Assembly: GCA_023433685.1 (NCBI GenBank)
Contig: JAEYUD010000073.1
Span: 2,750 to 66,749 of the forward strand
Reading direction: 5' to 3'
DNA length: 64,000 nt
Source of the DNA: Bacteroidota bacterium
Lineage (GTDB): Bacteria; Bacteroidota; Ignavibacteria; Ignavibacteriales; Ignavibacteriaceae
The notes under the pieces are model-generated. The model was not told the DNA's origin and searched no databases. It saw nothing but the letters and a program-made list of their open reading frames with translations. This document shows, piece by piece, positions 1 through 64,000 of this stretch. The position numbers and the translations under genes are program-made. How positions within the stretch are numbered: position 1 is the stretch's first letter; each line of letters opens with the position of its first letter.

Positions 1-398
1 GCACTATCGGAACTCTCAACCACCACTTCCACCGGGGCGGGGGCAGCTTTAACTTCCTTCTTTGGAGCAGGGGCAGGGATATTGCGACCTTCTCTCCATT
101 TTGCCATATTAGCTTCGATAACATCGGCAGGGAAGTTCTTTCTAATCATCTGTCTTTTGTAAAGTATACCGGTCTGACGGAGCAGGCTTCTGACGGTATC
201 GGTAGGCTGTGCGCCAAATCCGAGCCACTTCAGTGCTTTTTCTTCATCAACAACTACAGTGTGAGGATCAGTCTTCGGGTTGTACTGTCCGACTGCTTCC
301 AAATACTTTCCGTCTCTCGGTACTCTTGAGTCAACGGCTACAATTTTATAAACGGGCTGTCTTTTCTTGCCCATTCTTTTGAGTCTTAATTTGACCAA
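1..398 (-). CDS. rpsP: 30S ribosomal protein S16 (3' end runs off the window start)
   Basis: Not in the ORF track because there is no stop in the window. My minus-strand translation from TTG at 398..396 reads VKLRLKRMGKKRQPVYKIVAVDSRVPRDGKYLEAVGQYNPKTDPHTVVVDEEKALKWLGFGAQPTDTVRSLL..., the canonical S16 N-terminus. A GGAGGA Shine-Dalgarno (complement of 407..412) lies 8 nt upstream. The position matches the usual ffh-rpsP synteny. Confidence 0.9.
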   Translation of the reverse strand, partial: MVKLRLKRMGKKRQPVYKIVAVDSRVPRDGKYLEAVGQYNPKTDPHTVVVDEEKALKWLGFGAQPTDTVRSLLRQTGILYKRQMIRKNFPADVIEANMAKWREGRNIPAPAPKKEVKAAPAPVEVVVESSDS

Positions 399-427
399 AT
401 CTGGTTTCCTCCGGATATCAAATTATG

Positions 428-1735
428 TTATTTCTGTTTTCTAAAAAAATTCTGCTTGTTAAGGCGTGTGATCATCGTCTGCATTTCTGTGAACTGCTTG
501 ATCAAACGGTTAACATCCTGAATCGAAGTGCCGCTTCCTCTCGCGATTCTGCGACGGCGGCTTCCGTTCAGTATTTTGGGGTTCGATCTCTCCGCCTTTG
601 TCATTGAGCTTATCATCGCTTCAACTTTTACAAGAGCGTTGTCATCAACCTTTTGGTTTTTGACTTGAGACGGTATCCCCGGTATCATTGCAATAAGAGA
701 TGAGAGCGATCCCATCTTCTTGATCATCTTAATCTGTTTCAGGAAGTCGTCGAAGTCGAACCTGTTCTTCCTGAGTTTTTCTTCAAGTTCTTCGGCATCT
801 TTCTGGTCGTAAGCCTCCTGGGCTTTTTCAACCAGACTGACCACGTCTCCCTTCCCAAGTATTCTTGAGGCAAGGCGGTCAGGGTAGAAAATATCCATCG
901 CTTCGAGCTTTTCACCCGTCGAGATGAATTTGATCGGTTTGCCCACCACTTCCCTGATCGAAAGGGCGCAACCACCTCTTGAGTCACCGTCAAGTTTCGT
1001 TAAAACAATACCGTCAAAATTAACGACATCGTTGAACGATTTAGCGGAATTAACCGCGTCCTGTCCGGTCATCGAGTCAACAACAAAAAGAACCTCGGTC
1101 GGTTTCACCAATTGTTTAATATCGGCTACTTCCGTCATCAGTTCTTCGTCAACGTGCAGACGTCCCGCGGTATCGATGATTATCAGATCGTTTCTGTTCT
1201 CATCCGCGAACTTAAGGGCATCTGTTGCAATTTTTCGCGCGTCTTTTACTTCAAGACTGAAAACGGGAACATCAATTTGTGTTCCGAGTGTTTTCAGCTG
1301 ATCAATAGCAGCCGGACGGTAGATGTCTGCCGCCACGAGCAATGGTCTTTTGCCCATCGCCTTGAACCGCTTCGCCAGCTTTCCTGAGAAAGTGGTTTTA
1401 CCGGAACCTTGAAGACCGACCACCAGCAGAATCGTCTTGCCGGATGGGTTCAGGCTGAGTTCCTGTGAAGACCCACCAAGCAGATCGACCAGCTCGTCAT
1501 AAATAATTTTAGTGATCAGCTGACCCGGGGTGATTGAGGCAATAACCTCCTGCCCCATCGCTTTAACCCTTATACGCTCAATAAACTCCTTTGCAACCTT
1601 GTAGTTAACATCGGCATCAAGAAGTATCCGGCGGATCTCCCTTACCGTGTCACTTACGTTCGACTCGGTAAGTTTTCCCTGCCCGCGTATTTTTTTTAGG
1701 GCTAATTCCAGCTTTTCGCTGATATCCTCAAACAT
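428..1735 (-). CDS. ffh: signal recognition particle protein Ffh
   Basis: 435 aa. SRP54-type GTPase motifs GLQGSGKTT, DTAGR and TKLDGD are present, followed by a Met-rich M domain (MIKKMGSLSSLIAMIPG). Confidence 0.95.
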   Translation of the reverse strand: MFEDISEKLELALKKIRGQGKLTESNVSDTVREIRRILLDADVNYKVAKEFIERIRVKAMGQEVIASITPGQLITKIIYDELVDLLGGSSQELSLNPSGKTILLVVGLQGSGKTTFSGKLAKRFKAMGKRPLLVAADIYRPAAIDQLKTLGTQIDVPVFSLEVKDARKIATDALKFADENRNDLIIIDTAGRLHVDEELMTEVADIKQLVKPTEVLFVVDSMTGQDAVNSAKSFNDVVNFDGIVLTKLDGDSRGGCALSIREVVGKPIKFISTGEKLEAMDIFYPDRLASRILGKGDVVSLVEKAQEAYDQKDAEELEEKLRKNRFDFDDFLKQIKMIKKMGSLSSLIAMIPGIPSQVKNQKVDDNALVKVEAMISSMTKAERSNPKILNGSRRRRIARGSGTSIQDVNRLIKQFTEMQTMITRLNKQNFFRKQK

Positions 1736-1743
1736 TCGTAGCG

Positions 1744-2607
1744 CTAACCTTTAAGAGCATTTGCTCCCGAAACAACCTCGAGAAGTTCTTTCGTGATGGC
1801 TGCCTGCCTGGCTTTATTATATGTTAGCTTCAGCGATGTGATCAGCTCTGACGCATTCGTGGTCGCGTTCTCCATCGCGGTCATTCTTGCTCCAAACTCT
1901 GCGGCATTTGAATCGAGAAGAGCCTTCCAAAGGTTGGTTTCAAGATACTGCGGCAAAAGTGAGTTCAGAATATCTTTTTGCGAAGGCTCGAAAATGAAAA
2001 GGTCGCCTGATGTACCTTCCTGAACCTCGAGAGGCACCGGGAGGAACTGCGACACGATCACTTTCTGCGATATAACCGACTTGAATTCGTTATATATAAA
2101 AGTAACCTTGTCGAACCTGCCTTCGAGATAACCACTCAATATCGATGGGAGAATCTTCCCGACGAATGAGAAATTCAACGAATTGAACAACCCCGTGAGG
2201 TCACCTTCCAATTTGTAGTCACGCTTCCGGAAATGGTCGTAACCCTTCTTTCCAACGCAATACATCAAGGGATTTATTCCCCTGGCTTTCAGACCGCTGA
2301 CATAAGCCGTGGTCTCTTTGATAATATTGGTATTGAAAGCTCCGCAGAGCCCTCTGTCGGCAGTGATCACAACCACCAGCTCGGTCTTCACTTCCCTCGT
2401 TTTCACGAAGGGATTTGTAGCCTTGTCTTCCTCCGTGAAGAGATTGCTGACAAGGCTTCCCAATTTATTTGTGTAAGGTCTCGCGCTGATGATAGCATCC
2501 GTGGCACGGCGTAATTTCGCCGCGGCAACCATTTTCATCGCCTTTGTGATCTGCTGGGTGCTCTTGACACCTTTGATCCTGCTTCTCAGGTCTCTAAGTG
2601 TTGCCAT
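1744..2607 (-). CDS. atpG: F1 ATP synthase gamma subunit
   Basis: 287 aa. The N-terminus LRDLRSRIKGVKSTQQITKAMKMVAAAKLRRA and C-terminus YNKARQAAITKELLEVVSGA are typical of gamma. The gene lies directly after atpA. Confidence 0.9.
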   Translation of the reverse strand: MATLRDLRSRIKGVKSTQQITKAMKMVAAAKLRRATDAIISARPYTNKLGSLVSNLFTEEDKATNPFVKTREVKTELVVVITADRGLCGAFNTNIIKETTAYVSGLKARGINPLMYCVGKKGYDHFRKRDYKLEGDLTGLFNSLNFSFVGKILPSILSGYLEGRFDKVTFIYNEFKSVISQKVIVSQFLPVPLEVQEGTSGDLFIFEPSQKDILNSLLPQYLETNLWKALLDSNAAEFGARMTAMENATTNASELITSLKLTYNKARQAAITKELLEVVSGANALKG

Positions 2608-2619
2608 GTCTCTTCAGCT

Positions 2620-4164
2620 CTACTTCTTGAATGAAGCGGAAAATTCAACAACTGATTTCTTGATCAGCTCTTCAGTAGCAGGTTTTATCTCTTTGGCTTC
2701 CCTGATGCTCTTAAGAATATCAGGATACTGCCTTTCGATAAACTCGATGTACTCGTGCTCAAATTCCTTCACTCTTGATATCTCAACTTCATCGAGGTAG
2801 CCTCTTGTACCCACGTACACCGATACAACCTGTCTTTCAACCGGTATCGGACGATAGATACCCTGTTTCAGAAGTTCAACAAGACGTGAACCTCTCGAGA
2901 GGGTTCTCTGAGTTGATACATCAAGATCACTTCCGAATTTCGCGAAAGCTTCGAGTTCCCTGTACTGGGCAAGATCAAGTTTCAGACTTCCAGCAACCTT
3001 CTTCATGGCTTTTATCTGCGCGTTACCACCCACACGGGAAACGGAGATTCCCACGTTGATGGCGGGACGCACACCCGCGTTGAAGAGGTTTGGTTCGAGG
3101 TATATCTGACCATCGGTGATCGAGATTACGTTCGTAGGGATGTAAGCCGAAACGTCACCCTGTTGGGTTTCGATGATCGGAAGCGCGGTTAACGAACCGC
3201 CACCGAGTTCATCACTCAACTTTGATGCTCTCTCAAGAAGCCTTGAGTGGAGATAGAATACGTCACCCGGGTAGGCTTCACGTCCCGGAGGCCTTCTCAA
3301 AAGAAGTGAAAGCTCTCTGTAAGCCGCAGCCTGCTTTGAAAGATCATCGTAAATCACGAGGGCATGTCTGCCTGAATCCCTGAAGAACTCGCCAAGGCAA
3401 GCGCCTGAATAAGGAGCAATGAACTGCATGGGAGCCGGGTCTGAGGCTGACGCTGAAATAACCGTGGTATACGCCATAGCGCCTGTTTCCTGCAACTTGG
3501 CTACTACCTGTGCAACGGTCGAACGTTTCTGTCCAACAGAAACATAGATACAGTAAACAGGATTGATACCGTTGGCTTTTGCCTCTTCGGTATGTGTAAA
3601 TTTCTGATTGATGATCGTATCAATTGCAATGGCAGTTTTACCGGTCTGGCGGTCACCGATGATCAACTCTCTCTGACCACGTCCGATCGGGATCATGGCA
3701 TCAATAGCTGTTATACCGGTCTGAAGGGGCTCTTTTACTGGCTGACGCTGCATAACGCCAAGAGCTTTCTTCTCGATCTCCTGAGTTTTGGTAGTGTTGA
3801 TGCTTCCTTTGCCATCTATCGGGATGCCAAGCGGGGTTATAACCCTGCCGAGCATTTCTTCACCAACAGGCATCGAAGCAACAAGCCCGCTTCTTCTTAC
3901 CTCATCACCCTCTTTTACAAGAGATGAATCACCAAAAAGAGCGCAACCAACGGAGTCTTCTTCAAGGTTAAGAACCATACCAACAACATCATTTGGGAAC
4001 TTAACCAGCTCGCTTGCCATTACCTTCGAAAGACCGTAGACTCTCGCTATACCATCACCAACGGAAAGAACGGTACCTGTTTCATAGATATCCGCTTCCG
4101 ATTTCTGTCCGGACAATTGCTCTCTAAGTAGATTTGTTATCTCATCCGGTCTGATTTTAATCAT
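2620..4164 (-). CDS. atpA: F1 ATP synthase alpha subunit
   Basis: 514 aa. It has the P-loop [11 protein letters not shown] and alpha-type conserved blocks ([27 protein letters not shown]). Confidence 0.95.
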
Positions 4165-4180
4165 ATATCAAGTCCCATAG

Positions 4181-4741
4181 TTAAATTTTGTTTAGCGAAA
4201 CGCCGGCGCTGCTGAAAGTTCTGCGCAGTTTGTCCAGCTGATTCTTCACAGATGCGTCAACTACTACTTCATCCGTCCTGGCTACAAAGCCGCCAATCAG
4301 ATCAGGGTTTGTCGTTACCTTTAACTTCAATTTACACTTGAAGTAGTCTTCAAACTCCTTTTTAAGCTTCGCGACTTCCGCGTCATCAAGGTCGAACGCC
4401 GAAGATATTTCAAGATTCTTGAACCCGGCTTCCCGGTCGGCTACACTGATATACGCGGCAAAGATCTCACGGGTGAAGGATAATCTTTCCCTTTTCCCGA
4501 GGAACTCGATAAAGCGGACAAGTGAATCGTCAACTTTGCCTTTGCAAATTTTTAGAAGTATGGCAAGTTTATCCGATTCGCGAAATACGGGCGACTGAAT
4601 CACACGGCTGAGGTTGTCATTTTCTTTAAAGACGTTCAAAATGCTTTCAACATCTTCATAGACAGCTTTGGCATTCCCGCCGGTACCCGACTCCGAATAG
4701 AGGGTAGAAGCATATTTGACGGCTACCTTGCTGAAAAACAT
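4181..4741 (-). CDS. atpH: F1 ATP synthase delta (OSCP) subunit
   Basis: 186 aa, located between atpF and atpA. The C-terminus is OSCP-like (LIGGFVARTDEVVVDASVKNQLDKL). Confidence 0.75.
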   Translation of the reverse strand: MFFSKVAVKYASTLYSESGTGGNAKAVYEDVESILNVFKENDNLSRVIQSPVFRESDKLAILLKICKGKVDDSLVRFIEFLGKRERLSFTREIFAAYISVADREAGFKNLEISSAFDLDDAEVAKLKKEFEDYFKCKLKLKVTTNPDLIGGFVARTDEVVVDASVKNQLDKLRRTFSSAGVSLNKI

Positions 4742-4743
4742 CG

Positions 4744-5286
4744 TTAGTTATTCCTTATTTCATCAATAAATTTATCAACCAACAATTTGTTTTTCCCGGC
4801 ATCAAGATTGGCTTTGATAACCTTTTCAGCAGCGGCCACTACTACATCAGCAACATCTTTTGTTACCTTTTCGACCATTTCACGCTCGCGGTTTTCGAGC
4901 TCTGCATCAAAGTCTTTTCTCTTTTTCTCAAATTCATCCTTCAGCTCATCAGCCATTTTGGCACGCTGCTCCTGAATGAATTTTTTGCTCTCTTCCATCT
5001 GCCTTCTGGCTGCTTCATCATTCTCTTTTCGGGCTTTTTCATTTTCAGCCCTCAAGAGGTCAGCTTCTTCCTTCGCCTTCTTTGCCGCTTCAAGCGCGTC
5101 TTTAATACCCTTTTCCCTCTCATCGAGAGCGTTCAGGATAGGCTTCCAGGCATATTTGGCAAGTATGAGCAACAGTGCGATGAACGTGAGTACGGTCCAG
5201 AATGCCAGACCGCCATTTACATCGAGCAGGCTTACCTTGCCTTCCTCACCGGAAGACGCAAGCATGACAAATGTGCTAAAGATCAT
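4744..5286 (-). CDS. atpF: F0 ATP synthase b subunit
   Basis: 180 aa. A single N-terminal TM helix is followed by a long charged helix. The operon position is between atpE and atpH. Confidence 0.75.
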   Translation of the reverse strand: MIFSTFVMLASSGEEGKVSLLDVNGGLAFWTVLTFIALLLILAKYAWKPILNALDEREKGIKDALEAAKKAKEEADLLRAENEKARKENDEAARRQMEESKKFIQEQRAKMADELKDEFEKKRKDFDAELENREREMVEKVTKDVADVVVAAAEKVIKANLDAGKNKLLVDKFIDEIRNN

Positions 5287-5309
5287 TGTTTTACCTTTGC
5301 TTTAATGCC

Positions 5310-5528
5310 TTATTTTCCGGCAAGGATGAAGCAGATAACGAGCGCGAAGAGTGAGATACCTTCGATAAGCGCCGCGGCAATGATCATAGTGGTTCTGATA
5401 CCACCACCAGCCTCAGGCTGACGACCGGTTGCTTCCATAGCTGCTGCAGCAAGCTTGCCAATACCAAAACCACCACCGATGATTGTTAAGGCTGCTCCGA
5501 TACCGGCTGCTAAATGTGCTAACTCCAT
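5310..5528 (-). CDS. atpE: F0 ATP synthase c subunit
   Basis: 72 aa two-helix hairpin. Helix 1 is Gly-rich (IGGGFGIG) and helix 2 carries a conserved carboxylate (AALIEGISLFALV). Confidence 0.9.
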   Translation of the reverse strand: MELAHLAAGIGAALTIIGGGFGIGKLAAAAMEATGRQPEAGGGIRTTMIIAAALIEGISLFALVICFILAGK

Positions 5529-5563
5529 TTTGATTCCTCCGTAATAGAATTGTTTTTCGTTTT

Positions 5564-6412
5564 TTAATGATCCTGATGCACTGCCATGCCAATGAATACG
5601 GCTGACAGCATTGTAAAAATGTAGGCCTGAAGTCCCGCTACCAGAATTTCAAGCATGTAGATGAACAATGCCATTCCGACTGAAACAGGTGCAACCACCA
5701 GAGTTTTCATGGCAAATATCAGCCCTATGAGGGCGTAAATAACTATGTGACCGGCGGTCATGTTCGCGAAAAGACGGATGGCGAGCGCGAATGGCTTCGT
5801 GAACAATCCGAGCAGCTCAACCACTATCATGATCGGCAAAAGGAATACGGGGATCCCATGAGGGATCAATCCCTTGAAATATCCAAATACGCCGTTTTTC
5901 TTCATGCCTCCCCACTGGATGACAATAAAAGAAAGCGTTGCAAGTGTCGCGGTAACTGAAATGTTGCTGGTGGCAGTCGCGGAAAACGGTATCAAACCAA
6001 GGAAGTTCGCGAATAATATAAAAAAGAAAGCGGTGAGCAGATATGGAACAAATTTCTCATATCCCCCTCCGATGCTCGGCTTCGCGATCTCATCCCTGAC
6101 AAAAAGTATCAAAATCTCAATGGCGCTTGTCAGCCTGTTGGGTATGCTCGTCTTACTGTATCTTTTTGCCGTACGGACAAGAAGAACCACCAGAATAATG
6201 GCAGCAAGCCACATAAAAACCACGTGTCTGGTGATCGCGATATGAAAATCACCGATCCAGAAATCGGGCAATGGTATCTTGCCGAACGGCGTGAAGTCGA
6301 GGTAGTTTCCATCCATGATATGATGGAGGATCCAGTCACTACTCTGGCTTGCGCCTTCACTGTGAGCTTTATTAAGAGTGTCAGCTAATGCTTTTGTGGT
6401 ATCAGTGTACAT
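5564..6412 (-). CDS. atpB: F0 ATP synthase a subunit
   Basis: 282 aa polytopic membrane protein. It has the conserved Arg block of subunit a (LAIRLFANMTAGH). Confidence 0.85.
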   Translation of the reverse strand: MYTDTTKALADTLNKAHSEGASQSSDWILHHIMDGNYLDFTPFGKIPLPDFWIGDFHIAITRHVVFMWLAAIILVVLLVRTAKRYSKTSIPNRLTSAIEILILFVRDEIAKPSIGGGYEKFVPYLLTAFFFILFANFLGLIPFSATATSNISVTATLATLSFIVIQWGGMKKNGVFGYFKGLIPHGIPVFLLPIMIVVELLGLFTKPFALAIRLFANMTAGHIVIYALIGLIFAMKTLVVAPVSVGMALFIYMLEILVAGLQAYIFTMLSAVFIGMAVHQDH

Positions 6413-6803
6413 TATTTGAAAGTGTCTTCTTCTCTGATTTCACTAAATAGATCAGTTGCAGGGTCAGGTACAAAAAATAAAAAATAAAGACTGTAAGTAT
6501 ATAATATTTTTCGCTAAAATTCAAGACATAAAGGGAAAATATTATGAACAGTGCCAGGAACATCATCATTAATGTCATTGCCCCGAGCACAATTATCATG
6601 AAATTCTTGTCCTCTTTGTTCGAGGCATATTTTATTGCTGCCACTCCGGCGGCAAAATTAAGCACCCCCGGAATCTGCCCCCAGAAAAATTCCCTGACCG
6701 GCAGGATATCAGCAGGAAAGAAGATCAGCCCCGCCAAACCTGTAACCAGAAAAACAGTTATCAACACCACTGACACGGTCAGTAGCTTACTTTTTGGGTC
6801 CAT
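6402..6803 (-). CDS. small 4-TM membrane protein, AtpI-like by position
   Basis: 133 aa and strongly hydrophobic. It overlaps the atpB start by 11 nt and the preceding atpZ-like gene by 17 nt. The assignment rests on position only. Confidence 0.4.
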   Translation of the reverse strand: MDPKSKLLTVSVVLITVFLVTGLAGLIFFPADILPVREFFWGQIPGVLNFAAGVAAIKYASNKEDKNFMIIVLGAMTLMMMFLALFIIFSLYVLNFSEKYYILTVFIFYFLYLTLQLIYLVKSEKKTLSNNVH

Positions 6804-7038
6804 CTTTCTTCACATTCTTTTTTTCAAGATCCATTACCGTTTTGATGAAGCTGTAAATACCGATGGTTATTCCGGCAAAGGAACAGATCCACAGCCAGTA
6901 GCCCGTGCTGTATTTTTCGTCAAGCCACTGCCCCAGGAACACCATGCCAACGATCGTTACGGCAAGTTGCACCCCGAGCCCCATATAGGGAGCCACAGCT
7001 TTCAGACTCTCGGCTATATTGTCTTCGCTTTTAGGCAC
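6787..7038 (-). CDS. AtpZ/AtpR-like (ATPase_gene1 family) small membrane protein
   Basis: The ORF-track frame 6787..7149 contains the two-TM pattern LKAVAPYMGLGVQLAVTIVGMVFLGQWLDEKY...WLWICSFAGITIGIYSFI. The first ~37 codons overlap the bactofilin gene, so I favour the in-frame GTG at 7038..7036; ATG at 6984 is an alternative. The start is uncertain. Confidence 0.5.
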   Translation of the reverse strand: MPKSEDNIAESLKAVAPYMGLGVQLAVTIVGMVFLGQWLDEKYSTGYWLWICSFAGITIGIYSFIKTVMDLEKKNVKKDGPKK

Positions 7039-7441
7039 CGGTCTCCTCTGTGCTTTTCTCACCGGCAGGGTCTTCCATTTCTTCCACTTTAAGCGGTTCG
7101 GTACCGTCTTCAACTTTTCCTTTGTACACCCCGCCCTCTTCGATAACAAGAGTCTTGCTTTTTATGTCACCGTGCAGTGCGCCTGTGCTTGTTATTTCAA
7201 CTTTTTCAGTGGCGTACGCATTTCCGGTGACCTTCCCTGCTATCGAAATGCTGCCGGCTACGAGGTTTCCGGTAATTCTGGCACTCTTCCCTATCAGAAG
7301 CAGGCCGTCAACCCTGATATCCCCCTTCAGTTGGCCATCATACCGCATGTCGCATTCACCCTCCACTTCACCTCTGATTATCACGTCGGAGGAGATCACG
7401 GTGATCGGGCGGTAAAATTTCTTTTCTAACTTAAATTTCAT
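7031..7441 (-). CDS. bactofilin (polymer-forming cytoskeletal protein, DUF583)
   Basis: 136 aa. It has the repetitive beta-helix pattern ISSDVIIRGEVEGECDMRYDGQLKGDIRVDGLLLIGKSARITGNLVAGSISIAGKVTGNAYATEKVEITSTGALHGDIKSKTLVIEEGGVYKGKV and an acidic/Pro-containing tail. Confidence 0.85.
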   Translation of the reverse strand: MKFKLEKKFYRPITVISSDVIIRGEVEGECDMRYDGQLKGDIRVDGLLLIGKSARITGNLVAGSISIAGKVTGNAYATEKVEITSTGALHGDIKSKTLVIEEGGVYKGKVEDGTEPLKVEEMEDPAGEKSTEETGA

Positions 7442-7848
7442 TTTATCTGTTTATTCTTCCCGTTTTTCTTCAAGACCGGAGGTACCTTCACTGAATCCGT
7501 CTGTTTCCCGTTGGTGGAATCTGTTAATGTCAGAAGGAACTTCATTCTTTCATTCTCGAGTCTGATCTTGTTTAGCTCGGATGCAAGCACGGTTACCCGT
7601 TTGTTCAAATTCTGAATTGTCGCCAGATCCTGATCAGAGAGCTCTGCCTTTACATCCACCAGAGTGTTAAATGGAGTAAACCTGAAAACGAAAAATGATA
7701 TCAACAGGGTTGCAATCAGTATTACGCCAAAGTAGATCACCCCTTTCCTGAAACCTATAACAGTTACCGGCACTTCGGAGTGGTTATCAGCCGGAAGCAG
7801 CAGAAGCCTGAATCTCAGTTTTTCAAGCTTTTTCCTGATCTTATCCAT
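7438..7848 (-). CDS. hypothetical membrane-anchored coiled-coil protein
   Basis: 136 aa with one TM helix (VIYFGVILIATLLISFFVF), then a heptad-like segment (IQNLNKRVTVLASELNKIRLENERMKFLL) and a K-rich tail. Its ATGA overlaps the bactofilin start. No catalytic domain was recognised. Confidence 0.45.
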   Translation of the reverse strand: MDKIRKKLEKLRFRLLLLPADNHSEVPVTVIGFRKGVIYFGVILIATLLISFFVFRFTPFNTLVDVKAELSDQDLATIQNLNKRVTVLASELNKIRLENERMKFLLTLTDSTNGKQTDSVKVPPVLKKNGKNKQIK

Positions 7849-8479
7849 CCCGCCTGCTGTACTTGTTCAGTATCTCGTTAAAAGAGATCATTCCTTCCCG
7901 CAACAATTTTGGTTCATCCCCTGAAAGATCGATCACAGTGGAAGCTATGTTCAGAGGAGGTCTTGAAGTGTAGAATATAGCGTCAATTTCACCGCTGAAC
8001 TCCTGTGAGATCAAACTGAAATCATTCATTGCCGGTTCATCACTTCTGTTTACACTGGTTGATACAAGCGGCATTTTCAATTCGGTGAGGAGTTTTCTGC
8101 AAAAACTGTGATTCGGAACCCTGAAAGCCGTCGTCTCCTCTCCCATGATATCCCGGTAATACGAATTCAACCGCAACACAATCGAAACCGGATTGGGCCA
8201 AAGCGACAGCAGAAGATCAGCGTGCGCTTCATCCTTTAACTCCACATATTTAAGAACCATTTCGAGATCTGCTGCAAGAAGAATGAACTTCTTCCCGATG
8301 CTTCTTCTTTTCATCGCCGTTATCTTGGCGAGCGCGTCCTGGTTAAATGGATTTGCGCCGAATCCATAAATAGTATCGGTAGGATACGCGAAAACCTTTC
8401 CCTCATAATACAATTTCGTCGCGGTGGTTATCGCCTCACCAGGTTTTTCGTCAAGATTTATTTTTAATGTCTTACTCAT
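7841..8479 (-). CDS. YrdC/TsaC-family L-threonylcarbamoyladenylate synthase
   Basis: 212 aa with YrdC-fold motifs (VFAYPTDTIYGFGANPFN, ...TAFRVPNH..., PLVSTSVN). Confidence 0.8.
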   Translation of the reverse strand: MSKTLKINLDEKPGEAITTATKLYYEGKVFAYPTDTIYGFGANPFNQDALAKITAMKRRSIGKKFILLAADLEMVLKYVELKDEAHADLLLSLWPNPVSIVLRLNSYYRDIMGEETTAFRVPNHSFCRKLLTELKMPLVSTSVNRSDEPAMNDFSLISQEFSGEIDAIFYTSRPPLNIASTVIDLSGDEPKLLREGMISFNEILNKYSRRDG

Positions 8480-9527
8480 TTTCCGTCAAGATTTGGTTTA
8501 CTTTGTTTAAAACCTCGTAAGGGTATAATCCGGTTCCACACTCAAATCCGGAGGTGGGACATTTTTTGTGCCCGTGAACCCCGCATGGCTTGCATGTTAC
8601 ATCCTTCGTGAGGTGGTGGCTGCGGGTTGAGTATCCATAAAAACCAAATTCAGGAACTGTCGAGCAATATATAGTCAGTACCGGGGCTCCCGCAGCCATA
8701 GCAAAATGCGTCGGGGCGCTATCGTTGGTTATTACCAGCGAAACATGTCTGAGTAATTCAATCGACTCAATTATACTGAATTCACCACATAAATTGAGTA
8801 TCTTTTCGCCTGAATGTCTGATGATCTCCGCCCCCATCTCCTTTTCAGCAGCACTTCCGCCGATGACTACCGTTTGTCCCTGCGAAGAAAGGGCTGCCGC
8901 CACTTCCGCGTAATATTTTATTGGATACCTTTTAGTTTCCCAGACGCTTCCGGGAAATATTGCAATTGTTTTTTGTCCGCCGTTGATTCCACGTAGAAAA
9001 GATTCAACCCTGGTTTTCTGATCACCGGTTGCAACCACTTCCGGCATTATCTTCCATCGGTCGTCTCTGTAATCCCCAAGCATGTTCAGGTTTCGTTTTA
9101 CTTCGTGATCGTTGTGGACGTATTTTACACGTCTATTGTAGAGGAAAGATAAAGCTGCAATGTCGAAACCCGTCGACTCTTGTGCCCCGGCAAGACTCAT
9201 GATCAATGTGGTACGGAATGACCGGTGAAGCGAGTAAAGCCTGGAGTATTTTCTTTCTCTCAACTCTGAAGCGAACTTGGTTAACCCCTTGCCACCTTTG
9301 TGTTCCCCCCTTTTGTGAAATATGTGCACCCCGGAAACAGATGGCGAATGCCCGAATATCTCCGCGGAAACGGGCGCGGATACCACGTCTATCTCATCCC
9401 CGGGATTGAGTCTCTTCAACTCCTGTATAAAGGGGAGAGCCAGCACGGAATCCCCCGGAAAGGCCGTCTGGATGACAAGTATCCTGCCGCTGCTCAATAC
9501 TTCCACCTGTTGTGCATCCAAAACCAT
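8472..9527 (-). CDS. glycosyltransferase family 9 (LPS heptosyltransferase-like)
   Basis: 351 aa. The N-terminus is GT9-typical (ILVIQTAFPGDSVLALPFIQELKR) and the C-terminal block is VITNDSAPTHFAMAAGAPVLTIY. The annotated ATG overlaps the upstream gene by 34 nt; in-frame TTG 9521 or GTG 9506 are alternative starts. Confidence 0.75.
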   Translation of the reverse strand: MVLDAQQVEVLSSGRILVIQTAFPGDSVLALPFIQELKRLNPGDEIDVVSAPVSAEIFGHSPSVSGVHIFHKRGEHKGGKGLTKFASELRERKYSRLYSLHRSFRTTLIMSLAGAQESTGFDIAALSFLYNRRVKYVHNDHEVKRNLNMLGDYRDDRWKIMPEVVATGDQKTRVESFLRGINGGQKTIAIFPGSVWETKRYPIKYYAEVAAALSSQGQTVVIGGSAAEKEMGAEIIRHSGEKILNLCGEFSIIESIELLRHVSLVITNDSAPTHFAMAAGAPVLTIYCSTVPEFGFYGYSTRSHHLTKDVTCKPCGVHGHKKCPTSGFECGTGLYPYEVLNKVNQILTENE

Positions 9528-10363
9528 TGTTCAGGATACTTTCTGATGTACTCTTCAAGCAAGGCGGTGTGCCTGCGGGTAATTTCTTCCACCTTTTTGT
9601 TCATTTCCTGCGGCAGCCCTTCGAATGATATTTCATGCGCGTGGAGTGAATAGCTGTCATCCTCATTTCTCACCATGAAGCACATGAGAATCGGCGAACC
9701 TGCCCTCAGAGCAAGAAGTGCCGATCCTTCATTCACAGCGGAACTCCTTCCGAAAAAAGGGACGTGCAGCCCATCCCGCGGTCCCCGTTGATCACCGACG
9801 ACACCAATCATCTCACCATTTTTAAGCGATTTATATAAAGTCATGGCAGCATGTCCGGTGTGCACAACTTTGTTCCCCCACATCGATCTCGCTTTTTCCA
9901 TCCAGGCGGCCACGTAACCATTCCGTTGTTCCTGTGTGAGGCTGACTACCGGTAAACCCATCCTGCGGGCATAGACAACGGCACCCAACTCCCAATTGCC
10001 GAAATGCGCGGTAAGGAGTACCACTCCTTTCCCCCGTGAGTGCATCTGCCTGCCAAGTTCTGCCACCTCATCACTGACGAATGACTCAACTTCATAATAT
10101 TTCAGGGCCGGAAGACCCATTATCTCAATAAAAGTTTTCGCGGCACTTACGTAACACTTTCTGCAAAGCACTCTTCTCTCGTCTTCGCTCATTTCGGGGA
10201 AAGCTATTGAAAGGTTTTTCATGACCACACTCCTGCGGAGTTTTAAAAGGTCATGAAAAATAAATGTGAGGAAGGGCGCAAACAGGTGCGCCCTTTTAAA
10301 ACCGACAAGACAGAATATCTTGCTGAAAAGTGAGAATAACGCGTATTCTAAAACGTTTTGCAA
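9494..10363 (-). CDS. lipid A biosynthesis (LpxL/HtrB-type) lysophospholipid acyltransferase
   Basis: 289 aa with the acyltransferase HX4E motif (LTAHFGNWELG) and an HtrB-type C-terminus (YPEQWFWMHNRWK). Confidence 0.7.
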   Translation of the reverse strand: MQNVLEYALFSLFSKIFCLVGFKRAHLFAPFLTFIFHDLLKLRRSVVMKNLSIAFPEMSEDERRVLCRKCYVSAAKTFIEIMGLPALKYYEVESFVSDEVAELGRQMHSRGKGVVLLTAHFGNWELGAVVYARRMGLPVVSLTQEQRNGYVAAWMEKARSMWGNKVVHTGHAAMTLYKSLKNGEMIGVVGDQRGPRDGLHVPFFGRSSAVNEGSALLALRAGSPILMCFMVRNEDDSYSLHAHEISFEGLPQEMNKKVEEITRRHTALLEEYIRKYPEQWFWMHNRWKY

Positions 10364-10405
10364 ATCTACATGTTCATATTTTTTTGAACACGCAATATAA
10401 CCATT

Positions 10406-11761
10406 TTAAAGCGTCTTTATTCTCGATTGCCAATTGTCGTCACGCAATTCACCACGCTTGGTTGAGTGCAGAAGTTTGTAATCGCCAAATCCTGAAATAT
10501 CTCCAAATACAAACTCGACGCCTCCCTCGATATCATCATAGTTCCAGACTTCGTATGGTTTGGTGTCAAGCTGTGAAGGGAACCGGTTGATCTCGCTGGG
10601 GCGGCCATAAACTATATGCACCCTGCCACGGTCTGTCTGCCAACCTTTCCGTTGGAATGATGAATAAGCCTGATTCGCGTATTCTATCCGCTTGTAATAT
10701 TCACGTTTGAACTCGTTAACGGTAGTTGCGGGATCCGCGTCACGGTTTCTCCAAAAATTAAAGAGGAAGTTCCGACGACCGTCGAGATCTTTAAGGTTAT
10801 CCCATTGTTTCTCTTCAACTTTTGAGGCAATATATTTTGCCTGAGCGTAAGCTTCATCGATCTCTTCCTCACTCATCATGGCAAATTCAGATGAGAGGAA
10901 TTCGTTGTCTGAATATTTGGTTGCAACTGTATCCACAACATTGGCATTGAAAACGTATATCTTCTTTGTTGCCATCGCGATTTCATTAGCGAGAGAATCA
11001 TACAAAGCGAGAGTAAGATTATAAGAACCGGTTGGTAACTTTGAAATATTTACTGTGTTCGCTTCAACTATAGAAGGATTTTTCCGGGGGATGTATCTTC
11101 TTTTTCTGCTGACTTCTTCATTTTTGTCGTTTGTCAGCACCCTCTCAAGTATCAGCAACTCCGGATCGGAATCTTTGTTAAGGTTATAAAGTTCGACGTA
11201 ATAAAATACCACAGGAAGATTTTCACCGAATACCGTGGAAACATTCGGCACCACTTCAAAAGTATTCTTGAAGAAAGTGGATGAATCGTTGTCAGACTTT
11301 TCTATCTTGGTTGCCACCTCGATATCACTTATCCCGAACTTGTCTTTGTCAGGATGCGCTATTTTTATAGCGAATTTAGCCGTATCAACCCGGTCGGTCA
11401 TCTCAAGATCTTTTACTGCAAAGGCGAACTTATAATCACCAAATTTAAGCCTGAATCGCAGAACTCCTGTTAAATTATTCTTGACCGAATCTATCACCGG
11501 CGAAGCAAAATTGTACTCCCGCTTGAAATACATTTGCGAAGTTGCAATCTCTTCAATAGCAATTCCGATTGCCCCGCGAATAAATGAACGGGCATCCGAT
11601 TGAACTGTGTGAAACGCGTTTTGATAAAAGCTGTAGTAGACTTCAACAATGCCTGACGTGTCGTCTCCGGCAAACCTGGCATAGTCGAGATCAAAAAGAG
11701 GTTTTTTCTGTGCGAAAAGCGCGATATTTAAAAACAGAACCAGGACAAATAGTCTTTTCAC
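10406..11761 (-). CDS. GWxTD domain-containing secreted protein
   Basis: 451 aa with a signal peptide (MKRLFVLVLFLNIALFAQ) and a C-terminal GWxTD signature (RKGWQTDRGRVHIVYGRPSEI). Confidence 0.75.
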   Translation of the reverse strand: MKRLFVLVLFLNIALFAQKKPLFDLDYARFAGDDTSGIVEVYYSFYQNAFHTVQSDARSFIRGAIGIAIEEIATSQMYFKREYNFASPVIDSVKNNLTGVLRFRLKFGDYKFAFAVKDLEMTDRVDTAKFAIKIAHPDKDKFGISDIEVATKIEKSDNDSSTFFKNTFEVVPNVSTVFGENLPVVFYYVELYNLNKDSDPELLILERVLTNDKNEEVSRKRRYIPRKNPSIVEANTVNISKLPTGSYNLTLALYDSLANEIAMATKKIYVFNANVVDTVATKYSDNEFLSSEFAMMSEEEIDEAYAQAKYIASKVEEKQWDNLKDLDGRRNFLFNFWRNRDADPATTVNEFKREYYKRIEYANQAYSSFQRKGWQTDRGRVHIVYGRPSEINRFPSQLDTKPYEVWNYDDIEGGVEFVFGDISGFGDYKLLHSTKRGELRDDNWQSRIKTL

Positions 11762-11788
11762 CGGTGTCTTTCTCCATTATTTTCAAAC

Positions 11789-11821
11789 AAAAAAAAGGCG
11801 CCCGCGTTAAACGGACGCCTT
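11789..11821 (-). terminator. rho-independent terminator after the PorV-like gene
   Basis: On the minus strand the sequence reads AAGGCGTCCGTTTAACGCGGGCGCC followed by TTTTTTTT. It is a GC-rich interrupted stem (797-804 pairs with 812-819) and lies 18 nt after the stop at 11839. Confidence 0.6.
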
Positions 11822-11838
11822 GGATAAAAGTGAAATTA

Positions 11839-12858
11839 TCACTTGAACGACAGTTTAACCGTCATGATGTGGTTAGGATTTGGGAATTCCTTCACCTGAC
11901 GGAAAGCGTAGTCAACAACAACACCGATTTCATCGGTAAGTTTGTAGTTAACACCCGCGCCAAGGTTAACACCAAAAATGTTGTCCTGGTTGTTTGCTGA
12001 CTGAAGTACATAACCACCTCTTACGAAGAAGAGATTGTTGAATGAGTACTCAGCACCGAACTTAAACTGGTCTTCGAACGCGTTGTTGTTCACGAATGTA
12101 CCACCGAGCTCAAGTTTGTTCTGTTTGTCAAAATCAAACTTGTATGCAAGGCTCAGTTCAAAGAAGCTGGGTATCTGGTAAGGCTCTGTTACAGCCGTAT
12201 AGTTACCAAGGGTTGAACCGGGGGTTGTTCCCGGAACAGTTGTTTTGAACTGAAGGTCTTGACCGGAATACTGCATGTTGGTACCAATGTTTTTAACGGC
12301 GGCACCAATGAACAAATTCTGGCTGAATCTGTACTGAACACCGAAATCGAGAGCGAACCCGGTTGCGTTTGAGTTCATGATCGTTTCGGATATCACCTTG
12401 GCATTAAAACCAATCGATACCCTGTCAGTGATAACTTTTGAGTAGGTCAATCCCGCAACGAGGAATCCTGGAGAGTAGGTGGTACCATCTCCATCAGGGC
12501 TCGTAACTGTAGTTACAGGGATATCACCAAAGTTAAGCGATTTGAATGAAAGCGCTATCGAACCAAAATCACCGAGGCTGGTTCCTGCTGCGAAGTAGGA
12601 AACATTTACATCAGCTATATAAGACATGTAGCTGAACATTGCTTCGGTCTTTCTGTCAACATCCAAACCGGCCGGATTATAGAAAATAGATTCCATTCCG
12701 GTTACATTGGATACAAACGCGCCTCCGGTAGCTATGCCGCGAGCGCCCACAGGGATAAGCAACTGGTCTGCACCGGTTGTACCCTTACGGGAGACGTCAC
12801 CCGCATAAGCTGGCAGTACGAAGGCGAGTATTAGCAGCAATGATAAGTATCTTTTCAT
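11839..12858 (-). CDS. PorV/PorQ-like outer-membrane beta-barrel protein (T9SS-associated)
   Basis: 339 aa with a signal peptide and alternating beta-strand pattern ending in ...HIMTVKLSFK. The N-terminal block GARGIATGGAFVSNVTGMESIFYNPAGL resembles the PorV/PorQ family. It sits next to T9SS-CTD cargo genes. Confidence 0.5.
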   Translation of the reverse strand: MKRYLSLLLILAFVLPAYAGDVSRKGTTGADQLLIPVGARGIATGGAFVSNVTGMESIFYNPAGLDVDRKTEAMFSYMSYIADVNVSYFAAGTSLGDFGSIALSFKSLNFGDIPVTTVTSPDGDGTTYSPGFLVAGLTYSKVITDRVSIGFNAKVISETIMNSNATGFALDFGVQYRFSQNLFIGAAVKNIGTNMQYSGQDLQFKTTVPGTTPGSTLGNYTAVTEPYQIPSFFELSLAYKFDFDKQNKLELGGTFVNNNAFEDQFKFGAEYSFNNLFFVRGGYVLQSANNQDNIFGVNLGAGVNYKLTDEIGVVVDYAFRQVKEFPNPNHIMTVKLSFK

Positions 12859-12892
12859 ATTTAGTTAACTCCTAATTTCTGATTCCAAGTAT

Positions 12893-12915
12893 GGCGGCGG
12901 TTTTCAGCCGCCGCC
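12893..12915 (-). other. GC-only stem-loop between the 1200-aa cargo gene and the PorV-like gene
   Basis: GGCGGCGG (12893-12900), TTTTCAG, then CCGCCGCC (12908-12915) form a perfect 8-bp G/C stem. No U-tract follows on the minus strand, so the function (attenuator, processing or stability element) is unknown. Confidence 0.35.
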
Positions 12916-12924
12916 TACTTCGTG

Positions 12925-15900
12925 TTAGAACCTTTGTATCTGCTTTTGCGGCATAATTATTGCGAATTTAAGTACTTTATCTCCGTACTCAGGCGATTTT
13001 ACTATTGCCAGATACATACCGGAGGCCACTCTGAGTCCGTCTTGATTCTGCAGATCCCACCTTAAGAAAGGTGAAGTCGGAGAAGACTTGTCAGTAGTGG
13101 ACAACGTCCGTATCAACATACCCGAAAGCGAGTATATCTTTATAGTAACATCTGTCGGAAGATTCGTAAATGTCACATACGGATTATCCGGGGTGTTACC
13201 GGCATAGCTTGCCTGAGAATTGTACGCGAACAATGGGTTCGGGTATACATTCACTTTATCAAATAGGGCTCTCTTCTGATCTGCTGTCAGATCGCCACCC
13301 TTTTGGGTAGAAAATGTGAAGATATCGTTCACGTATGGATATGACGCAAGCGGAAGCTTAAGAGTGTCACCGGCTGCATAAAATACGTTCGGATCGGTCT
13401 TTTCCATGCCTACAACATACATACCGGCCAACCAGGGTGAACGGAATACCGACTTGAAGGCGGTACCATAAACGTTGGTATCAGCACCGGCAGGAACAGT
13501 CTGTGGTGTGAGCAGGTCTGCCCATACAGGTGTTCCGGTACCGAAATCACCACCGGTGAGGTCTTTCTGACTTCCGGTTGCATCGTATGGTTTATCGAAG
13601 ATCACGATGAATTCACCAGAATATCTAAGTGAATCACCCGGATCCCAGTTTCCGTCAGGATTACCTTTAAGGAAGGAATTCTGAACGTCTCCGGGGATCT
13701 TTGTCGAAAGTTCGATGAAACCAACGGCCAACTGTCTCTGTGTTCCGTACTTAGCGTCAACTTCCCATGCGGTGAAAGGTACATCAACGAAACCTTCGCC
13801 GAATTTACCCATCTGACCACCCCTTGAGGAAACTGTATCAGCAGCGGTGACACCGGCAGCATAGATATAACTTGCGTTTCTTCTAGCCTGGGATGTACCA
13901 ACGAAACCTTGAACGTATCTGTAAGCCTTGCCGGAGTTAGGAGCGAACCGGAGTTCAACCCTCCTCATTCTGTCGGCTGTAATATATGTAGAGTAGCTTC
14001 TTTCAGCGTTCTTCGGAAGGTTGATCTTCGCTGAAGTTGGTATGTCACCACCGGTGTAGAATACCCCGGTAAGGGCACCCACTGCCGAGAAGTTCCTGTA
14101 CCATTTGGTACCAGAATAGGTGGCTGTTCCGAGAGCTGCGCTGGATGGTGAAACCTTAAGAAGGAAACCATCGGTAACCTTGCCTGCAACAACAGACAAT
14201 GTTGTGTCGAATGCCTTCATTGAGTCAGCAAGTACAGTGTTTGTAGTCTTGTTTGTAAGCCTGTAGAACACTGAATATGGTGATGTTACGGCTGTGTTCT
14301 TGAAGAACTCAACATTGTAAGTATCACCGGTAAGTTTCTTGTTGTCAACAACGACATACTGAACCTTGCCACTTGAAGGACCTTGCGCGCTCTGTGCAAT
14401 CGAACCCTCTGAGGCCGGAACGTACATGTTCTCACCATAAACAACCGGTAACAGCGCGGTCTCATATTCTTCAACCGAACCGGAACGGGCGATGTAATCG
14501 CCTGCAGGTCCATAAACCTGCTGTTTATTCTGATCGTACGGAGCTTTAAGGAAGATTGCCTTATGGTTCACCGCGTAAGGAGTAACCGTAAAGTAATAGG
14601 TCTGTCCTTTAACAAGCGGATCGCCGTTAAACGGATTTGCTGTCACTTTAATACGGAGACGGCCCGTGGAAGGAGTTGCATACAATGCTGAATCGATCTT
14701 GAATTCAGGAAGAACTTCCGCGAACTTCAAATCCTGATTACCGTTTGCGAAAAGCGTATAGATACCTTTAATGGAATCGTTAAGCTGATAGTTCGCGATA
14801 ACCCTTGAATTTTCAACTCCACTGATGACAGCCTCTTTCGAGTTTGTTCTGTAAGCAGTTACATAGAAGCCTTTAATTCTTCTATCGATGTTAAGCACTG
14901 TATCAACCGCGTTGTATCTTAACTGGTCGTAAGTATCAAAATTGATATCGATATAACCGAGACCATCACTCGAAGTACCGGTAAGCATGGTTGGCTTAAC
15001 CGGTGGTGGCGGTGGTGGTGAAGGGAAGTTCGAATCAAAGAGGAGCTGAGCAATCTCAGAGTACTGTTTTGCAACAGTAATTGACTGTTTCGCGTCGTTT
15101 CCTCTACCAACTACATAAGCCACAACGATATCAACAGGAACTCCCTTTTCAAGTTTGAAAGGACCTGTGTTTGACATCTGACGTTGATCGGTTGCAGTGT
15201 TGTTTATCCATCCCACATTGGTAACAGGGTTACCTGAGTATGAGAATTTAGGGTCAACAGTAGCGCAATCAATACCGCCACGAACTTCACCGAATGACCA
15301 TGTACAAGGATTAAGAGCATCACCGATACGGTTTTTACCGGTCATGTAATTTCTTGCTTCCTGACGTGTGTTCGGATCACCATGTGTCGGATGACTCTGC
15401 ATGTAGTGAACGAATGATGAGAGACCAAGGTTCTTGGCACCCGGGAACTGCTCAATACCTCTGACCTGACCACCTACATAGTGGGCAGTATCAACTGGAG
15501 TGTCAATTCCATCGTCCCATTTACCGTTACCGTTTACATCGATATAGGTCTCACCGGCAACGTATGCTTTTGGACCCTGGAAAAAGTCGATAAGGAATGT
15601 TGGCGGGTTGGCACCATATTCAGTATCATCACCATCGTTATAAACATAACCGGCATTAAGGATGGTATCGCAACCAACGAGATCATCGTAAGCATCACCA
15701 AGATCAGGATCCGCCCAAACACCAAAGTATACTGAATCCATCACATCGGCAACAGAACCAGTGTTGAGAATCGAGTACCTTAAGAACATCATGTTACCCA
15801 CGAAGCTCTTTGTGTTGAAAGCGAAAACTGTCTGACGGATCTCAATACCCTGAGGTGACACGTCGTTGAATCTTCTGAGGGCCGGATCAGTTCCATCACT

Positions 15901-16527
15901 GTAAACACACCATGAGGTCTCATCGCCGATGAGATCAGGTCTGTCTTCAGTGGGGTCCCATTTGCCGTTTCCATTTTTGTCAACGGGATCATAAACTCCG
16001 TCACCGTCTCCATCATAGAAATAGGCACCAAGTTTAACAGCGTCTCTCCACTCATCCCATGCCGGTGCGAAATCACCTTCCGCGGCTCTCAGAACATATA
16101 TCTGGGCTTTGGAATCATTTCTGCCACCAGCCACAGTTCCCGGAACATAGTCCTGAATACGTGAAGCTGATGCAACGGCGTTGGTCCAGAGAACCCCGTT
16201 GGTTAATCCGCTAAGGAAGAAACCACCGGAGAAGAGGAACACTTTACCACCGAACTTTCCACCGGAGGAGTTAGCACCGGTTTCGGGATCGAAAATGGAT
16301 ACATCACCTACAACACCCGATCTGTTCATCGGGATGTTAAGGTTGTTGATAAACATTCTGTAGGAGTCACCGGCCTTCAGAGCAGGAGCATTATTGCTTC
16401 CCTTTCCTCCGCCTTTGCCTCCTTTGTCGTTGCCTCTGAATCCAAACGACACTAAACCGGCCGCAAGGATAAAGAGGAGGACAAATTCTTTAACGTAATA
16501 TTTTCTATTCATATTCCAAGTTCCCAA
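12925..16527 (-). CDS. very large secreted protein with T9SS type-A C-terminal sorting domain
   Basis: 1200 aa with an N-terminal signal/anchor. The C-terminal ~90 aa match the Por_Secre_tail pattern (VNVYPNPLF...VTIKIYSLSGMLIRTL...WDLQNQDGLRVASGMYLAIV...KFAIIM). There are Asp/Gly Ca-binding-like repeats and a poly-Pro linker. The start may be the internal ATG at 16512. Confidence 0.7.
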   Translation of the reverse strand: MGTWNMNRKYYVKEFVLLFILAAGLVSFGFRGNDKGGKGGGKGSNNAPALKAGDSYRMFINNLNIPMNRSGVVGDVSIFDPETGANSSGGKFGGKVFLFSGGFFLSGLTNGVLWTNAVASASRIQDYVPGTVAGGRNDSKAQIYVLRAAEGDFAPAWDEWRDAVKLGAYFYDGDGDGVYDPVDKNGNGKWDPTEDRPDLIGDETSWCVYSDGTDPALRRFNDVSPQGIEIRQTVFAFNTKSFVGNMMFLRYSILNTGSVADVMDSVYFGVWADPDLGDAYDDLVGCDTILNAGYVYNDGDDTEYGANPPTFLIDFFQGPKAYVAGETYIDVNGNGKWDDGIDTPVDTAHYVGGQVRGIEQFPGAKNLGLSSFVHYMQSHPTHGDPNTRQEARNYMTGKNRIGDALNPCTWSFGEVRGGIDCATVDPKFSYSGNPVTNVGWINNTATDQRQMSNTGPFKLEKGVPVDIVVAYVVGRGNDAKQSITVAKQYSEIAQLLFDSNFPSPPPPPPVKPTMLTGTSSDGLGYIDINFDTYDQLRYNAVDTVLNIDRRIKGFYVTAYRTNSKEAVISGVENSRVIANYQLNDSIKGIYTLFANGNQDLKFAEVLPEFKIDSALYATPSTGRLRIKVTANPFNGDPLVKGQTYYFTVTPYAVNHKAIFLKAPYDQNKQQVYGPAGDYIARSGSVEEYETALLPVVYGENMYVPASEGSIAQSAQGPSSGKVQYVVVDNKKLTGDTYNVEFFKNTAVTSPYSVFYRLTNKTTNTVLADSMKAFDTTLSVVAGKVTDGFLLKVSPSSAALGTATYSGTKWYRNFSAVGALTGVFYTGGDIPTSAKINLPKNAERSYSTYITADRMRRVELRFAPNSGKAYRYVQGFVGTSQARRNASYIYAAGVTAADTVSSRGGQMGKFGEGFVDVPFTAWEVDAKYGTQRQLAVGFIELSTKIPGDVQNSFLKGNPDGNWDPGDSLRYSGEFIVIFDKPYDATGSQKDLTGGDFGTGTPVWADLLTPQTVPAGADTNVYGTAFKSVFRSPWLAGMYVVGMEKTDPNVFYAAGDTLKLPLASYPYVNDIFTFSTQKGGDLTADQKRALFDKVNVYPNPLFAYNSQASYAGNTPDNPYVTFTNLPTDVTIKIYSLSGMLIRTLSTTDKSSPTSPFLRWDLQNQDGLRVASGMYLAIVKSPEYGDKVLKFAIIMPQKQIQRF

Positions 16528-16529
16528 TA

Positions 16530-19358
16530 TTATTTACCGGACTGACTTGTAAAGTTAACTTTGAAACCAAGCTTAATGAGTCTTGGAATACCAAAATTAT
16601 CTGGATTTCTTTCAAACGCGCGATAATCGGATTTGTATATCTGCGGATTTGGTGTCGAAGCGGCAGTTCTCTGTCCTTCGAGGGTGTTTATCCATCCGGT
16701 TGTATATGGATCGCCGGAAGACTGATATACCGTAACGGGATTATCTGAATCAAGAAGGTTCTCGACCCAGAGGTACGGGGTAAGGATAAAGTTGCTAACT
16801 CTGAAAGCTTTTTCAAGTTTCAGATCAACTCTGAAGTTACCCGGTCCGTATGAAGAGTTTACATAACCTTTTGTGTTGCCATAGTTAGTGGCACCGGCAA
16901 GCAGGTTCTGTGACTCAAGCGGGGTATAAGGTCTGCCGCTGTTGAATCTGAGGAGCAGGTTTGCTGACAGATTCTCGAGGAATCCCAACTGTCCTTGTGG
17001 TACATAAAAATCCACGTTAAGAACACCGGTATGTCTCTGATCGAAATCGAGAGGAGCGATAACCTTGGGTATTTCACCATTTGTATTTCTGAACGCCGCG
17101 GTGAACGATGAACCTGTTGAAGATCCTGTTCCTTCAGCGATAGAATACGTGTAGTTCAATGAGAATGAGAAGTAGCTTATTCTCATAACATCAAGCGATA
17201 AAGCGAGACCTTTTACAGTACCAAAGTCTGTATTGGTCGGGGTGATGTATCTGAGGAGCTCGCCACCTTCTGATCTTCTGAAGAATACCGTTGCCGAGTT
17301 AACCAAGCCTTCTGTATTCTTGTAGAACGCGGTGACATTGATCGAAGCGATATCAGCAATTGCCTGACGGAATCCGATCTCATACTGTGTGGTTATTTCA
17401 CTCTCAACGTGTCCGTTGTTAACACCAAGGTTGTTATCAGTAACGAGGGCATTAAGATCCTGAACAGTTGTGTAGATCTGATCAAGTGATGGCTGCTGAA
17501 TGAATTTACCATATTGCGCGTGGAACACAGTGCTCGCGGTTACAGGGAACCCGAGACCAATTCTTGGCGAAATATGAATTTCAGCTTCTTTTGTCACGAA
17601 ATCAGGCGCGTCGAACGCGTTCGGATCACCAAAGATATAAGGATATCTCGGATCTTTGAGAATCTGAGCCTTTGTATCGAAGTAATCGAGTCTCACGCCA
17701 AGGTTAAGTACCATGTCAGAGAGCTCAAACCTGTCCTGAATATAGGCATAGCCAAGCATCGGGAGTTTAGGTTCGTTCGCGTCACCTTTACTGGTGAGCG
17801 TCTTTCCGGTGATATCATAACCGATAGCTGTCGGCTGCATTCTTGCATATCTCTCGGCTGTTGGAAGTGACTTCAGGTTATCTGAAGCAAGACCGATAGG
17901 CGCGATCGAGTAAAGACGGATGGTCGAGTAGTTAAAACCACCACCGGCTTCAAGAAGATGGTTGCCCATCTGCGCTGTGAAATCGAAATCAGCAGTTATT
18001 GCAGAGTTGTTCGTCAGGAAGTACCCGTTGTTCACTCTACCGAACTCTGAAAAGATTCCATACGCGTCGAAGTTAACACGTCCACCATTGTATGGAAGTT
18101 TAACACCGATCGCGGCGTTGGCAGCACTATCGCCATAGGCTTCAAGATTATCAAACCATACACCGTCACCCTGCTCATTTTTATAGAGCTTGTAACCGAC
18201 GTTCAGGTTCCAGAAAGCGTTCTTGCTGACATTCTGTGACAAGCGTGCCGAGAACGAGTAGTTCTCTCTCTTTACGAGAGGATTGTGTACGGCGTTGTTC
18301 TTGATGTAAGAATGTGTATAAGCATTGAACTCTCTCATGTTGATGTTAGCACCAACTCTGAATGTCCAGCTCTCTGAGAGTCTGTGGGTTGATCTGCCTG
18401 TGAATCTCCAAACGCTTGATGATGAATTCGGACGGGTGTCTGAATTCAGACCAACTGAAGGAACCTCCAGTGTGATCGCGCTCGGATCCTGATCGAGGAA
18501 CCAGCCCCTCTCAGCGGAGAGGAAGAATGTATGGTCGCCATTACCGGGGATGTAAGGACCACCGAGGGTGGCTGTATAAAGGTTGTATCCATACTTGTCT
18601 GTAAATGATGAAGTAAGAACGTCACCATAGAAAGTGTAGAATGGATTTCCTGATTTGGTAGTAACGTTTACGATACCTGACTGGGCCTGGCCATATTTGG
18701 CTTCATAACCACCGATCTGGAACGATATCTGCTCAATGGCAGCGTTACTTACCTGGGAATAGTTGACACCTGAATAAAGGTCGTTCTGTGGAACACCATC
18801 CACGATGTAGAGAACTTCTCCGCCTCTACCACCGCGAACGTTAAGAGTGGCGTTACCGGAAGCTCCACCGGAGCCTTCTGTAACAACCACACCGGCGTTA
18901 AGACCGGCGATGTTCTCGACACCTTTAACAGGCAATTTCTGAATTTCTTCAGCGTCATAGACTTTAGTGGTATTTGTTGCCTTCTCTTCAAAGAATTTCT
19001 TGTCAACAATTACAACTTCATCAAGGGTAACACCCGAAGACAGCTCAACATTCAGCTCCTCTGTGATACCGGCAACAATTCTTATACCTTGGAAGGTCTT
19101 TGTTCCGTAACCTACATAGGATACTTCAACGCTGTACGTGCCCGGGTTAATGTTCAATACAAAGTATGAACCATTAATGTCTGTGGCAGCACCAAGTTTG
19201 GTACCAACAATTTTAACGTTTGCTCCTATGATGGCTTCTCTTGACTTTGCGTCAACTACCTTTCCTGTAAGTTTTCCGACACCGGTTTGTGCCAAGCCGG
19301 TTACTGAAAGGAGCGACACAAAAAGGACGCCTAAAAAGAGCTCTCTCAAAATCTTCAT
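16530..19358 (-). CDS. TonB-dependent receptor with CarboxypepD_reg-like N-terminal domain
   Basis: 942 aa with a signal peptide. It has a CarboxypepD_reg block (GKLTGKVVDAKSREAIIGANVKIVGTKLGAATDINGSYFVLNINPGTYSVEVSYVGYG), a plug region (LNVRGGRGGEVLYIVDGV) and a long beta-barrel. The stop is 2 nt from the next gene's start. Confidence 0.85.
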   Translation of the reverse strand: MKILRELFLGVLFVSLLSVTGLAQTGVGKLTGKVVDAKSREAIIGANVKIVGTKLGAATDINGSYFVLNINPGTYSVEVSYVGYGTKTFQGIRIVAGITEELNVELSSGVTLDEVVIVDKKFFEEKATNTTKVYDAEEIQKLPVKGVENIAGLNAGVVVTEGSGGASGNATLNVRGGRGGEVLYIVDGVPQNDLYSGVNYSQVSNAAIEQISFQIGGYEAKYGQAQSGIVNVTTKSGNPFYTFYGDVLTSSFTDKYGYNLYTATLGGPYIPGNGDHTFFLSAERGWFLDQDPSAITLEVPSVGLNSDTRPNSSSSVWRFTGRSTHRLSESWTFRVGANINMREFNAYTHSYIKNNAVHNPLVKRENYSFSARLSQNVSKNAFWNLNVGYKLYKNEQGDGVWFDNLEAYGDSAANAAIGVKLPYNGGRVNFDAYGIFSEFGRVNNGYFLTNNSAITADFDFTAQMGNHLLEAGGGFNYSTIRLYSIAPIGLASDNLKSLPTAERYARMQPTAIGYDITGKTLTSKGDANEPKLPMLGYAYIQDRFELSDMVLNLGVRLDYFDTKAQILKDPRYPYIFGDPNAFDAPDFVTKEAEIHISPRIGLGFPVTASTVFHAQYGKFIQQPSLDQIYTTVQDLNALVTDNNLGVNNGHVESEITTQYEIGFRQAIADIASINVTAFYKNTEGLVNSATVFFRRSEGGELLRYITPTNTDFGTVKGLALSLDVMRISYFSFSLNYTYSIAEGTGSSTGSSFTAAFRNTNGEIPKVIAPLDFDQRHTGVLNVDFYVPQGQLGFLENLSANLLLRFNSGRPYTPLESQNLLAGATNYGNTKGYVNSSYGPGNFRVDLKLEKAFRVSNFILTPYLWVENLLDSDNPVTVYQSSGDPYTTGWINTLEGQRTAASTPNPQIYKSDYRAFERNPDNFGIPRLIKLGFKVNFTSQSGK

Positions 19359-19492
19359 CCCTGATCCTCCAAAGATGTTGGATGATGTGATCTGTAAAAA
19401 AATTTGCAGCTAAATATTTAGTTATAAACGGCGAACCCCACTTTTCAGCAGGGTTCACCTTAAATTTTATTACCTAAGTGAACTCACGGTAA

Positions 19493-21316
19493 TTACTTGA
19501 GAAGAACCATCTTCTTGGTTTCCACGAAGTTACCGGCGGTAAGTTTGTAAACATAGGTTCCTGAAGCAAGTTTTGCAGCATCAAAATTCACATCGTATGA
19601 ACCTGATTCCTTAACTTCATTTACCAATGTGGCAACTTCTCTACCGAGCATGTCGAATACCTTAAGGGTAACATTTGCTCTTTCACCAACATTGAATTTG
19701 ATCGATGTGGTGGGGTTGAATGGATTCGGGAAGTTCTGTGACAGGGCGAAACCTGTTGGGCCACTTACTTCATTTTCAACACCTGTAGCTGTGAATGTCC
19801 AACCACCAACGTAGCACACTGCGGGCTGTGTATCAAATCCACCGCCGTTAGGGAAGTATCCCGTATATCCGGCAGGGTAGTTGATGAATACATACGCGGT
19901 GTATGAGTTGTTACCATTGCTCTTAAGATAAGGAGCAGCATGGTTCGTGTTCTCGTTCATTCCCGGGCTGTCAGTAAGGTTAACAGGAGTTGACCATTCG
20001 CCACCCGAAGCAGGTCTCCATGATGCATAAACATCAACGAGAGAATCTGTAAGTGTGCGTGGCATGTTCCATGTAGCTACCATTACGTTTTTATCCTTGT
20101 CAAACGACAGGTATGCAGCCGGACCAACCTGGCCAAGACCGGGTCCATCCTGCTGGGTGTACGAACTGTCTCCAACACCGTGGTAAACAACTTTACCATC
20201 CCAACCATTAGCGGTTTCAAAAACCTCTACGATGGCATTTTCGCCACTCTGGTTGTCAATGGTAGTGTCAGTAACGCTGATGAGGAAGTGAACATAACCG
20301 TCTTTGTCAACGTTTATATCACCCTGATAAGAAACTGTGTTTCCATCAAGTTTGATATAATCATAGAGTCTGTCATATCTCGCAAGCGCCGGGATGTTTC
20401 TGAAATCAGCAATTTTCCATGCTGACCAGGTAGCACCGTTGTCTGTTGATTTTGAGTAACCTGGAACAGCGGAACCTGAAATAGGAGTCTGAGTCTCGAA
20501 AGTTCCAATAACACCATAGTAGACGGTTCCATTGTTGGAAGCGCCACCCATGGTGATGTTGAAACCATCCTGCCAGGTGGAACTTACCCAGGTCGGAGGA
20601 ATTAAAGTGTCAACAGCCTGGAAATCCGTGGTCTTCCAAAGTTTGATCGCAGCATCACTCTGGTTGTCAGAAGCCCAGAAAACGCCGGCGGCGTTGTCAA
20701 GTGCAAATGTCGGAACCTGTGACGAGAAGAGGAGGTTAGGATCAGTATAAATAGCTGAAACCTGGAAACCTGAACCGGCATACTCGTCAGCACCCGCGCC
20801 AGTACCACCAAAAGCACCACCTACAAGCTCTGGCCATGAACCGGCTATAAGAGCATCCTGAATGTTGGAGCTTTTTGTTGGGTTGTTGAAGGTCATCGAA
20901 GGATAACGGGCGTTGAAAGCAGAGTTGCTTCCGTTCATCGGAGGATCAACTCTTGCCCATGTTGCACCGGCATCTGTCGAGTAGTTGTAGTAGACTTTAC
21001 CGCCACCGGTAGTTCCACCATAGGTTGCACGACCTCTGTGAAGAAGAAGTACTGTGTTGGTCCAAGGGTCGAAAGCCAATGGATTGAGCGCGCCGATCGC
21101 GGGACCGTAGCAGTTGCCCATTGTATCAACTGCAACCCAGTTAAGGGCAGCGGGACCCCAGGTAGGCGTGCCACCGGTAAGGGGAACTGATGCTACTGTT
21201 TCAGTAGCAGGTTCAACTTTTACCGGAGCTTTCTTCGCGAGATCTCTCTTGTCTTGTGCCTGAAGAGACATTACCAAAGTAACGCTGGCAAGCAAAAAGA
21301 GTGTTCTTTTAAGCAT
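19493..21316 (-). CDS. secreted BNR/Asp-box repeat protein with T9SS C-terminal sorting domain
   Basis: 607 aa with a signal peptide. Two perfect Asp-boxes are present (STDAGATW, STDNGATW). The C-terminus is LSQNFPNPFNPTTSIKFNVGERANVTLKVFDMLGREVATLVNE...SGTYVYKLTAGNFVETKKMVLLK. Confidence 0.7.
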   Translation of the reverse strand: MLKRTLFLLASVTLVMSLQAQDKRDLAKKAPVKVEPATETVASVPLTGGTPTWGPAALNWVAVDTMGNCYGPAIGALNPLAFDPWTNTVLLLHRGRATYGGTTGGGKVYYNYSTDAGATWARVDPPMNGSNSAFNARYPSMTFNNPTKSSNIQDALIAGSWPELVGGAFGGTGAGADEYAGSGFQVSAIYTDPNLLFSSQVPTFALDNAAGVFWASDNQSDAAIKLWKTTDFQAVDTLIPPTWVSSTWQDGFNITMGGASNNGTVYYGVIGTFETQTPISGSAVPGYSKSTDNGATWSAWKIADFRNIPALARYDRLYDYIKLDGNTVSYQGDINVDKDGYVHFLISVTDTTIDNQSGENAIVEVFETANGWDGKVVYHGVGDSSYTQQDGPGLGQVGPAAYLSFDKDKNVMVATWNMPRTLTDSLVDVYASWRPASGGEWSTPVNLTDSPGMNENTNHAAPYLKSNGNNSYTAYVFINYPAGYTGYFPNGGGFDTQPAVCYVGGWTFTATGVENEVSGPTGFALSQNFPNPFNPTTSIKFNVGERANVTLKVFDMLGREVATLVNEVKESGSYDVNFDAAKLASGTYVYKLTAGNFVETKKMVLLK

Positions 21317-21669
21317 AGGATACTCCTATTTAATGATTGGTTTTGGATTGTTATTTAGAAAAGTAAACAAAAAACTTAGAATTTGTTTTTTATATTAATC
21401 AGTTTTCACCACATTTCCAAGAAGTTTATTCCAACAGCGTTTTTTCAAACGTCTGTTTTCCACCTCCAGGACAACACAGTTCTTTCAAATAACAAGATAA
21501 TCCTTCCTCATCCCGTAAAAAAACGGAATTGAAGAAACGGAAAATATTTATTTAATTTTTTTTAACCAACAATATTTTTTTTATTTTTTACCGTTCGAAG
21601 GGTAAAAACGCCAATTATCCCGATTTTGGGCTTCCTAATTAGTTAAATCTGCAATTTTTTGAAAGGTAA

Positions 21670-21990
21670 TTAAATGTACGGGGTGATTTTCTGTACTATC
21701 ACATTCTTCTGAACAGCACCGATAATGGTATCTACCACCTGTCCATTCTTGAACACAAGAAGGGTCGGGATGCTTCTAACCCCGTACTTAACCGCTGTAT
21801 CCGGGTTTTCATCCACATCAAGTTTCCCGATCTTAACCTTGCCTTCATACTCTGAGGCAAGTTGCTCCACTAACGGGGCTATGGCACGGCAGGGCCCGCA
21901 CCATACCGCCCAAAAGTCGATAAGCACAGGTGTACTCGATTTTAATACTTCAGCTTCAAAATTCTGATCTGTAATTGTAACTGGTTTCAT
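21670..21990 (-). CDS. trxA: thioredoxin
   Basis: 106 aa with the WCGPC active site (DFWAVWCGPCR) and a thioredoxin-fold C-terminus (IPTLLVFKNGQ). Confidence 0.9.
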   Translation of the reverse strand: MKPVTITDQNFEAEVLKSSTPVLIDFWAVWCGPCRAIAPLVEQLASEYEGKVKIGKLDVDENPDTAVKYGVRSIPTLLVFKNGQVVDTIIGAVQKNVIVQKITPYI

Positions 21991-22005
21991 TTGTACCTTT
22001 TCCTT

Positions 22006-22830
22006 TTAAATATTTTCTGAGTTCTGGCCAACGTAACTAACGATATCTTCACCGCCATCCACATTGATCACACCGCCACTCACCCAACGGGCTTCATCGC
22101 GGCATAAAAGTGCGATAACAGCGGCAACATCATCCGGTGTGGTAAGTCTGCAACCGGGATTTTTTCTTCTTGCCACTTCGAGCATCGGTATGCTGCCGGG
22201 TATTTTCCTCAAGGCGGGGGTGTCTGTAACACCTGCCATTATCGAATTGGCGGTGATCCCAAGCGGACCGAGCTCAACCGAAAGTTGCCTGATGTGCGAT
22301 TCAAGTGCCGCCTTCGCCGCTGAAACAGCGCCATAAGACGGAATGATCGAGTGACCGCCTGAACTTGTCATGCCGAATATCCTTCCTCCATTTGCAAGAA
22401 GTCCGGCTCTGTAGAGATCCTGAACCCAGTAAACGAGCGAATGCGCCATTACGTCAAGCGTCATTTCCATCTGGGCTTTGGTAATATACTTCCCGTCGTC
22501 GCCAGGGATGAAAGGAAGAAGAGTTCCGAACGCCAATGAGTGCATTACCACTTTTATCTTTGGCTGAGGTTCCTCGGCGAGAAGGGCATCGATTATCTCC
22601 TGCCGCTTCTTTTCATCCGCGGCATTCACATTAAAGAAACGGGCATCCACACCAAAGCTTTTTATCTTGTCAATAATCCCGTTCACCAATGGCATGTTGA
22701 CAGCACGGTCAAGATGCACACCGATAATGTTGTATCCGTCTTCTGCAAGTTTAACTGCTGTTGCCCCACCAAATCCTGATGAAGCGCCCAATATCAGCGC
22801 GTAGTACTTGTCAGTGGATCCATTACTCAT
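22006..22830 (-). CDS. SDR-family oxidoreductase (enoyl-ACP reductase-like)
   Basis: 274 aa with a Rossmann motif (LILGASSGFGGATA) and the catalytic YxxxK (YGAVSAAKAAL). The substrate is not determinable from sequence. Confidence 0.65.
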   Translation of the reverse strand: MSNGSTDKYYALILGASSGFGGATAVKLAEDGYNIIGVHLDRAVNMPLVNGIIDKIKSFGVDARFFNVNAADEKKRQEIIDALLAEEPQPKIKVVMHSLAFGTLLPFIPGDDGKYITKAQMEMTLDVMAHSLVYWVQDLYRAGLLANGGRIFGMTSSGGHSIIPSYGAVSAAKAALESHIRQLSVELGPLGITANSIMAGVTDTPALRKIPGSIPMLEVARRKNPGCRLTTPDDVAAVIALLCRDEARWVSGGVINVDGGEDIVSYVGQNSENI

Positions 22831-22915
22831 AGATGCTACCTTTGTTCATATTTTATTGAAAGTTGAATTGCAATAATACAAAAATTGTAAAAAAAACGTT
22901 GCATATTAATTCCGG

Positions 22916-25900
22916 CTATCTGTCAACCATCAGGTTCTCTTCACCAACCACGCCAGCGAGGCGCTCAACAACCGGTTTCGTCACTTTAATTCTGCGGGTC
23001 TGCGATCTAAACATCCTCGGCACAACCTTGTTGCCCTCACGCTGCAGATACTCAAAATAGAGCTCCACACCTCCCGGACTGGCTGATAGCAAGGCTTCAA
23101 TTCGGTCGAGACTCTCAACAGGCACCTTCAGCGGATCAATTGTAACCTTCATCCTCTTCGTGAATTTTTCGAGACACATTTCGATGGGGAGTACTGAATC
23201 AACCAGCACCCTTACGGAGTCGCCGTTGAGTTCCGCCTTGCCGGAAAGATAAAGAACCGCCCCGTTCCTCAGCAACCCGGCGTGTTTCTCGTACGGTTTT
23301 GCCCACATCGTACACTCGAACATCCCGCCGAGGCCGTTCACGATAAATGTGGCGAATTGTGACCCCTTGTTACCTGTTTTCAGCTCAAATTCGTTGATAA
23401 CGCCACAAACCCCGACAGGTTTATCATTGATGGTCTCAAAATTATCTACATTAGAAGTAAATGAGAACGCCCTGTCTTCAAGATCAAAAGCCGCCATCGG
23501 ATGGTTCGAGATGTAAAAACCGGTCACCTCAAGCTCTTTTGCAAATCTGTCATCCATGCTCCAGTCGTCCGTTACAGGCAGACCGGGTTCAATAATTGTA
23601 TCCTGAAGCACTTCCTCGCCGAACAGGCTCTCGGTGCTGTCCTGATTGATCGATTGCACATTTTGTCCGAAGGTGATCACTTCCGGTATCGCTTCAAAGA
23701 TCGCTTTCCTGTTTGTGTTGATCGAGTCGAACGCTCCTGCCATTACCAGCCCTTCCATCGCCCGTTTGTTAACGAGCCTTAGGTCGACGAGTGAGGCGAA
23801 TTCGAATACACTTTTGAAATCACGACCTAATTTTTTCCTCGCTGCAATGATGCTGTCAACAGCCGTTTCTCCCACGTTTTTGATTGCGGAGAGACCAAAA
23901 CGGATCATTTTACTCTCGACGGTGAAGAATTTTCCCGGTCGGTTAACGTCCGGTGGAAGCACCTTGATCCCTGACTTTCGGCAATCCTCAAGGAAAAGCG
24001 TGACCTTTTCCTGCTTCCCAAACTCGTGCGTCATGTTCGCTGCCAGAAATTCTTCAGTGAAGTGCGCCTTCAGATACGCCGTCTGGTAGGCAAGGTATGA
24101 GTACGCGACAGCGTGACTTTTATTGAAACCATAGTTCGCGAACTTATCGATGAGGTCAAACACCTCGCCGGCGATCTTTTCATCAATCCCGTTCGACTTG
24201 GCGGCATCACCGAATATTTTCCGTTGCTTCGCCATCGCCTCCACATCTTTTTTACCCATTGCACGGCGGAGAATATCCGCGTCAGCAAGCGACATTCCTG
24301 CCAACTGATTGGCTATCCTGATTACCTGTTCCTGATAAACAATGATACCGTAGGTTTCATTGAGGATCGGCTCAAGTTTCGGATGAAGGTACGTGATCTT
24401 TTGTCTGCCGTATTTTCTGTCGATAAAGTCATCTATATTATCCATTGGCCCCGGACGGTATAGCGCGTTCATCGCGGCAAGATCCTTGATCGACATAGGT
24501 TTTAATCGCTTCAGGTGCTTCCTCATCGGGACAGACTCGAACTGGAATATCCCTGTGGTTTTTCCGTCGGAGAAGATATCATAAGTCTTTTGATCATCCA
24601 AGGGTATCAGGTCGATATCTTCCACCCACTCCTCCCTGGGGCGGGTCTGCTTTACCATGGCAAGAGTGTCTTCAATTATCGAGAGGGTGCGAAGCCCCAG
24701 AAAGTCCATTTTCAGAAGCCCGGCGGCTTCAAGTTCCTTCATGTTATACTGCGATACCACTTCCATCGTGGAGGCATCAACCACGGCGAGCGGAACATAA
24801 TTACTCACATCACCCGGCGCGATCACCACACCCGCGGCATGCTTTGAGGCGTTACGGTTCATCCCTTCAAGGGTTTTCGCGTATTTGAAAAGCTCAACCA
24901 ATTTCGGATCCGCGGGTTTCTGGAAATCCTTCAATTCAGGCACTTCCGCCAGAGCTTTCTCGATGCTGTAAACTTTTCCGAAAACCGAGGGGATGTATTT
25001 TGTGATCTGGTTAACCGTCTGTAGAGGAACCCCCAGCACGCGCCCCACATCCTTAATGGCAGCCTTCGAAGCGAGAGTTGAGAATGTGATGATCTGCGAA
25101 ACCGACTCTGAGCCGTACTTCGTTTTAACGTACTCGATAACTTCGCCACGCTTCTCATCAGCGAAGTCAACGTCGATATCAGGCATCGACTTTCGTGCCG
25201 GATTAAGGAACCGTTCAAACAGCAGATCATAGTCGAGCGGATTTATCTTCGTTATACCGAGAACGAACGCGATCAGCGATCCGGCTGCCGAACCCCTGCC
25301 GGGCCCCACGGCCACCCCCATCTCCTTGGCGGCATTAATAAAATCCTGAACTATCAGAAAATATCCCGAAAAGCCCATCGACTTTATAGTCTTAAGCTCA
25401 TACTCGAACCTTTCGGTCAGTTCCTTGCTTTTCTCACCGGGGAATATCGCGTCAAATTTCTTGCGGCACAGGTACTCAAAATAGCCGTCGAGCGTTTTGT
25501 CGGGTGAATCATCAGGAATCGGGAAATTCGGGAAGAAGTATTCCTTTTTATCAAGGTTTACATCACATTTATCGGTTATTTCAAGGGTGTTTGTTACAGA
25601 TTCGGGCCACTTCTTGAAGAGGTCGATCATCTCTTCCTGCGATTTGAAGTAGATCTGATCGGTACCGTATCTCAAGTTAAGATACTCACTCTCCCCACCC
25701 TTTTCCGAAAGTTTCAGCAGGATGTTGTGCGCTATCGCGTCTTCTCTTTTGATGTAGTGGCAGTCGTTGGTTGCCACCAGCTTTATGCCGAGTTCTTTCG
25801 CGAGACGGGGCACCCCTTCCAGAATAAGAGGATCGTCGGGCATTTTATGATCCTGTATCTCAAGATAGAAGTCATCCCCGAATATCTCATGGTACTGCTT

Positions 25901-26404
25901 CGCCACTTGCTTCGCGGTGGCGAAATCCCGCCGGCGAACATAGTAAGAGACAACCCCGCCAAGACAGGCGGAAGTGCAGATAAGCCCTTCAGAATACTCC
26001 TTCAAAAGCTCAAGATCAATTCTCGGTTTATAATAATATCCCTCCAAAAATCCACGGGATGAGAGTTTAATAAGATTTTTGAAGCCCTGATTGTTCTTCG
26101 CCAGAAGTATGAGGTGGTGGTAGGCTTTTTTTCTTGCCCCTGAGACCGGCTCAAAATCGGGAGCCTTGTCGAACCTGCTTTTATTCTCGATGGTGATATA
26201 TGCTTCCATCCCGAGAACGGGCTTTAGCCCGGCACCTTTAGCTGCCTTGTAAAACTCGGGGATGCCATACATAACTCCGTGATCGGTCAGAGCCACCGCG
26301 TGCATATCGAACCCGGCAGCGGCTTTTACCAGCCCCTTCACTGTGCAGGCGGCGTCTTGCAGGCTATAATGTGTGTGGTTGTGTAAATGTACGAAATTAC
26401 CCAT
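22916..26404 (-). CDS. dnaE: DNA polymerase III alpha subunit
   Basis: 1162 aa. The PHP N-terminus FVHLHNHTHYSLQDAA, the polymerase core (GPGRGSAAGSLIAFVLGIT, PDIDVDF) and an OB-fold C-terminus are present. Confidence 0.95.
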   Translation of the reverse strand: MGNFVHLHNHTHYSLQDAACTVKGLVKAAAGFDMHAVALTDHGVMYGIPEFYKAAKGAGLKPVLGMEAYITIENKSRFDKAPDFEPVSGARKKAYHHLILLAKNNQGFKNLIKLSSRGFLEGYYYKPRIDLELLKEYSEGLICTSACLGGVVSYYVRRRDFATAKQVAKQYHEIFGDDFYLEIQDHKMPDDPLILEGVPRLAKELGIKLVATNDCHYIKREDAIAHNILLKLSEKGGESEYLNLRYGTDQIYFKSQEEMIDLFKKWPESVTNTLEITDKCDVNLDKKEYFFPNFPIPDDSPDKTLDGYFEYLCRKKFDAIFPGEKSKELTERFEYELKTIKSMGFSGYFLIVQDFINAAKEMGVAVGPGRGSAAGSLIAFVLGITKINPLDYDLLFERFLNPARKSMPDIDVDFADEKRGEVIEYVKTKYGSESVSQIITFSTLASKAAIKDVGRVLGVPLQTVNQITKYIPSVFGKVYSIEKALAEVPELKDFQKPADPKLVELFKYAKTLEGMNRNASKHAAGVVIAPGDVSNYVPLAVVDASTMEVVSQYNMKELEAAGLLKMDFLGLRTLSIIEDTLAMVKQTRPREEWVEDIDLIPLDDQKTYDIFSDGKTTGIFQFESVPMRKHLKRLKPMSIKDLAAMNALYRPGPMDNIDDFIDRKYGRQKITYLHPKLEPILNETYGIIVYQEQVIRIANQLAGMSLADADILRRAMGKKDVEAMAKQRKIFGDAAKSNGIDEKIAGEVFDLIDKFANYGFNKSHAVAYSYLAYQTAYLKAHFTEEFLAANMTHEFGKQEKVTLFLEDCRKSGIKVLPPDVNRPGKFFTVESKMIRFGLSAIKNVGETAVDSIIAARKKLGRDFKSVFEFASLVDLRLVNKRAMEGLVMAGAFDSINTNRKAIFEAIPEVITFGQNVQSINQDSTESLFGEEVLQDTIIEPGLPVTDDWSMDDRFAKELEVTGFYISNHPMAAFDLEDRAFSFTSNVDNFETINDKPVGVCGVINEFELKTGNKGSQFATFIVNGLGGMFECTMWAKPYEKHAGLLRNGAVLYLSGKAELNGDSVRVLVDSVLPIEMCLEKFTKRMKVTIDPLKVPVESLDRIEALLSASPGGVELYFEYLQREGNKVVPRMFRSQTRRIKVTKPVVERLAGVVGEENLMVDR

Positions 26405-26467
26405 AGGGTATTTTTCTCACTTTTTAATTTTTTGAAAAATAATTGCAGACCTGGCTTAAAATCAGGC

Positions 26468-28012
26468 TTAATCGATTATTTCGGATTCAACAGCGATTGA
26501 TTGTCTATTGAATGAAACAGCGAGTAGAACTATTGTTTTGTCGCTGTTCGCGTACCTTTGATGATATTTTTTCTCCTTTATCTGCTTTATTCCCGACGAA
26601 GGAGACTTCGAATATTTCAGTTCAATGATATAGATATTATCCTCGAGTTCTATTATACCATCGATACGCCCTATGTTCGTATTGATCTCTGACTCGATTT
26701 TGATGCCGGACATATACATCATCATGACAAAAAGTGAATGATAATATCGCTCTTCTTCAATGTAGAGATTGGCGGGTATCCTTGCGAAAAGTGCTTCAAT
26801 GGTCGCTTTAAATCCCTTCACATCTCCGTTTGAGAGTGAGTAGATCAGATCAAATGAACTTTTGCTTGCGTCAGAGGTATTAATGTCTGCCAGGTTGGAG
26901 AATAAAAGGCTGTAAAGAGCGTTTCTTACCTCAAAATTTGGAACGCAAAGCCTGAATTTTTCCACTCCATATAACAACACAACTTCTTCAACCGTCAGGT
27001 AGCCTGTTTGAAAAAGGAGACTTTTTAAATCGGGATTTCTCAGGTCTGAAGATTCAAGTCCGGATGGACCGAGTTCTATACTGTCAAATGTCTCGAGGTC
27101 ATATTTGTGTTTTTTGATTATCTTGATCAGATGATCCGGGGTACCTGTCTCGAACCAGTAATTCCGGAATCTGGCAAAGTCGAGGAAACACAGGATCGCG
27201 AAAGGATTGTACATCCTTTGCCTTCCATCCCATGAGTACCCATTATACCACTCCTTGATCCTGACAAGAAGTGCAGGCTTGTCAAGTCCGGTCTTTTCAG
27301 CAGCTCGTGCAAGGTGATCGCTGAAATTGTCCTCTAACTCCGCCTGTGTGTATCCACAAATGGTGGCATACTCTTCAGAAAGTGTTATATCAGTTATCTG
27401 GTTCAGTCCTGAAAATATGGATACTTTGGTGTATTTGGAAACACCGGTCAGAAACATGAATTCAATCATTTCATCGAGTGATTTGATAACCCCGTAAAAC
27501 TCCCTGAGCAACTCCCTGTTTGCCTCGGCGAGGTCGGGATTTTCAAGATTGTCGACGAGTGGTTTATCATATTCATCGATCAGTATCACGACGCGTTTCC
27601 CTGTTGTATCGTGAAGCCTTGTGACAGCCTTAACCAAGACCTCAGCCGGTAAGTTAAGTTCGCCCTCCGTTTCCCCGGTTCCCGCTTCATTTCTGATCGC
27701 CGAAATCAACGTCGCGCCAAGATCAGATGTTCTTTTGTATGAGAGTCTTGAGAAATCGAGCCTGATTACGGGAAAAGCACTATCAGGAAGTTGATCTTGA
27801 ACTGCCAGCCCTTTAAAGAGGGGAAGGTTTGAGTTAAAATATTCGGCGATCGTGGAGACGAGGAGCGATTTACCGAACCTGCGTGGTCTGGACAAGAATA
27901 CATACTTGTATGAATCGACAAGTTTCTTTATCAAAAGCGTTTTGTCTACATACAGCATTCCTTCATTTCTTATCTGCGAGAAGGTCTGGATTCCGAGAGG
28001 GAGTTTCTTCAA
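26468..28012 (-). CDS. AAA-ATPase_like (PF09820-type) protein with C-terminal PD-(D/E)XK nuclease-like domain
   Basis: 514 aa. The N-terminus MKKLPLGIQTFSQIRNEGMLYVDKT...LSRPRRFGKSLL is highly characteristic, and Walker B is VILIDEYD. The C-terminus has GRIDGIIELEDNIYIIELKY (D...ExK). Confidence 0.8.
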   Translation of the reverse strand: MKKLPLGIQTFSQIRNEGMLYVDKTLLIKKLVDSYKYVFLSRPRRFGKSLLVSTIAEYFNSNLPLFKGLAVQDQLPDSAFPVIRLDFSRLSYKRTSDLGATLISAIRNEAGTGETEGELNLPAEVLVKAVTRLHDTTGKRVVILIDEYDKPLVDNLENPDLAEANRELLREFYGVIKSLDEMIEFMFLTGVSKYTKVSIFSGLNQITDITLSEEYATICGYTQAELEDNFSDHLARAAEKTGLDKPALLVRIKEWYNGYSWDGRQRMYNPFAILCFLDFARFRNYWFETGTPDHLIKIIKKHKYDLETFDSIELGPSGLESSDLRNPDLKSLLFQTGYLTVEEVVLLYGVEKFRLCVPNFEVRNALYSLLFSNLADINTSDASKSSFDLIYSLSNGDVKGFKATIEALFARIPANLYIEEERYYHSLFVMMMYMSGIKIESEINTNIGRIDGIIELEDNIYIIELKYSKSPSSGIKQIKEKKYHQRYANSDKTIVLLAVSFNRQSIAVESEIID

Positions 28013-28076
28013 TTGGATACCTGTAATTCCTGGTTCTAAATATAATCAATCGGGGCGAATCCCCCGTCGATTATCC

Positions 28077-28535
28077 TTACCCCTTCCCTGTTGAGCCGAA
28101 ACCACCGGCTCCTCTTTCTGTTTCGCTTAAAGATTCTGATTCTAAAATGTCTGCTTTGTGAACCCTGCCAAGTATCAGTTGGGCGATCCTGTCACCGGGG
28201 TTGATAATGAAATCTTCCTTCCCAAAATTGAAGAGTATCACTTTGATCTCACCTCTGTAGTCTTCATCGATGGTGCCGGGTGAATTAAGAACTCCGATGC
28301 CGTTCTTGAAAGCCAATCCGCTGCGCGCGCGAACCTGAATTTCATACCCGTGGGGGATCTCCACCTGTAAGTTGGTGGGTACTGCCGCAAATCCACCACT
28401 TTCGATCACGATACTCTCAATGATACCCGCCCGGATATCCATTCCCGCAGCGCCCTCTGTCTGGGAACCGGGTAATGGAATATTTTTCATGCTCGCGTCA
28501 ATTCGTCTGAACTTCAACACGGGTTTCTCACTCAT
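28077..28535 (-). CDS. dut: dUTP diphosphatase
   Basis: 152 aa with dUTPase motifs (AAGMDIRA, RSGLA, GTIDEDYRGEI, GDRIAQL, RGAGGFGSTG). Confidence 0.9.
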   Translation of the reverse strand: MSEKPVLKFRRIDASMKNIPLPGSQTEGAAGMDIRAGIIESIVIESGGFAAVPTNLQVEIPHGYEIQVRARSGLAFKNGIGVLNSPGTIDEDYRGEIKVILFNFGKEDFIINPGDRIAQLILGRVHKADILESESLSETERGAGGFGSTGKG

Positions 28536-28539
28536 AAAA

Positions 28540-30021
28540 TCATCTCCTTTTCAATTTACCGGCTATGGTCTGCTTGATCACCGACAGCTCACGGGGGCTC
28601 ACCACACCCGTAACCACCATTACAGCGGGGTACGCGACCGCGAGAAGCAGTTTCCACAGAATTGAGACTTCCCTCCCGTCTATAAAGGTGTAGAAAATGC
28701 CGAACACTGCCGCTATAAGGATCAAAACGGTTATAATTTTCCGGTACTCATAATTAATTTCAAAAAGCTTTCTTCCATAATAAAAGAAAGCGAACGCTAT
28801 TATCATGTACGCGCCGAGTGTGGCGAGGGCGGCACCCATTATCCCCATCACCGGTACTAATGCAAAGTTTAACGCCACATTCGCCACGGCACCAATTCCC
28901 AGCAGTATCGGAACAGGGATGCTCTTCTCTTTAATATAGAACGACGCGTTAAAATTAACGTAAAAACCGTAGAACAGGTACCCGAGAAGGATTACCGGGA
29001 TAATCCCGCGCCCCGGCCAGAAAGCTTCGCCAAGGAAGTGTATCCTCCCGACTCCAAACTCCGTGATGTTCTCGATGAAGAGTGTTAAATAGACAACAAT
29101 AACGCTCCCGACGATCGTAAAATATGTAAACACTTTGGCGAAAAGGTCTTTCGCGCTTTCATCGTTGGCATGTTTCAGAAAAAAAGGCTGCCACGCGAAC
29201 TGAAACATGCTGACAAAGAGCATCATGAAGATTCCCAGTTTGTAATTCGCGTTGTAAATGCCGAGCGTGTTAAGGTCCGTTAATCTCTCAACGATCGGTT
29301 TGTCAACCACCTGCATCACCATGGCTGCAAATCCCGCGGGGAGGAACGGAAGGCCAAACTTCATCAGACGTTTCAGAAGGGAGAACTCAAACTCGAAAGA
29401 AAGATTCGCGTAAACATAAGGTGAAAGCGCTAAAAATGTGTAGATCGAAGCGATCAGATTTGCGATGAAAACCGCCTCAACCCCCATCTTGAACCAAATT
29501 ATAAGAACAAAGTTCAGCCCGATATTGATCAGTATGTTTATAACCCTGATCTTCGAAAATGTTAAAGCCTTGTTCTCAAGCCGGAGTGCAATAAATGGCA
29601 ACACTGAGATCGCGTCGAGCAACAAAATATTAATGGAATATGAGATAAGGTGCTGATATTTCGCCGCCACTTCCGGGTTAATGCTGATGGAAACCCCAAG
29701 GAAAGGCATTGCTATATAGAGCAAAAACGAAAAAAGTGTACCGGTTGTAAGAACTGTGATATATGATGTGGTGAATACCTTTTTCGATCCCTTGTTCTCA
29801 GGTAATGAACCCATCTTCAGAAACGCCGAATCCATCCCGTAAATGAAAACGATATTAAATACCGCCATGTAAGCGTAGAGGTTCGCCACCACTCCCATAT
29901 CGTTCGGATTGAAAATATTACTGTAGAAGGGTACCAAAACAAAATTAAGGAAACGGCCCACCACGGTGGATATCCCGTAGATCACCGTCTCCTTTGAAAG
30001 TTGCTTTAGCTTGTCGATCAT
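28540..30021 (-). CDS. polysaccharide/oligosaccharide flippase (MOP superfamily, Wzx-like)
   Basis: 493 aa with about 12-14 TM helices. The N-terminus is typical of polysaccharide biosynthesis proteins (SKETVIYGISTVVGRFLNFVLVPFYS). Confidence 0.65.
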   Translation of the reverse strand: MIDKLKQLSKETVIYGISTVVGRFLNFVLVPFYSNIFNPNDMGVVANLYAYMAVFNIVFIYGMDSAFLKMGSLPENKGSKKVFTTSYITVLTTGTLFSFLLYIAMPFLGVSISINPEVAAKYQHLISYSINILLLDAISVLPFIALRLENKALTFSKIRVINILINIGLNFVLIIWFKMGVEAVFIANLIASIYTFLALSPYVYANLSFEFEFSLLKRLMKFGLPFLPAGFAAMVMQVVDKPIVERLTDLNTLGIYNANYKLGIFMMLFVSMFQFAWQPFFLKHANDESAKDLFAKVFTYFTIVGSVIVVYLTLFIENITEFGVGRIHFLGEAFWPGRGIIPVILLGYLFYGFYVNFNASFYIKEKSIPVPILLGIGAVANVALNFALVPVMGIMGAALATLGAYMIIAFAFFYYGRKLFEINYEYRKIITVLILIAAVFGIFYTFIDGREVSILWKLLLAVAYPAVMVVTGVVSPRELSVIKQTIAGKLKRR

Positions 30022-30866
30022 TCCAGGGGTTTCAGTTTCAGATCGAGCGAGATATCGAGGGCTTTAATTGAATGTGTCAGTTCACCGACCGAAATGAAAT
30101 CAACCCCGGTCTCCGCCACTTCCCGCACGGTACTCAGGTTAATGCCACCCGACGCTTCAAGCAGGCAGGTATTGTTAGTGATAGCCACTGCCTCCCTGAT
30201 GGTCTCAACATCAAAATTGTCGAGCATTATTACATCAACTCCACTTTCCAATGCCTCTCCAAGCTCGTCAAGGTTTTTTACTTCCACCTCTATTTTGTAG
30301 GAAGTTTCATTTTCGAGTTGGTGCTCTTTAACAGCCTTTACTGCCGCGGTTATTGACCCGGCGGCCTCAATATGATTGTCTTTTATCAGATACATATCAT
30401 ACAGACCCGCCCGGTGATTAAGGCATCCGCCGGTCTTCACTGCCATTTTGTCTGTGATCCTTAGACCGGGTGCCGTTTTTCGTGTGTCGAGTATCTTTGC
30501 TGAAGTGCCTTCAATAGCTTTAGCGTATGCCGCGGCTGAAGTGGCAATGCCTGACATCCTCTGCAGGAAATTGAGCGCGGTTCTTTCTGCTGTGAGTATT
30601 GAGGCGGCGCTCCCCTCCACTTCAATTATCACGTCACCTGATCTGATCTCAGACCCGTCTTCGTGAAATACATTGAACTCCACTGACTCATCGACCAGTT
30701 CAAAGACCTGACGTGCCACTGATACCCCCGCGATGATACCATTGGCTTTCGCCCGGAATATTCCCGTTGCGGCACGGTCTTTTGTTAATATTGCTTCTGT
30801 CGTAATGTCGCCGCTCTTGATGTCTTCTTCGAGCGCCGACTCAATTATTCGATCTACCTGTTTCAG
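30018..30866 (-). CDS. nadC: nicotinate-nucleotide diphosphorylase (quinolinate phosphoribosyltransferase); start codon non-canonical or uncertain
   Basis: The track ORF 30018..30719 begins at an internal GTG. My upstream translation in the same frame continues, with no ATG/GTG/TTG, back to the TAA at 30870-72: LKQVDRIIESALEEDIKSGDITTEAILTKDRAATGIFRAKANGIIAGVS-VARQVF.... ALEEDI..GDITT is the conserved NadC N-terminal block. Downstream motifs are ERTALNFLQ, LDTRKT and IMLDN. Confidence 0.85.
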   Translation of the reverse strand: MKQVDRIIESALEEDIKSGDITTEAILTKDRAATGIFRAKANGIIAGVSVARQVFELVDESVEFNVFHEDGSEIRSGDVIIEVEGSAASILTAERTALNFLQRMSGIATSAAAYAKAIEGTSAKILDTRKTAPGLRITDKMAVKTGGCLNHRAGLYDMYLIKDNHIEAAGSITAAVKAVKEHQLENETSYKIEVEVKNLDELGEALESGVDVIMLDNFDVETIREAVAITNNTCLLEASGGINLSTVREVAETGVDFISVGELTHSIKALDISLDLKLKPLE

Positions 30867-30869
30867 ATA

Positions 30870-31277
30870 TTAGTCCTTAAAATATTTATCAATCAGTTTA
30901 TTGAATATCTCCGGGGATCTTACGGGTCTGCCCGTTTCAACGCTTAAAAAAGCGTGTTGGGTATAGCCGGTGGCTACAAGTCTCTCCCCCACCCTGATGG
31001 TGTAGTCGATCCGCAGTCTTGCCAGCGGTTTTGCATTCATTGCCGATTCAATCTCAAGCACTTCATCATAAAACGCTGGCGAATGGTACTTAATATACGC
31101 GTCATTCAAGGGGAGCATAAATCCGGCATCTTCAAACTCTTTGTAAGACATCCCCATCTCGCGGATGAGCTCTGTTCTGCCCACTTCGAAGAATTCAAGA
31201 TATTTACCGTTATAAACGAACTTCATCTGATCGGTATCTGCGTACCTGATCCTGACGGTGGTTTTAAAGGAGACCAT
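30870..31277 (-). CDS. acyl-CoA thioesterase, 4HBT/YbgC hot-dog family
   Basis: 135 aa. The N-terminal block RIRYADTDQMKFVYNGKYLEFFEVGRTE is typical of YbgC/4HBT thioesterases. Confidence 0.8.
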   Translation of the reverse strand: MVSFKTTVRIRYADTDQMKFVYNGKYLEFFEVGRTELIREMGMSYKEFEDAGFMLPLNDAYIKYHSPAFYDEVLEIESAMNAKPLARLRIDYTIRVGERLVATGYTQHAFLSVETGRPVRSPEIFNKLIDKYFKD

Positions 31278-31279
31278 TT

Positions 31280-32242
31280 TTACTCCTGATAAGCCCCGAT
31301 GCCCGCGAATTTTTCGATCCTTGAATCAACAAGTTTCTCAGGCTTTATTTTCACAAGGTTTGTGAGTTCCTCGGTAATGGCAGCTTTAAGAATGTCTGCC
31401 ATCTCCTGATGGTTTTTGTGGGCACCACCCAGCGGTTCAGGTATGATCCTGTCGATCACCTTAAGCGGAAGGAGGTCTTGAGCGGTCAGCTTTAATGCTT
31501 CCGCGGCTTGCTCTTTGTACTCCCAGCTTCTCCAAAGGATACTGGAGCAAGATTCCGGACTTATAACAGAGTACCACGCGTTCTCGAGCATAAGTATCCT
31601 GTCGCCCACTCCCATTCCAAGCGCGCCGCCACTGGCGCCTTCACCAATTATAACGACAACTATCGGTACTTTCAGTCTTGCCATTTCAAGAAGATTCCGG
31701 GCGATGGCTTCGGCCTGGCCCCGCTCTTCGGCTTCGAGACCGGGGAACGCCCCGGGCGTGTCAAGAAGTGTAACCACCGGAAGGTTGAACTTCTCGGCAA
31801 GTTTCATCAGCCGGAGTGCCTTGCGGTAACCTTCAGGATTCGGCATTCCGAAATTCCTGTAGAGATTGCTTTTGGTGTCACGGCCCTTCTGCTGACCGAT
31901 TATCATCACCTTAAAATCACCGATCCTGGCGAAACCACCTACAACGGCTTTGTCATCTCCGAAGGTGCGGTCACCATGAAGTTCCATGAAATTGCCCGTC
32001 ATGTTGTATATGTAGTCTAGCGTGTAAGGCCGGTCGGGGTGTCGGGCGAGCTGTACCTTTTGCCACCGGGTGAGGCTTTGATAGATATTCTCTTTAAGCT
32101 GTTTCACTTTGTCTTCTATCTTGGCTATTTCGCCATCGATCTGAAGACCGTCGGATGCTCTTTTCATCTCGACGAGTTTTTCTTCAAGCTCAATTATCGG
32201 TTTCTCAAAGTCCAGTATCGTCTTTGCCATTTTAATGTTCAT
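31280..32242 (-). CDS. accA: acetyl-CoA carboxylase carboxyltransferase alpha subunit
   Basis: 320 aa with AccA blocks ([59 protein letters not shown]). Confidence 0.9.
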
Positions 32243-34211
32243 TCATTAGTTTATTAAAAGTCTTGCCTATTATCTCAAGATCCAGCCAAATGTTCTGGTT
32301 CTTCGCGTAAAAGATATCGGATTTCACCGATTCTTCGTCTTCATCAATATCTGTGAACCAAAATCCCGTTAACCCCTTCTTTCCAAGCCAGGGTTCGCCG
32401 GTCGCCGCCTCTGTTCTGGGACCTACAATGCTGTACTTTCCCGATAGAACCGCTGTGCAACCCGCGACAAACGCGTAAAGCCGGCTTTTTCGCCCGGTAA
32501 CAACCCTCCCGGCAAAAAGAAAAGGAAATAAGAAGATCAAGATAAAAAGTGAAAAGAGAAAATCAAAGGATTTCTTTATAACCCGGTGAAGTGGCAACCC
32601 GATATTATAGTTCACTTCAAAGAGCTGGATCTCATTCAAGATCGAAACTTCCGACTTGCTCACCATGAAATCACTCTCACCACCCGTTATCTGAAACTCA
32701 ACATTCTCACGCCGGCAGGCGGCCACAATTCCGATGATGGTGTTGTAGCTCAACTCACCTGTTGTGAAAATAACCTCTTCGATGCCCCGCTCCCTGATAA
32801 CACGGATAATATTGTCGATACTGCCGACCACCTCGAAGCCCTCGATCCTCTCCCCGATCTGAATACGGCTCGTGCCGATAAGCCCGGCAATGCGCGATCC
32901 CCCTTTTTTCTTCTGCAATTTATGCGCCAGTTTAACAGCCTCATCACCTGTTCCAACTATCGCGGCTCTCTTTCTGAATGAAATGTCGCCCGATACCCCT
33001 GCTTTGAACCACAACTTCGCGAAAATCCGCCACCCCCCCAGCGTAAATGGCAGTGTAAAATAAAGGATCAATACCACACCGCGTGAGAAGGCGTAATCCT
33101 TAAAGAAGAATGTCAGCGAGGTAATAACAAAAAAACCCGCGACCACCGCGCCGAAAGTCCGCAAAACCGAAAGCCGGTCCTTTTTATAAACCGAGAGAAC
33201 AGCCGAAGTGAGTAGATGCACCAGCACGGGGATGGTGTAGATCACGGGAATTCCATAGTCAGGTATTCCCGAAGCCCACTTCTTGTAATTTGTATATATC
33301 TCTACCGCGACAAACATGGTAAGATTGTAGAAGATCATATCCATAAAAAGCGAAAGCATTACAAGCTTCCTCTTCCCCAAAAACGCGATCATCTCCCTGA
33401 AGAATATCGCGGAACGAAGGAACAGCAACAGGAACCATGAACCCGCGTAGTACTTCTTCACAAAGATGTGCATCGCCTCGTAGAAAACCTTCACTTCGTT
33501 AAGGTTGCTCCTCTTTGTGCTCTCCCCTTTATAGTGGATTATCTCTGTTGAGTGAACGTAATAAACTTTGTAACCCGCCTTGTTCACCCGGTAGCAGAGA
33601 TCGAGGTCTTCGCCGTACATGAAGAAAGTTTCGTCCAACCCTCCCGTCTTTTCATATACTTCACGCCTCATCATCATGAAAGCACCGGAGATGGCATCGA
33701 CCGAATAAGTCTTGTTCTCATCAAGATATGTCAGGTTGTATCGCGCGAAGAGTGGACTGCCGGGGAAGAGTGTTGAAAGCCCGGTAACTTTTGTGAATGA
33801 CGCCCAGGGCCCCGGGAATCCGCGTCTGCACGCGAGCTGGAGGGTACCGTCGGTATTAAGCAGTTTGCATCCTGCCATACCGGCATCAGGAGTGGATTCG
33901 AAGAACGCTATCATTTTTTCGAACGTGTCTTCTTTTACGAGTGTATCAGGATTCAGCAGAAGAAGATATTTCCCTGTCGCCTCCTTTAACCCGAGATTGT
34001 TCGCCTTGCTGAATCCAAGGTTCCGGCTGTTCACGATCAGCTTCACACCGGGATATTTTTGCCTGATCAGCTCAATACTGCCATCATCAGAGGCATTGTC
34101 AACTATTATTACTTCGGTCGATATCTTTTTTGAAGCACTCTTTATCGACTCGAGCAGGTTCTGTATGAACTCCTTAACGTTGTAATTGACAATTATTATC
34201 GAGAGATCCAC
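32232..34211 (-). CDS. fusion protein: N-terminal GT2 glycosyltransferase plus full-length but catalytically gutted WbaP-like polyprenyl-P glycosylphosphotransferase module
   Basis: 659 aa. Residues 1-235 are GT2 (IIIVNYN..., [27 protein letters not shown]). Residues 255-400 are a TM bundle. Residues 414-510 are CoA-binding-like ([14 protein letters not shown]...[10 protein letters not shown]...EEVIF). Residues 545-567 are a Bac_transf-type helix ([25 protein letters not shown]). After that come only [11 protein letters not shown] and a C-terminal remnant. Confidence 0.65.
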
Positions 34212-34223
34212 TAACTGAAGCCT

Positions 34224-34958
34224 TTACAGCGTCCCGAAAATACTGGCGAATCGGAGCTTCCAAACCATGAAAACAGCCTCATAAACTATCTTTTTCGACA
34301 TTTTTGAGGTACCCTGAAAACGGTCAAAAAAGATGATCGGTATCTCGTCTAATTTGAAGCCCTTCTTCCATGCCTTGAAGTTCATTTCGATCTGAAACGC
34401 GTAACCATTCGACTGTATTTTGTCAAGGTCGATCGATTTCAGCACTTCCACTTTGAAACATTTGTAACCGCCTGTGGCATCCTTTACGGGAAGTCCTGTG
34501 ATAACCCTGGTGTACCAGTTGGCAAAATAACTCAGGAGCAGCCTCTTCATGGGCCAGTTTATAACATTCACGCCTGTTAAGTAGCGGCTGCCGATAACCA
34601 GGTCAGCAGGACCAATTTTTTCAAGGAACTTTGGCACGAGCTTCGGATCATGAGAAAAATCAGCATCCATTTCGAAGACATAATCGTAACCGTTATCTAT
34701 CGCGTATTTGAAACCGGCACAATAGGCTGTACCAAGCCCCATCTTGCCGGCACGACGAAGAATATGGATATTACTGTTCTCTTTTGTCTTCTGTTCGACA
34801 AAGTCACCCGTTCCATCCGGAGAGTTGTCATCAACAACAAGGACGTGCAGCCCCTCGACCCCGAGCCCGAACAGGACCGGAAGAAGGTTCTCGATGTTCT
34901 CCCTTTCGTTATATGTTGGCACAATAATTAATGTCTTCTTTTCCATACTGTAATCCAT
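34224..34958 (-). CDS. polyprenol-phosphate mannose (or hexose) synthase, Dpm1/Ppm1-like GT2
   Basis: 244 aa with LIIVPTYNERENI, VVDDNSPDGT and MDADFSHDP motifs characteristic of Dpm1-type enzymes. Confidence 0.75.
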   Translation of the reverse strand: MDYSMEKKTLIIVPTYNERENIENLLPVLFGLGVEGLHVLVVDDNSPDGTGDFVEQKTKENSNIHILRRAGKMGLGTAYCAGFKYAIDNGYDYVFEMDADFSHDPKLVPKFLEKIGPADLVIGSRYLTGVNVINWPMKRLLLSYFANWYTRVITGLPVKDATGGYKCFKVEVLKSIDLDKIQSNGYAFQIEMNFKAWKKGFKLDEIPIIFFDRFQGTSKMSKKIVYEAVFMVWKLRFASIFGTL

Positions 34959-34969
34959 TCTTCGGGGCG

Positions 34970-36373
34970 TTATTCGTAATGTCCTTTACCGAACAGTACT
35001 ACAAATACCGTCCGGAATAAAATTTTTATGTCGGTCTTCAACGACATGTTCTCGATGTAAAAAAGATCGAACTGAAGTTTCGTTTTAACGTCTTCAATGT
35101 TTTCATCATATTTGTGCTTCACCTGTGCCCACCCTGTTATCCCGGGTCTCACGCGGAGCCTTCTTTTGTAATAAGGTATTTCTTTCGCCAATTGCTCAAC
35201 AAAGAAGGGGCGCTCGGGTCTGGGGCCAACGAGGCTCATCTCACCTTTGAAAACATTCCATATCTGCGGCAATTCATCTATCCTCACCCGGCGGATGAAC
35301 TTGCCAACCCTTGTTATACGGGGGTCATCTTTAGTTGACCAGATCGGTCCGGTTCTTTTCTCCGCGTCCTGATACATCGATCTGAATTTGTAAACTTTAA
35401 AAACCTTGCCATTTAGCCCGCTCCGCTCCTGCTTGTAGATAACGGGCCCCTTGCTGTCTAACTTTATCGCAAGGGCTGTAGCCAAAATGATGGGGGAAGC
35501 CACTATCAGCATTATGAATGATACAACCACATCGATCACCCTTTTTGCCGCCCGCTCCCACTCCGTCATCAACTGCGGATTAATATCGATTAACGGGAAA
35601 CCATATAGCTGCATAGTACGCGCCTGACCGCTGAGTATCTCGTAAAGGTCAGGGATAATTTTAAGCATCACATCCTTGTTCTCACAGCGCGAAATTATCT
35701 CGATCAGAAGATCATCGTGCTGGCGGCTTACAGAGAGGATCACTTCCTTAACCCCGAGCCGGTCAATAATATCTTCTATCTCGTTCACTCTTCCGGCGAC
35801 CTCAACCCCGTTGTACTCTTTCCCGAGGTTTTCCTCTTTGATCGCGACATAGGCGATAACATCAATACCGAGTGCCGGGTGCGAATTTATCTGGTCATGT
35901 ATCTCTTGCGCCCGCTCGTTAAACCCAACGATAATTGCCTTCTTCCTGCCAATTCCGTTCACGAGGAGTTTTCTCTGAATCGATCTTAGCAGCAGCCTCC
36001 CGGAGATGGTGAGTGAAACCATCAATCCCCAGTATATGAAGATCAGGAACCTGTTCCCCCTGCTTTCACCGCTGCCGGAATCATCGATAAAGATCGCGAA
36101 GAACAGGATGAAGGTACCCCAAAAAGTCGTTTTTACGAGGGTGAATATCTCATCGAACCTGCTAAGGGCAAACCAGGTGCGATACATCCCAAAAAATACA
36201 AAGAGCACAAACCAGTAAAAGAAAATCACGAGCATCGGAATAACAAAACCCGGCTCGGTGAACTGCGCGAAAATGCCTGACTCGTTCCGGAGATAGAAAT
36301 AAATCGCCCACGCGAGGTTTATCGTGACGAAGTCAGCGGCAATTAATAAAAATTTTTCCTGTCTCTTGTTCAA
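34970..36373 (-). CDS. exopolysaccharide polyprenyl glycosylphosphotransferase (WbaP-like initiating enzyme)
   Basis: 467 aa with an N-terminal TM bundle and a central CoA-binding-like domain. The Bac_transf core is intact (GPVIYKQERSGLNGKVFKVYKFRSM, DELPQIWNVFKGEMSLVGPRPERP, PGITGWAQV). Confidence 0.85.
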   Translation of the reverse strand: MNKRQEKFLLIAADFVTINLAWAIYFYLRNESGIFAQFTEPGFVIPMLVIFFYWFVLFVFFGMYRTWFALSRFDEIFTLVKTTFWGTFILFFAIFIDDSGSGESRGNRFLIFIYWGLMVSLTISGRLLLRSIQRKLLVNGIGRKKAIIVGFNERAQEIHDQINSHPALGIDVIAYVAIKEENLGKEYNGVEVAGRVNEIEDIIDRLGVKEVILSVSRQHDDLLIEIISRCENKDVMLKIIPDLYEILSGQARTMQLYGFPLIDINPQLMTEWERAAKRVIDVVVSFIMLIVASPIILATALAIKLDSKGPVIYKQERSGLNGKVFKVYKFRSMYQDAEKRTGPIWSTKDDPRITRVGKFIRRVRIDELPQIWNVFKGEMSLVGPRPERPFFVEQLAKEIPYYKRRLRVRPGITGWAQVKHKYDENIEDVKTKLQFDLFYIENMSLKTDIKILFRTVFVVLFGKGHYE

Positions 36374-36377
36374 TTCT

Positions 36378-37325
36378 TCAGTCGTTATTCTTCTTTAAAG
36401 GTTTTCTCTCGTCAAGTTTCCGCAGGTGAAGAATGTAGACGAGACCTGCCCCGTATCCGCCCCATAAGGCGTTAAGGGCTTTCTTTTTCTCAGCTGCCCC
36501 CTTTATGATCGCCAGCGATTTCAAAACGGTGATCGCTGTTGAGTAAAGTATCACGTAGATTCTGGCAAGAAAACCGTGGTTCCTGAAAATAAGGAACCGG
36601 TTCCTCGTAAAATAGTAGTGATACAGCAACGAGTATTCTTCAAATGACTTCCCCGCTCCCGACTGATGGTACATAACAGCCTTGGGAGCATAAATTATTT
36701 TGAATTTTTTATTCACTCTGAGGGAATAATCGAGATCCTCAAAGTACATAAAGAAAAATTCACTCATGAAACCGGAGGTTTCAAAAACCTCTTTTTTTAT
36801 CAGAAGACAGGCCCCTTCAGCGTGAGTGATCTCTTCCTCATCGTTCCGGTTACTTGCGGCATCTGTCCCCTTCCCGAGCGAAACATTTCCACACCTGTAA
36901 AAAAGGTATTTGCTCCCCGCGCAGTAGATCTTTTCCCGCTCGTCAAGGTAAAGCACCTTCGGCGAGACAATTCCAATTTTTTCATCTTTTCCGGCAACTT
37001 TTACAAGTTCCGAAATGGTGCTTCCGGAGAACTCTGTATCGTTGTTCACGTAAAGAACATAGTCGGCGCCCTGTTCCAAAGCGTATCTCGCGCCGGTGTT
37101 CATCCCTCCCGCGTAGCCGGTGTTCTCCGGGTTAAGAATTACCGGGACATCCTGCAGTTCCGTGGCGAGTTTCTTTCCACTCCCGTCGGGTGATGCATTG
37201 TCAACAATCACCGGGAAAACCGCGCTGTAACTCTCCCTTTGAATGCTCCTGAGGCAGTTCATTGTGTCTTCATAGCCGTTGTAGTTCAGGATAACGGCAA
37301 AAACCTTCTTCAAACCGGTGCTCAC
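36378..37325 (-). CDS. GT2 family glycosyltransferase
   Basis: 315 aa with FAVILNYNGYEDT, VDNASPDGS, YVNNDT and FFMYFEDLDYSLR (rhamnosyltransferase-like GT2 pattern). Confidence 0.75.
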   Translation of the reverse strand: MSTGLKKVFAVILNYNGYEDTMNCLRSIQRESYSAVFPVIVDNASPDGSGKKLATELQDVPVILNPENTGYAGGMNTGARYALEQGADYVLYVNNDTEFSGSTISELVKVAGKDEKIGIVSPKVLYLDEREKIYCAGSKYLFYRCGNVSLGKGTDAASNRNDEEEITHAEGACLLIKKEVFETSGFMSEFFFMYFEDLDYSLRVNKKFKIIYAPKAVMYHQSGAGKSFEEYSLLYHYYFTRNRFLIFRNHGFLARIYVILYSTAITVLKSLAIIKGAAEKKKALNALWGGYGAGLVYILHLRKLDERKPLKKNND

Positions 37326-38245
37326 CCTTCTATGATCTCTTTTAAGCGGGGGCCTCTGCCGGCACCAAGTTCATGACTGAAGTAATCTGAAAGCGCCGCT
37401 CTGGCAACTTTAGAGAAAGTCTTGTTAATAACCGACCACACCGTGATTTTCAGCATTATCACCAGACCAAAATAAACAGACGTCACTATTCTTGTTAATC
37501 CACGGTTCATTTTATTGTTCAGGAGGAACCTGTTCCGCACTGAATAATAAAGCTTGAGCGGACTCTCTTTTTCCCCCAGTACCTTGTGGTATATTATCGC
37601 GGAGGGCTGGTAAAGCAGCTTAAATCCGTATGATCTTATACGCGCCGAGAACTCAATATCGTCAAGATACATGAAAAAATCTTCATCTTCAAACCCTGTT
37701 TTTGCAAGATGGTCGGTTCTAAAAAGGATCATACAGCCGGTCAGAAAATCTGTCTCCGTCAGCTCCCGGACACTTCTTTGTTCAAAAGGGAGCCCTTTGT
37801 CAATGTGGATAGCGAGCCCACGCCATTTGATCATTTTTCCGTTGCCGAACCATATTGTGTTTCTGTCATGCTCAGCGAGTATGAGACCTCCAACCCCGGC
37901 GGCATCACTGTGTGATTCAAGCGCGTTCACAAGTTGGGTTAGGAAACCGGGTTCAACAAGTGTATCGTTGTTCAGAACAAGCATATACTTGGGGTTGAAC
38001 TTTGCAGCCTCCCTGAAACCACGGTTTATTCCTCCCGTGTAACCAAGATTCCTCTCTGTTACGCACAGATCAAGTTCCGGAAAACTGCTTCTGAATACCT
38101 CAACCGAATTGTCAGCGGAAGAATTATCAATTATGAGAATTTTGTAATTGCCGTAATCGATCTTCTTCAATGATTCTATACATTCAACCGTATCTTTTGC
38201 CCCGTTGTAGTTAAGCAGTATTATCACGGTCAGCGGTTGTGGCAT
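37322..38245 (-). CDS. GT2 family glycosyltransferase
   Basis: 307 aa with VIILLNYNGAKDT, IDNSSADNS, VLNNDT and FFMYLDDIEFSAR. It is a paralogue of the preceding gene, with a 4-nt overlap. Confidence 0.75.
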   Translation of the reverse strand: MPQPLTVIILLNYNGAKDTVECIESLKKIDYGNYKILIIDNSSADNSVEVFRSSFPELDLCVTERNLGYTGGINRGFREAAKFNPKYMLVLNNDTLVEPGFLTQLVNALESHSDAAGVGGLILAEHDRNTIWFGNGKMIKWRGLAIHIDKGLPFEQRSVRELTETDFLTGCMILFRTDHLAKTGFEDEDFFMYLDDIEFSARIRSYGFKLLYQPSAIIYHKVLGEKESPLKLYYSVRNRFLLNNKMNRGLTRIVTSVYFGLVIMLKITVWSVINKTFSKVARAALSDYFSHELGAGRGPRLKEIIEG

Positions 38246-38423
38246 TGGGCTTTCAAAATTAATTAAAAATAAACTTTAAATATACAGAATTCCTTGAAGT
38301 GGAAATTGCTGTCACTTCTGCTCCCAAGGTGTATCTTCTCTAAATCATCAACGCTCTTAAGCCGCCGGCAAGGTTCTAAAGTTTCTGTGCCGTAAATTAC
38401 GGTCTTAAAAATCTGAAATTTGT

Positions 38424-39269
38424 TTGAAACAATTACTGTATCTCTGTATCATCTTACTCTCAATGGCTCATGCCGCAACCCTCGCTCAGGGGTTCGTTGT
38501 AGTGATCGCCTCAGACTATAACAGGGCTGCACTTCAGCCGAAATTTGACCAGGCAGCGGCTGACGGGCTGAATCCCGAGATACTCGATATGAAACTCAGG
38601 AAAGGGATTGTTTACAGGGTTTGTTCCGGTTTTTTTTCAGATATCAACGCCGCGGCAGACCTTTGGGACCGTCTCCGCCAGAAAGAAGAGTATAAAGATG
38701 TCTGGGTTCTTCCGGTTTCTGAAAACTATCTCCTTAAAATGCCGGAGATCAACAGGGAAGAGTTTACAGCACTTTACAACGATATTGTTCAGAAGATCAA
38801 CCGCAAAGATTACGCGGGGCTGAACCGTTATATCAACCCTGACTACGGATTCTACGTGATGATCAATCCCGGTTCGTCGTTTCTTCCCGTGTATCTTGAC
38901 AGTATTCCCACCAGTCTTGATGAGCTCTTTTCTACAGGTATTTTTATTTACTTCGACGAGGCGATCCCCTTTCAATCTGCAAAGATCAAGTTCGGTGAAC
39001 TCCCTGAGTATAATTGTGAATCGGGCGACTGGTCAGCAGAGGGCTGCTTCGTACAGGGGGTAAAAACCTACAGCCGGATCAGCCGCTGGGAATACTCACT
39101 GCTCGAATATGACGATTGGGATGATGAATCGGTTCAGAAACTGCGCCGCGCGGAGAGCAAGATAGTCCTTAGAACTGTAAATACCGGTGGATTTGAAATT
39201 GACTTCGCTTTCGAGAACGGTAAGTGGTACATCGCCGCTTTCGACCTCGCCACAGAGTGCAACCAATAA
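38424..39269 (+). CDS. secreted hypothetical protein with N-terminal SPOR-like segment
   Basis: 281 aa with a TTG start in the track and a signal peptide (LLYLCIILLSMAHAATLAQ). Residues ~22-95 (FVVVIASDYNRAALQPKFDQAAADGL...YRVCSGFFSDINAAADLWDRL) resemble a SPOR fold pattern. The rest is unassigned. Confidence 0.4.
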   Translation: MKQLLYLCIILLSMAHAATLAQGFVVVIASDYNRAALQPKFDQAAADGLNPEILDMKLRKGIVYRVCSGFFSDINAAADLWDRLRQKEEYKDVWVLPVSENYLLKMPEINREEFTALYNDIVQKINRKDYAGLNRYINPDYGFYVMINPGSSFLPVYLDSIPTSLDELFSTGIFIYFDEAIPFQSAKIKFGELPEYNCESGDWSAEGCFVQGVKTYSRISRWEYSLLEYDDWDDESVQKLRRAESKIVLRTVNTGGFEIDFAFENGKWYIAAFDLATECNQ

Positions 39270-39290
39270 CCTTTATATGGAATATTTAAT

Positions 39291-40268
39291 ATGACTTTTA
39301 ATTCGAACCTTAATCTGCTGAAAGCCATCGGCAGAACACCTTGCGTGAAACTCGAGAACATCTCCAAACTTACCGGACACGAAGTTTGGGCAAAGCTTGA
39401 ATTCATGAACCCCGGCGGAAGCATTAAAGACCGCATAGCGATGTACATGATAGAAAAAGCCGAACGGGAAGGAAAGATCAAACCCGGGGATACGATTATC
39501 GAGAACTCATCCGGTAACACCGCAATGGGTCTTGCTATCGTTTGCCGGCAAAAAGGATACAAACTGAAGATCGTTATCCGCGACACCACTTCCAAAGAAA
39601 AGATAAAAATGCTCGAAATAATGGGTGTAGACGTTATAAAGGTTAACGCGTCACTTCCACCCGAACACCCCGATTCTTACAATAATTTCGCTGAAAAATA
39701 CGCCGCTGAGAACCCCGGTGTGTTTTACATAGATCAACACAATAATCTCGACAACAACGAAGCCCACTATATGTCAACGGGACCCGAGATCTGGCAGCAG
39801 ATGAACGGAAGACTCGATTATTTTATCGCTGGAGTTGGCACAGGCGGCACTTGCACCGGAGCAGGAAGATACTTGAAGGAACGGGATCCCGGTATTGCCG
39901 TGATCGGCGTTGACCCCGTTGGATCAATTTTCTACGATTATTTCAAGAAAAAAGAGTTGGTTAAGCCTTCGCGTTACCTTATAGAGGGACTCGGTGATGA
40001 GTTTCTCATCAAAACCGCTCAGCTCGAAATGCTTGATGACATGATACAGGTTACTGACAAGCAGGCTATCGAACATACTTTTCTTCTCGTCGCCCAGGAA
40101 GGGATACTTTCTGGTGGATCTTCAGGCGCGAACATCTTTGGCGTGGTAACTCTCGCGAAGAAAATCAGGAAGCCATCTGTTATCTGCACTGTCATCTGCG
40201 ACTCAGGCTACAAGTACCTCAGCACCGTCTATAACGACGACTGGTTGACAGCGAACAACCTTTTCTGA
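39291..40268 (+). CDS. PLP-dependent cysteine synthase / cystathionine beta-synthase family enzyme
   Basis: 325 aa with the PLP-lysine motif (MNPGGSIKDR), SSGNTAMGLA and GVGTGGT. CysK, CysM and CBS-type cannot be distinguished by eye. Confidence 0.8.
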   Translation: MTFNSNLNLLKAIGRTPCVKLENISKLTGHEVWAKLEFMNPGGSIKDRIAMYMIEKAEREGKIKPGDTIIENSSGNTAMGLAIVCRQKGYKLKIVIRDTTSKEKIKMLEIMGVDVIKVNASLPPEHPDSYNNFAEKYAAENPGVFYIDQHNNLDNNEAHYMSTGPEIWQQMNGRLDYFIAGVGTGGTCTGAGRYLKERDPGIAVIGVDPVGSIFYDYFKKKELVKPSRYLIEGLGDEFLIKTAQLEMLDDMIQVTDKQAIEHTFLLVAQEGILSGGSSGANIFGVVTLAKKIRKPSVICTVICDSGYKYLSTVYNDDWLTANNLF

Positions 40269-40270
40269 CA

Positions 40271-40327
40271 CGAAGATTTTTGCTTTAAAGCAAAATTTTA
40301 CGCGAAGATTTTTGCTTTAAAGCAAAA
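40271..40327. repeat. tandem duplication (period 32 nt) of a palindromic hairpin, terminator-like
   Basis: CGAAGATTTTTGCTTTAAAGCAAAA occurs at 40271-40295 and again at 40303-40327. Each copy holds the perfect 18-nt palindrome TTTTGCTTTAAAGCAAAA. Copy 1 is followed by TTTT and starts 3 nt after the TGA stop at 40266-68. Confidence 0.8.
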
Positions 40328-40367
40328 ATGTTAGTATTTTCGCCGGCTCATTAATGGATTGTGTGAA

Positions 40368-41537
40368 ATGGAGTTAAACAGATATCTCACCACTGATGTG
40401 GTTGAAGACCTGCATAAAAAAATGGTTTTTATTGGTGGCGCTCGCCAAGTCGGAAAGACCACGCTCGCTAAAGACCTTGTTTCCGGCAAATTCAGCAATA
40501 GCCACTACTACAATTGGGACAACCCCCAAGACCGGAAACAACTGAAGGATTTGGCACTGCCGGGCGAACCCTCCCTCCTGATTCTCGATGAAATACATAA
40601 ATACCGGACATGGAAAGGCTTTGTGAAAGGCATCTATGATTCATACAAGGAAAGATATCAGATAATTGTGACCGGAAGTGCCCGCCTGAACATTTACCGC
40701 AAAGGTGGTGATTCACTACAGGGAAGGTACCACTATTACACTCTGCATCCATTTTCCGTAGCAGAGGTTGAAGGTCGCAGAATTGATCCCGAACCCGGTA
40801 AAGAACTTCAGTTCAACGGAAGTGCCGGATCAACTGTGGAAGCTTTAATGAAGTTCGGGGGATTTCCGGAACCTTTCGTGAGTCAGAACGAGAGAACTTT
40901 GCGTCGATGGCAGAATGAGCGACTTGAAAGATTGTTCCGTGAGGACATCCGTGACACAGAGGTGATACATGATCTAATAAGCATGAAATTGCTCGGCGAC
41001 ATGCTCCCAGACAAAGCTTCAGGCCCTTTGTCTGTGAACAGTATAGCCGAAGATTTGCAGGTTAGCCACCGGACCGTAAGCAATTGGCTGAATCTGCTGG
41101 AGCAGTTTTATTATCACTTCAGAATATATCCATACAACTCCATGAAGATAAGGTCGTTAAAAAAAGAACCGAAGACATATCTTTACGATTGGTCTCAAGT
41201 TTCAGGTGAGGGAGAACGATTTGAGAATTTAATTGCCTCACACCTCCTGAAGTTTGTTAATTTTCTTATCGAAAGCCAGGGATACCGGATTGATCTGTAT
41301 TATTTAAGGAATGTTGACAAAAAAGAAGTGGACTTCCTCGTGGTCTACAATAACAAGCCATGGTTCAGTGTTGAGGTCAAACTCAATGACACCTCACCAT
41401 CCAGGAACATTTCATTTTTCCGGGACAGGCTGAACATCCCGTTCAACTATCAGGTTGTACTGAAAAAAGATGTGGATATTCTAAATGACGGGGTGAGGGT
41501 AATAACCGCTGACAAGTTCCTTACTGCTCTTGTATGA
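40368..41537 (+). CDS. AAA_14/DUF4143-type ATPase
   Basis: The track ORF starts at TTG 40359; ATG at 40368 is more likely. It has Walker A FIGGARQVGKTT and Walker B LLILDEIH. Overall length and layout are typical of the AAA_14+DUF4143 family, which is common in Bacteroidota/Chlorobiota. Confidence 0.75.
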   Translation: MELNRYLTTDVVEDLHKKMVFIGGARQVGKTTLAKDLVSGKFSNSHYYNWDNPQDRKQLKDLALPGEPSLLILDEIHKYRTWKGFVKGIYDSYKERYQIIVTGSARLNIYRKGGDSLQGRYHYYTLHPFSVAEVEGRRIDPEPGKELQFNGSAGSTVEALMKFGGFPEPFVSQNERTLRRWQNERLERLFREDIRDTEVIHDLISMKLLGDMLPDKASGPLSVNSIAEDLQVSHRTVSNWLNLLEQFYYHFRIYPYNSMKIRSLKKEPKTYLYDWSQVSGEGERFENLIASHLLKFVNFLIESQGYRIDLYYLRNVDKKEVDFLVVYNNKPWFSVEVKLNDTSPSRNISFFRDRLNIPFNYQVVLKKDVDILNDGVRVITADKFLTALV

Positions 41538-41555
41538 AAAGAAAATTAAACCGGC

Positions 41556-42170
41556 CTACTCCTCAAACATGGAGACATCACCGGCACCTTCTCTTAAGAT
41601 CACAGGCTCGTCGCCACTGAGGTCAACAACACTGGAGGGTTTATTCGGTACGTAACCCGCGGCGAGCATCACATCTACTGCATAGTGGAGCACTGACTCT
41701 ATCTCTTCAGGGCGGGAGAGAATATCCCCCTTGCGGTTGGTGGTTGAGGTACTCACGATCGGGTGCCCCAATTCCTTGGCGAGATCGATCACAATTGAGT
41801 GGTCAGGCACTCTGATACCCACAGTTTTTCTTTTCGACCAAAGCCTCTTTGGCACTTCCCTTGCCGCGGGCAGAATAAAAGTATAGGGGCCCGGAAGAAG
41901 TTTCTTCATCCTTTTATAAGCATAATCAGAAACCCTCGCGTAAGTGGAAATATCTTTAAGATCCGGAACGATAAAGCTGAAAAGTTTCTCCGTGTCTCCA
42001 CCCTTGATGAAAATAAGCCTCTCGATAGCGCTTTTCGAGTAAATACTGCATCCCATACCGTAGTAAGTATCGGTCGGGAAGATCACGATCTGCCCTTCCC
42101 TTAAGGCATCAGCTGCCTTGGTTATAAATCTCTTCTGTGGTGTAACGGGGTGAAGTTCGTATACTTCCAT
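41556..42170 (-). CDS. second YrdC/TsaC-family L-threonylcarbamoyladenylate synthase paralogue
   Basis: 204 aa with VIFPTDTYYGMGCSIYS, LLPGPYTFILPA, VGIRVPDH and PIVSTSTTN. It is convergent with the DUF4143 gene across an 18-nt gap. Confidence 0.8.
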   Translation of the reverse strand: MEVYELHPVTPQKRFITKAADALREGQIVIFPTDTYYGMGCSIYSKSAIERLIFIKGGDTEKLFSFIVPDLKDISTYARVSDYAYKRMKKLLPGPYTFILPAAREVPKRLWSKRKTVGIRVPDHSIVIDLAKELGHPIVSTSTTNRKGDILSRPEEIESVLHYAVDVMLAAGYVPNKPSSVVDLSGDEPVILREGAGDVSMFEE

Positions 42171-42245
42171 CGCGAATCTTTACTGAAAAATCTTAAATTG
42201 ATTTCTAAAAATACAACTTCCCTTACAATCTCACCCAAATCCAAT

Positions 42246-42279
42246 AAAAAAAGGCTGCCCATTTCTGAACAGCCTTTTT
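42246..42279 (-). terminator. rho-independent (bidirectional-looking) terminator downstream of ahcY
   Basis: AAAAAAAGGCTG (42246-57), a 12-nt loop, then CAGCCTTTTT (42270-79). Read on the minus strand, the stem is followed by a T7 run. Confidence 0.6.
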
Positions 42280-42315
42280 CAAGTGGTTAACGGTTAGAGG
42301 TAAGTGGTGAGGTTT

Positions 42316-42370
42316 TCAGCCTTCAGTCCGCCGCGGAGGATCAGCCTTCAGTCCGCCGCGGCGGATCAGC
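42316..42370. repeat. 25-nt tandem direct repeat (2 copies plus a partial) containing GC-rich palindromes
   Basis: TCAGCCTTCAGTCCGCCGCGGaGGA (42316-40) and TCAGCCTTCAGTCCGCCGCGGcGGA (42341-65) are followed by TCAGC. Copy 2 contains the perfect 14-nt palindrome TCCGCCGCGGCGGA. The repeat lies 27 nt past the ahcY stop. Confidence 0.7.
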
Positions 42371-42396
42371 TCTCAGCCATAATACCTAATACCTGA

Positions 42397-43674
42397 TCAG
42401 GTACCAGCCGCGTAATCGTCCATGTATTCGATCTGCTCGGGGGTGAGTTTATCGATCGAGTAGCCAAGGGTGGTAAGCTTGATACCGGCGATATGCTGAT
42501 CCTGCTCTTCAGAAATGTCGTAAACTTTGTTATCAAGTTTATTGCCATTTTTGTGCTCTGTAGCAAGGCGTACTTGCGACATGAACTGGTTGGCGAACGA
42601 CATATCCATTACCTCTGAAGGGTGACCTTCAGCGGCAGCGAGGTTCACGAGACGGCCCTGAGCGAGAAGATAGATCTTTCTACCGTCGGCAAGGGTGTAC
42701 TCTTCGTTGTTCGGACGGACAGTTCTCTTCGAAACCGCAATGGCTTCAAGATCGTCGATGTTGATTTCGCAGTCATAGTGACCGGTGTTGCAGATAATGG
42801 CACCATCTTTCATTTTTTCGAAGTGTCTCTTGACAATGATATCCTTAATACCGGTGGCTGTAATGAAAACGTCACCAACTTCAGAAGCCTGATCCATCGT
42901 CATAACGCGCATTCCTTCGAGGGTGGCTTTAAGAGCAGCGGTTGGCTTTACTTCGGTGGCTATAACGTTGGCTCCCAAGCCCTGAGCTCTCTTCGCGACA
43001 CCACTTCCGCAGTGACCGTAACCGGCTACAACGAAGTTTTTGCCCGCGAGGAGGATCGAAGTGGCTCTGAGAATACCGTCGATCGATGACTGACCTGTAC
43101 CAAAAACGTTGTCGAAATCCCATTTGGTTTCGGCATCGTTAACAGCGATAACAGGGTACTTAAGCGCGCCGGCATCAGCCATTGCTCTGAGTCTGTGTAC
43201 ACCGGTTGTGGTTTCTTCTGTTCCGCCGATGATGGTCGGGATCAGTTCAGGGAATTTGTTGTGAACGGTGAAGATAAGATCGGCACCGTCATCAAGTGTG
43301 AGGTTCGGTTTCATATCGAGTGTACGCTCGATGCACCAGTAAAACTCCTCAACGTTCATTCCGTGCCAGGCGTAAATTTCAGTACCGTTGGCAGCGAGAG
43401 CCGCGGCGATGTCATCCTGGGTTGAAAGAGGGTTGCAGCCTGACCAGGATACCTGGGCGCCCGCGGCGGAGAGGGTCTCGATAAGAACCGCGGTTTCTTT
43501 TGTAACATGCAAGCAACCGGCAATTCTGTATCCGGCGAGAGGTTTGGTTACCTCAACTTCTTTTCTGATCTGCATCATTACGGGCATTCTTGACTCGGCC
43601 CACTCGATCTTCATTCTTCCCTGATCGGCGAGCGTAATGTCTTTTACCTTGTAGTGACCTGTTTTATGATCCAT
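42397..43674 (-). CDS. ahcY: adenosylhomocysteinase
   Basis: 425 aa. It has the N-terminus YKVKDITLADQGRMKIEWAESRMPV, the NAD-binding VAGYGHCGSG, and HYDCEI. Confidence 0.95.
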   Translation of the reverse strand: MDHKTGHYKVKDITLADQGRMKIEWAESRMPVMMQIRKEVEVTKPLAGYRIAGCLHVTKETAVLIETLSAAGAQVSWSGCNPLSTQDDIAAALAANGTEIYAWHGMNVEEFYWCIERTLDMKPNLTLDDGADLIFTVHNKFPELIPTIIGGTEETTTGVHRLRAMADAGALKYPVIAVNDAETKWDFDNVFGTGQSSIDGILRATSILLAGKNFVVAGYGHCGSGVAKRAQGLGANVIATEVKPTAALKATLEGMRVMTMDQASEVGDVFITATGIKDIIVKRHFEKMKDGAIICNTGHYDCEINIDDLEAIAVSKRTVRPNNEEYTLADGRKIYLLAQGRLVNLAAAEGHPSEVMDMSFANQFMSQVRLATEHKNGNKLDNKVYDISEEQDQHIAGIKLTTLGYSIDKLTPEQIEYMDDYAAGT

Positions 43675-43715
43675 TAAATTAAACTCCTGATTTCATGTAA
43701 TCTGATTGTGAACAA

Positions 43716-44858
43716 TTAATTAGCGTATTTCTTGAACGTGTCTACGAGGTCAAGTTTTTCCCAGGTAAAGCCGTCACCGGTTCTACCGAAGTGACCGTAA
43801 GCCGCGGTAGCCTTGTATACAGGCCTTCTGAGCTGAAGTCTCTCAATAATTCCTTTTGGTGTGAGGTCAACTTCTCTGGTGATCATTTCAGCGATCTTTG
43901 TATCGGCTATCTTGCCGGTGCCATAGGTGTTTACAAAAACTGAAACAGGTTCGGCAACGCCGATGGCGTAAGCCACCTGAACGAGACATTCTTTCGCGAG
44001 TCCGGCTGCTACCACGTTTTTGGCGATGTGACGTGCGGCGTAGGTAGCGCTTCTGTCAACTTTGGAAGGATCTTTTCCGGAGAATGCACCACCACCATGA
44101 GGAGCCCATCCACCGTAGGTGTCAACGATGATCTTGCGGCCTGTGAGACCTGTGTCTCCGTGCGGTCCGCCGATCTCGAATCTTCCTGTGGGGTTGATGT
44201 GGAATTTGGTGTTCGCGTCGAGAAGATTTGCGGGAATAACGGTTTTAATAACGTGCTCAATAACTTCGTTTTTGATCGTTTCCTGATCAACATCACTGTC
44301 ATGCTGGGTGGAGACAACAACCGCGTCAACTCTGAGAGGTGTTTTGTCATCCGAATATTCAACGGTAACCTGTGACTTGGAGTCAGGTCTCAACCACTTC
44401 ATTATCTTGCCTTCTTTTCTGATGGCGGCAAGTTTCTCAACGAGCCTGTGCGAAAGAACGATAGGAAGTGGCATCAGTTCTTCGGTCTGGTCGCAGGCAA
44501 ATCCGAACATGATACCCTGATCACCGGCTCCACCTGTATCAACACCCATGGCGATATCGCCGGACTGTTCGTGCATTACGTTAACGATACCAACGCTTTC
44601 GGCGGCAAATTTATACTCGGATTTGGTGTATCCGATCTCTTCAATTGTTTCTCTTACGATCTTCTGAAGATCAATGTAAGCATTTGTTGTGATTTCGCCA
44701 CCGACAACAACAAGACCGGTAGTGGCATAGGTTTCGCAAGCCACTCTTGAGTTGGGGTCTTGAGCATAAATCGCGTCAAGCACCGCGTCGGAAATGGCAT
44801 CACACAGTTTATCGGGGTGTCCTTCGGACACGGATTCAGATGTGAAATAAAATGACAT
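43716..44858 (-). CDS. metK: S-adenosylmethionine synthase
   Basis: 380 aa with [53 protein letters not shown]. Confidence 0.95.
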
Positions 44859-44886
44859 CTTTGATTGTTTCCTTGTTTTGAACTGT

Positions 44887-45864
44887 TTAGTTAAAGTCTA
44901 TTTCGGAAGAGTCACCCGTGTTCACCCGGGTATACTTCCCTCTTAAAAATGAATTGGCGCCGATCAGCGAGTCTTCCAGAATCGATCGCTCCACTTCTGC
45001 ATTTATTCCTATTATCGAATTTTTTACCACAGAGTCAGATATCTTTACGCCTTCTGATACTGTTACAAACGGACCGATAACCGAATTGGTTATCTCCGTG
45101 TTCGGATGGACATAACATGGCGGGATTATCACCACCTTGTCGCCGCTGTTAGATCCGTGATCCTTCGATAATAAAAACCTGTTTGTCTCCAATAAAGTTT
45201 CAGGTTTTCCACAGTCGTACCATCCTTCAACGGTAAAAGGCACCATCTCCTCGCCAAGATCAAGCATCTTCTGAAGAGCATCGGTCAATTGGAACTCGCC
45301 GCGTGTGCGGATGTTGTTCTCGATATTGAGCTTAAGGCATTCGGCAAGTCTTTGCGAATTTTTGATGTAATAAAGGCCGACAATTGCCATGTTGGAAGGA
45401 GGCACTTCAGGTTTCTCAACAAGCTCTTTTATCTTGCCATCCTGAATTATCGCCACGCCGAACCTGCGGGGGTCATCAACGTGTTTGAGGCCGAGCGCGC
45501 TGCTCCCGAGACTGAATACCATGTCGAGATCAACATCGAAGATAGTATCCCCAAGAATGATGAATATTTCGTCATTCCCGAAAGTATGGGCAGCCTGATA
45601 AATGGCGTGACCGAGACCCTCCTGTTTTTTTTGCTCTACAAAAATCGAGTCCATTTGTGGGAAATTCTTCTCGACATAATTCCTTATCATTGAGCCAAGA
45701 TGCCCCGTAACGAACGTCGCCTCATTAACCCCGGAATCGAGAAGTTTCTGCAATATATGTCCCAGGATCGGTTTATCACCAACCGTCAGTAAAACTTTGG
45801 GAACAGTATTTGTGTGTGGTTTAAGTCGGCTGCCGATTCCGGCCACCGGTATAATTGCTCTCAT
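44887..45864 (-). CDS. sugar-1-phosphate nucleotidyltransferase with C-terminal left-handed beta-helix
   Basis: 325 aa with the N-terminal motif [26 protein letters not shown]. The C-terminal hexapeptide-like repeats include [29 protein letters not shown]. Confidence 0.75.
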
Positions 45865-45961
45865 CCGTGGAATATTTTAAAAGTTGAACAACAAAGATAT
45901 TTATTTTCCTGATCACTGGCAATTATAGGGGAATCACTTAATGTAATATTCATCAACCCAA

Positions 45962-47308
45962 CTACGCGGTTTTTCTCCTGATATACCATTCTTTAATTGT
46001 GAACATGCCATACGCGCTGAATAAAAGATAGTAAGGCATAAGTGGAAGCTTGAATCTTGCCTGGAAACCAAATAGTCCTGTCAGTCCCAACAAATATACC
46101 AACAGGAAAAGAGATGTAAACAACAGCACATAATTCTTTTCTTTTGCGAGAACAATTGCACCCAGAATGGCGGTTGAATATTCGACAACAAACAATATCA
46201 TAAAAGCCACGGTGAGGAAGATTGAAAAAACACCCTTCTCTTTAATGAAGCTCCCAATTTTTGAAACATTTGTTTCCCCGTAATAAGAACCGGTCAGTTG
46301 CACTTCCTCAATTCCCAGTAATTTGGATATTCTGTAAGAGCTTATTGAGAAAAAGATATTAAATACCCCGATGAAGTGATTTTGGATCAAGGTGACAGGA
46401 TCTTTTTTGATCATTTCCAATCCTATATCCCGCTGTGCCTTCTCCACCGTAAAAGGATTGGCGCCAGGGCCTCCGGAAATCGAATCAACCTTGCCTCCTA
46501 TTGAACTCCACACCTCATCCATGGTACCTCCATCCCTGTTCGCATAATCAATGGATGCCGCGTACACATAAAGGATATTGTAACCACCGGTAGTGCAGAA
46601 TGACCAGCTGTCAAATTTCACATAGTTCCTCATGTACCATGGTGAAAGCAGCACGAAGAACAGCGCGGTCATCAATCCCCAGGATTTCAGCTTTTGCTTC
46701 CAGCTGCCTTTTCCCAAAATCAAATACAACGGCAACATGGCAGGTGCCAAATAGAGCGTTACAGGCCGGATATAAGCAGAAGCGGCCATGAAAACTGTGG
46801 CAATTAAAAGGTATTTGAGTGTTTCAGTCTGATAATATTTTATAAGGTAATAAGTCATTACCAGGATTACCGGGATAAAAAGTGCTTCTGAAAGCAAATT
46901 AAATGAGAAAAGTATCAAATGTGGATCTAAAGCAAGCAACGAACCCGCAACTAATGATGTCTTTTCACCAAAAAACATCCTGGCAATTTTATAAGTCATA
47001 AAGACCGAGAAAACCGACAGCATCAGTTGAACTGCATATACCAAAGGAAGGTTAACGCCAAATATCCAGTAAAAAAACGCAATGAATACAGGATACCCGG
47101 GGGTCCGGATGGTGTTGTCAAGAAAATCCCAACCGAGCATGGCTTTCGCAAGTTCATGGTATTCCTGTGGGTCGTAATAGAATAACTGGTGGGTCTCGAA
47201 CTCAAGGTTCCATGGCTGTATTATAACAAACAAAATTAATCTTAAGAGGACTGCTGCTGCTATTACCGTCCCGATATTAAACCCAATTTTCATTTTTAAT
47301 TTAGTCAT
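45962..47308 (-). CDS. GT-C fold glycosyltransferase, GT39/ArnT (PMT_2)-like
   Basis: 448 aa with about 11-12 TM helices. The first-loop acidic motif YYDPQEYHELA is followed by RTPGYPVFIAFF. It is a paralogue of the next gene. Confidence 0.6.
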   Translation of the reverse strand: MTKLKMKIGFNIGTVIAAAVLLRLILFVIIQPWNLEFETHQLFYYDPQEYHELAKAMLGWDFLDNTIRTPGYPVFIAFFYWIFGVNLPLVYAVQLMLSVFSVFMTYKIARMFFGEKTSLVAGSLLALDPHLILFSFNLLSEALFIPVILVMTYYLIKYYQTETLKYLLIATVFMAASAYIRPVTLYLAPAMLPLYLILGKGSWKQKLKSWGLMTALFFVLLSPWYMRNYVKFDSWSFCTTGGYNILYVYAASIDYANRDGGTMDEVWSSIGGKVDSISGGPGANPFTVEKAQRDIGLEMIKKDPVTLIQNHFIGVFNIFFSISSYRISKLLGIEEVQLTGSYYGETNVSKIGSFIKEKGVFSIFLTVAFMILFVVEYSTAILGAIVLAKEKNYVLLFTSLFLLVYLLGLTGLFGFQARFKLPLMPYYLLFSAYGMFTIKEWYIRRKTA

Positions 47309-47321
47309 TCAGACCCCCACT

Positions 47322-48698
47322 TTAACCGGTTTGTTTCTTGTGTGAAAAGTAATTTTTAATATAATTGTATCCAATGGCTGAAAATATCAAGTAGTAAGGT
47401 GTGATTGGAAGCTTAAACCTGGCAGAACTTCCCAACACACCGGTTACAAGTGTAAAATAAATGATAAAGGAGAGCGGCATAATTAATCCAGGCCAATTTC
47501 TGCCTTTTAATAACACATATATTCCGGTTATACCCAGTGAGTATTGAAGAAGCAACAGAAAGCCCAATATAACGCCCAACATCAAAATCACTGGCGGCTT
47601 GTTCTGTACAAAGTCTGATGCCATCCCTATATGCGAATTGCCATACTTCTCAGGATTCAAAACAGTATTTTTCTCTGCCCCAAGTATTGTTGCAAGGTTA
47701 TACGTTGAGAGTGACGTGTAAATATTAACACAGCCGGAAAAATGATTTTGCAGGTACTCAAGAGGGTATTGCTTGATAATATCAATTGCAACATCATTTG
47801 CCACTTCTTCGAACTCAAATTGGTTAAGCTGTTTCCCCCCTGTGATCGCGTTCACTTTTTCAACGAGCAGTTTGTTCGCTTCCGGTTGTGAGTAACCCAA
47901 CTGATTCATATATACCGATCCGGCATAGATAAACAGGAGGTTGTAGCCTCCGTTGGCTGTGGGCTTCCACCGCCCTTGCTCAATGTAATTCTTTAATGAA
48001 AGAGGTGTTTGAACAAGAAAAACAACAAGACTAAAGATGAATAATTTTTTGAACCGGTCGAACGCAGAGCCATTTATAACAAATGGAAGTATGACCAATG
48101 GCATCAGAGGAAGATACAGCGCTGCTGACCTTATATAGACCAGGCTTCCCGCAAACAAACCGGAAATGATAAGATCTTGTAGCTTTTTACCATCAATAAA
48201 TCTAATGAAAAAGTAAAGAAACAGCATCATCACGGGTAAAAAGAGATTTTCTGAATAGAGAAATTGCCCGTAGATGATCTGATGAGGATCAAAAGCCAAT
48301 AAAACCGAAGCTACAAGGGCGATCTTGTCACCAAACAGACGTTTGACGGCATGGTAAAATGCAACAATGGTTATCACGCCCGGAAAAGTATTAAACAAGA
48401 TAACCAACCATGGTTTTATCCCAAATAGAGAGTATATAACGGCGATATAGGCGGGCCATCCGGGCATCCAATATGCCTGCTGCCCATAACCGTTTTCCAG
48501 AATTGATACTGCCAGATCATGGTAACTTTTCTGGTCCGAAATCAAAATTGCAGAGCTCTCCACATCCGGATTCCATGGCTGAAGTGAAACAAATGCGGCT
48601 AAGCGAATTAATATCACGCATAAAATCAGTAATAAAACCGGATTCTGTTTGAGGCGGTGAAACCGTGTACCAGGGAGAGGAGAAATATTATCTGCCAA
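47322..48698 (-). CDS. GT-C fold glycosyltransferase, GT39/ArnT (PMT_2)-like (tandem paralogue)
   Basis: 458 aa with the same architecture: first-loop ISDQKSYHDLA, then MPGWPAYIAVIY. The C-terminal RFKLP(I/L)xPYYL(I/L)FSA block is shared with 45962..47308. Confidence 0.6.
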   Translation of the reverse strand: MADNISPLPGTRFHRLKQNPVLLLILCVILIRLAAFVSLQPWNPDVESSAILISDQKSYHDLAVSILENGYGQQAYWMPGWPAYIAVIYSLFGIKPWLVILFNTFPGVITIVAFYHAVKRLFGDKIALVASVLLAFDPHQIIYGQFLYSENLFLPVMMLFLYFFIRFIDGKKLQDLIISGLFAGSLVYIRSAALYLPLMPLVILPFVINGSAFDRFKKLFIFSLVVFLVQTPLSLKNYIEQGRWKPTANGGYNLLFIYAGSVYMNQLGYSQPEANKLLVEKVNAITGGKQLNQFEFEEVANDVAIDIIKQYPLEYLQNHFSGCVNIYTSLSTYNLATILGAEKNTVLNPEKYGNSHIGMASDFVQNKPPVILMLGVILGFLLLLQYSLGITGIYVLLKGRNWPGLIMPLSFIIYFTLVTGVLGSSARFKLPITPYYLIFSAIGYNYIKNYFSHKKQTG

Positions 48699-48846
48699 TT
48701 GATCGTAAACTTAAAAGATTATTTTTGAAATACAAATTCGCAAAATTTGGGGGAAATTCAAAAATTTGATCTGCCTGTTTTTTATAATGTGACCTGCGTC
48801 GCCGGCATAATGCTGTGTGACATTGTCAAAATTTCAAGAGTTTACG

Positions 48847-49785
48847 ATGATAAACCTGCTTTCGGAACTTTTCAACATTAAATACCCCATAGTCTCCGGC
48901 GGGATGGTTTGGGTCTCCGGATGGAGACTTGCCTCCGCGGTATCTGAGTGCGGTGGGCTCGGTCTCATAGGTGCCGGCTCAATGAAGCCCGAGCTGCTTC
49001 GCGAGCATATCAGAAAGTGCCGGGCTGCCACATCAAAGCCGTTTGGCGTGAACCTTCCGCAACTCAGGGAGGATGCACCTTCGCTGATAGATGTGATGCT
49101 CGAGGAAAATATCGATATTGTTTTCACATCCGCCGGGCATCCCGGGAAGTACATCGACAGGATCAAGTCAAAAGGTGCCAAAGTTGTTCATGTGGTCGCG
49201 AATACCAAACAAGGACTCAAAGCCCAGGAGGTTGGCTGTGATGCGGTAGTTGGAGAAGGTGTCGAGGCGGGCGGACACAATGGAGCGGATGAGATCACCA
49301 CGCTTTGTCTTATTCCTCAATTAGTTGACGCACTGGAAATCCCCGTGATCGCGGCAGGTGGAATCGCCGATGGCCGACAGATAGCCGCGTGCATTGCATT
49401 GGGTGCCTCTGGGGTTCAGATCGGTACCCTTTTCGCTTCATCTGTTGAGTCCTCCGCGAATGAATTTTACAAGAAAATGGTTGTTGAGGCCCCGGACAAC
49501 GGAACGGTTCTCGGCTTAAAGAAAGTCGGAATGGCCCGCATGCTCAAAAATCCATTCACGCAACGGGTTCTTGAAGCAGAAGCCCGTGGTGCCACGAAAG
49601 AGGAAATGGATGAGATCCATGGCCGCAAGAGGGAAATGCTTGGCATCTTCGAAGGCAACTTCGAAGAAGGCATGCTCGAAGCCGGGCAGTCTTCAGGCCT
49701 GGTGAAGGAGATAGTACCGGTGGAAATAATCTTTAAAACGCTACTGAATCAGTACGCAAGCGCAGTTAACACATTACACCAATAA
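48847..49785 (+). CDS. nitronate monooxygenase family protein / FabK-like enoyl-ACP reductase II
   Basis: The track ORF begins at GTG 48817; ATG 48847 gives the typical N-terminus MINLLSELFNIKYPIVSGGMVWVS. It also has an FMN-binding TIM-barrel block (VIAAGGIADGRQIAACIALGASGVQIGT). Confidence 0.75.
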   Translation: MINLLSELFNIKYPIVSGGMVWVSGWRLASAVSECGGLGLIGAGSMKPELLREHIRKCRAATSKPFGVNLPQLREDAPSLIDVMLEENIDIVFTSAGHPGKYIDRIKSKGAKVVHVVANTKQGLKAQEVGCDAVVGEGVEAGGHNGADEITTLCLIPQLVDALEIPVIAAGGIADGRQIAACIALGASGVQIGTLFASSVESSANEFYKKMVVEAPDNGTVLGLKKVGMARMLKNPFTQRVLEAEARGATKEEMDEIHGRKREMLGIFEGNFEEGMLEAGQSSGLVKEIVPVEIIFKTLLNQYASAVNTLHQ

Positions 49786-49807
49786 CCCTCTTAAAATTCT
49801 TTAAACC

Positions 49808-49839
49808 AAAAAAGGAGGACTGTGAAATCCTCCTTTTTT
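49808..49839. terminator. bidirectional rho-independent terminator between convergent genes
   Basis: AAAAAAGGAGGA (49808-19), loop CTGTGAAA, then TCCTCCTTTTTT (49828-39). It sits between the + strand stop at 49785 and the - strand stop at 49859. Confidence 0.7.
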
Positions 49840-49858
49840 CAAAAAACAATTCTACCCC

Positions 49859-51964
49859 CTACTCCAACCCTCTGGATTTTAACAGCGCGTCAACCTTTGG
49901 TTCACGGCCGCGGAAGAGTTTGTAGTTTTCCATCAGATCTACACTTCCGAGGGGTTCGAGGATGTATTTTCTGTAGGCGGAGGCCGTTTTCTGATCAAAC
50001 AAACCGTGTTCCATGAAGGCTTCGAAGGCATCCGCGTCGAGAACTGCTGCCCAAAGGTAGCTGTAGTAGCCGGCTTCATATCCCCATGTGGCGATGTGAA
50101 GGAAGTTGGTGCTCATGTACCTCGGTAGAAATTCGGGGATTATCCCCATGTGCTTCAGCGAGTTTGCCTCAAATTTTGGAACATCCTGCTCCGCGGGATC
50201 GGAGAGTGTATGCCAGTCCATGTCAAGTATCGAAGCGGCAATGTACTCACCCGTCTCAAATCCCTGGTTGAACTTGCCCGAACGGTTTAGCTTCTCAATC
50301 AGCGAATCAGGTATCACCTGCCCGGTCTGAAAGTGTTTCGCGTACATCCTCAACACTTCAGGCTGAAGCGCCCACTTCTCCATGATCTGCGATGGCATTT
50401 CAACAAAATCAGACGGTACAGAGGATGAACCGGGATAAACAACTTTGGGTAAAAGGAAGTGCAGCGCGTGTCCAAACTCGTGGAAGAGGGTAAGGGTTTC
50501 ATCCAGACTTATCAGCGCCGGCTTGTCAGCCGTCGGTTTTGAAAAATTACCCACATTAACCACTATTGGCGTAATAAAATCGCCATTAATATTCGACTGA
50601 AGTCTGAAATTCTCACACCATGCACCATTGTTCTTGCTGTCACGCGGGTAATAATCGGTGTAAAGAATCCCCACGTGCTTCCCGTCAGCCTCCCTGACTT
50701 CAAATGCCTTCACATCAGGATGGTAAACTTCGATATCCGGTCTGGGCACAAACTGAAGCCCGAACAGCTTTGTGGCGACCTGAAACACACCGTTAACAAC
50801 ATTTTCCAGCTTGAACCAGGGTCTCAGAACAGACTCGTCGAGGTCATATTTCGCTTTTTTCACTTTCGCGGCGTAAAACCACCAGTCCCAAGGCTCGATC
50901 TTGATTTTATTGCCTTCTTTATCCGCTATGGCCTGCATATCGGCAACCTCTTCCTGAGCTTTCTTAAGAGTTGGTTTCCAGACATCATACAGAAATTTAT
51001 ATGCTTTTTCTGGGGTTTTCGCCATCTTTTTCTCGAGAACAAAATCAGCATAGGTTTTATAACCGAGCAACTGAGCCTTCTGAACCCTGAGCGAAACTAT
51101 CTTCGCGAGCACCTTCTTGTTGTCAAGCTCATCATTGTTGTTGCCGCGGTTCATATATGCTTTATACATCTTTTCGCGGAGAGCACGGTTCTGTGAGAGC
51201 TCCAGGAAAGGCAGAAGTGTCGGCTTGTCGATCGTAAACAGCCACTTCCCATTCAGTCCTGCTTCTTCAGCTTTCGCGGCGGCAGCGGATATCATATCTT
51301 GCGTCAACCCGGCGAGATCAGCCTTGTTTTCCACAACAAGTTTGAACTTCGAATTCTCTTTCCTCACATTGTCGCCGAAGAGAACGTTCAACTTGGAGAG
51401 CTCCTCATTTATAGCACGGAGTTTCTCCTTCTCTTTTTCGTTCAGGTTGGCGCCACCTCTAACGAAATCGAGGTAGTAATTGGTCAAAAGTATCTGCTGT
51501 TCGGTGGTCAGATTTTCTTTGGCTCTGTTGTCATAGACGGTTTTAATTCTCTTGAACAGGCCTTCATTCAGGTAGATATCGTCCCTGTGGCGGGCGTTCA
51601 TCAAAGCCACTTTTTCAGATACCGCCTGCATTTCATCATTGGTAATCGTCTGCACTAAGTTCATGAACACCCGGTCAACCTTCGTTAGAAGCGAGCCTGT
51701 AAGCTCCAGTGCTTCGATCGTGTTCTTAAAGTTCGGCACTTCACGACCGGCTACAATTCTCTCGATCTCGGCCTTCTGTTCTTTTATCCCCTCTTCGTAA
51801 GCCGGGAGGAAGTGTTCCAGTTTAATGAGGCTGAAAGGAGGTGTCCCAAACGGGGTTTTCCACTCTATGAAGAATGGATTTGATGAGTTTGCGGTTTTGT
51901 TTTGTGCAATATCTGTCTGTGACATCAGGGCAAATACCAGTATGATTAATGATAATTTTTTCAT
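49859..51964 (-). CDS. dcp: M3-family zinc metallopeptidase (peptidyl-dipeptidase Dcp-like), secreted
   Basis: The track ORF starts at GTG 51976; ATG 51964 gives the signal peptide MKKLSLIILVFALMSQ. It has the HEXXH site (FHEFGHALH) and length and blocks typical of the M3A Dcp/oligopeptidase A family. Confidence 0.75.
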   Translation of the reverse strand: MKKLSLIILVFALMSQTDIAQNKTANSSNPFFIEWKTPFGTPPFSLIKLEHFLPAYEEGIKEQKAEIERIVAGREVPNFKNTIEALELTGSLLTKVDRVFMNLVQTITNDEMQAVSEKVALMNARHRDDIYLNEGLFKRIKTVYDNRAKENLTTEQQILLTNYYLDFVRGGANLNEKEKEKLRAINEELSKLNVLFGDNVRKENSKFKLVVENKADLAGLTQDMISAAAAKAEEAGLNGKWLFTIDKPTLLPFLELSQNRALREKMYKAYMNRGNNNDELDNKKVLAKIVSLRVQKAQLLGYKTYADFVLEKKMAKTPEKAYKFLYDVWKPTLKKAQEEVADMQAIADKEGNKIKIEPWDWWFYAAKVKKAKYDLDESVLRPWFKLENVVNGVFQVATKLFGLQFVPRPDIEVYHPDVKAFEVREADGKHVGILYTDYYPRDSKNNGAWCENFRLQSNINGDFITPIVVNVGNFSKPTADKPALISLDETLTLFHEFGHALHFLLPKVVYPGSSSVPSDFVEMPSQIMEKWALQPEVLRMYAKHFQTGQVIPDSLIEKLNRSGKFNQGFETGEYIAASILDMDWHTLSDPAEQDVPKFEANSLKHMGIIPEFLPRYMSTNFLHIATWGYEAGYYSYLWAAVLDADAFEAFMEHGLFDQKTASAYRKYILEPLGSVDLMENYKLFRGREPKVDALLKSRGLE

Positions 51965-52129
51965 TGTGCGGTCCACTCAAAACGATTGGCTGAAAAGTAA
52001 TTCCTTGAAACGAAATATACCCAAATTGAGTGAAGTGTTCTCTCACCAAACCGATACAGAGGATGGGTAGTATACAAATATTCCAATATTATTCATAAAT
52101 TGCATCATTCTAAAATATCGAATTTTAAT

Positions 52130-54940
52130 ATGAATGAAGCCAAGACCCGTCAGGAGATTATTGACCTGCGGCTTGCCAAAGCAGGCTGGGATGTAAAGAA
52201 CCCTTCTCAGGTTAAATCCGAGATGGGTATAAAGTATGAAAAGTTCGATTCCGTTTCTGAACCGGAGCATACATATGATGGGCAACAATATGCCGATTAT
52301 GCCCTCCTCGGTGATGATGGGTATCCTCTGGCGGTGGTAGAAGCCAAGAAATCCTCCCGTGACGCAAGAATTGGCCAGGAACAGGCAAAACAATACGCGA
52401 AAAACATACAGGCTCAATTAAATTGCAAACTCCCGTTCGTTTTCTACACCAACGGTCATGATATCTATTTCTGGGATACAGAAAAATACCCCCCTCGCAA
52501 AGTTTATGGATTCCCTACAAAAAAAGACCTTGAAAGGTTAATGTTCCTGCGCGAACACGAAAAACCTCTCTCCAAAGAACTTATCAACAGTGACATTAGT
52601 GGCAGACCATATCAAATTGAGGCGATCCGCTCCGTTTTTGAAGGTATCGACCATGCGAAAAGGAAATTCCTTCTGGTTATGGCAACTGGTACCGGAAAAA
52701 CCCGCACCTGCGTCTCGATGATCGATGTGCTGATGAGAACAAACCGGGTTCAGAGGGTTTTGTTCCTCGTTGATAGAATCGCCCTGCGAAATCAGGCTCT
52801 TGATGCCTTCAAGGAGTATTTGCCAAGCGCGCCTCTTTGGCCCCAACGCGACGAAACCAAATTTGCCACGAACCGCCGGGTTTATGTTACAACATACCAG
52901 ACAATGCTGAATATTATTGAAGATGAAGAGCTGAGGTTAAGCCCCCACTTTTTTGATCTGGTGGTCGCAGACGAAAGTCACAGGTCGATCTACAATGTTT
53001 ACAAAAACATATTCGACTATTTTGACGCGCTTCAGGTTGGTTTAACAGCCACCCCCAAGGATGCCCTCGAACGGAATACATTTAAGTTGTTCGAGTGCGA
53101 AGACGGACTCCCGACCTTCGCGTATTCGTATGAAGAGGCGTTAAAAAACAATCCTCCCTATCTCTGCGATTTTGAGGTCCTGAAAATCAGAACAAAGTTT
53201 TTAGAGCTGGGGATAAATAAAGGGACACTTTCGGGTGAGGATCTAAAACGGTTAGCTACAGAAGGGAAAAACCCTGATGAAATAAATTACGCGAACACCG
53301 ATATTGAGAAGAATGTCACAAATCTTGACACCAACACCCTGATCGTCAGGGAGTTTATGCAAGAGTGCATAAAGGATGAAGTTGGAAATCTCCCCGGGAA
53401 AACGATATTTTTTGCAATGACCATTGCTCATGCCCAAAGACTTAAGGAAGTTTTTGACAAACTGTTCCCTCAACATAAAGGTGAAATCGCGAAAGTAATT
53501 GTATCCGAAGACCCCAAGGCTTACGGCAAAGGTGGGTTGCTCGATCAGTTTGTGAATAAAAACTTCCCCCGCATCGCTATCAGTGTAGATATGCTCGATA
53601 CAGGTCTTGATGTCAGGGAGTTGGTTAATCTTGTATTTGCCAAACCTGTCTTTTCTTATACAAAATTTTGGCAGATGATCGGACGGGGAACCCGCTTGCT
53701 TGAACCAAAAAAAATTAAACCCTGGTGCAAAACAAAAGAGAAGTTTTTGATCATCGACTGCTGGGGGAACTTTGACTATTTTAAGATGCAGCCAGGAGGG
53801 AAAACCGAGAATCAATCCGTCCCTTTGCCCGTCAGATTGTTCTTAACCCGTTTGCAAAAATTATTATTGGCGCGGTCATTAAAAAAGACCCTCATCGTCG
53901 AAGATTGCATAACAAAGTTAAAAGCTGAAATCGCCTTACTGCCTCAAAATAATGTGGTTATCCTCGAAGCAAAATCCAAACTTGACAAGATCGACGATAA
54001 TTACTGGTCGGATCTGACGAAAGATAAAACGGAGTTCCTTCAGAAAGAAATAGCCCCTCTTATGCGTACCCGTTCGGGTGAAGATTATGATGCCATGTAT
54101 TTTGAATTGAAGGTACTGAAATATTCGATCGTCAAAATTGATGAATTGCAGGATAAAAAATTAAGGGAAGTGTTGCTTTCCGGGGCGGAAGAAGCAATAA
54201 TCGAAATGGTCGCCGATCTTCCATTGAATGTAAATGTGGTCGCCAAACAGAAGGATTTGATCAATTCTGTAATGACGGGTAATTATCTGCAAAAAGCAGG
54301 GGAGCCGGAACTAAATATCCTGATCGATAAATTGGGTCCTCTGATGAAATTTCGAGACCCTCTAAAACAAAATCAAATTTCTCTCGATCTGCAGGATGTC
54401 ATACATGAAAAAGGCTACATTAAATTTGGTCCCGAACACGAAAGAATCACAGTTCAAAAATATCGTGAACGGGTTGAGGCTCTTATTAAAAACCTTGAAC
54501 AGAAAAATGTCGTACTTCGCAAAATCAAGGCGGGTGAAAGCATAACCGAAGAAGAGATTAATCAACTCGCGGCTACACTTCAAGCAAATGACCCGTATCC
54601 CACGGAGGAAAATTTACAAAAGGCTTACGAAGCAAGAAAAGTCAAGTTTCTCGACCTGATCAAATATATCTTGGGGGTTAGTGGATTGGTAACATTCCCG
54701 GAAAAGGTTACGACCGCGTTTGACGGGTTCATTGCCGAACACAATAATTTGACTACGAAACAGCTCCAATTTATTCAGACTCTTCAATCATTTATTATTG
54801 AAAATGGGGAGTTGTCTAAAAAGGATCTGGTCTCGGAGCCATTCACAAAATTCCACAACAACGGCTTCCTGGGGCTGTTTGACCATCAATTACAACAAGA
54901 AATATTACAATTAACCGACAGAATTTTAAACTATGCTTAA
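52130..54940 (+). CDS. hsdR: Type I restriction enzyme R subunit
   Basis: The track ORF starts at TTG 52100; ATG 52130 gives the typical MNEAKTRQEIIDLRLAKAGW. It has a PD-(D/E)XK nuclease motif (ADYALL...LAVVEAKKS), SF2 motor motifs (VMATGTGKTRT, VVADESHRS, GLTATP) and a C-terminal EcoEI_R_C-like helical domain. Confidence 0.85.
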   Translation: MNEAKTRQEIIDLRLAKAGWDVKNPSQVKSEMGIKYEKFDSVSEPEHTYDGQQYADYALLGDDGYPLAVVEAKKSSRDARIGQEQAKQYAKNIQAQLNCKLPFVFYTNGHDIYFWDTEKYPPRKVYGFPTKKDLERLMFLREHEKPLSKELINSDISGRPYQIEAIRSVFEGIDHAKRKFLLVMATGTGKTRTCVSMIDVLMRTNRVQRVLFLVDRIALRNQALDAFKEYLPSAPLWPQRDETKFATNRRVYVTTYQTMLNIIEDEELRLSPHFFDLVVADESHRSIYNVYKNIFDYFDALQVGLTATPKDALERNTFKLFECEDGLPTFAYSYEEALKNNPPYLCDFEVLKIRTKFLELGINKGTLSGEDLKRLATEGKNPDEINYANTDIEKNVTNLDTNTLIVREFMQECIKDEVGNLPGKTIFFAMTIAHAQRLKEVFDKLFPQHKGEIAKVIVSEDPKAYGKGGLLDQFVNKNFPRIAISVDMLDTGLDVRELVNLVFAKPVFSYTKFWQMIGRGTRLLEPKKIKPWCKTKEKFLIIDCWGNFDYFKMQPGGKTENQSVPLPVRLFLTRLQKLLLARSLKKTLIVEDCITKLKAEIALLPQNNVVILEAKSKLDKIDDNYWSDLTKDKTEFLQKEIAPLMRTRSGEDYDAMYFELKVLKYSIVKIDELQDKKLREVLLSGAEEAIIEMVADLPLNVNVVAKQKDLINSVMTGNYLQKAGEPELNILIDKLGPLMKFRDPLKQNQISLDLQDVIHEKGYIKFGPEHERITVQKYRERVEALIKNLEQKNVVLRKIKAGESITEEEINQLAATLQANDPYPTEENLQKAYEARKVKFLDLIKYILGVSGLVTFPEKVTTAFDGFIAEHNNLTTKQLQFIQTLQSFIIENGELSKKDLVSEPFTKFHNNGFLGLFDHQLQQEILQLTDRILNYA

Positions 54941-56450
54941 CCAGACTCTAAAATCTTCTATCAATAATTTATGGGATAAATTCTGGAGCGGGGGAATTGC
55001 AAATCCTCTCACTGCAATTGAACAAATTTCGTATCTGCTGTTTATGAAACGCTTAGACGAGCTTGATATTAAAAAGAAACAGGATTCAGATTTTACGGGA
55101 GAATCTTATCAATCTCTTTTTGAAGGAGAAAAAGAGGTCCTGAGGTGGAGCCATTTTAGACATATGGAGGGGGGAGAAATGCGAGACCATATTCAGAATA
55201 GTGTCTTTCCCTTCCTTAAAAAATTAGGAAAAGATGATTCTCCTTTTGCAAAACACATGACCAATGCTGTTTTTATCATATCGAAGCCCTCTCTCCTGGT
55301 TGAAGCTGTATCAATTATCGATGAAATTTTTGAAGAGATTTTAAAACAACAGTTGGAAGGGCAGGGTTTTCAGGATACTCAGGGCGACCTCTACGAGTTT
55401 TTACTCTCCGAGATCACTACCGCGGGTAAGCTTGGTCAGTTCAGAACCCCAAGACATATAATTCAACTTATGTGTGAGCTGGTAAACCCAAAGTTGGGCG
55501 ATACCATATGTGACCCCGCGGCAGGAACAGCCGGCTTTTTATTGGGTGCATATCAACATATCATCACACAATTTACGAGTGAGCAAAATCGACAGGTTGA
55601 CGAAAACGGATTGGCGCGCGGTCTGCTTGGCGACAAACTCACGGATGAAAGACAGTGGAATCATCTAAAGGAGAAGACTTTTTACGGTTATGATACCGAT
55701 GAAAGCATGGTTCGCATTGCACTGATGAATCTGATGATGCATGGCATCTCAAACCCAAATATTGAACAGAAGGACACACTCTCCAAATACTATAATGAGG
55801 ACGGGATCTACGATGTGATCATGGCAAATCCCCCGTTCAAGGGGAGCATCGACAAGGGGGATATCAACGAGTCTCTATCGCTGCAAACCACAAAAACCGA
55901 ATTGTTGTTTTTGGACCGGATCATCCATTCCTTAAAAATTGGCGGAAGGGCAGGGGTTATTGTCCCTGACGGAGTTTTATTCGGTTCGAGCAACGCCCAT
56001 AAACAGGCGAGAAAAATGCTCCTTGATGATTGTGAACTTCAGGGGATCATTTCGATGCCGAGTGGAATATTCAAACCTTATGCCGGGGTTAGTACCGCCA
56101 TTCTGGTTTTTGTTAAAGGAGGTGTAACCGAAAAAGTCTGGTTTTATGATATGCAGGCCGATGGCTACAGCCTCGACGACAAGCGGAATAAAATCGATGC
56201 CAACGATCTGAGCGACATCGTTGCCAAATGGAACAAAAGAACTGAACAGACCGAAAATGACAGAGGCAGCAAATTCTTCTTCGTTGAAAAATCAGAAATT
56301 GAAAATAACGACCTCGATTTAAGTATCAACCGGTACAAAGTTACAGAATATAAAGAGGTTGTTTATGAAGACCCGGCGGTGATTTTGGCTAAAATTGAGG
56401 CTCTTGAGAATGAGATCGTTCTGGGGATCAATGAGTTGAAGGGGTTATGA
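54933..56450 (+). CDS. hsdM: Type I restriction-modification N6-adenine DNA methyltransferase subunit
   Basis: 505 aa with an HsdM_N-type N-terminus (LWDKFWSGGIANPLTAIEQISYLLFMKRLDE), the SAM motif DPAAGTAGFL and the catalytic NPPF (IMANPPFKGS). It overlaps hsdR by 8 nt. Confidence 0.9.
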   Translation: MLNQTLKSSINNLWDKFWSGGIANPLTAIEQISYLLFMKRLDELDIKKKQDSDFTGESYQSLFEGEKEVLRWSHFRHMEGGEMRDHIQNSVFPFLKKLGKDDSPFAKHMTNAVFIISKPSLLVEAVSIIDEIFEEILKQQLEGQGFQDTQGDLYEFLLSEITTAGKLGQFRTPRHIIQLMCELVNPKLGDTICDPAAGTAGFLLGAYQHIITQFTSEQNRQVDENGLARGLLGDKLTDERQWNHLKEKTFYGYDTDESMVRIALMNLMMHGISNPNIEQKDTLSKYYNEDGIYDVIMANPPFKGSIDKGDINESLSLQTTKTELLFLDRIIHSLKIGGRAGVIVPDGVLFGSSNAHKQARKMLLDDCELQGIISMPSGIFKPYAGVSTAILVFVKGGVTEKVWFYDMQADGYSLDDKRNKIDANDLSDIVAKWNKRTEQTENDRGSKFFFVEKSEIENNDLDLSINRYKVTEYKEVVYEDPAVILAKIEALENEIVLGINELKGL

Positions 56451-57625
56451 GATCGGAAAGCCCACTAATAAAAATAGGCGATACTTGTAAAGTGTTTAGC
56501 GGAGGAACGCCTCGCCGGGGTATTGAAGGATATTATGGTGGGGACATCCCGTGGGCAAAAATTGGGGATATTGATACTGCCGAAGGCGGTTATCTTTTCA
56601 CGACTAAAGAATCAATAACCCAAGAGGGTCTTAAATCCATCAATAACAAAATATTTAAACAGGATACAATCTTTTTAGCACTTTACGGCTCTGTTGGTAA
56701 GACTGCGATTGCTGGAAGAGAGATGTCAACAAATCAAGCAATTTTGGGTCTCATTCCGAAAAACCCGGAAGTCCTATACTTTAAGTATTTAAAGTACTGG
56801 CTAGAGTTTTCAAAATCTGAACTTATCGGATTAGCACGAGGAGTGGCTCTTCAAAATATATCTGCAACGATCGTGAAAGAATACCCGATTCCCCTCCCCC
56901 CAATCGAAGAACAGCACCGCATCGTAAAAATTCTTGATCTGGCACAATCGCTCATTGAAAAACGGAAACAGGCACTTGCGTATTTGGATGATTATGTTAA
57001 TTCGATTTTCTTTAGCATGTTTATAAATAATTCGGATGAGAAAAATATTCCATTGGTAAGCTTAGAAAAGTTAGCTCTTAAAATTACTGATGGTGTTCAT
57101 GCTAAACCAAAATATACAGAAACTGGGATTCCTTTTATTTCAGTAAAAAATATCACGACCACAAAACTTTTATTCGATGATTGTAAGTTCATTTCAGTAG
57201 CTGATCACCAAATTTTTACCAAGCGTTGTAAAGCTGAATTTAACGATATCTTATATACTAAGGTTGGAGCAACATATGGGAGGGCTTGCATAGTTGATAC
57301 AAAAAACGAATTTAGTTTATATGTAAGCGTATCCTTAATAAAACCAAATAAAGATTTAATAGACCCAGCATATCTTAAAGCAGTTCTAAATAGTAGTTTT
57401 GTGAAGAGACAAGCTGATAAATCAGTAAAGGGTGCAGGCGTACCAGATTTGCACTTGGTTGAAATTAAAAAATTTACAATTCCACTACCTCCCATGCAAC
57501 TTCAGCAAAAGTTTGGGAAATTAATTTTCGGAGTTGATTCACTTAAACAAAAAATGCAATCCCAATTAAAAGAACTGGAAGACAATTTTCAGGCAGAGTT
57601 GCAGAGGGCGTTTAGGCAAGATTAA
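56447..57625 (+). CDS. hsdS: Type I restriction-modification specificity subunit
   Basis: 392 aa with two target-recognition halves. Each half ends in a conserved-region repeat (YPIPLPPIEEQHRIVKILD and FTIPLPPMQLQQKFGKLI). The ATGA overlaps hsdM. Confidence 0.85.
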   Translation: MRSESPLIKIGDTCKVFSGGTPRRGIEGYYGGDIPWAKIGDIDTAEGGYLFTTKESITQEGLKSINNKIFKQDTIFLALYGSVGKTAIAGREMSTNQAILGLIPKNPEVLYFKYLKYWLEFSKSELIGLARGVALQNISATIVKEYPIPLPPIEEQHRIVKILDLAQSLIEKRKQALAYLDDYVNSIFFSMFINNSDEKNIPLVSLEKLALKITDGVHAKPKYTETGIPFISVKNITTTKLLFDDCKFISVADHQIFTKRCKAEFNDILYTKVGATYGRACIVDTKNEFSLYVSVSLIKPNKDLIDPAYLKAVLNSSFVKRQADKSVKGAGVPDLHLVEIKKFTIPLPPMQLQQKFGKLIFGVDSLKQKMQSQLKELEDNFQAELQRAFRQD

Positions 57626-57707
57626 TTTGCAAGAAATATAAAAGGTTCATTTAAACTTTGTTCTTACACTAAGAATATTTCAAATATTTAATGTTAGGTG
57701 AAGTAAT

Positions 57708-58766
57708 ATGTTGGATTTAACCAAAGTGTTTTCATTTCATGCTACTATTCAGGATAGAATCGTTTCAAGAGAAAGCAAAACGCTGGAATTCAAGGAAACA
57801 TTTAATTGGAGTTCAAAGGATAAATATGCTAAAAGCATAGCTGCCTTTGCAAATAGTATCGGGGGAATACTTGTTTTTGGAGTGAAAGATAACCCGCATG
57901 ATTTCGTAGGACTTCAAAGTGAAAATTTTGAGAGATTCGATGAGTCCAGAATTACAGAATATTTGAATAGTGTATTTGCCCCTGAGATAATTTTTGAGAA
58001 ATTTGTTTACACAGTCAATCGAAAAAATGCCGGTATTGTAGTTGTACACCAGGCAACGAACAAACCTGTGGTTTGCATTAAAAATGATGGGGATCTAAAA
58101 GAGTCAGATATCTACTTTCGTTATAGTGCCAGAACCGAGAGAATTAAATATCCAGAACTTCGGCAATTAATTGAAGATATTAAAGAAAAAGAACGGTTCC
58201 TTTATAAACGGATTTTAGAGAGAATATCAGAGGTCGGTGTGGAAAATGCTGCAATATTCGATATTCTCAAAGGGGAAGTAAAAGGGCAAGCAGGTTCCTT
58301 TGTGATTGATAAGACGTTACTTCCAAAATTAAAATTTATTAATCAAGGTACATTCAAAGAAGGTGGAATTCCCGTGTTGGAGTTAAAAGGGGAAGTTTCT
58401 CCAATTGACCGAAAAACAACGGATGTGAGCGTTGTTGAGGTAAAAACTCGAATCACGAATGACCCTAATGCCCCTGTAGCTAAGTTGATAGAGCCAGATG
58501 AAATTTGTCCTCATCGTGCAACTGAAACCGTAAATTTAATAAATAGTCGAATTGGCGAACAAAACAAAATCAAAATGTATGACCTGACAGTCATCAGGAC
58601 ATTATTCGATATTGATGAAAAACAAGAATTTTATTATCATCCAATATCTGGCTCATCACAGTATAGCGATGCCTTTATTGATTGGGTTGTTGAATCTTTT
58701 AACAATGACAACAACTTTTTTTCAGAAAATAGAGAAAAATTTAGACAGATTAAAAAATCTGCGTAG
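57708..58766 (+). CDS. AlbA_2 (Schlafen-like 'divergent AAA') domain protein with unassigned C-terminal half
   Basis: 352 aa. Residues ~20-140 carry the AlbA_2 signature (RESKTLEFKETFNW...KSIAAFANSIGGILVFGVKDNPHDFVGL...AGIVVVHQA...IYFRYSARTERI). The C-terminal ~190 aa show no HATPase or HTH pattern that I recognise. Confidence 0.65.
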   Translation: MLDLTKVFSFHATIQDRIVSRESKTLEFKETFNWSSKDKYAKSIAAFANSIGGILVFGVKDNPHDFVGLQSENFERFDESRITEYLNSVFAPEIIFEKFVYTVNRKNAGIVVVHQATNKPVVCIKNDGDLKESDIYFRYSARTERIKYPELRQLIEDIKEKERFLYKRILERISEVGVENAAIFDILKGEVKGQAGSFVIDKTLLPKLKFINQGTFKEGGIPVLELKGEVSPIDRKTTDVSVVEVKTRITNDPNAPVAKLIEPDEICPHRATETVNLINSRIGEQNKIKMYDLTVIRTLFDIDEKQEFYYHPISGSSQYSDAFIDWVVESFNNDNNFFSENREKFRQIKKSA

Positions 58767-58872
58767 ATTTTATCAGGGTTAATCAGAAATTGGGATACCG
58801 TGATTTTAAATATTTATATGAAGATTCCTAATTGTTAAAACAAATCTTAAATTCAACAAAAGGTGGTCAAAT

Positions 58873-60258
58873 ATGCGTTTAGAAAATTGGTTTATTACAA
58901 ATCCTGACACTTCACAACAAGAAGTGTTGAAAGTTCCTATTACTCAAAATTTGGTAGTTAAGGGCGCTGCTGGCAGCGGAAAAACGAACATGGCAATCTA
59001 CCGTGCAAACCAAGCAAATGATAACACATTTGTCATTGTGGTTTATACGATAGCTTTAGCAAAAATGATTCGTTACGGACTGAATGAGCTCGGACTTGAC
59101 AAAGACAGAGTTGTCCACGAATGGTCTTGGATTAACAGAGGTGTAGGCGTTTCTGGTGATGTATTTTGTTTGGCAGGTAGTAGCCCCGACAGATTAAATG
59201 GTGATTTGCTGATTCTTAAAACCTCCGAAGGATTAAAATTCTTTATATCACGGGAGAAGCATGACGAGTGTTTGCAAAATGGGAAATTCTTAAATTACTC
59301 GGTTTCCAATATTTCAAATCCTTTAGAAGTCTCTATTGATTTTGATGATTGGGTTGATGATAAATTCTACTACACATTTTATCGCAGAGCAAGATGGTTC
59401 AAACAAATACAACTTACTCAATTTAGATTTGACCTAAACGATGAAACAAAATTTGTTTTCATTCCTGCGGGCTATTTATACAGAGATAAAGTTGTTGTCA
59501 ATCATGTAATCGTTGACGAAGGACAAGACTTTTCACTCCATACATATAGTAATTATTTCATTCCCGAAGCTAGAAAATCTATAACTATATTTGGCGATAC
59601 AAACCAGCGTATTTACAAAGATCGTTTCTGCATGATAGAGGATGTTGCAAGTAATTTCAAATTTCCAATTCTCAATCTTGGATTCAACTATCGAGTCCCA
59701 AGAACAATCGCAAAAGTCGCCCAAACGATACCTCAACCACATGTTGATCTGCTAACAAACAATCGGAAAAACAACGGTAATAGTGATTACCCATCATTTC
59801 CAAAGCCTATAATCAAAAAATGCAACTCCGAAGAAGAAGAAATGCAATTCATTTTGAACAGAATCCGAACAGAGGGGATGGATGATGTTGCAATTTTATT
59901 GCCAAGAGAGGATGATGTGATGAAGCTTCACAAATTTTTCTCCGCACATAACATAGGCACGCAAGTTCGGCTATCTATTGATATCGGTGTTACCCCATTC
60001 GGCAATCGTAAATTCAAGCGAATTGATACACTTGATTTTACAAACCATGATCTGCCCGCAATTCTAACATATCACGCCGGAAAGGGAACAGAATTTGACA
60101 ATGTTTTCATTCCTTTTGCCGATGACGATAAGGGCTTAGAGCGAAATCCATTTTATGTGGCAGTAACTCGTTCGAGCTATCGAGTTTTCATAACTTACTC
60201 GCGTAGACTCACAAACTTATTGAAGAATATAAATTCTAATGATGTAATCTTACAGTAA
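58873..60258 (+). CDS. compact SF1 (UvrD/Rep-type) helicase-like ATPase
   Basis: 461 aa with motif I GAAGSGKT (aa 31-38), II VDEGQDF (213-219), III FGDTNQRIY, IV FNYRVPRTI, V TYHAGKGTEFDNVFI and VI YVAVTRSSYRVFI. There is an unassigned ~170-aa insert between motifs I and II. An AGGTGG SD lies upstream. Confidence 0.8.
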   Translation: MRLENWFITNPDTSQQEVLKVPITQNLVVKGAAGSGKTNMAIYRANQANDNTFVIVVYTIALAKMIRYGLNELGLDKDRVVHEWSWINRGVGVSGDVFCLAGSSPDRLNGDLLILKTSEGLKFFISREKHDECLQNGKFLNYSVSNISNPLEVSIDFDDWVDDKFYYTFYRRARWFKQIQLTQFRFDLNDETKFVFIPAGYLYRDKVVVNHVIVDEGQDFSLHTYSNYFIPEARKSITIFGDTNQRIYKDRFCMIEDVASNFKFPILNLGFNYRVPRTIAKVAQTIPQPHVDLLTNNRKNNGNSDYPSFPKPIIKKCNSEEEEMQFILNRIRTEGMDDVAILLPREDDVMKLHKFFSAHNIGTQVRLSIDIGVTPFGNRKFKRIDTLDFTNHDLPAILTYHAGKGTEFDNVFIPFADDDKGLERNPFYVAVTRSSYRVFITYSRRLTNLLKNINSNDVILQ

Positions 60259-60259
60259 T

Positions 60260-62086
60260 ATGGCTAAGAAAAAATCAACAACTCGTTTCTGGTTGCCGAT
60301 AAATCTATGGAACTTAAACGAAATTTTTACCTCTGAGAGCATATCTCCCATTTCGTTTTATTCAGTTCGTGACTTTGGCAACCCAGTAAATCGCAACGAA
60401 GAAATATTTGAAGATACCAATTTCCTCGTGATGTTTGATGCGCCAGTTGCAAGTGAGATTATCATTGAAATTTATCCAGAACTGTTAAATCGAACAGCAA
60501 TGCTTGACACAAAAGATGGCTACAGCGAATACTATAAAACAATATATTTGCGAAACGAACTGTTCAAAGTGCATTTTAAGAATGAAGAAAAATTAAATGA
60601 GTTCATAAATCAACAATTGATGCTCCTGGAAGTTAAAACTGTTAATAAATATAAAACGGAACACTTTGTTGTTTCTAGAAACAAATTAAAACAATCAAAC
60701 AAAGTCGCATTTCAACCAAGTATTCTTTCGGAGCAACGCGAAATAGAGCCATTTTTTGATAAGGCTTTTAATCAGATCAAAGGACTGATTTATGGATATG
60801 TTATCGGTGCGCTTGGCACTTTAGGAGAGAACGAGCAAGGATTAGTTTCTGATTTAAATAACCTCAAAAATACAATCGGTGGCGTTCATACCGACATTGC
60901 TTTGTCTGACCAATATTCAAACTTATGGCTTCTTAATGTTAAAAAACAAATCCGTGATTGCGAAGATAAATTCAAAAAGCAATTCGACAACAAAACCTCT
61001 GATGTATTCAGTACCCTTACTTTAAGATTGCAGGAAGTTGATAATCTGAATAAAATGCGTTGCGAGGTACTTTTAAGACAAAAAAGTCCAAGTAACAAAC
61101 GAGATTATATAACAGAACAAGAAAATTTAGAACAAGCTCGAAGAGAAGTATATGAGTACGAATGTGAGCACAATATTGCACCTTTGAAAGAAGAAATTGA
61201 AAATATAAAACAGGAAGAAAAAAATAGAGGAGAGGCAAAAGGTAAGATTCGAGACTATTACAAAAAAGACGACAATCCCGAGAAATATTATCGCAAACGA
61301 GAATTGAAGCGTATTATAGAGGAGTATGAGAAGAGTGATAGTGAATACAAAGAATTAAAAAACAAAGTTAATATTATTGAAAATAGGATAAAAAACCTCC
61401 AAGAAGGGGGAACTCCCTTTGACGCTTCAATTAACGAGCAATTCAACCGCATTACCGAACACTTGAATGATTTAGTAAAACGAGCTAATAACTATTTCCT
61501 TTCAAAAAATAACAAAGAAAGCGAATTGCCAGATATTGCATTTCAAATTGATTTAGATTTGTTGACCGGTCACTATCATGAAAAGATGAAAGCATACAAC
61601 GATTTTGCAATTCAACTACCAAATTCTTTGTCTAACAAGCTTTCAGAACGGGAAATTGAGCTATTGAAAATTTCGTTAAATGCAGTTTTATCATCTCCTC
61701 AGGGACGACTCGGGAATTATTCAGAAGAAAATATTTTGGAAATCATTGCAGAAGTTGGAAAACATTTACCTGAAAGCGATTTCAAGAAAACTTTACGAGA
61801 TTATTACGCATACCGCTCTGGTAAATCGGACAGTTTTGAATTTCCGAAAAACGATGTTCTTGCAAACATTATTGTGTTTTTCATGAAATTGCAAGGTCAT
61901 GACCAAATCAACAAACTGCTGATAACAAAAGGCATTCAGCACAAGCAAATTGCATTTTTACTTTACGGTGCTTACACAGGTTTTGCAAATTTTCCCAAAA
62001 CTTTTACCAATCTGATTTTTAACGGTGAAAACAAGAGACTTCTTTATTGGATCGATGATTATTTGTTTAATAGCTATTTAAAATAA
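60260..62086 (+). CDS. 608-aa protein of unknown family (globular N-terminus, long K/E-rich coiled-coil centre, helical C-terminus)
   Basis: This is the only long ORF at the locus. Its start is 1 nt after the helicase stop. The central segment is ~aa 230-400 (e.g. EQENLEQARREVYEYECEHNIAPLKEEIENIKQEEKNRGEAKGK, YRKRELKRIIEEYEKSDSEYKELKNKVNIIENRIKNLQE). I found no P-loop or nuclease motif. The coding call is solid; the function is unknown. Confidence 0.75.
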   Translation: MAKKKSTTRFWLPINLWNLNEIFTSESISPISFYSVRDFGNPVNRNEEIFEDTNFLVMFDAPVASEIIIEIYPELLNRTAMLDTKDGYSEYYKTIYLRNELFKVHFKNEEKLNEFINQQLMLLEVKTVNKYKTEHFVVSRNKLKQSNKVAFQPSILSEQREIEPFFDKAFNQIKGLIYGYVIGALGTLGENEQGLVSDLNNLKNTIGGVHTDIALSDQYSNLWLLNVKKQIRDCEDKFKKQFDNKTSDVFSTLTLRLQEVDNLNKMRCEVLLRQKSPSNKRDYITEQENLEQARREVYEYECEHNIAPLKEEIENIKQEEKNRGEAKGKIRDYYKKDDNPEKYYRKRELKRIIEEYEKSDSEYKELKNKVNIIENRIKNLQEGGTPFDASINEQFNRITEHLNDLVKRANNYFLSKNNKESELPDIAFQIDLDLLTGHYHEKMKAYNDFAIQLPNSLSNKLSEREIELLKISLNAVLSSPQGRLGNYSEENILEIIAEVGKHLPESDFKKTLRDYYAYRSGKSDSFEFPKNDVLANIIVFFMKLQGHDQINKLLITKGIQHKQIAFLLYGAYTGFANFPKTFTNLIFNGENKRLLYWIDDYLFNSYLK

Positions 62087-62750
62087 AATTATGCATAGTG
62101 TCCAAGATTTTTTCTAATCTTTTTAAATGAACCTAGTAAAATTGATTTTTTCTTTCCGCAATACTTTGATCAGACTTCCGGTAAAAAGTCTTGAGATGTC
62201 AGGTAATGAAGTGCGCTGAGTAGTTTTCAACTCTTAAATAGTATTACATTTATTTTGGTTACATATTTAAAGTCTCAACCTGGATTAAGAGTAACTTTCG
62301 AAACCGGGTGTATCCCTTTCTGAATAGCTCTTCGATATTGTGTAGAATGTTTTAATATTTGGAAATTTTTTGACTGTACCCAAAAATATGGTTCCTAAGC
62401 TCCTACCAAACTTTAGATCCCTACCAATTACACAAAACTACTGACACTCCCTTTTCTTCCTAACACCTGAAGATTTTTTTTTAAACCGCTTTCGTGCTAA
62501 ATTGGAGGAGAGAAACCTAAAACTTCTAAACGCTAAATTACTAAGAATGAAGGCTAATCACTATGACGGACCTTCTACATTATCTGTTTAATAATTTATT
62601 CCGTTTTCCGCTGAACCAATACACTCCTTTAGATTAGATAAAAGTTAAATATTGACAATAATTTTCTCCTAAAGGAAACTAAATTAAAGTTAAATCAACG
62701 ACATTCAATATGAAATAAAATGTAATTATAAAAAATTAGACAAGGCTTAT

Positions 62751-64000
62751 ATGGACCCAATTATCTCCTCAATTGTTCTCACATCAATTACTGAAATTAC
62801 AAAGACGATAATATCTGATTATGTAAAGCCCCAGTTATTGGCCTTTAAACAATATTTTAATGAAAAACAGATTGAAGATGGAGATGTTAGTAAATATTTG
62901 GAAAAGAATTTGTCTGATTATCTTACCAGAACTTATGATTCACTTTCCTTGTCGGATACTTTAATAGGCGAAACCGCTGCTGTGCGACTTGAAGATGTGT
63001 ACACACCTCTTCAAATCGTAGATTTACAACAAAAGACGCAAATTGAAATTAAATATGGGTCAGAGATTCTAAATTTAGAGAGAACAAGAATCATGTTTAT
63101 TAGTGGTGGGGGTATGGGGAAAACCACTCTCTTAAAGATGATAGGGTTATCTTGCATAGAAAAATCGCTTTCATGCCCCATCCTTATTAATCTTAGGAAA
63201 CTGACAACTTCAAACGGTGTATTGGATGAGATTTATCAACAATTTGACCAGATTACAAAAACAGTAAATAAGGAAATTATTCTGCAATTGCTTGAATCGG
63301 GGCGATTTGTAGTTCTATTTGATGGAATTGATGAAATTGCATTTTCGAATAAAAGAATAATAATTGAGGATTTAAAGAATTTCATCTCCAAGACGTCGTC
63401 AAACATTTTTGTAATTGCTTCACGAGAAGATAGAATTTTGACTTCGTTTTCCGACTTCCAAAGGTATTCGATAAAACCATTCCAGAAGGAACAGGCTGAC
63501 AGCTTGTTAAATAAATATGACAAACTTACAAGCTGTTCAATCGCTCCACAAGTATCGAGAGAATTAGGTTACAACAACTACTTATTTAGAACGCTTATTT
63601 CTAACCCAATACTTGTAACAATGGTTTACAATGTGTATTATCACACAAAGAAATTACCTTCCGAAACGCAGGAACTGATAAACAGAATATTGGAAATCTA
63701 CATAAAAGAGCATGATTATTCAAAATTAGGGTTCATAAGACCACATATAAGTGAGCTCGGTGTTGGATGTGTTAAAGGATTGATGACCTGGCTTGCATTT
63801 TTTTCCTTAAAAAAAGGATCACCACTTTTCACTTCAAACGAACTAAGAGACCAAGTAGAGCATTACTTTAAAAGTCAAAGCATGAATTGTAAAACAGAGG
63901 AATTGATAGATGAACTACTTATTTCTTTCCCAGTCTTCCAAAAAGATGGATTGGATTTAAGATGGCAGCATAAAATATTTCAAGATTATTTTTGCGCAGA
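62751..64000 (+). CDS. NACHT-domain STAND NTPase (5' part; continues beyond window end)
   Basis: Not in the ORF track because there is no stop in the window. My translation from ATG 62751 is open for 416 codons: MDPIISSIVLTSITEITKTII...LEDVYTPLQIV...RIMFISGGGMGKTTLLK (Walker A, aa 118-125)...RFVVLFDGIDEI (Walker B)...FVIASRED...SNPILVTMV...RWQHKIFQDYFCA. This is the canonical order of NACHT motifs. Confidence 0.8.
   Translation, partial: MDPIISSIVLTSITEITKTIISDYVKPQLLAFKQYFNEKQIEDGDVSKYLEKNLSDYLTRTYDSLSLSDTLIGETAAVRLEDVYTPLQIVDLQQKTQIEIKYGSEILNLERTRIMFISGGGMGKTTLLKMIGLSCIEKSLSCPILINLRKLTTSNGVLDEIYQQFDQITKTVNKEIILQLLESGRFVVLFDGIDEIAFSNKRIIIEDLKNFISKTSSNIFVIASREDRILTSFSDFQRYSIKPFQKEQADSLLNKYDKLTSCSIAPQVSRELGYNNYLFRTLISNPILVTMVYNVYYHTKKLPSETQELINRILEIYIKEHDYSKLGFIRPHISELGVGCVKGLMTWLAFFSLKKGSPLFTSNELRDQVEHYFKSQSMNCKTEELIDELLISFPVFQKDGLDLRWQHKIFQDYFCA

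What the first reader, a model, noticed from the sequence alone, without database searches (positions are those of the whole stretch)
58873..62086. Translationally coupled SF1 helicase plus 608-aa coiled-coil protein of no recognisable family: candidate undescribed two-gene defence module
Seen in sequence: two + strand ORFs are separated by a single nucleotide (stop 60258, ATG 60260). They are preceded by their own 106-nt AT-rich spacer with an AGGTGG SD, and they lie inside the ~30% GC block between a Type I R-M and a NACHT NTPase. ORF1 has every SF1/UvrD motif (I, II, III, IV, V, VI), no nuclease domain, and an unassignable ~170-aa insert between motifs I and II (aa ~45-210). ORF2 has no Walker A and no PD-(D/E)XK, HNH, HEPN, TIR, SIR2 or TOPRIM signature that I can find. 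It has a ~150-aa globular N-terminus (FWLPINLWNLNEIFTSESISPISFYSVRDFGNP...), a ~170-aa K/E-rich heptad-like centre, and a helical C-terminus ending in an aromatic/hydrophobic patch (AFLLYGAYTGFANFPKTFTNLIF). Established knowledge: defence genes cluster in islands, and SF1/SF2 helicases are recurrent sensor/motor parts of multi-gene systems such as Gabija GajB, Hachiman HamB and DISARM. Inference: the partner here does not match the partners I know. GajA is an OLD/TOPRIM ATPase and HamA is DUF1837. As far as I recall, the DUF2290 partner of the Rst helicase system is much shorter. The pair may therefore be a new system or a very divergent member of a known one.
Basis: partly seen in the sequence, partly recalled or inferred. 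Interest (0 to 1): 0.85.

Follow-up and report, generated by a model that had tools for sequence, protein, structure and literature searches.

The report
Helicase plus DarT-like protein gene pair
Two tightly linked genes, a stripped-down DNA helicase and an unnamed 608-residue protein whose front end appears to have the fold of a DNA ADP-ribosylating toxin, form a widespread and undescribed module that is probably an anti-phage system, though no function has been tested.

Summary
ORF1 (58873-60258, 461 aa) and ORF2 (60260-62086, 608 aa) are real genes one nucleotide apart.

ORF1 is a UvrD/HelD-type SF1 ATPase with all motifs. Its supposed "insert" sits at the position of UvrD domain 1B. What it actually lacks is domain 2B.

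The pair is obligate. In 79 of 80 genomes with an ORF2 homologue, an ORF1-like helicase lies directly upstream on the same strand, and 75 of 78 junctions measure -25 to +15 nt. The AlbA_2 neighbour is not conserved.

The ORF2 family has 739 clusters at 50% identity. It has no name, no PADLOC, NCBIfam or PHROG model, and no paper that I could find.

A confident AlphaFold model of that domain has DarT DNA ADP-ribosyltransferases as its top PDB matches. It also gives recurrent, in-register, sub-threshold hits to Pfam 2CompART.

In 50 of 80 loci the core pair sits between a methyltransferase-like gene (with or without PIN or NERD) and the radical-SAM-like DUF1848. These parts are shared with defence-associated UG35/UG25 reverse-transcriptase systems. 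The window's clade has only the two genes.

The closest validated analogue is DarHTG (2026). Defence function and catalysis remain untested.

The parts
58767..58872 (+). 106-nt AT-rich spacer between the AlbA_2 gene and ORF1. AGGTGG lies at 58861-58866, 6 nt before the ATG.
   Evidence: Read directly. The sigma-70 promoter and terminator scan found no more than chance and is uninformative.
58873..60258 (+). ORF1: 461-aa SF1A (UvrD/HelD/helicase IV-like) ATPase with no 2B domain and no nuclease domain.
   Evidence: Pfam UvrD_C 4.5e-13, UvrD_C_2, UvrD-helicase and AAA_19. NCBIfam HelD_BACSU 1.7e-15. PADLOC partial GajB 1.4e-16 and RTasHel 3.8e-14. PDB HelD/helicase IV 1e-5 and UvrD ~1e-4. PHROG DNA helicase 3e-20.
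58963..58986 (+). Walker A / motif I, GAAGSGKT (aa 31-38, K37).
   Evidence: G31, A33, S35, G36 and K37 are 100% conserved, and G34 98%, in 77 partner-linked helicases.
59125..59487 (+). Clade-specific divergent segment of ORF1 (aa ~85-205), at the position of UvrD domain 1B.
   Evidence: Gap fraction is 0.33-0.72 across the family alignment. The motif I to motif II spacing equals UvrD's. Long-clade helicases are only 340-380 aa.
59515..59529 (+). Motif II, DEGQD (aa 215-219).
   Evidence: D215, E216, Q218 and D219 are 100% conserved.
60256..60262 (+). Stop codon, one nucleotide, start codon (TAA-T-ATG): tight coupling of ORF1 and ORF2.
   Evidence: Across the family, 75 of 78 junctions are -25 to +15 nt, 33 have a 1-5 nt gap and 11 have a 4-nt overlap.
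60260..62086 (+). ORF2: 608-aa protein of an unnamed family (739 clusters at 50% identity).
   Evidence: AlphaFold2 model pLDDT 88.3, pTM 0.77. No PADLOC, NCBIfam or PHROG family.
60260..60679 (+). ORF2 N-terminal alpha/beta domain (aa 1-140): ART-like (DarT-like) fold. Invariant or near-invariant residues: N18, E26, S27, S29, P30, Y34, R37, G40, Y96, E124, K126, Y131.
   Evidence: Foldseek against PDB: the top five hits are DarT (7omw E 3.9e-3, prob 0.99; 7omx prob 1.00, TM 0.48), and DarT1, Thermosipho DarTG and the TreTu ART toxin also appear. Pfam 2CompART at E 7.7e-4 for the domain alone, aligned in register in three separate queries. Conservation.
60746..60904 (+). Conserved helical segment directly after the N-domain (aa ~163-215), with D167, N171, K174, G175 and N204.
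   Evidence: These positions are 89-100% conserved across 77 partners. Modelled as helices 163-185 and 190-215.
60917..61639 (+). Variable K/E-rich helical middle (aa ~220-460), modelled as successive 20-30-residue helices. It is largely replaced or shortened in the long clade.
   Evidence: secondary structure. (gaps in the distant clade). Only spurious coiled-coil hits in Pfam, PADLOC and Foldseek.
61640..62086 (+). Conserved C-terminal helical domain (aa ~461-608) with the motif G570...G574-F-A-N-x-P-K-T-F-T.
   Evidence: G574, F575 and T583 are invariant, and A576, N577, P579, K580, T581 and F582 are at least 90% conserved. G570 is 96% and G574 100% conserved across clades.

Best explanation
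ORF1 and ORF2 are the minimal two-gene core of a widespread conflict (probably anti-phage) system. It is found mainly in Bacteroidota.

ORF1 is a catalytically intact UvrD-type SF1 motor without the 2B domain. ORF2 is its obligate partner. It carries an N-terminal DarT-like ADP-ribosyltransferase-fold domain as the likely effector, joined through a variable helical scaffold to a conserved C-terminal helical domain.

Proposed mechanism (inferred, not shown): the two proteins form a complex. The helicase loads on or tracks invading or replicating DNA and exposes single strands. This releases or positions the ART-like domain, which uses NAD+ to ADP-ribosylate nucleic acid (as DarT does) or a protein target, and that blocks replication of the invader. 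The helical and C-terminal parts keep the effector autoinhibited, since no antitoxin gene is present.

In most relatives the same core is flanked by a SAM-methyltransferase-like protein (with or without a PIN or NERD nuclease) and by the radical-SAM-like DUF1848. This suggests the fuller system also modifies, or reverses a modification on, nucleic acid.

Shown here: the genes, the motifs, the obligate synteny, the family size, the fold similarity and the cassette. Inferred: complex formation, ART catalysis, the target and the defence role.
For: (1) Obligate pairing. 79 of 80 loci have the helicase directly upstream on the same strand, and the single exception is at a contig edge. 75 of 78 junctions are -25 to +15 nt. 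Helicase and partner divergence are correlated (Spearman rho 0.83, n=78).

(2) The helicase looks active. Motifs Q, I, Ia, II, III, IV, V and VI are 97-100% conserved.

(3) ART-like N-domain. The domain model has pLDDT 78 and pTM 0.78. DarT structures take Foldseek PDB ranks 1-5, 9 and 11, with probabilities 0.94-1.00 for the top four, while non-ART hits have probability 0.03 or less. Viral-library hits reach E 2e-4 and include Bacillus phage G proteins and IIV6 422L. Phage G encodes at least 10 ARTs and an iridovirus family is DarT-like, according to PMC9503650. 2CompART is the only Pfam family that recurs, and it is always in register (E 7.7e-4, 0.007, 0.1).

(4) An invariant polar set (N18, E26, S27, S29, Y34, R37, Y96, E124, K126) is typical of an active or ligand-binding site. 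N18, R37, Y96 and E124 occur in the same order as DarT N19, R51, Y71 and E160. This correspondence is by eye only.

(5) Defence context. The window has Type I R-M, AlbA_2, the pair, NACHT and then an IS3 transposase. Neighbours in the two-gene clade include GmrSD, PtuA-like, HEC-06, CARF-HEPN and PglX/type IIG genes.

(6) Guilt by association. ORF1 hits PADLOC RTasHel, the cassette's MT-like gene hits RT_UG35 and DUF1848 hits RTasDUF1848. UG35 and UG25 defence-associated reverse transcriptases pair with exactly these modules (PMC9226505).

(7) Precedent. DarHTG is a DarT plus a 2B-less UvrD helicase, both needed for anti-phage activity (PMC13069673).
Against: - No experiment has been done.
- The ART assignment is sub-threshold by sequence. 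2CompART scores 20.1 bits against a cut-off of 27. hhalign against a 120-sequence DarT profile is not significant (Prob 0.3%, E 0.18), and the 3-sequence DarT profile also gave nothing.
- No Foldseek PDB hit reaches E 1e-3, and TM is only 0.44-0.48.
- Long-clade members and their consensus do not hit 2CompART.
- The canonical beta-1 His or Arg of ARTs has no evident counterpart. Beta-1 in this family reads [WY][LI]P[IT].
- No Macro, NADAR or ARH antitoxin-like gene lies near the pair in the window. That is unusual for a DarT-type toxin.
- The defence-neighbourhood evidence has no statistical control, and several neighbours are housekeeping genes.
- There are no homologues in PLSDB plasmids or PHROGs, and only one 'unverified' phage record.
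Confidence: 0.45

Rival explanations
1. The pair is a conflict or defence module, but the ART-like N-domain does not catalyse ADP-ribosylation. It is a degenerate ART fold used to sense or bind a ligand, for example a nucleotide, an NAD-derived signal, a modified base or a phage protein. The output would then be the helicase's own action on DNA or RNA polymerase, or recruitment of other factors such as the PIN or NERD nucleases of the extended cassette.
For: No beta-1 His or Arg is evident, and the sequence link to ART families is sub-threshold. No antitoxin gene is adjacent. In 50/80 loci dedicated nuclease or enzyme genes (PIN, NERD, DUF1848) accompany the core and could be the real effectors. 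The best NCBIfam match for the helicase is the RNA polymerase recycling motor HelD.
Against: The two-gene clade has no other candidate effector, yet it is conserved from 23% to 87% identity. The invariant E124, R37 and Y96 follow the order of the DarT catalytic residues. DarHTG shows that the helicase + DarT logic works with catalysis.
Confidence: 0.25
2. The pair is a housekeeping or accessory nucleic-acid transaction complex, not immunity. Examples would be a HelD-like RNA polymerase recycling factor or a repair/recombination helicase with a scaffold partner.
For: The best named helicase hits are HelD, UvrD and helicase IV. Some neighbours are housekeeping genes such as OEP and acetolactate synthase.
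Against: Distribution is patchy. Only 105 stretches in the scan of 185,579 species genomes encode a relative. The window copy lies in a low-GC island next to R-M, NACHT and an IS3 element. The module is associated with PIN, NERD and DUF1848 genes and with accessory modules of the UG35/UG25 reverse transcriptases. The HelD hits cover only the core motor, not HelD's specific domains.
Confidence: 0.1
3. The pair belongs to a mobile genetic element and serves the element, for example in maintenance or addiction, anti-defence, or exclusion of competitors. It would not be host defence as such.
For: An IS3 transposase lies just beyond the island. One full cassette sits on a faecal scaffold deposited as a bacteriophage (MT835661.1). 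The GC content is anomalous.
Against: There are no hits in 72,556 plasmids, no PHROG family, and only a single 'UNVERIFIED' phage record. No integrase or conjugation genes were seen recurrently among neighbours.
Confidence: 0.1

Closest known systems
DarHTG (Liu-DS3; DarT + DarH helicase + DarG3), NAR 2026, PMC13069673
   Same: A UvrD-family helicase that lacks the 2B domain is genetically coupled to a DarT-type ART. In DarHTG, both the helicase ATP site and the ART active site are required for anti-phage activity. The paper reports the system as frequent in Bacteroidota.
   Different: DarHTG has a bona fide DarT and a third gene, the ADP-ribosylglycohydrolase-like antitoxin DarG3. Here the ART-like domain is not detectably PF14487. 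It is fused to about 470 residues of helical scaffold, and no antitoxin-like gene is adjacent. I could not compare ORF1 with DarH directly, because no DarH sequence was available.
DarT / DarTG toxin-antitoxin (PF14487, DNA ADP-ribosyltransferase)
   Same: DarT structures are the best structural matches of the ORF2 N-domain. The beta1-alpha1 pattern is similar, with DarT 'YHITHIDNLKGIL' against the family's 'YIPTSTLNFNNIL'. Conserved N, R, Y and E residues occur in the same order.
   Different: There is no significant profile-profile similarity. DarT H13 has no counterpart, there is no Macro or NADAR partner, and ORF2 is three times longer.
Pfam PF22546 2CompART (2-Component system ADP-ribosyltransferase domain)
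   Same: It is the only Pfam family that recurs for the N-domain, and it always aligns from profile position 2 at beta-1 (E 7.7e-4, 0.007, 0.1).
   Different: All scores are below the gathering cut-off (at most 20.1 bits against 27). Long-clade members do not hit it. I could not establish what the '2-component system' is from the held literature. If it is an ART plus an SF1 helicase, this family is a divergent branch of it.
Gabija (GajA OLD/TOPRIM + GajB UvrD-like helicase)
   Same: It is a two-gene module with a UvrD-like SF1 helicase. ORF1 gives partial hits to several GajB models (best 1.4e-16).
   Different: The partner is not GajA. It shows no ATPase or TOPRIM signal. The GajB hits cover only fragments of the core motor.
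Class 1 UG/Abi defence-associated RT systems UG35 (MTase-RT + UvrD-like helicase) and UG25 (MTase-RT + DUF1848), PMC9226505
   Same: The accessory modules are shared: ORF1 with RTasHel, the cassette's MT-like domain with the RT_UG35 N-terminal MTase, and DUF1848 with RTasDUF1848.
   Different: There is no reverse-transcriptase domain anywhere in the window pair or in the cassette. The MT-like gene is fused to PIN or NERD, or stands alone. The ART-like partner is not part of the UG systems as described.

Membership tests
ART superfamily (ADP-ribosyltransferase fold) | Split beta-sheet ART fold | tested here: met
   In the AlphaFold2 N-domain model, DarT structures take Foldseek PDB ranks 1-5, 9 and 11 (probabilities 0.94-1.00 for the top four), and the ART toxin TreTu is at rank 7. 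TM is 0.44-0.48, normalised over 190 residues that include a linker and helix outside the domain. No hit reaches E 1e-3. Met at fold level with moderate confidence.
ART superfamily (ADP-ribosyltransferase fold) | Catalytic triad H-Y-E or R-S-E (beta-1 His/Arg, beta-2/3 Tyr/Ser, beta-5 Glu) | tested here: inconclusive
   Candidates Y96 and E124 (plus R37 for DarT R51) are 94-100% conserved and in the right order. Beta-1 ([WY][LI]P[IT]) has no His or Arg. No residue-level structural superposition was possible because model coordinates cannot be exported.
Pfam PF22546 2CompART | Score at or above the gathering threshold (27 bits) | tested here: not met
   The best score is 20.1 bits (E 7.7e-4) for the window N-domain. 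Hits are recurrent and in register but always sub-threshold.
DarT (PF14487 / DUF4433) | Sequence-profile membership | tested here: not met
   There is no Pfam hit. hhalign of 322 family N-domains against 120 DarT sequences gives Prob 0.33%, E 0.18. The 3-sequence DarT profile gives nothing.
DarTG / DarHTG | Adjacent ADP-ribosyl-hydrolase antitoxin (Macro, NADAR or ARH-like DarG) | tested here: not met
   Precomputed Pfam annotation for every gene on the source contig around the pair shows Peptidase_M3, HsdR, HsdM, HsdS, AlbA_2, NACHT and an IS3 transposase only. This was not checked exhaustively in the other 80 loci.
DarHTG | DarH-type UvrD helicase lacking domain 2B | tested here: inconclusive
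   ORF1 lacks about 150 residues at the UvrD 2B position, as described for DarH. No DarH sequence was available for a direct comparison.
Gabija | GajA (OLD-family ATPase + TOPRIM nuclease) partner | tested here: not met
   ORF2 has no PADLOC GajA hit and no ATPase or TOPRIM Pfam hit.
Hachiman / Rst helicase-DUF2290 | HamA (DUF1837) or DUF2290 partner | tested here: not met
   Neither family appears among the ORF2 Pfam or PADLOC hits at E <= 1.
UG35/UG25 DRT systems | Reverse-transcriptase domain protein | tested here: not met
   No RT domain is present in ORF1 or ORF2, or in the cassette's MT-like proteins (Pfam). The only link is similarity of the MTase domain to RT_UG35.
SF1A UvrD/Rep/PcrA/HelD-like helicases (ORF1) | Motifs Q, I, Ia, II, III, IV, V and VI | tested here: met

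The most novel reading that the evidence does not exclude
The helicase/ART-like core defines a new family of helicase-gated nucleic-acid ADP-ribosylating (or otherwise base-modifying) immune systems that work without a separate antitoxin. In its four-gene form, the methyltransferase-like protein and the radical-SAM-like DUF1848 would write or erase a previously unknown nucleic-acid modification.
Probability: 0.25. Interest if true: 0.85.

Novelty: new variant of a known kind. Interest (0 to 1): 0.68.

Why it matters
If the reading is right, this would be a large defence family that has not been described. It has about 740 clusters at 50% identity and is common in gut and environmental Bacteroidota, a phylum whose immune repertoire is poorly sampled by E. 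coli-centred screens.

It would extend the newly validated "helicase + DarT" logic (DarHTG) to a much more divergent ART-like effector. That effector is fused to its own scaffold and lacks an antitoxin, which raises the question of how such a toxin is held in check.

The link to a conserved cassette with a radical-SAM-like DUF1848 and a methyltransferase-like protein gives these orphan domains a testable context. The same modules accompany UG35/UG25 reverse transcriptases, so this may point to a new nucleic-acid modification chemistry.

Tried and rejected
- Full-length ORF2 Foldseek against PDB gave only non-significant coiled-coil matches. I therefore modelled the N-domain separately.
- Single-member Pfam scans gave 2CompART in only 2 of 28 members.
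- A word-indexed profile search with the N-domain returned only fragments of the same family and no annotated relatives.
- The exhaustive profile search returned 739 hits, but the 150 listed were all family members, so it gave no bridge to a named family.
- hhalign against DarT, with both a 3-sequence and a 120-sequence profile, was not significant.
- An N-domain profile search against PDB sequences gave only a chance PAF1 hit.
- PHROGs gave nothing for ORF2.
- Plasmid searches gave nothing. Phage searches gave one unverified record.
- The promoter and terminator scan found no more than chance.
- Literature searches for 2CompART, PF22546, ART + helicase and DUF1848 found no description of the pair. 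The Aravind ART review could not be retrieved under the PMC id I recalled.
- I rejected AlbA_2 as a third component (1/80 loci, weak).
- I rejected Gabija, Hachiman, Rst-DUF2290 and JetC/ZorA. The last two are coiled-coil noise at E 0.03-0.08.

Full report

Yes. The ORF listing gives ORF1 at 58873..60258 (+, 461 aa) and ORF2 at 60260..62086 (+, 608 aa). The junction reads TAA-T-ATG. The upstream spacer is 106 nt, with AGGTGG six nucleotides before the ATG. GC drops to 0.31-0.37 from about 56.5 kb, against 0.40-0.50 upstream.

On the source contig the gene order is: Peptidase_M3, hsdR, hsdM, hsdS, AlbA_2, ORF1, ORF2, a 691-aa NACHT protein (window 62751 to beyond 64000), then an IS3 transposase.

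**2. ORF1**

ORF1 is an SF1A ATPase of the UvrD/HelD/helicase IV type.
- Pfam: UvrD_C 4.5e-13, plus UvrD_C_2, UvrD-helicase and AAA_19.
- NCBIfam: HelD_BACSU 1.7e-15, a partial match.
- PDB sequences: HelD/helicase IV 1e-5 and UvrD about 1e-4.
- PADLOC: partial GajB (1.4e-16) and RTasHel (3.8e-14).

In an alignment of 77 partner-linked helicases, the Q motif, Walker A (K37), Ia, II (D215, E216, Q218, D219), III, IV, V and VI (R433) are 97-100% conserved. The motor is therefore presumably active.

ORF1 11-45 aligns with UvrD 10-43 and ORF1 210-334 with UvrD 215-340. The motif I to motif II spacing is thus the same as in UvrD, where motif Ia and domain 1B lie (established knowledge of UvrD/PcrA domain structure). 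In contrast, ORF1 334 to 392 corresponds to UvrD 340 to 551. ORF1 therefore lacks about 150 residues where domain 2B sits. The aa ~85-205 segment is clade-specific. It is gapped in about 60-70% of the family, whose helicases are only 340-380 aa long.

**3. ORF2 and its family**

ORF2 has 117 close-to-distant homologues in the word-indexed search. All are "hypothetical" and none has a Pfam domain. An exhaustive HMMER search of 1.84 billion representatives with an N-domain profile found 739 clusters at E <= 1e-3, of which 671 are at <= 1e-10. In the 150 best hits listed, the domain starts within the first 11 residues, and the proteins are mostly 650-780 aa. The window's 608-aa form therefore belongs to a minority clade.

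ORF2 hits no PADLOC, NCBIfam or PHROG family.

AlphaFold2 with a 70-sequence alignment gives a confident model (pLDDT 88.3, pTM 0.77). It has an alpha/beta domain at aa 1-140, then helices of about 20-30 residues through to aa 607.

Conservation is concentrated in three places:
- the N-domain: N18, E26, S27, S29, P30, Y34, R37, G40, Y96, F106, E124, K126, Y131;
- the following helices: D167, N171, K174, G175, N204;
- a C-terminal motif: G570...G574-F-A-N-x-P-K-T-F-T.

The K/E-rich middle is variable and largely missing from the long clade.

**4. What is the N-terminal domain?**

Three lines of evidence converge on an ART fold.

(a) Pfam 2CompART ("2-Component system ADP-ribosyltransferase domain") is hit by the full protein at E 0.026 and by the isolated domain at E 7.7e-4 (20.1 bits, residues 10-119 against profile positions 2-105 of 120). 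It is also hit by the window-clade consensus (E 0.007) and by a mid-clade member (E 0.1). The hits always start at profile position 2, and every other Pfam hit is a scattered one-off. All scores are below the 27-bit cut-off, and only 2 of 28 full-length members hit it on their own.

(b) A separate model of residues 1-190 (pLDDT 78, pTM 0.78) was searched with Foldseek against the PDB.
- DarT structures take ranks 1-5, 9 and 11: Thermus DarT 7omw (E 3.9e-3, prob 0.99), 7omx (prob 1.00, TM 0.48), 7omv and 7omy, then M. tuberculosis DarT, E. coli DarT1 and Thermosipho DarTG.
- The ART toxin TreTu is at rank 7.
- Unrelated folds have probability 0.03 or less.
- The TM-scores are normalised over 190 residues, which include a linker and a helix that are not part of the domain.

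(c) The viral structure library gives hits down to E 2e-4. They include Bacillus phage G Gp532 and Gp610 and iridovirus IIV6 422L. All are unnamed. According to PMC9503650, phage G encodes at least 10 ARTs and an iridovirus/baculovirus family is DarT-like.

The evidence against is as follows. Profile-profile comparison with DarT is not significant. The 3-sequence profile gave nothing, and 322 N-domains against 120 verified PF14487 sequences gave Prob 0.33% and E 0.18. No Foldseek PDB hit reaches 1e-3.

I verified the DarT sequences from the PDB and took catalytic residues from PMC11543638. By eye, and along the (non-significant) hhalign path, DarT "IYHITHIDNLKGIL" lies on the family's "LYIPTSTLNFNNIL". 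The family's N18, R37, Y96 and E124 follow the order of DarT N19, R51, Y71 and E160. DarT's NAD-binding H13 falls on a hydrophobic residue.

My estimates: an ART-derived fold about 0.75-0.8, and catalytic competence about 0.45.

**5. Is the pair a module?**

Yes, strictly. A scan of one genome per species (185,579 species) found 105 stretches encoding relatives, and 80 loci were kept. In 79 of these, an ORF1-like helicase lies immediately upstream on the same strand. The exception (L034) has the match at base 17 of its contig.

The junctions are tight. 75 of 78 are -25 to +15 nt, 33 have gaps of 1-5 nt and 11 have 4-nt overlaps. Helicase and partner divergence from the window proteins are correlated (Spearman rho 0.83, n=78).

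Hosts are mainly Bacteroidota: Bacteroidales, Prevotella, Parabacteroides, Flavobacterium, Pedobacter, Mucilaginibacter, Algoriphagus and Ancylomarina. There are a few Ignavibacteria, Desulfovibrio, Clostridium, Oscillospiraceae and Anaerotignum loci.

AlbA_2 is not conserved next to the pair (1 weak hit in 80 loci).

**6. A larger cassette**

Clustering the flanking genes revealed two recurrent neighbours.

Downstream is DUF1848 (PF08902, E about 1e-92). It also hits PADLOC RTasDUF1848 at 1e-42. It carries a C-terminal CxxxCxxC motif with weak radical-SAM matches to MiaB and PA0069.

Upstream, abutting the helicase, is a protein of about 265-720 aa. Its core gives weak but consistent class-I SAM-methyltransferase hits, all sub-threshold. 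In different loci it is fused to PIN_4 (L037), fused to NERD (L065), or stands alone (L050). One member hits PADLOC RT_UG35 through this methyltransferase-like region.

By tblastn, DUF1848 is present in 51 of 80 loci, the MT-like gene in 53, and both in 50. The window and its clade have neither.

Mestre et al. (PMC9226505) report that UG35 reverse transcriptases are fused to an N-terminal methylase and associate with a UvrD-like helicase. They report that UG25 reverse transcriptases are also methylase-fused and associate with DUF1848. Three of the four cassette components therefore belong to a pool of modules already tied to defence-associated reverse transcriptases. The ART-like partner is the component that is new.

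**7. Context**

Among 57 genes flanking 18 two-gene loci there are strong hits to GmrSD_N (2 genes), PtuA-like AAA_15/21 (2), HEC-06 (2), CARF-HEPN (2) and a PglX/type IIG enzyme. These are mixed with housekeeping genes. This is suggestive, but it has no control.

There are no homologues in 72,556 plasmids. Among phage records, only one hit appeared: an unannotated, "UNVERIFIED" human faecal scaffold that carries the whole four-gene cassette.

**8. Comparison with known systems**

The nearest validated analogue is DarHTG (PMC13069673, 2026). It consists of DarT, a UvrD-family helicase lacking domain 2B, and an ARH-like antitoxin. [quoted passage not shown] The system is reported as most frequent in Thermodesulfobacteriota and Bacteroidota.

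The pair here shares the 2B-less UvrD motor and a DarT-like fold. It fails DarT sequence membership, has no antitoxin gene, and embeds the ART-like domain in a 608-aa scaffold protein. It works like a DarHTG-type system at best and is not a member.

It is also not Gabija (no GajA), Hachiman or Rst-DUF2290 (neither partner family is present), or a UG/DRT system (no reverse transcriptase).

**9. Verdict**

The pair is a real, widespread and unnamed two-gene module. It is most likely a defence or conflict system in which an SF1 motor controls an ART-like effector. It is also the reduced form of a four-gene cassette.

Novelty: a new variant of a known kind (helicase-coupled ART defence). Interest: 0.68.

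The main uncertainties are whether the ART-like domain is catalytic, what it targets, and whether Pfam's uncharacterised "2-component ART system" already denotes a relative of this family.

Noticed in passing
L013:5879-10814, L037:5099-13398, L065:4802-11472 and 47 other loci (not in the window): In 50 of 80 loci the helicase-partner core is flanked upstream by a methyltransferase-like gene, variably fused to PIN_4 or NERD, and downstream by the radical-SAM-like DUF1848. This forms a conserved four-gene cassette that I did not find described in the literature.
   Followed up: partly
window 57708-58766 (+): A 352-aa protein with an N-terminal Schlafen/AlbA_2 domain (2e-20) and a C-terminal EC042_2821 restriction-endonuclease-like domain (2.8e-5). 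Its C-terminus matches PADLOC candidate PDC-S19 (2e-8). It is not conserved next to the pair, so it is probably an independent defence gene.
   Followed up: partly
window 52100-57625 (+): A complete Type I restriction-modification operon: hsdR 946 aa, hsdM 505 aa and hsdS 392 aa. hsdR/hsdM overlap by 8 nt and hsdM/hsdS by 4 nt.
   Followed up: no
window 62751-64000 (+), continuing beyond the window: A NACHT/STAND NTPase gene (691 aa on the source contig; Walker A GGGMGKTT). On the source contig it is followed by an IS3-family transposase (rve + HTH_Tnp_1), which marks the edge of the low-GC island.
   Followed up: partly
window ~56500-64000: GC content drops from 0.40-0.50 to 0.31-0.37, starting inside hsdS. 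This is consistent with a horizontally acquired island.
   Followed up: no
L084 (MT835661.1) 11698-17488: A human faecal scaffold deposited as 'UNVERIFIED: Bacteriophage sp.' carries the full four-gene cassette: MT-like, helicase, a 769-aa partner and DUF1848. I did not check whether the scaffold is truly viral.
   Followed up: partly
L002 (JAVEPM010000231.1): A 3.2-kb contig binned as the archaeon 'Methanolobus sp.' carries a partner 73% identical (and a helicase fragment 86% identical) to the window proteins. This is more likely binning contamination from a Bacteroidota organism than an archaeal copy.
   Followed up: no
L022 8001-9758 (Prevotella ihumii): The partner reading frame is interrupted. 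The ORF is 449 aa and starts 418 nt after the helicase, and it lacks the N-terminal motif. It may be a pseudogene.
   Followed up: no
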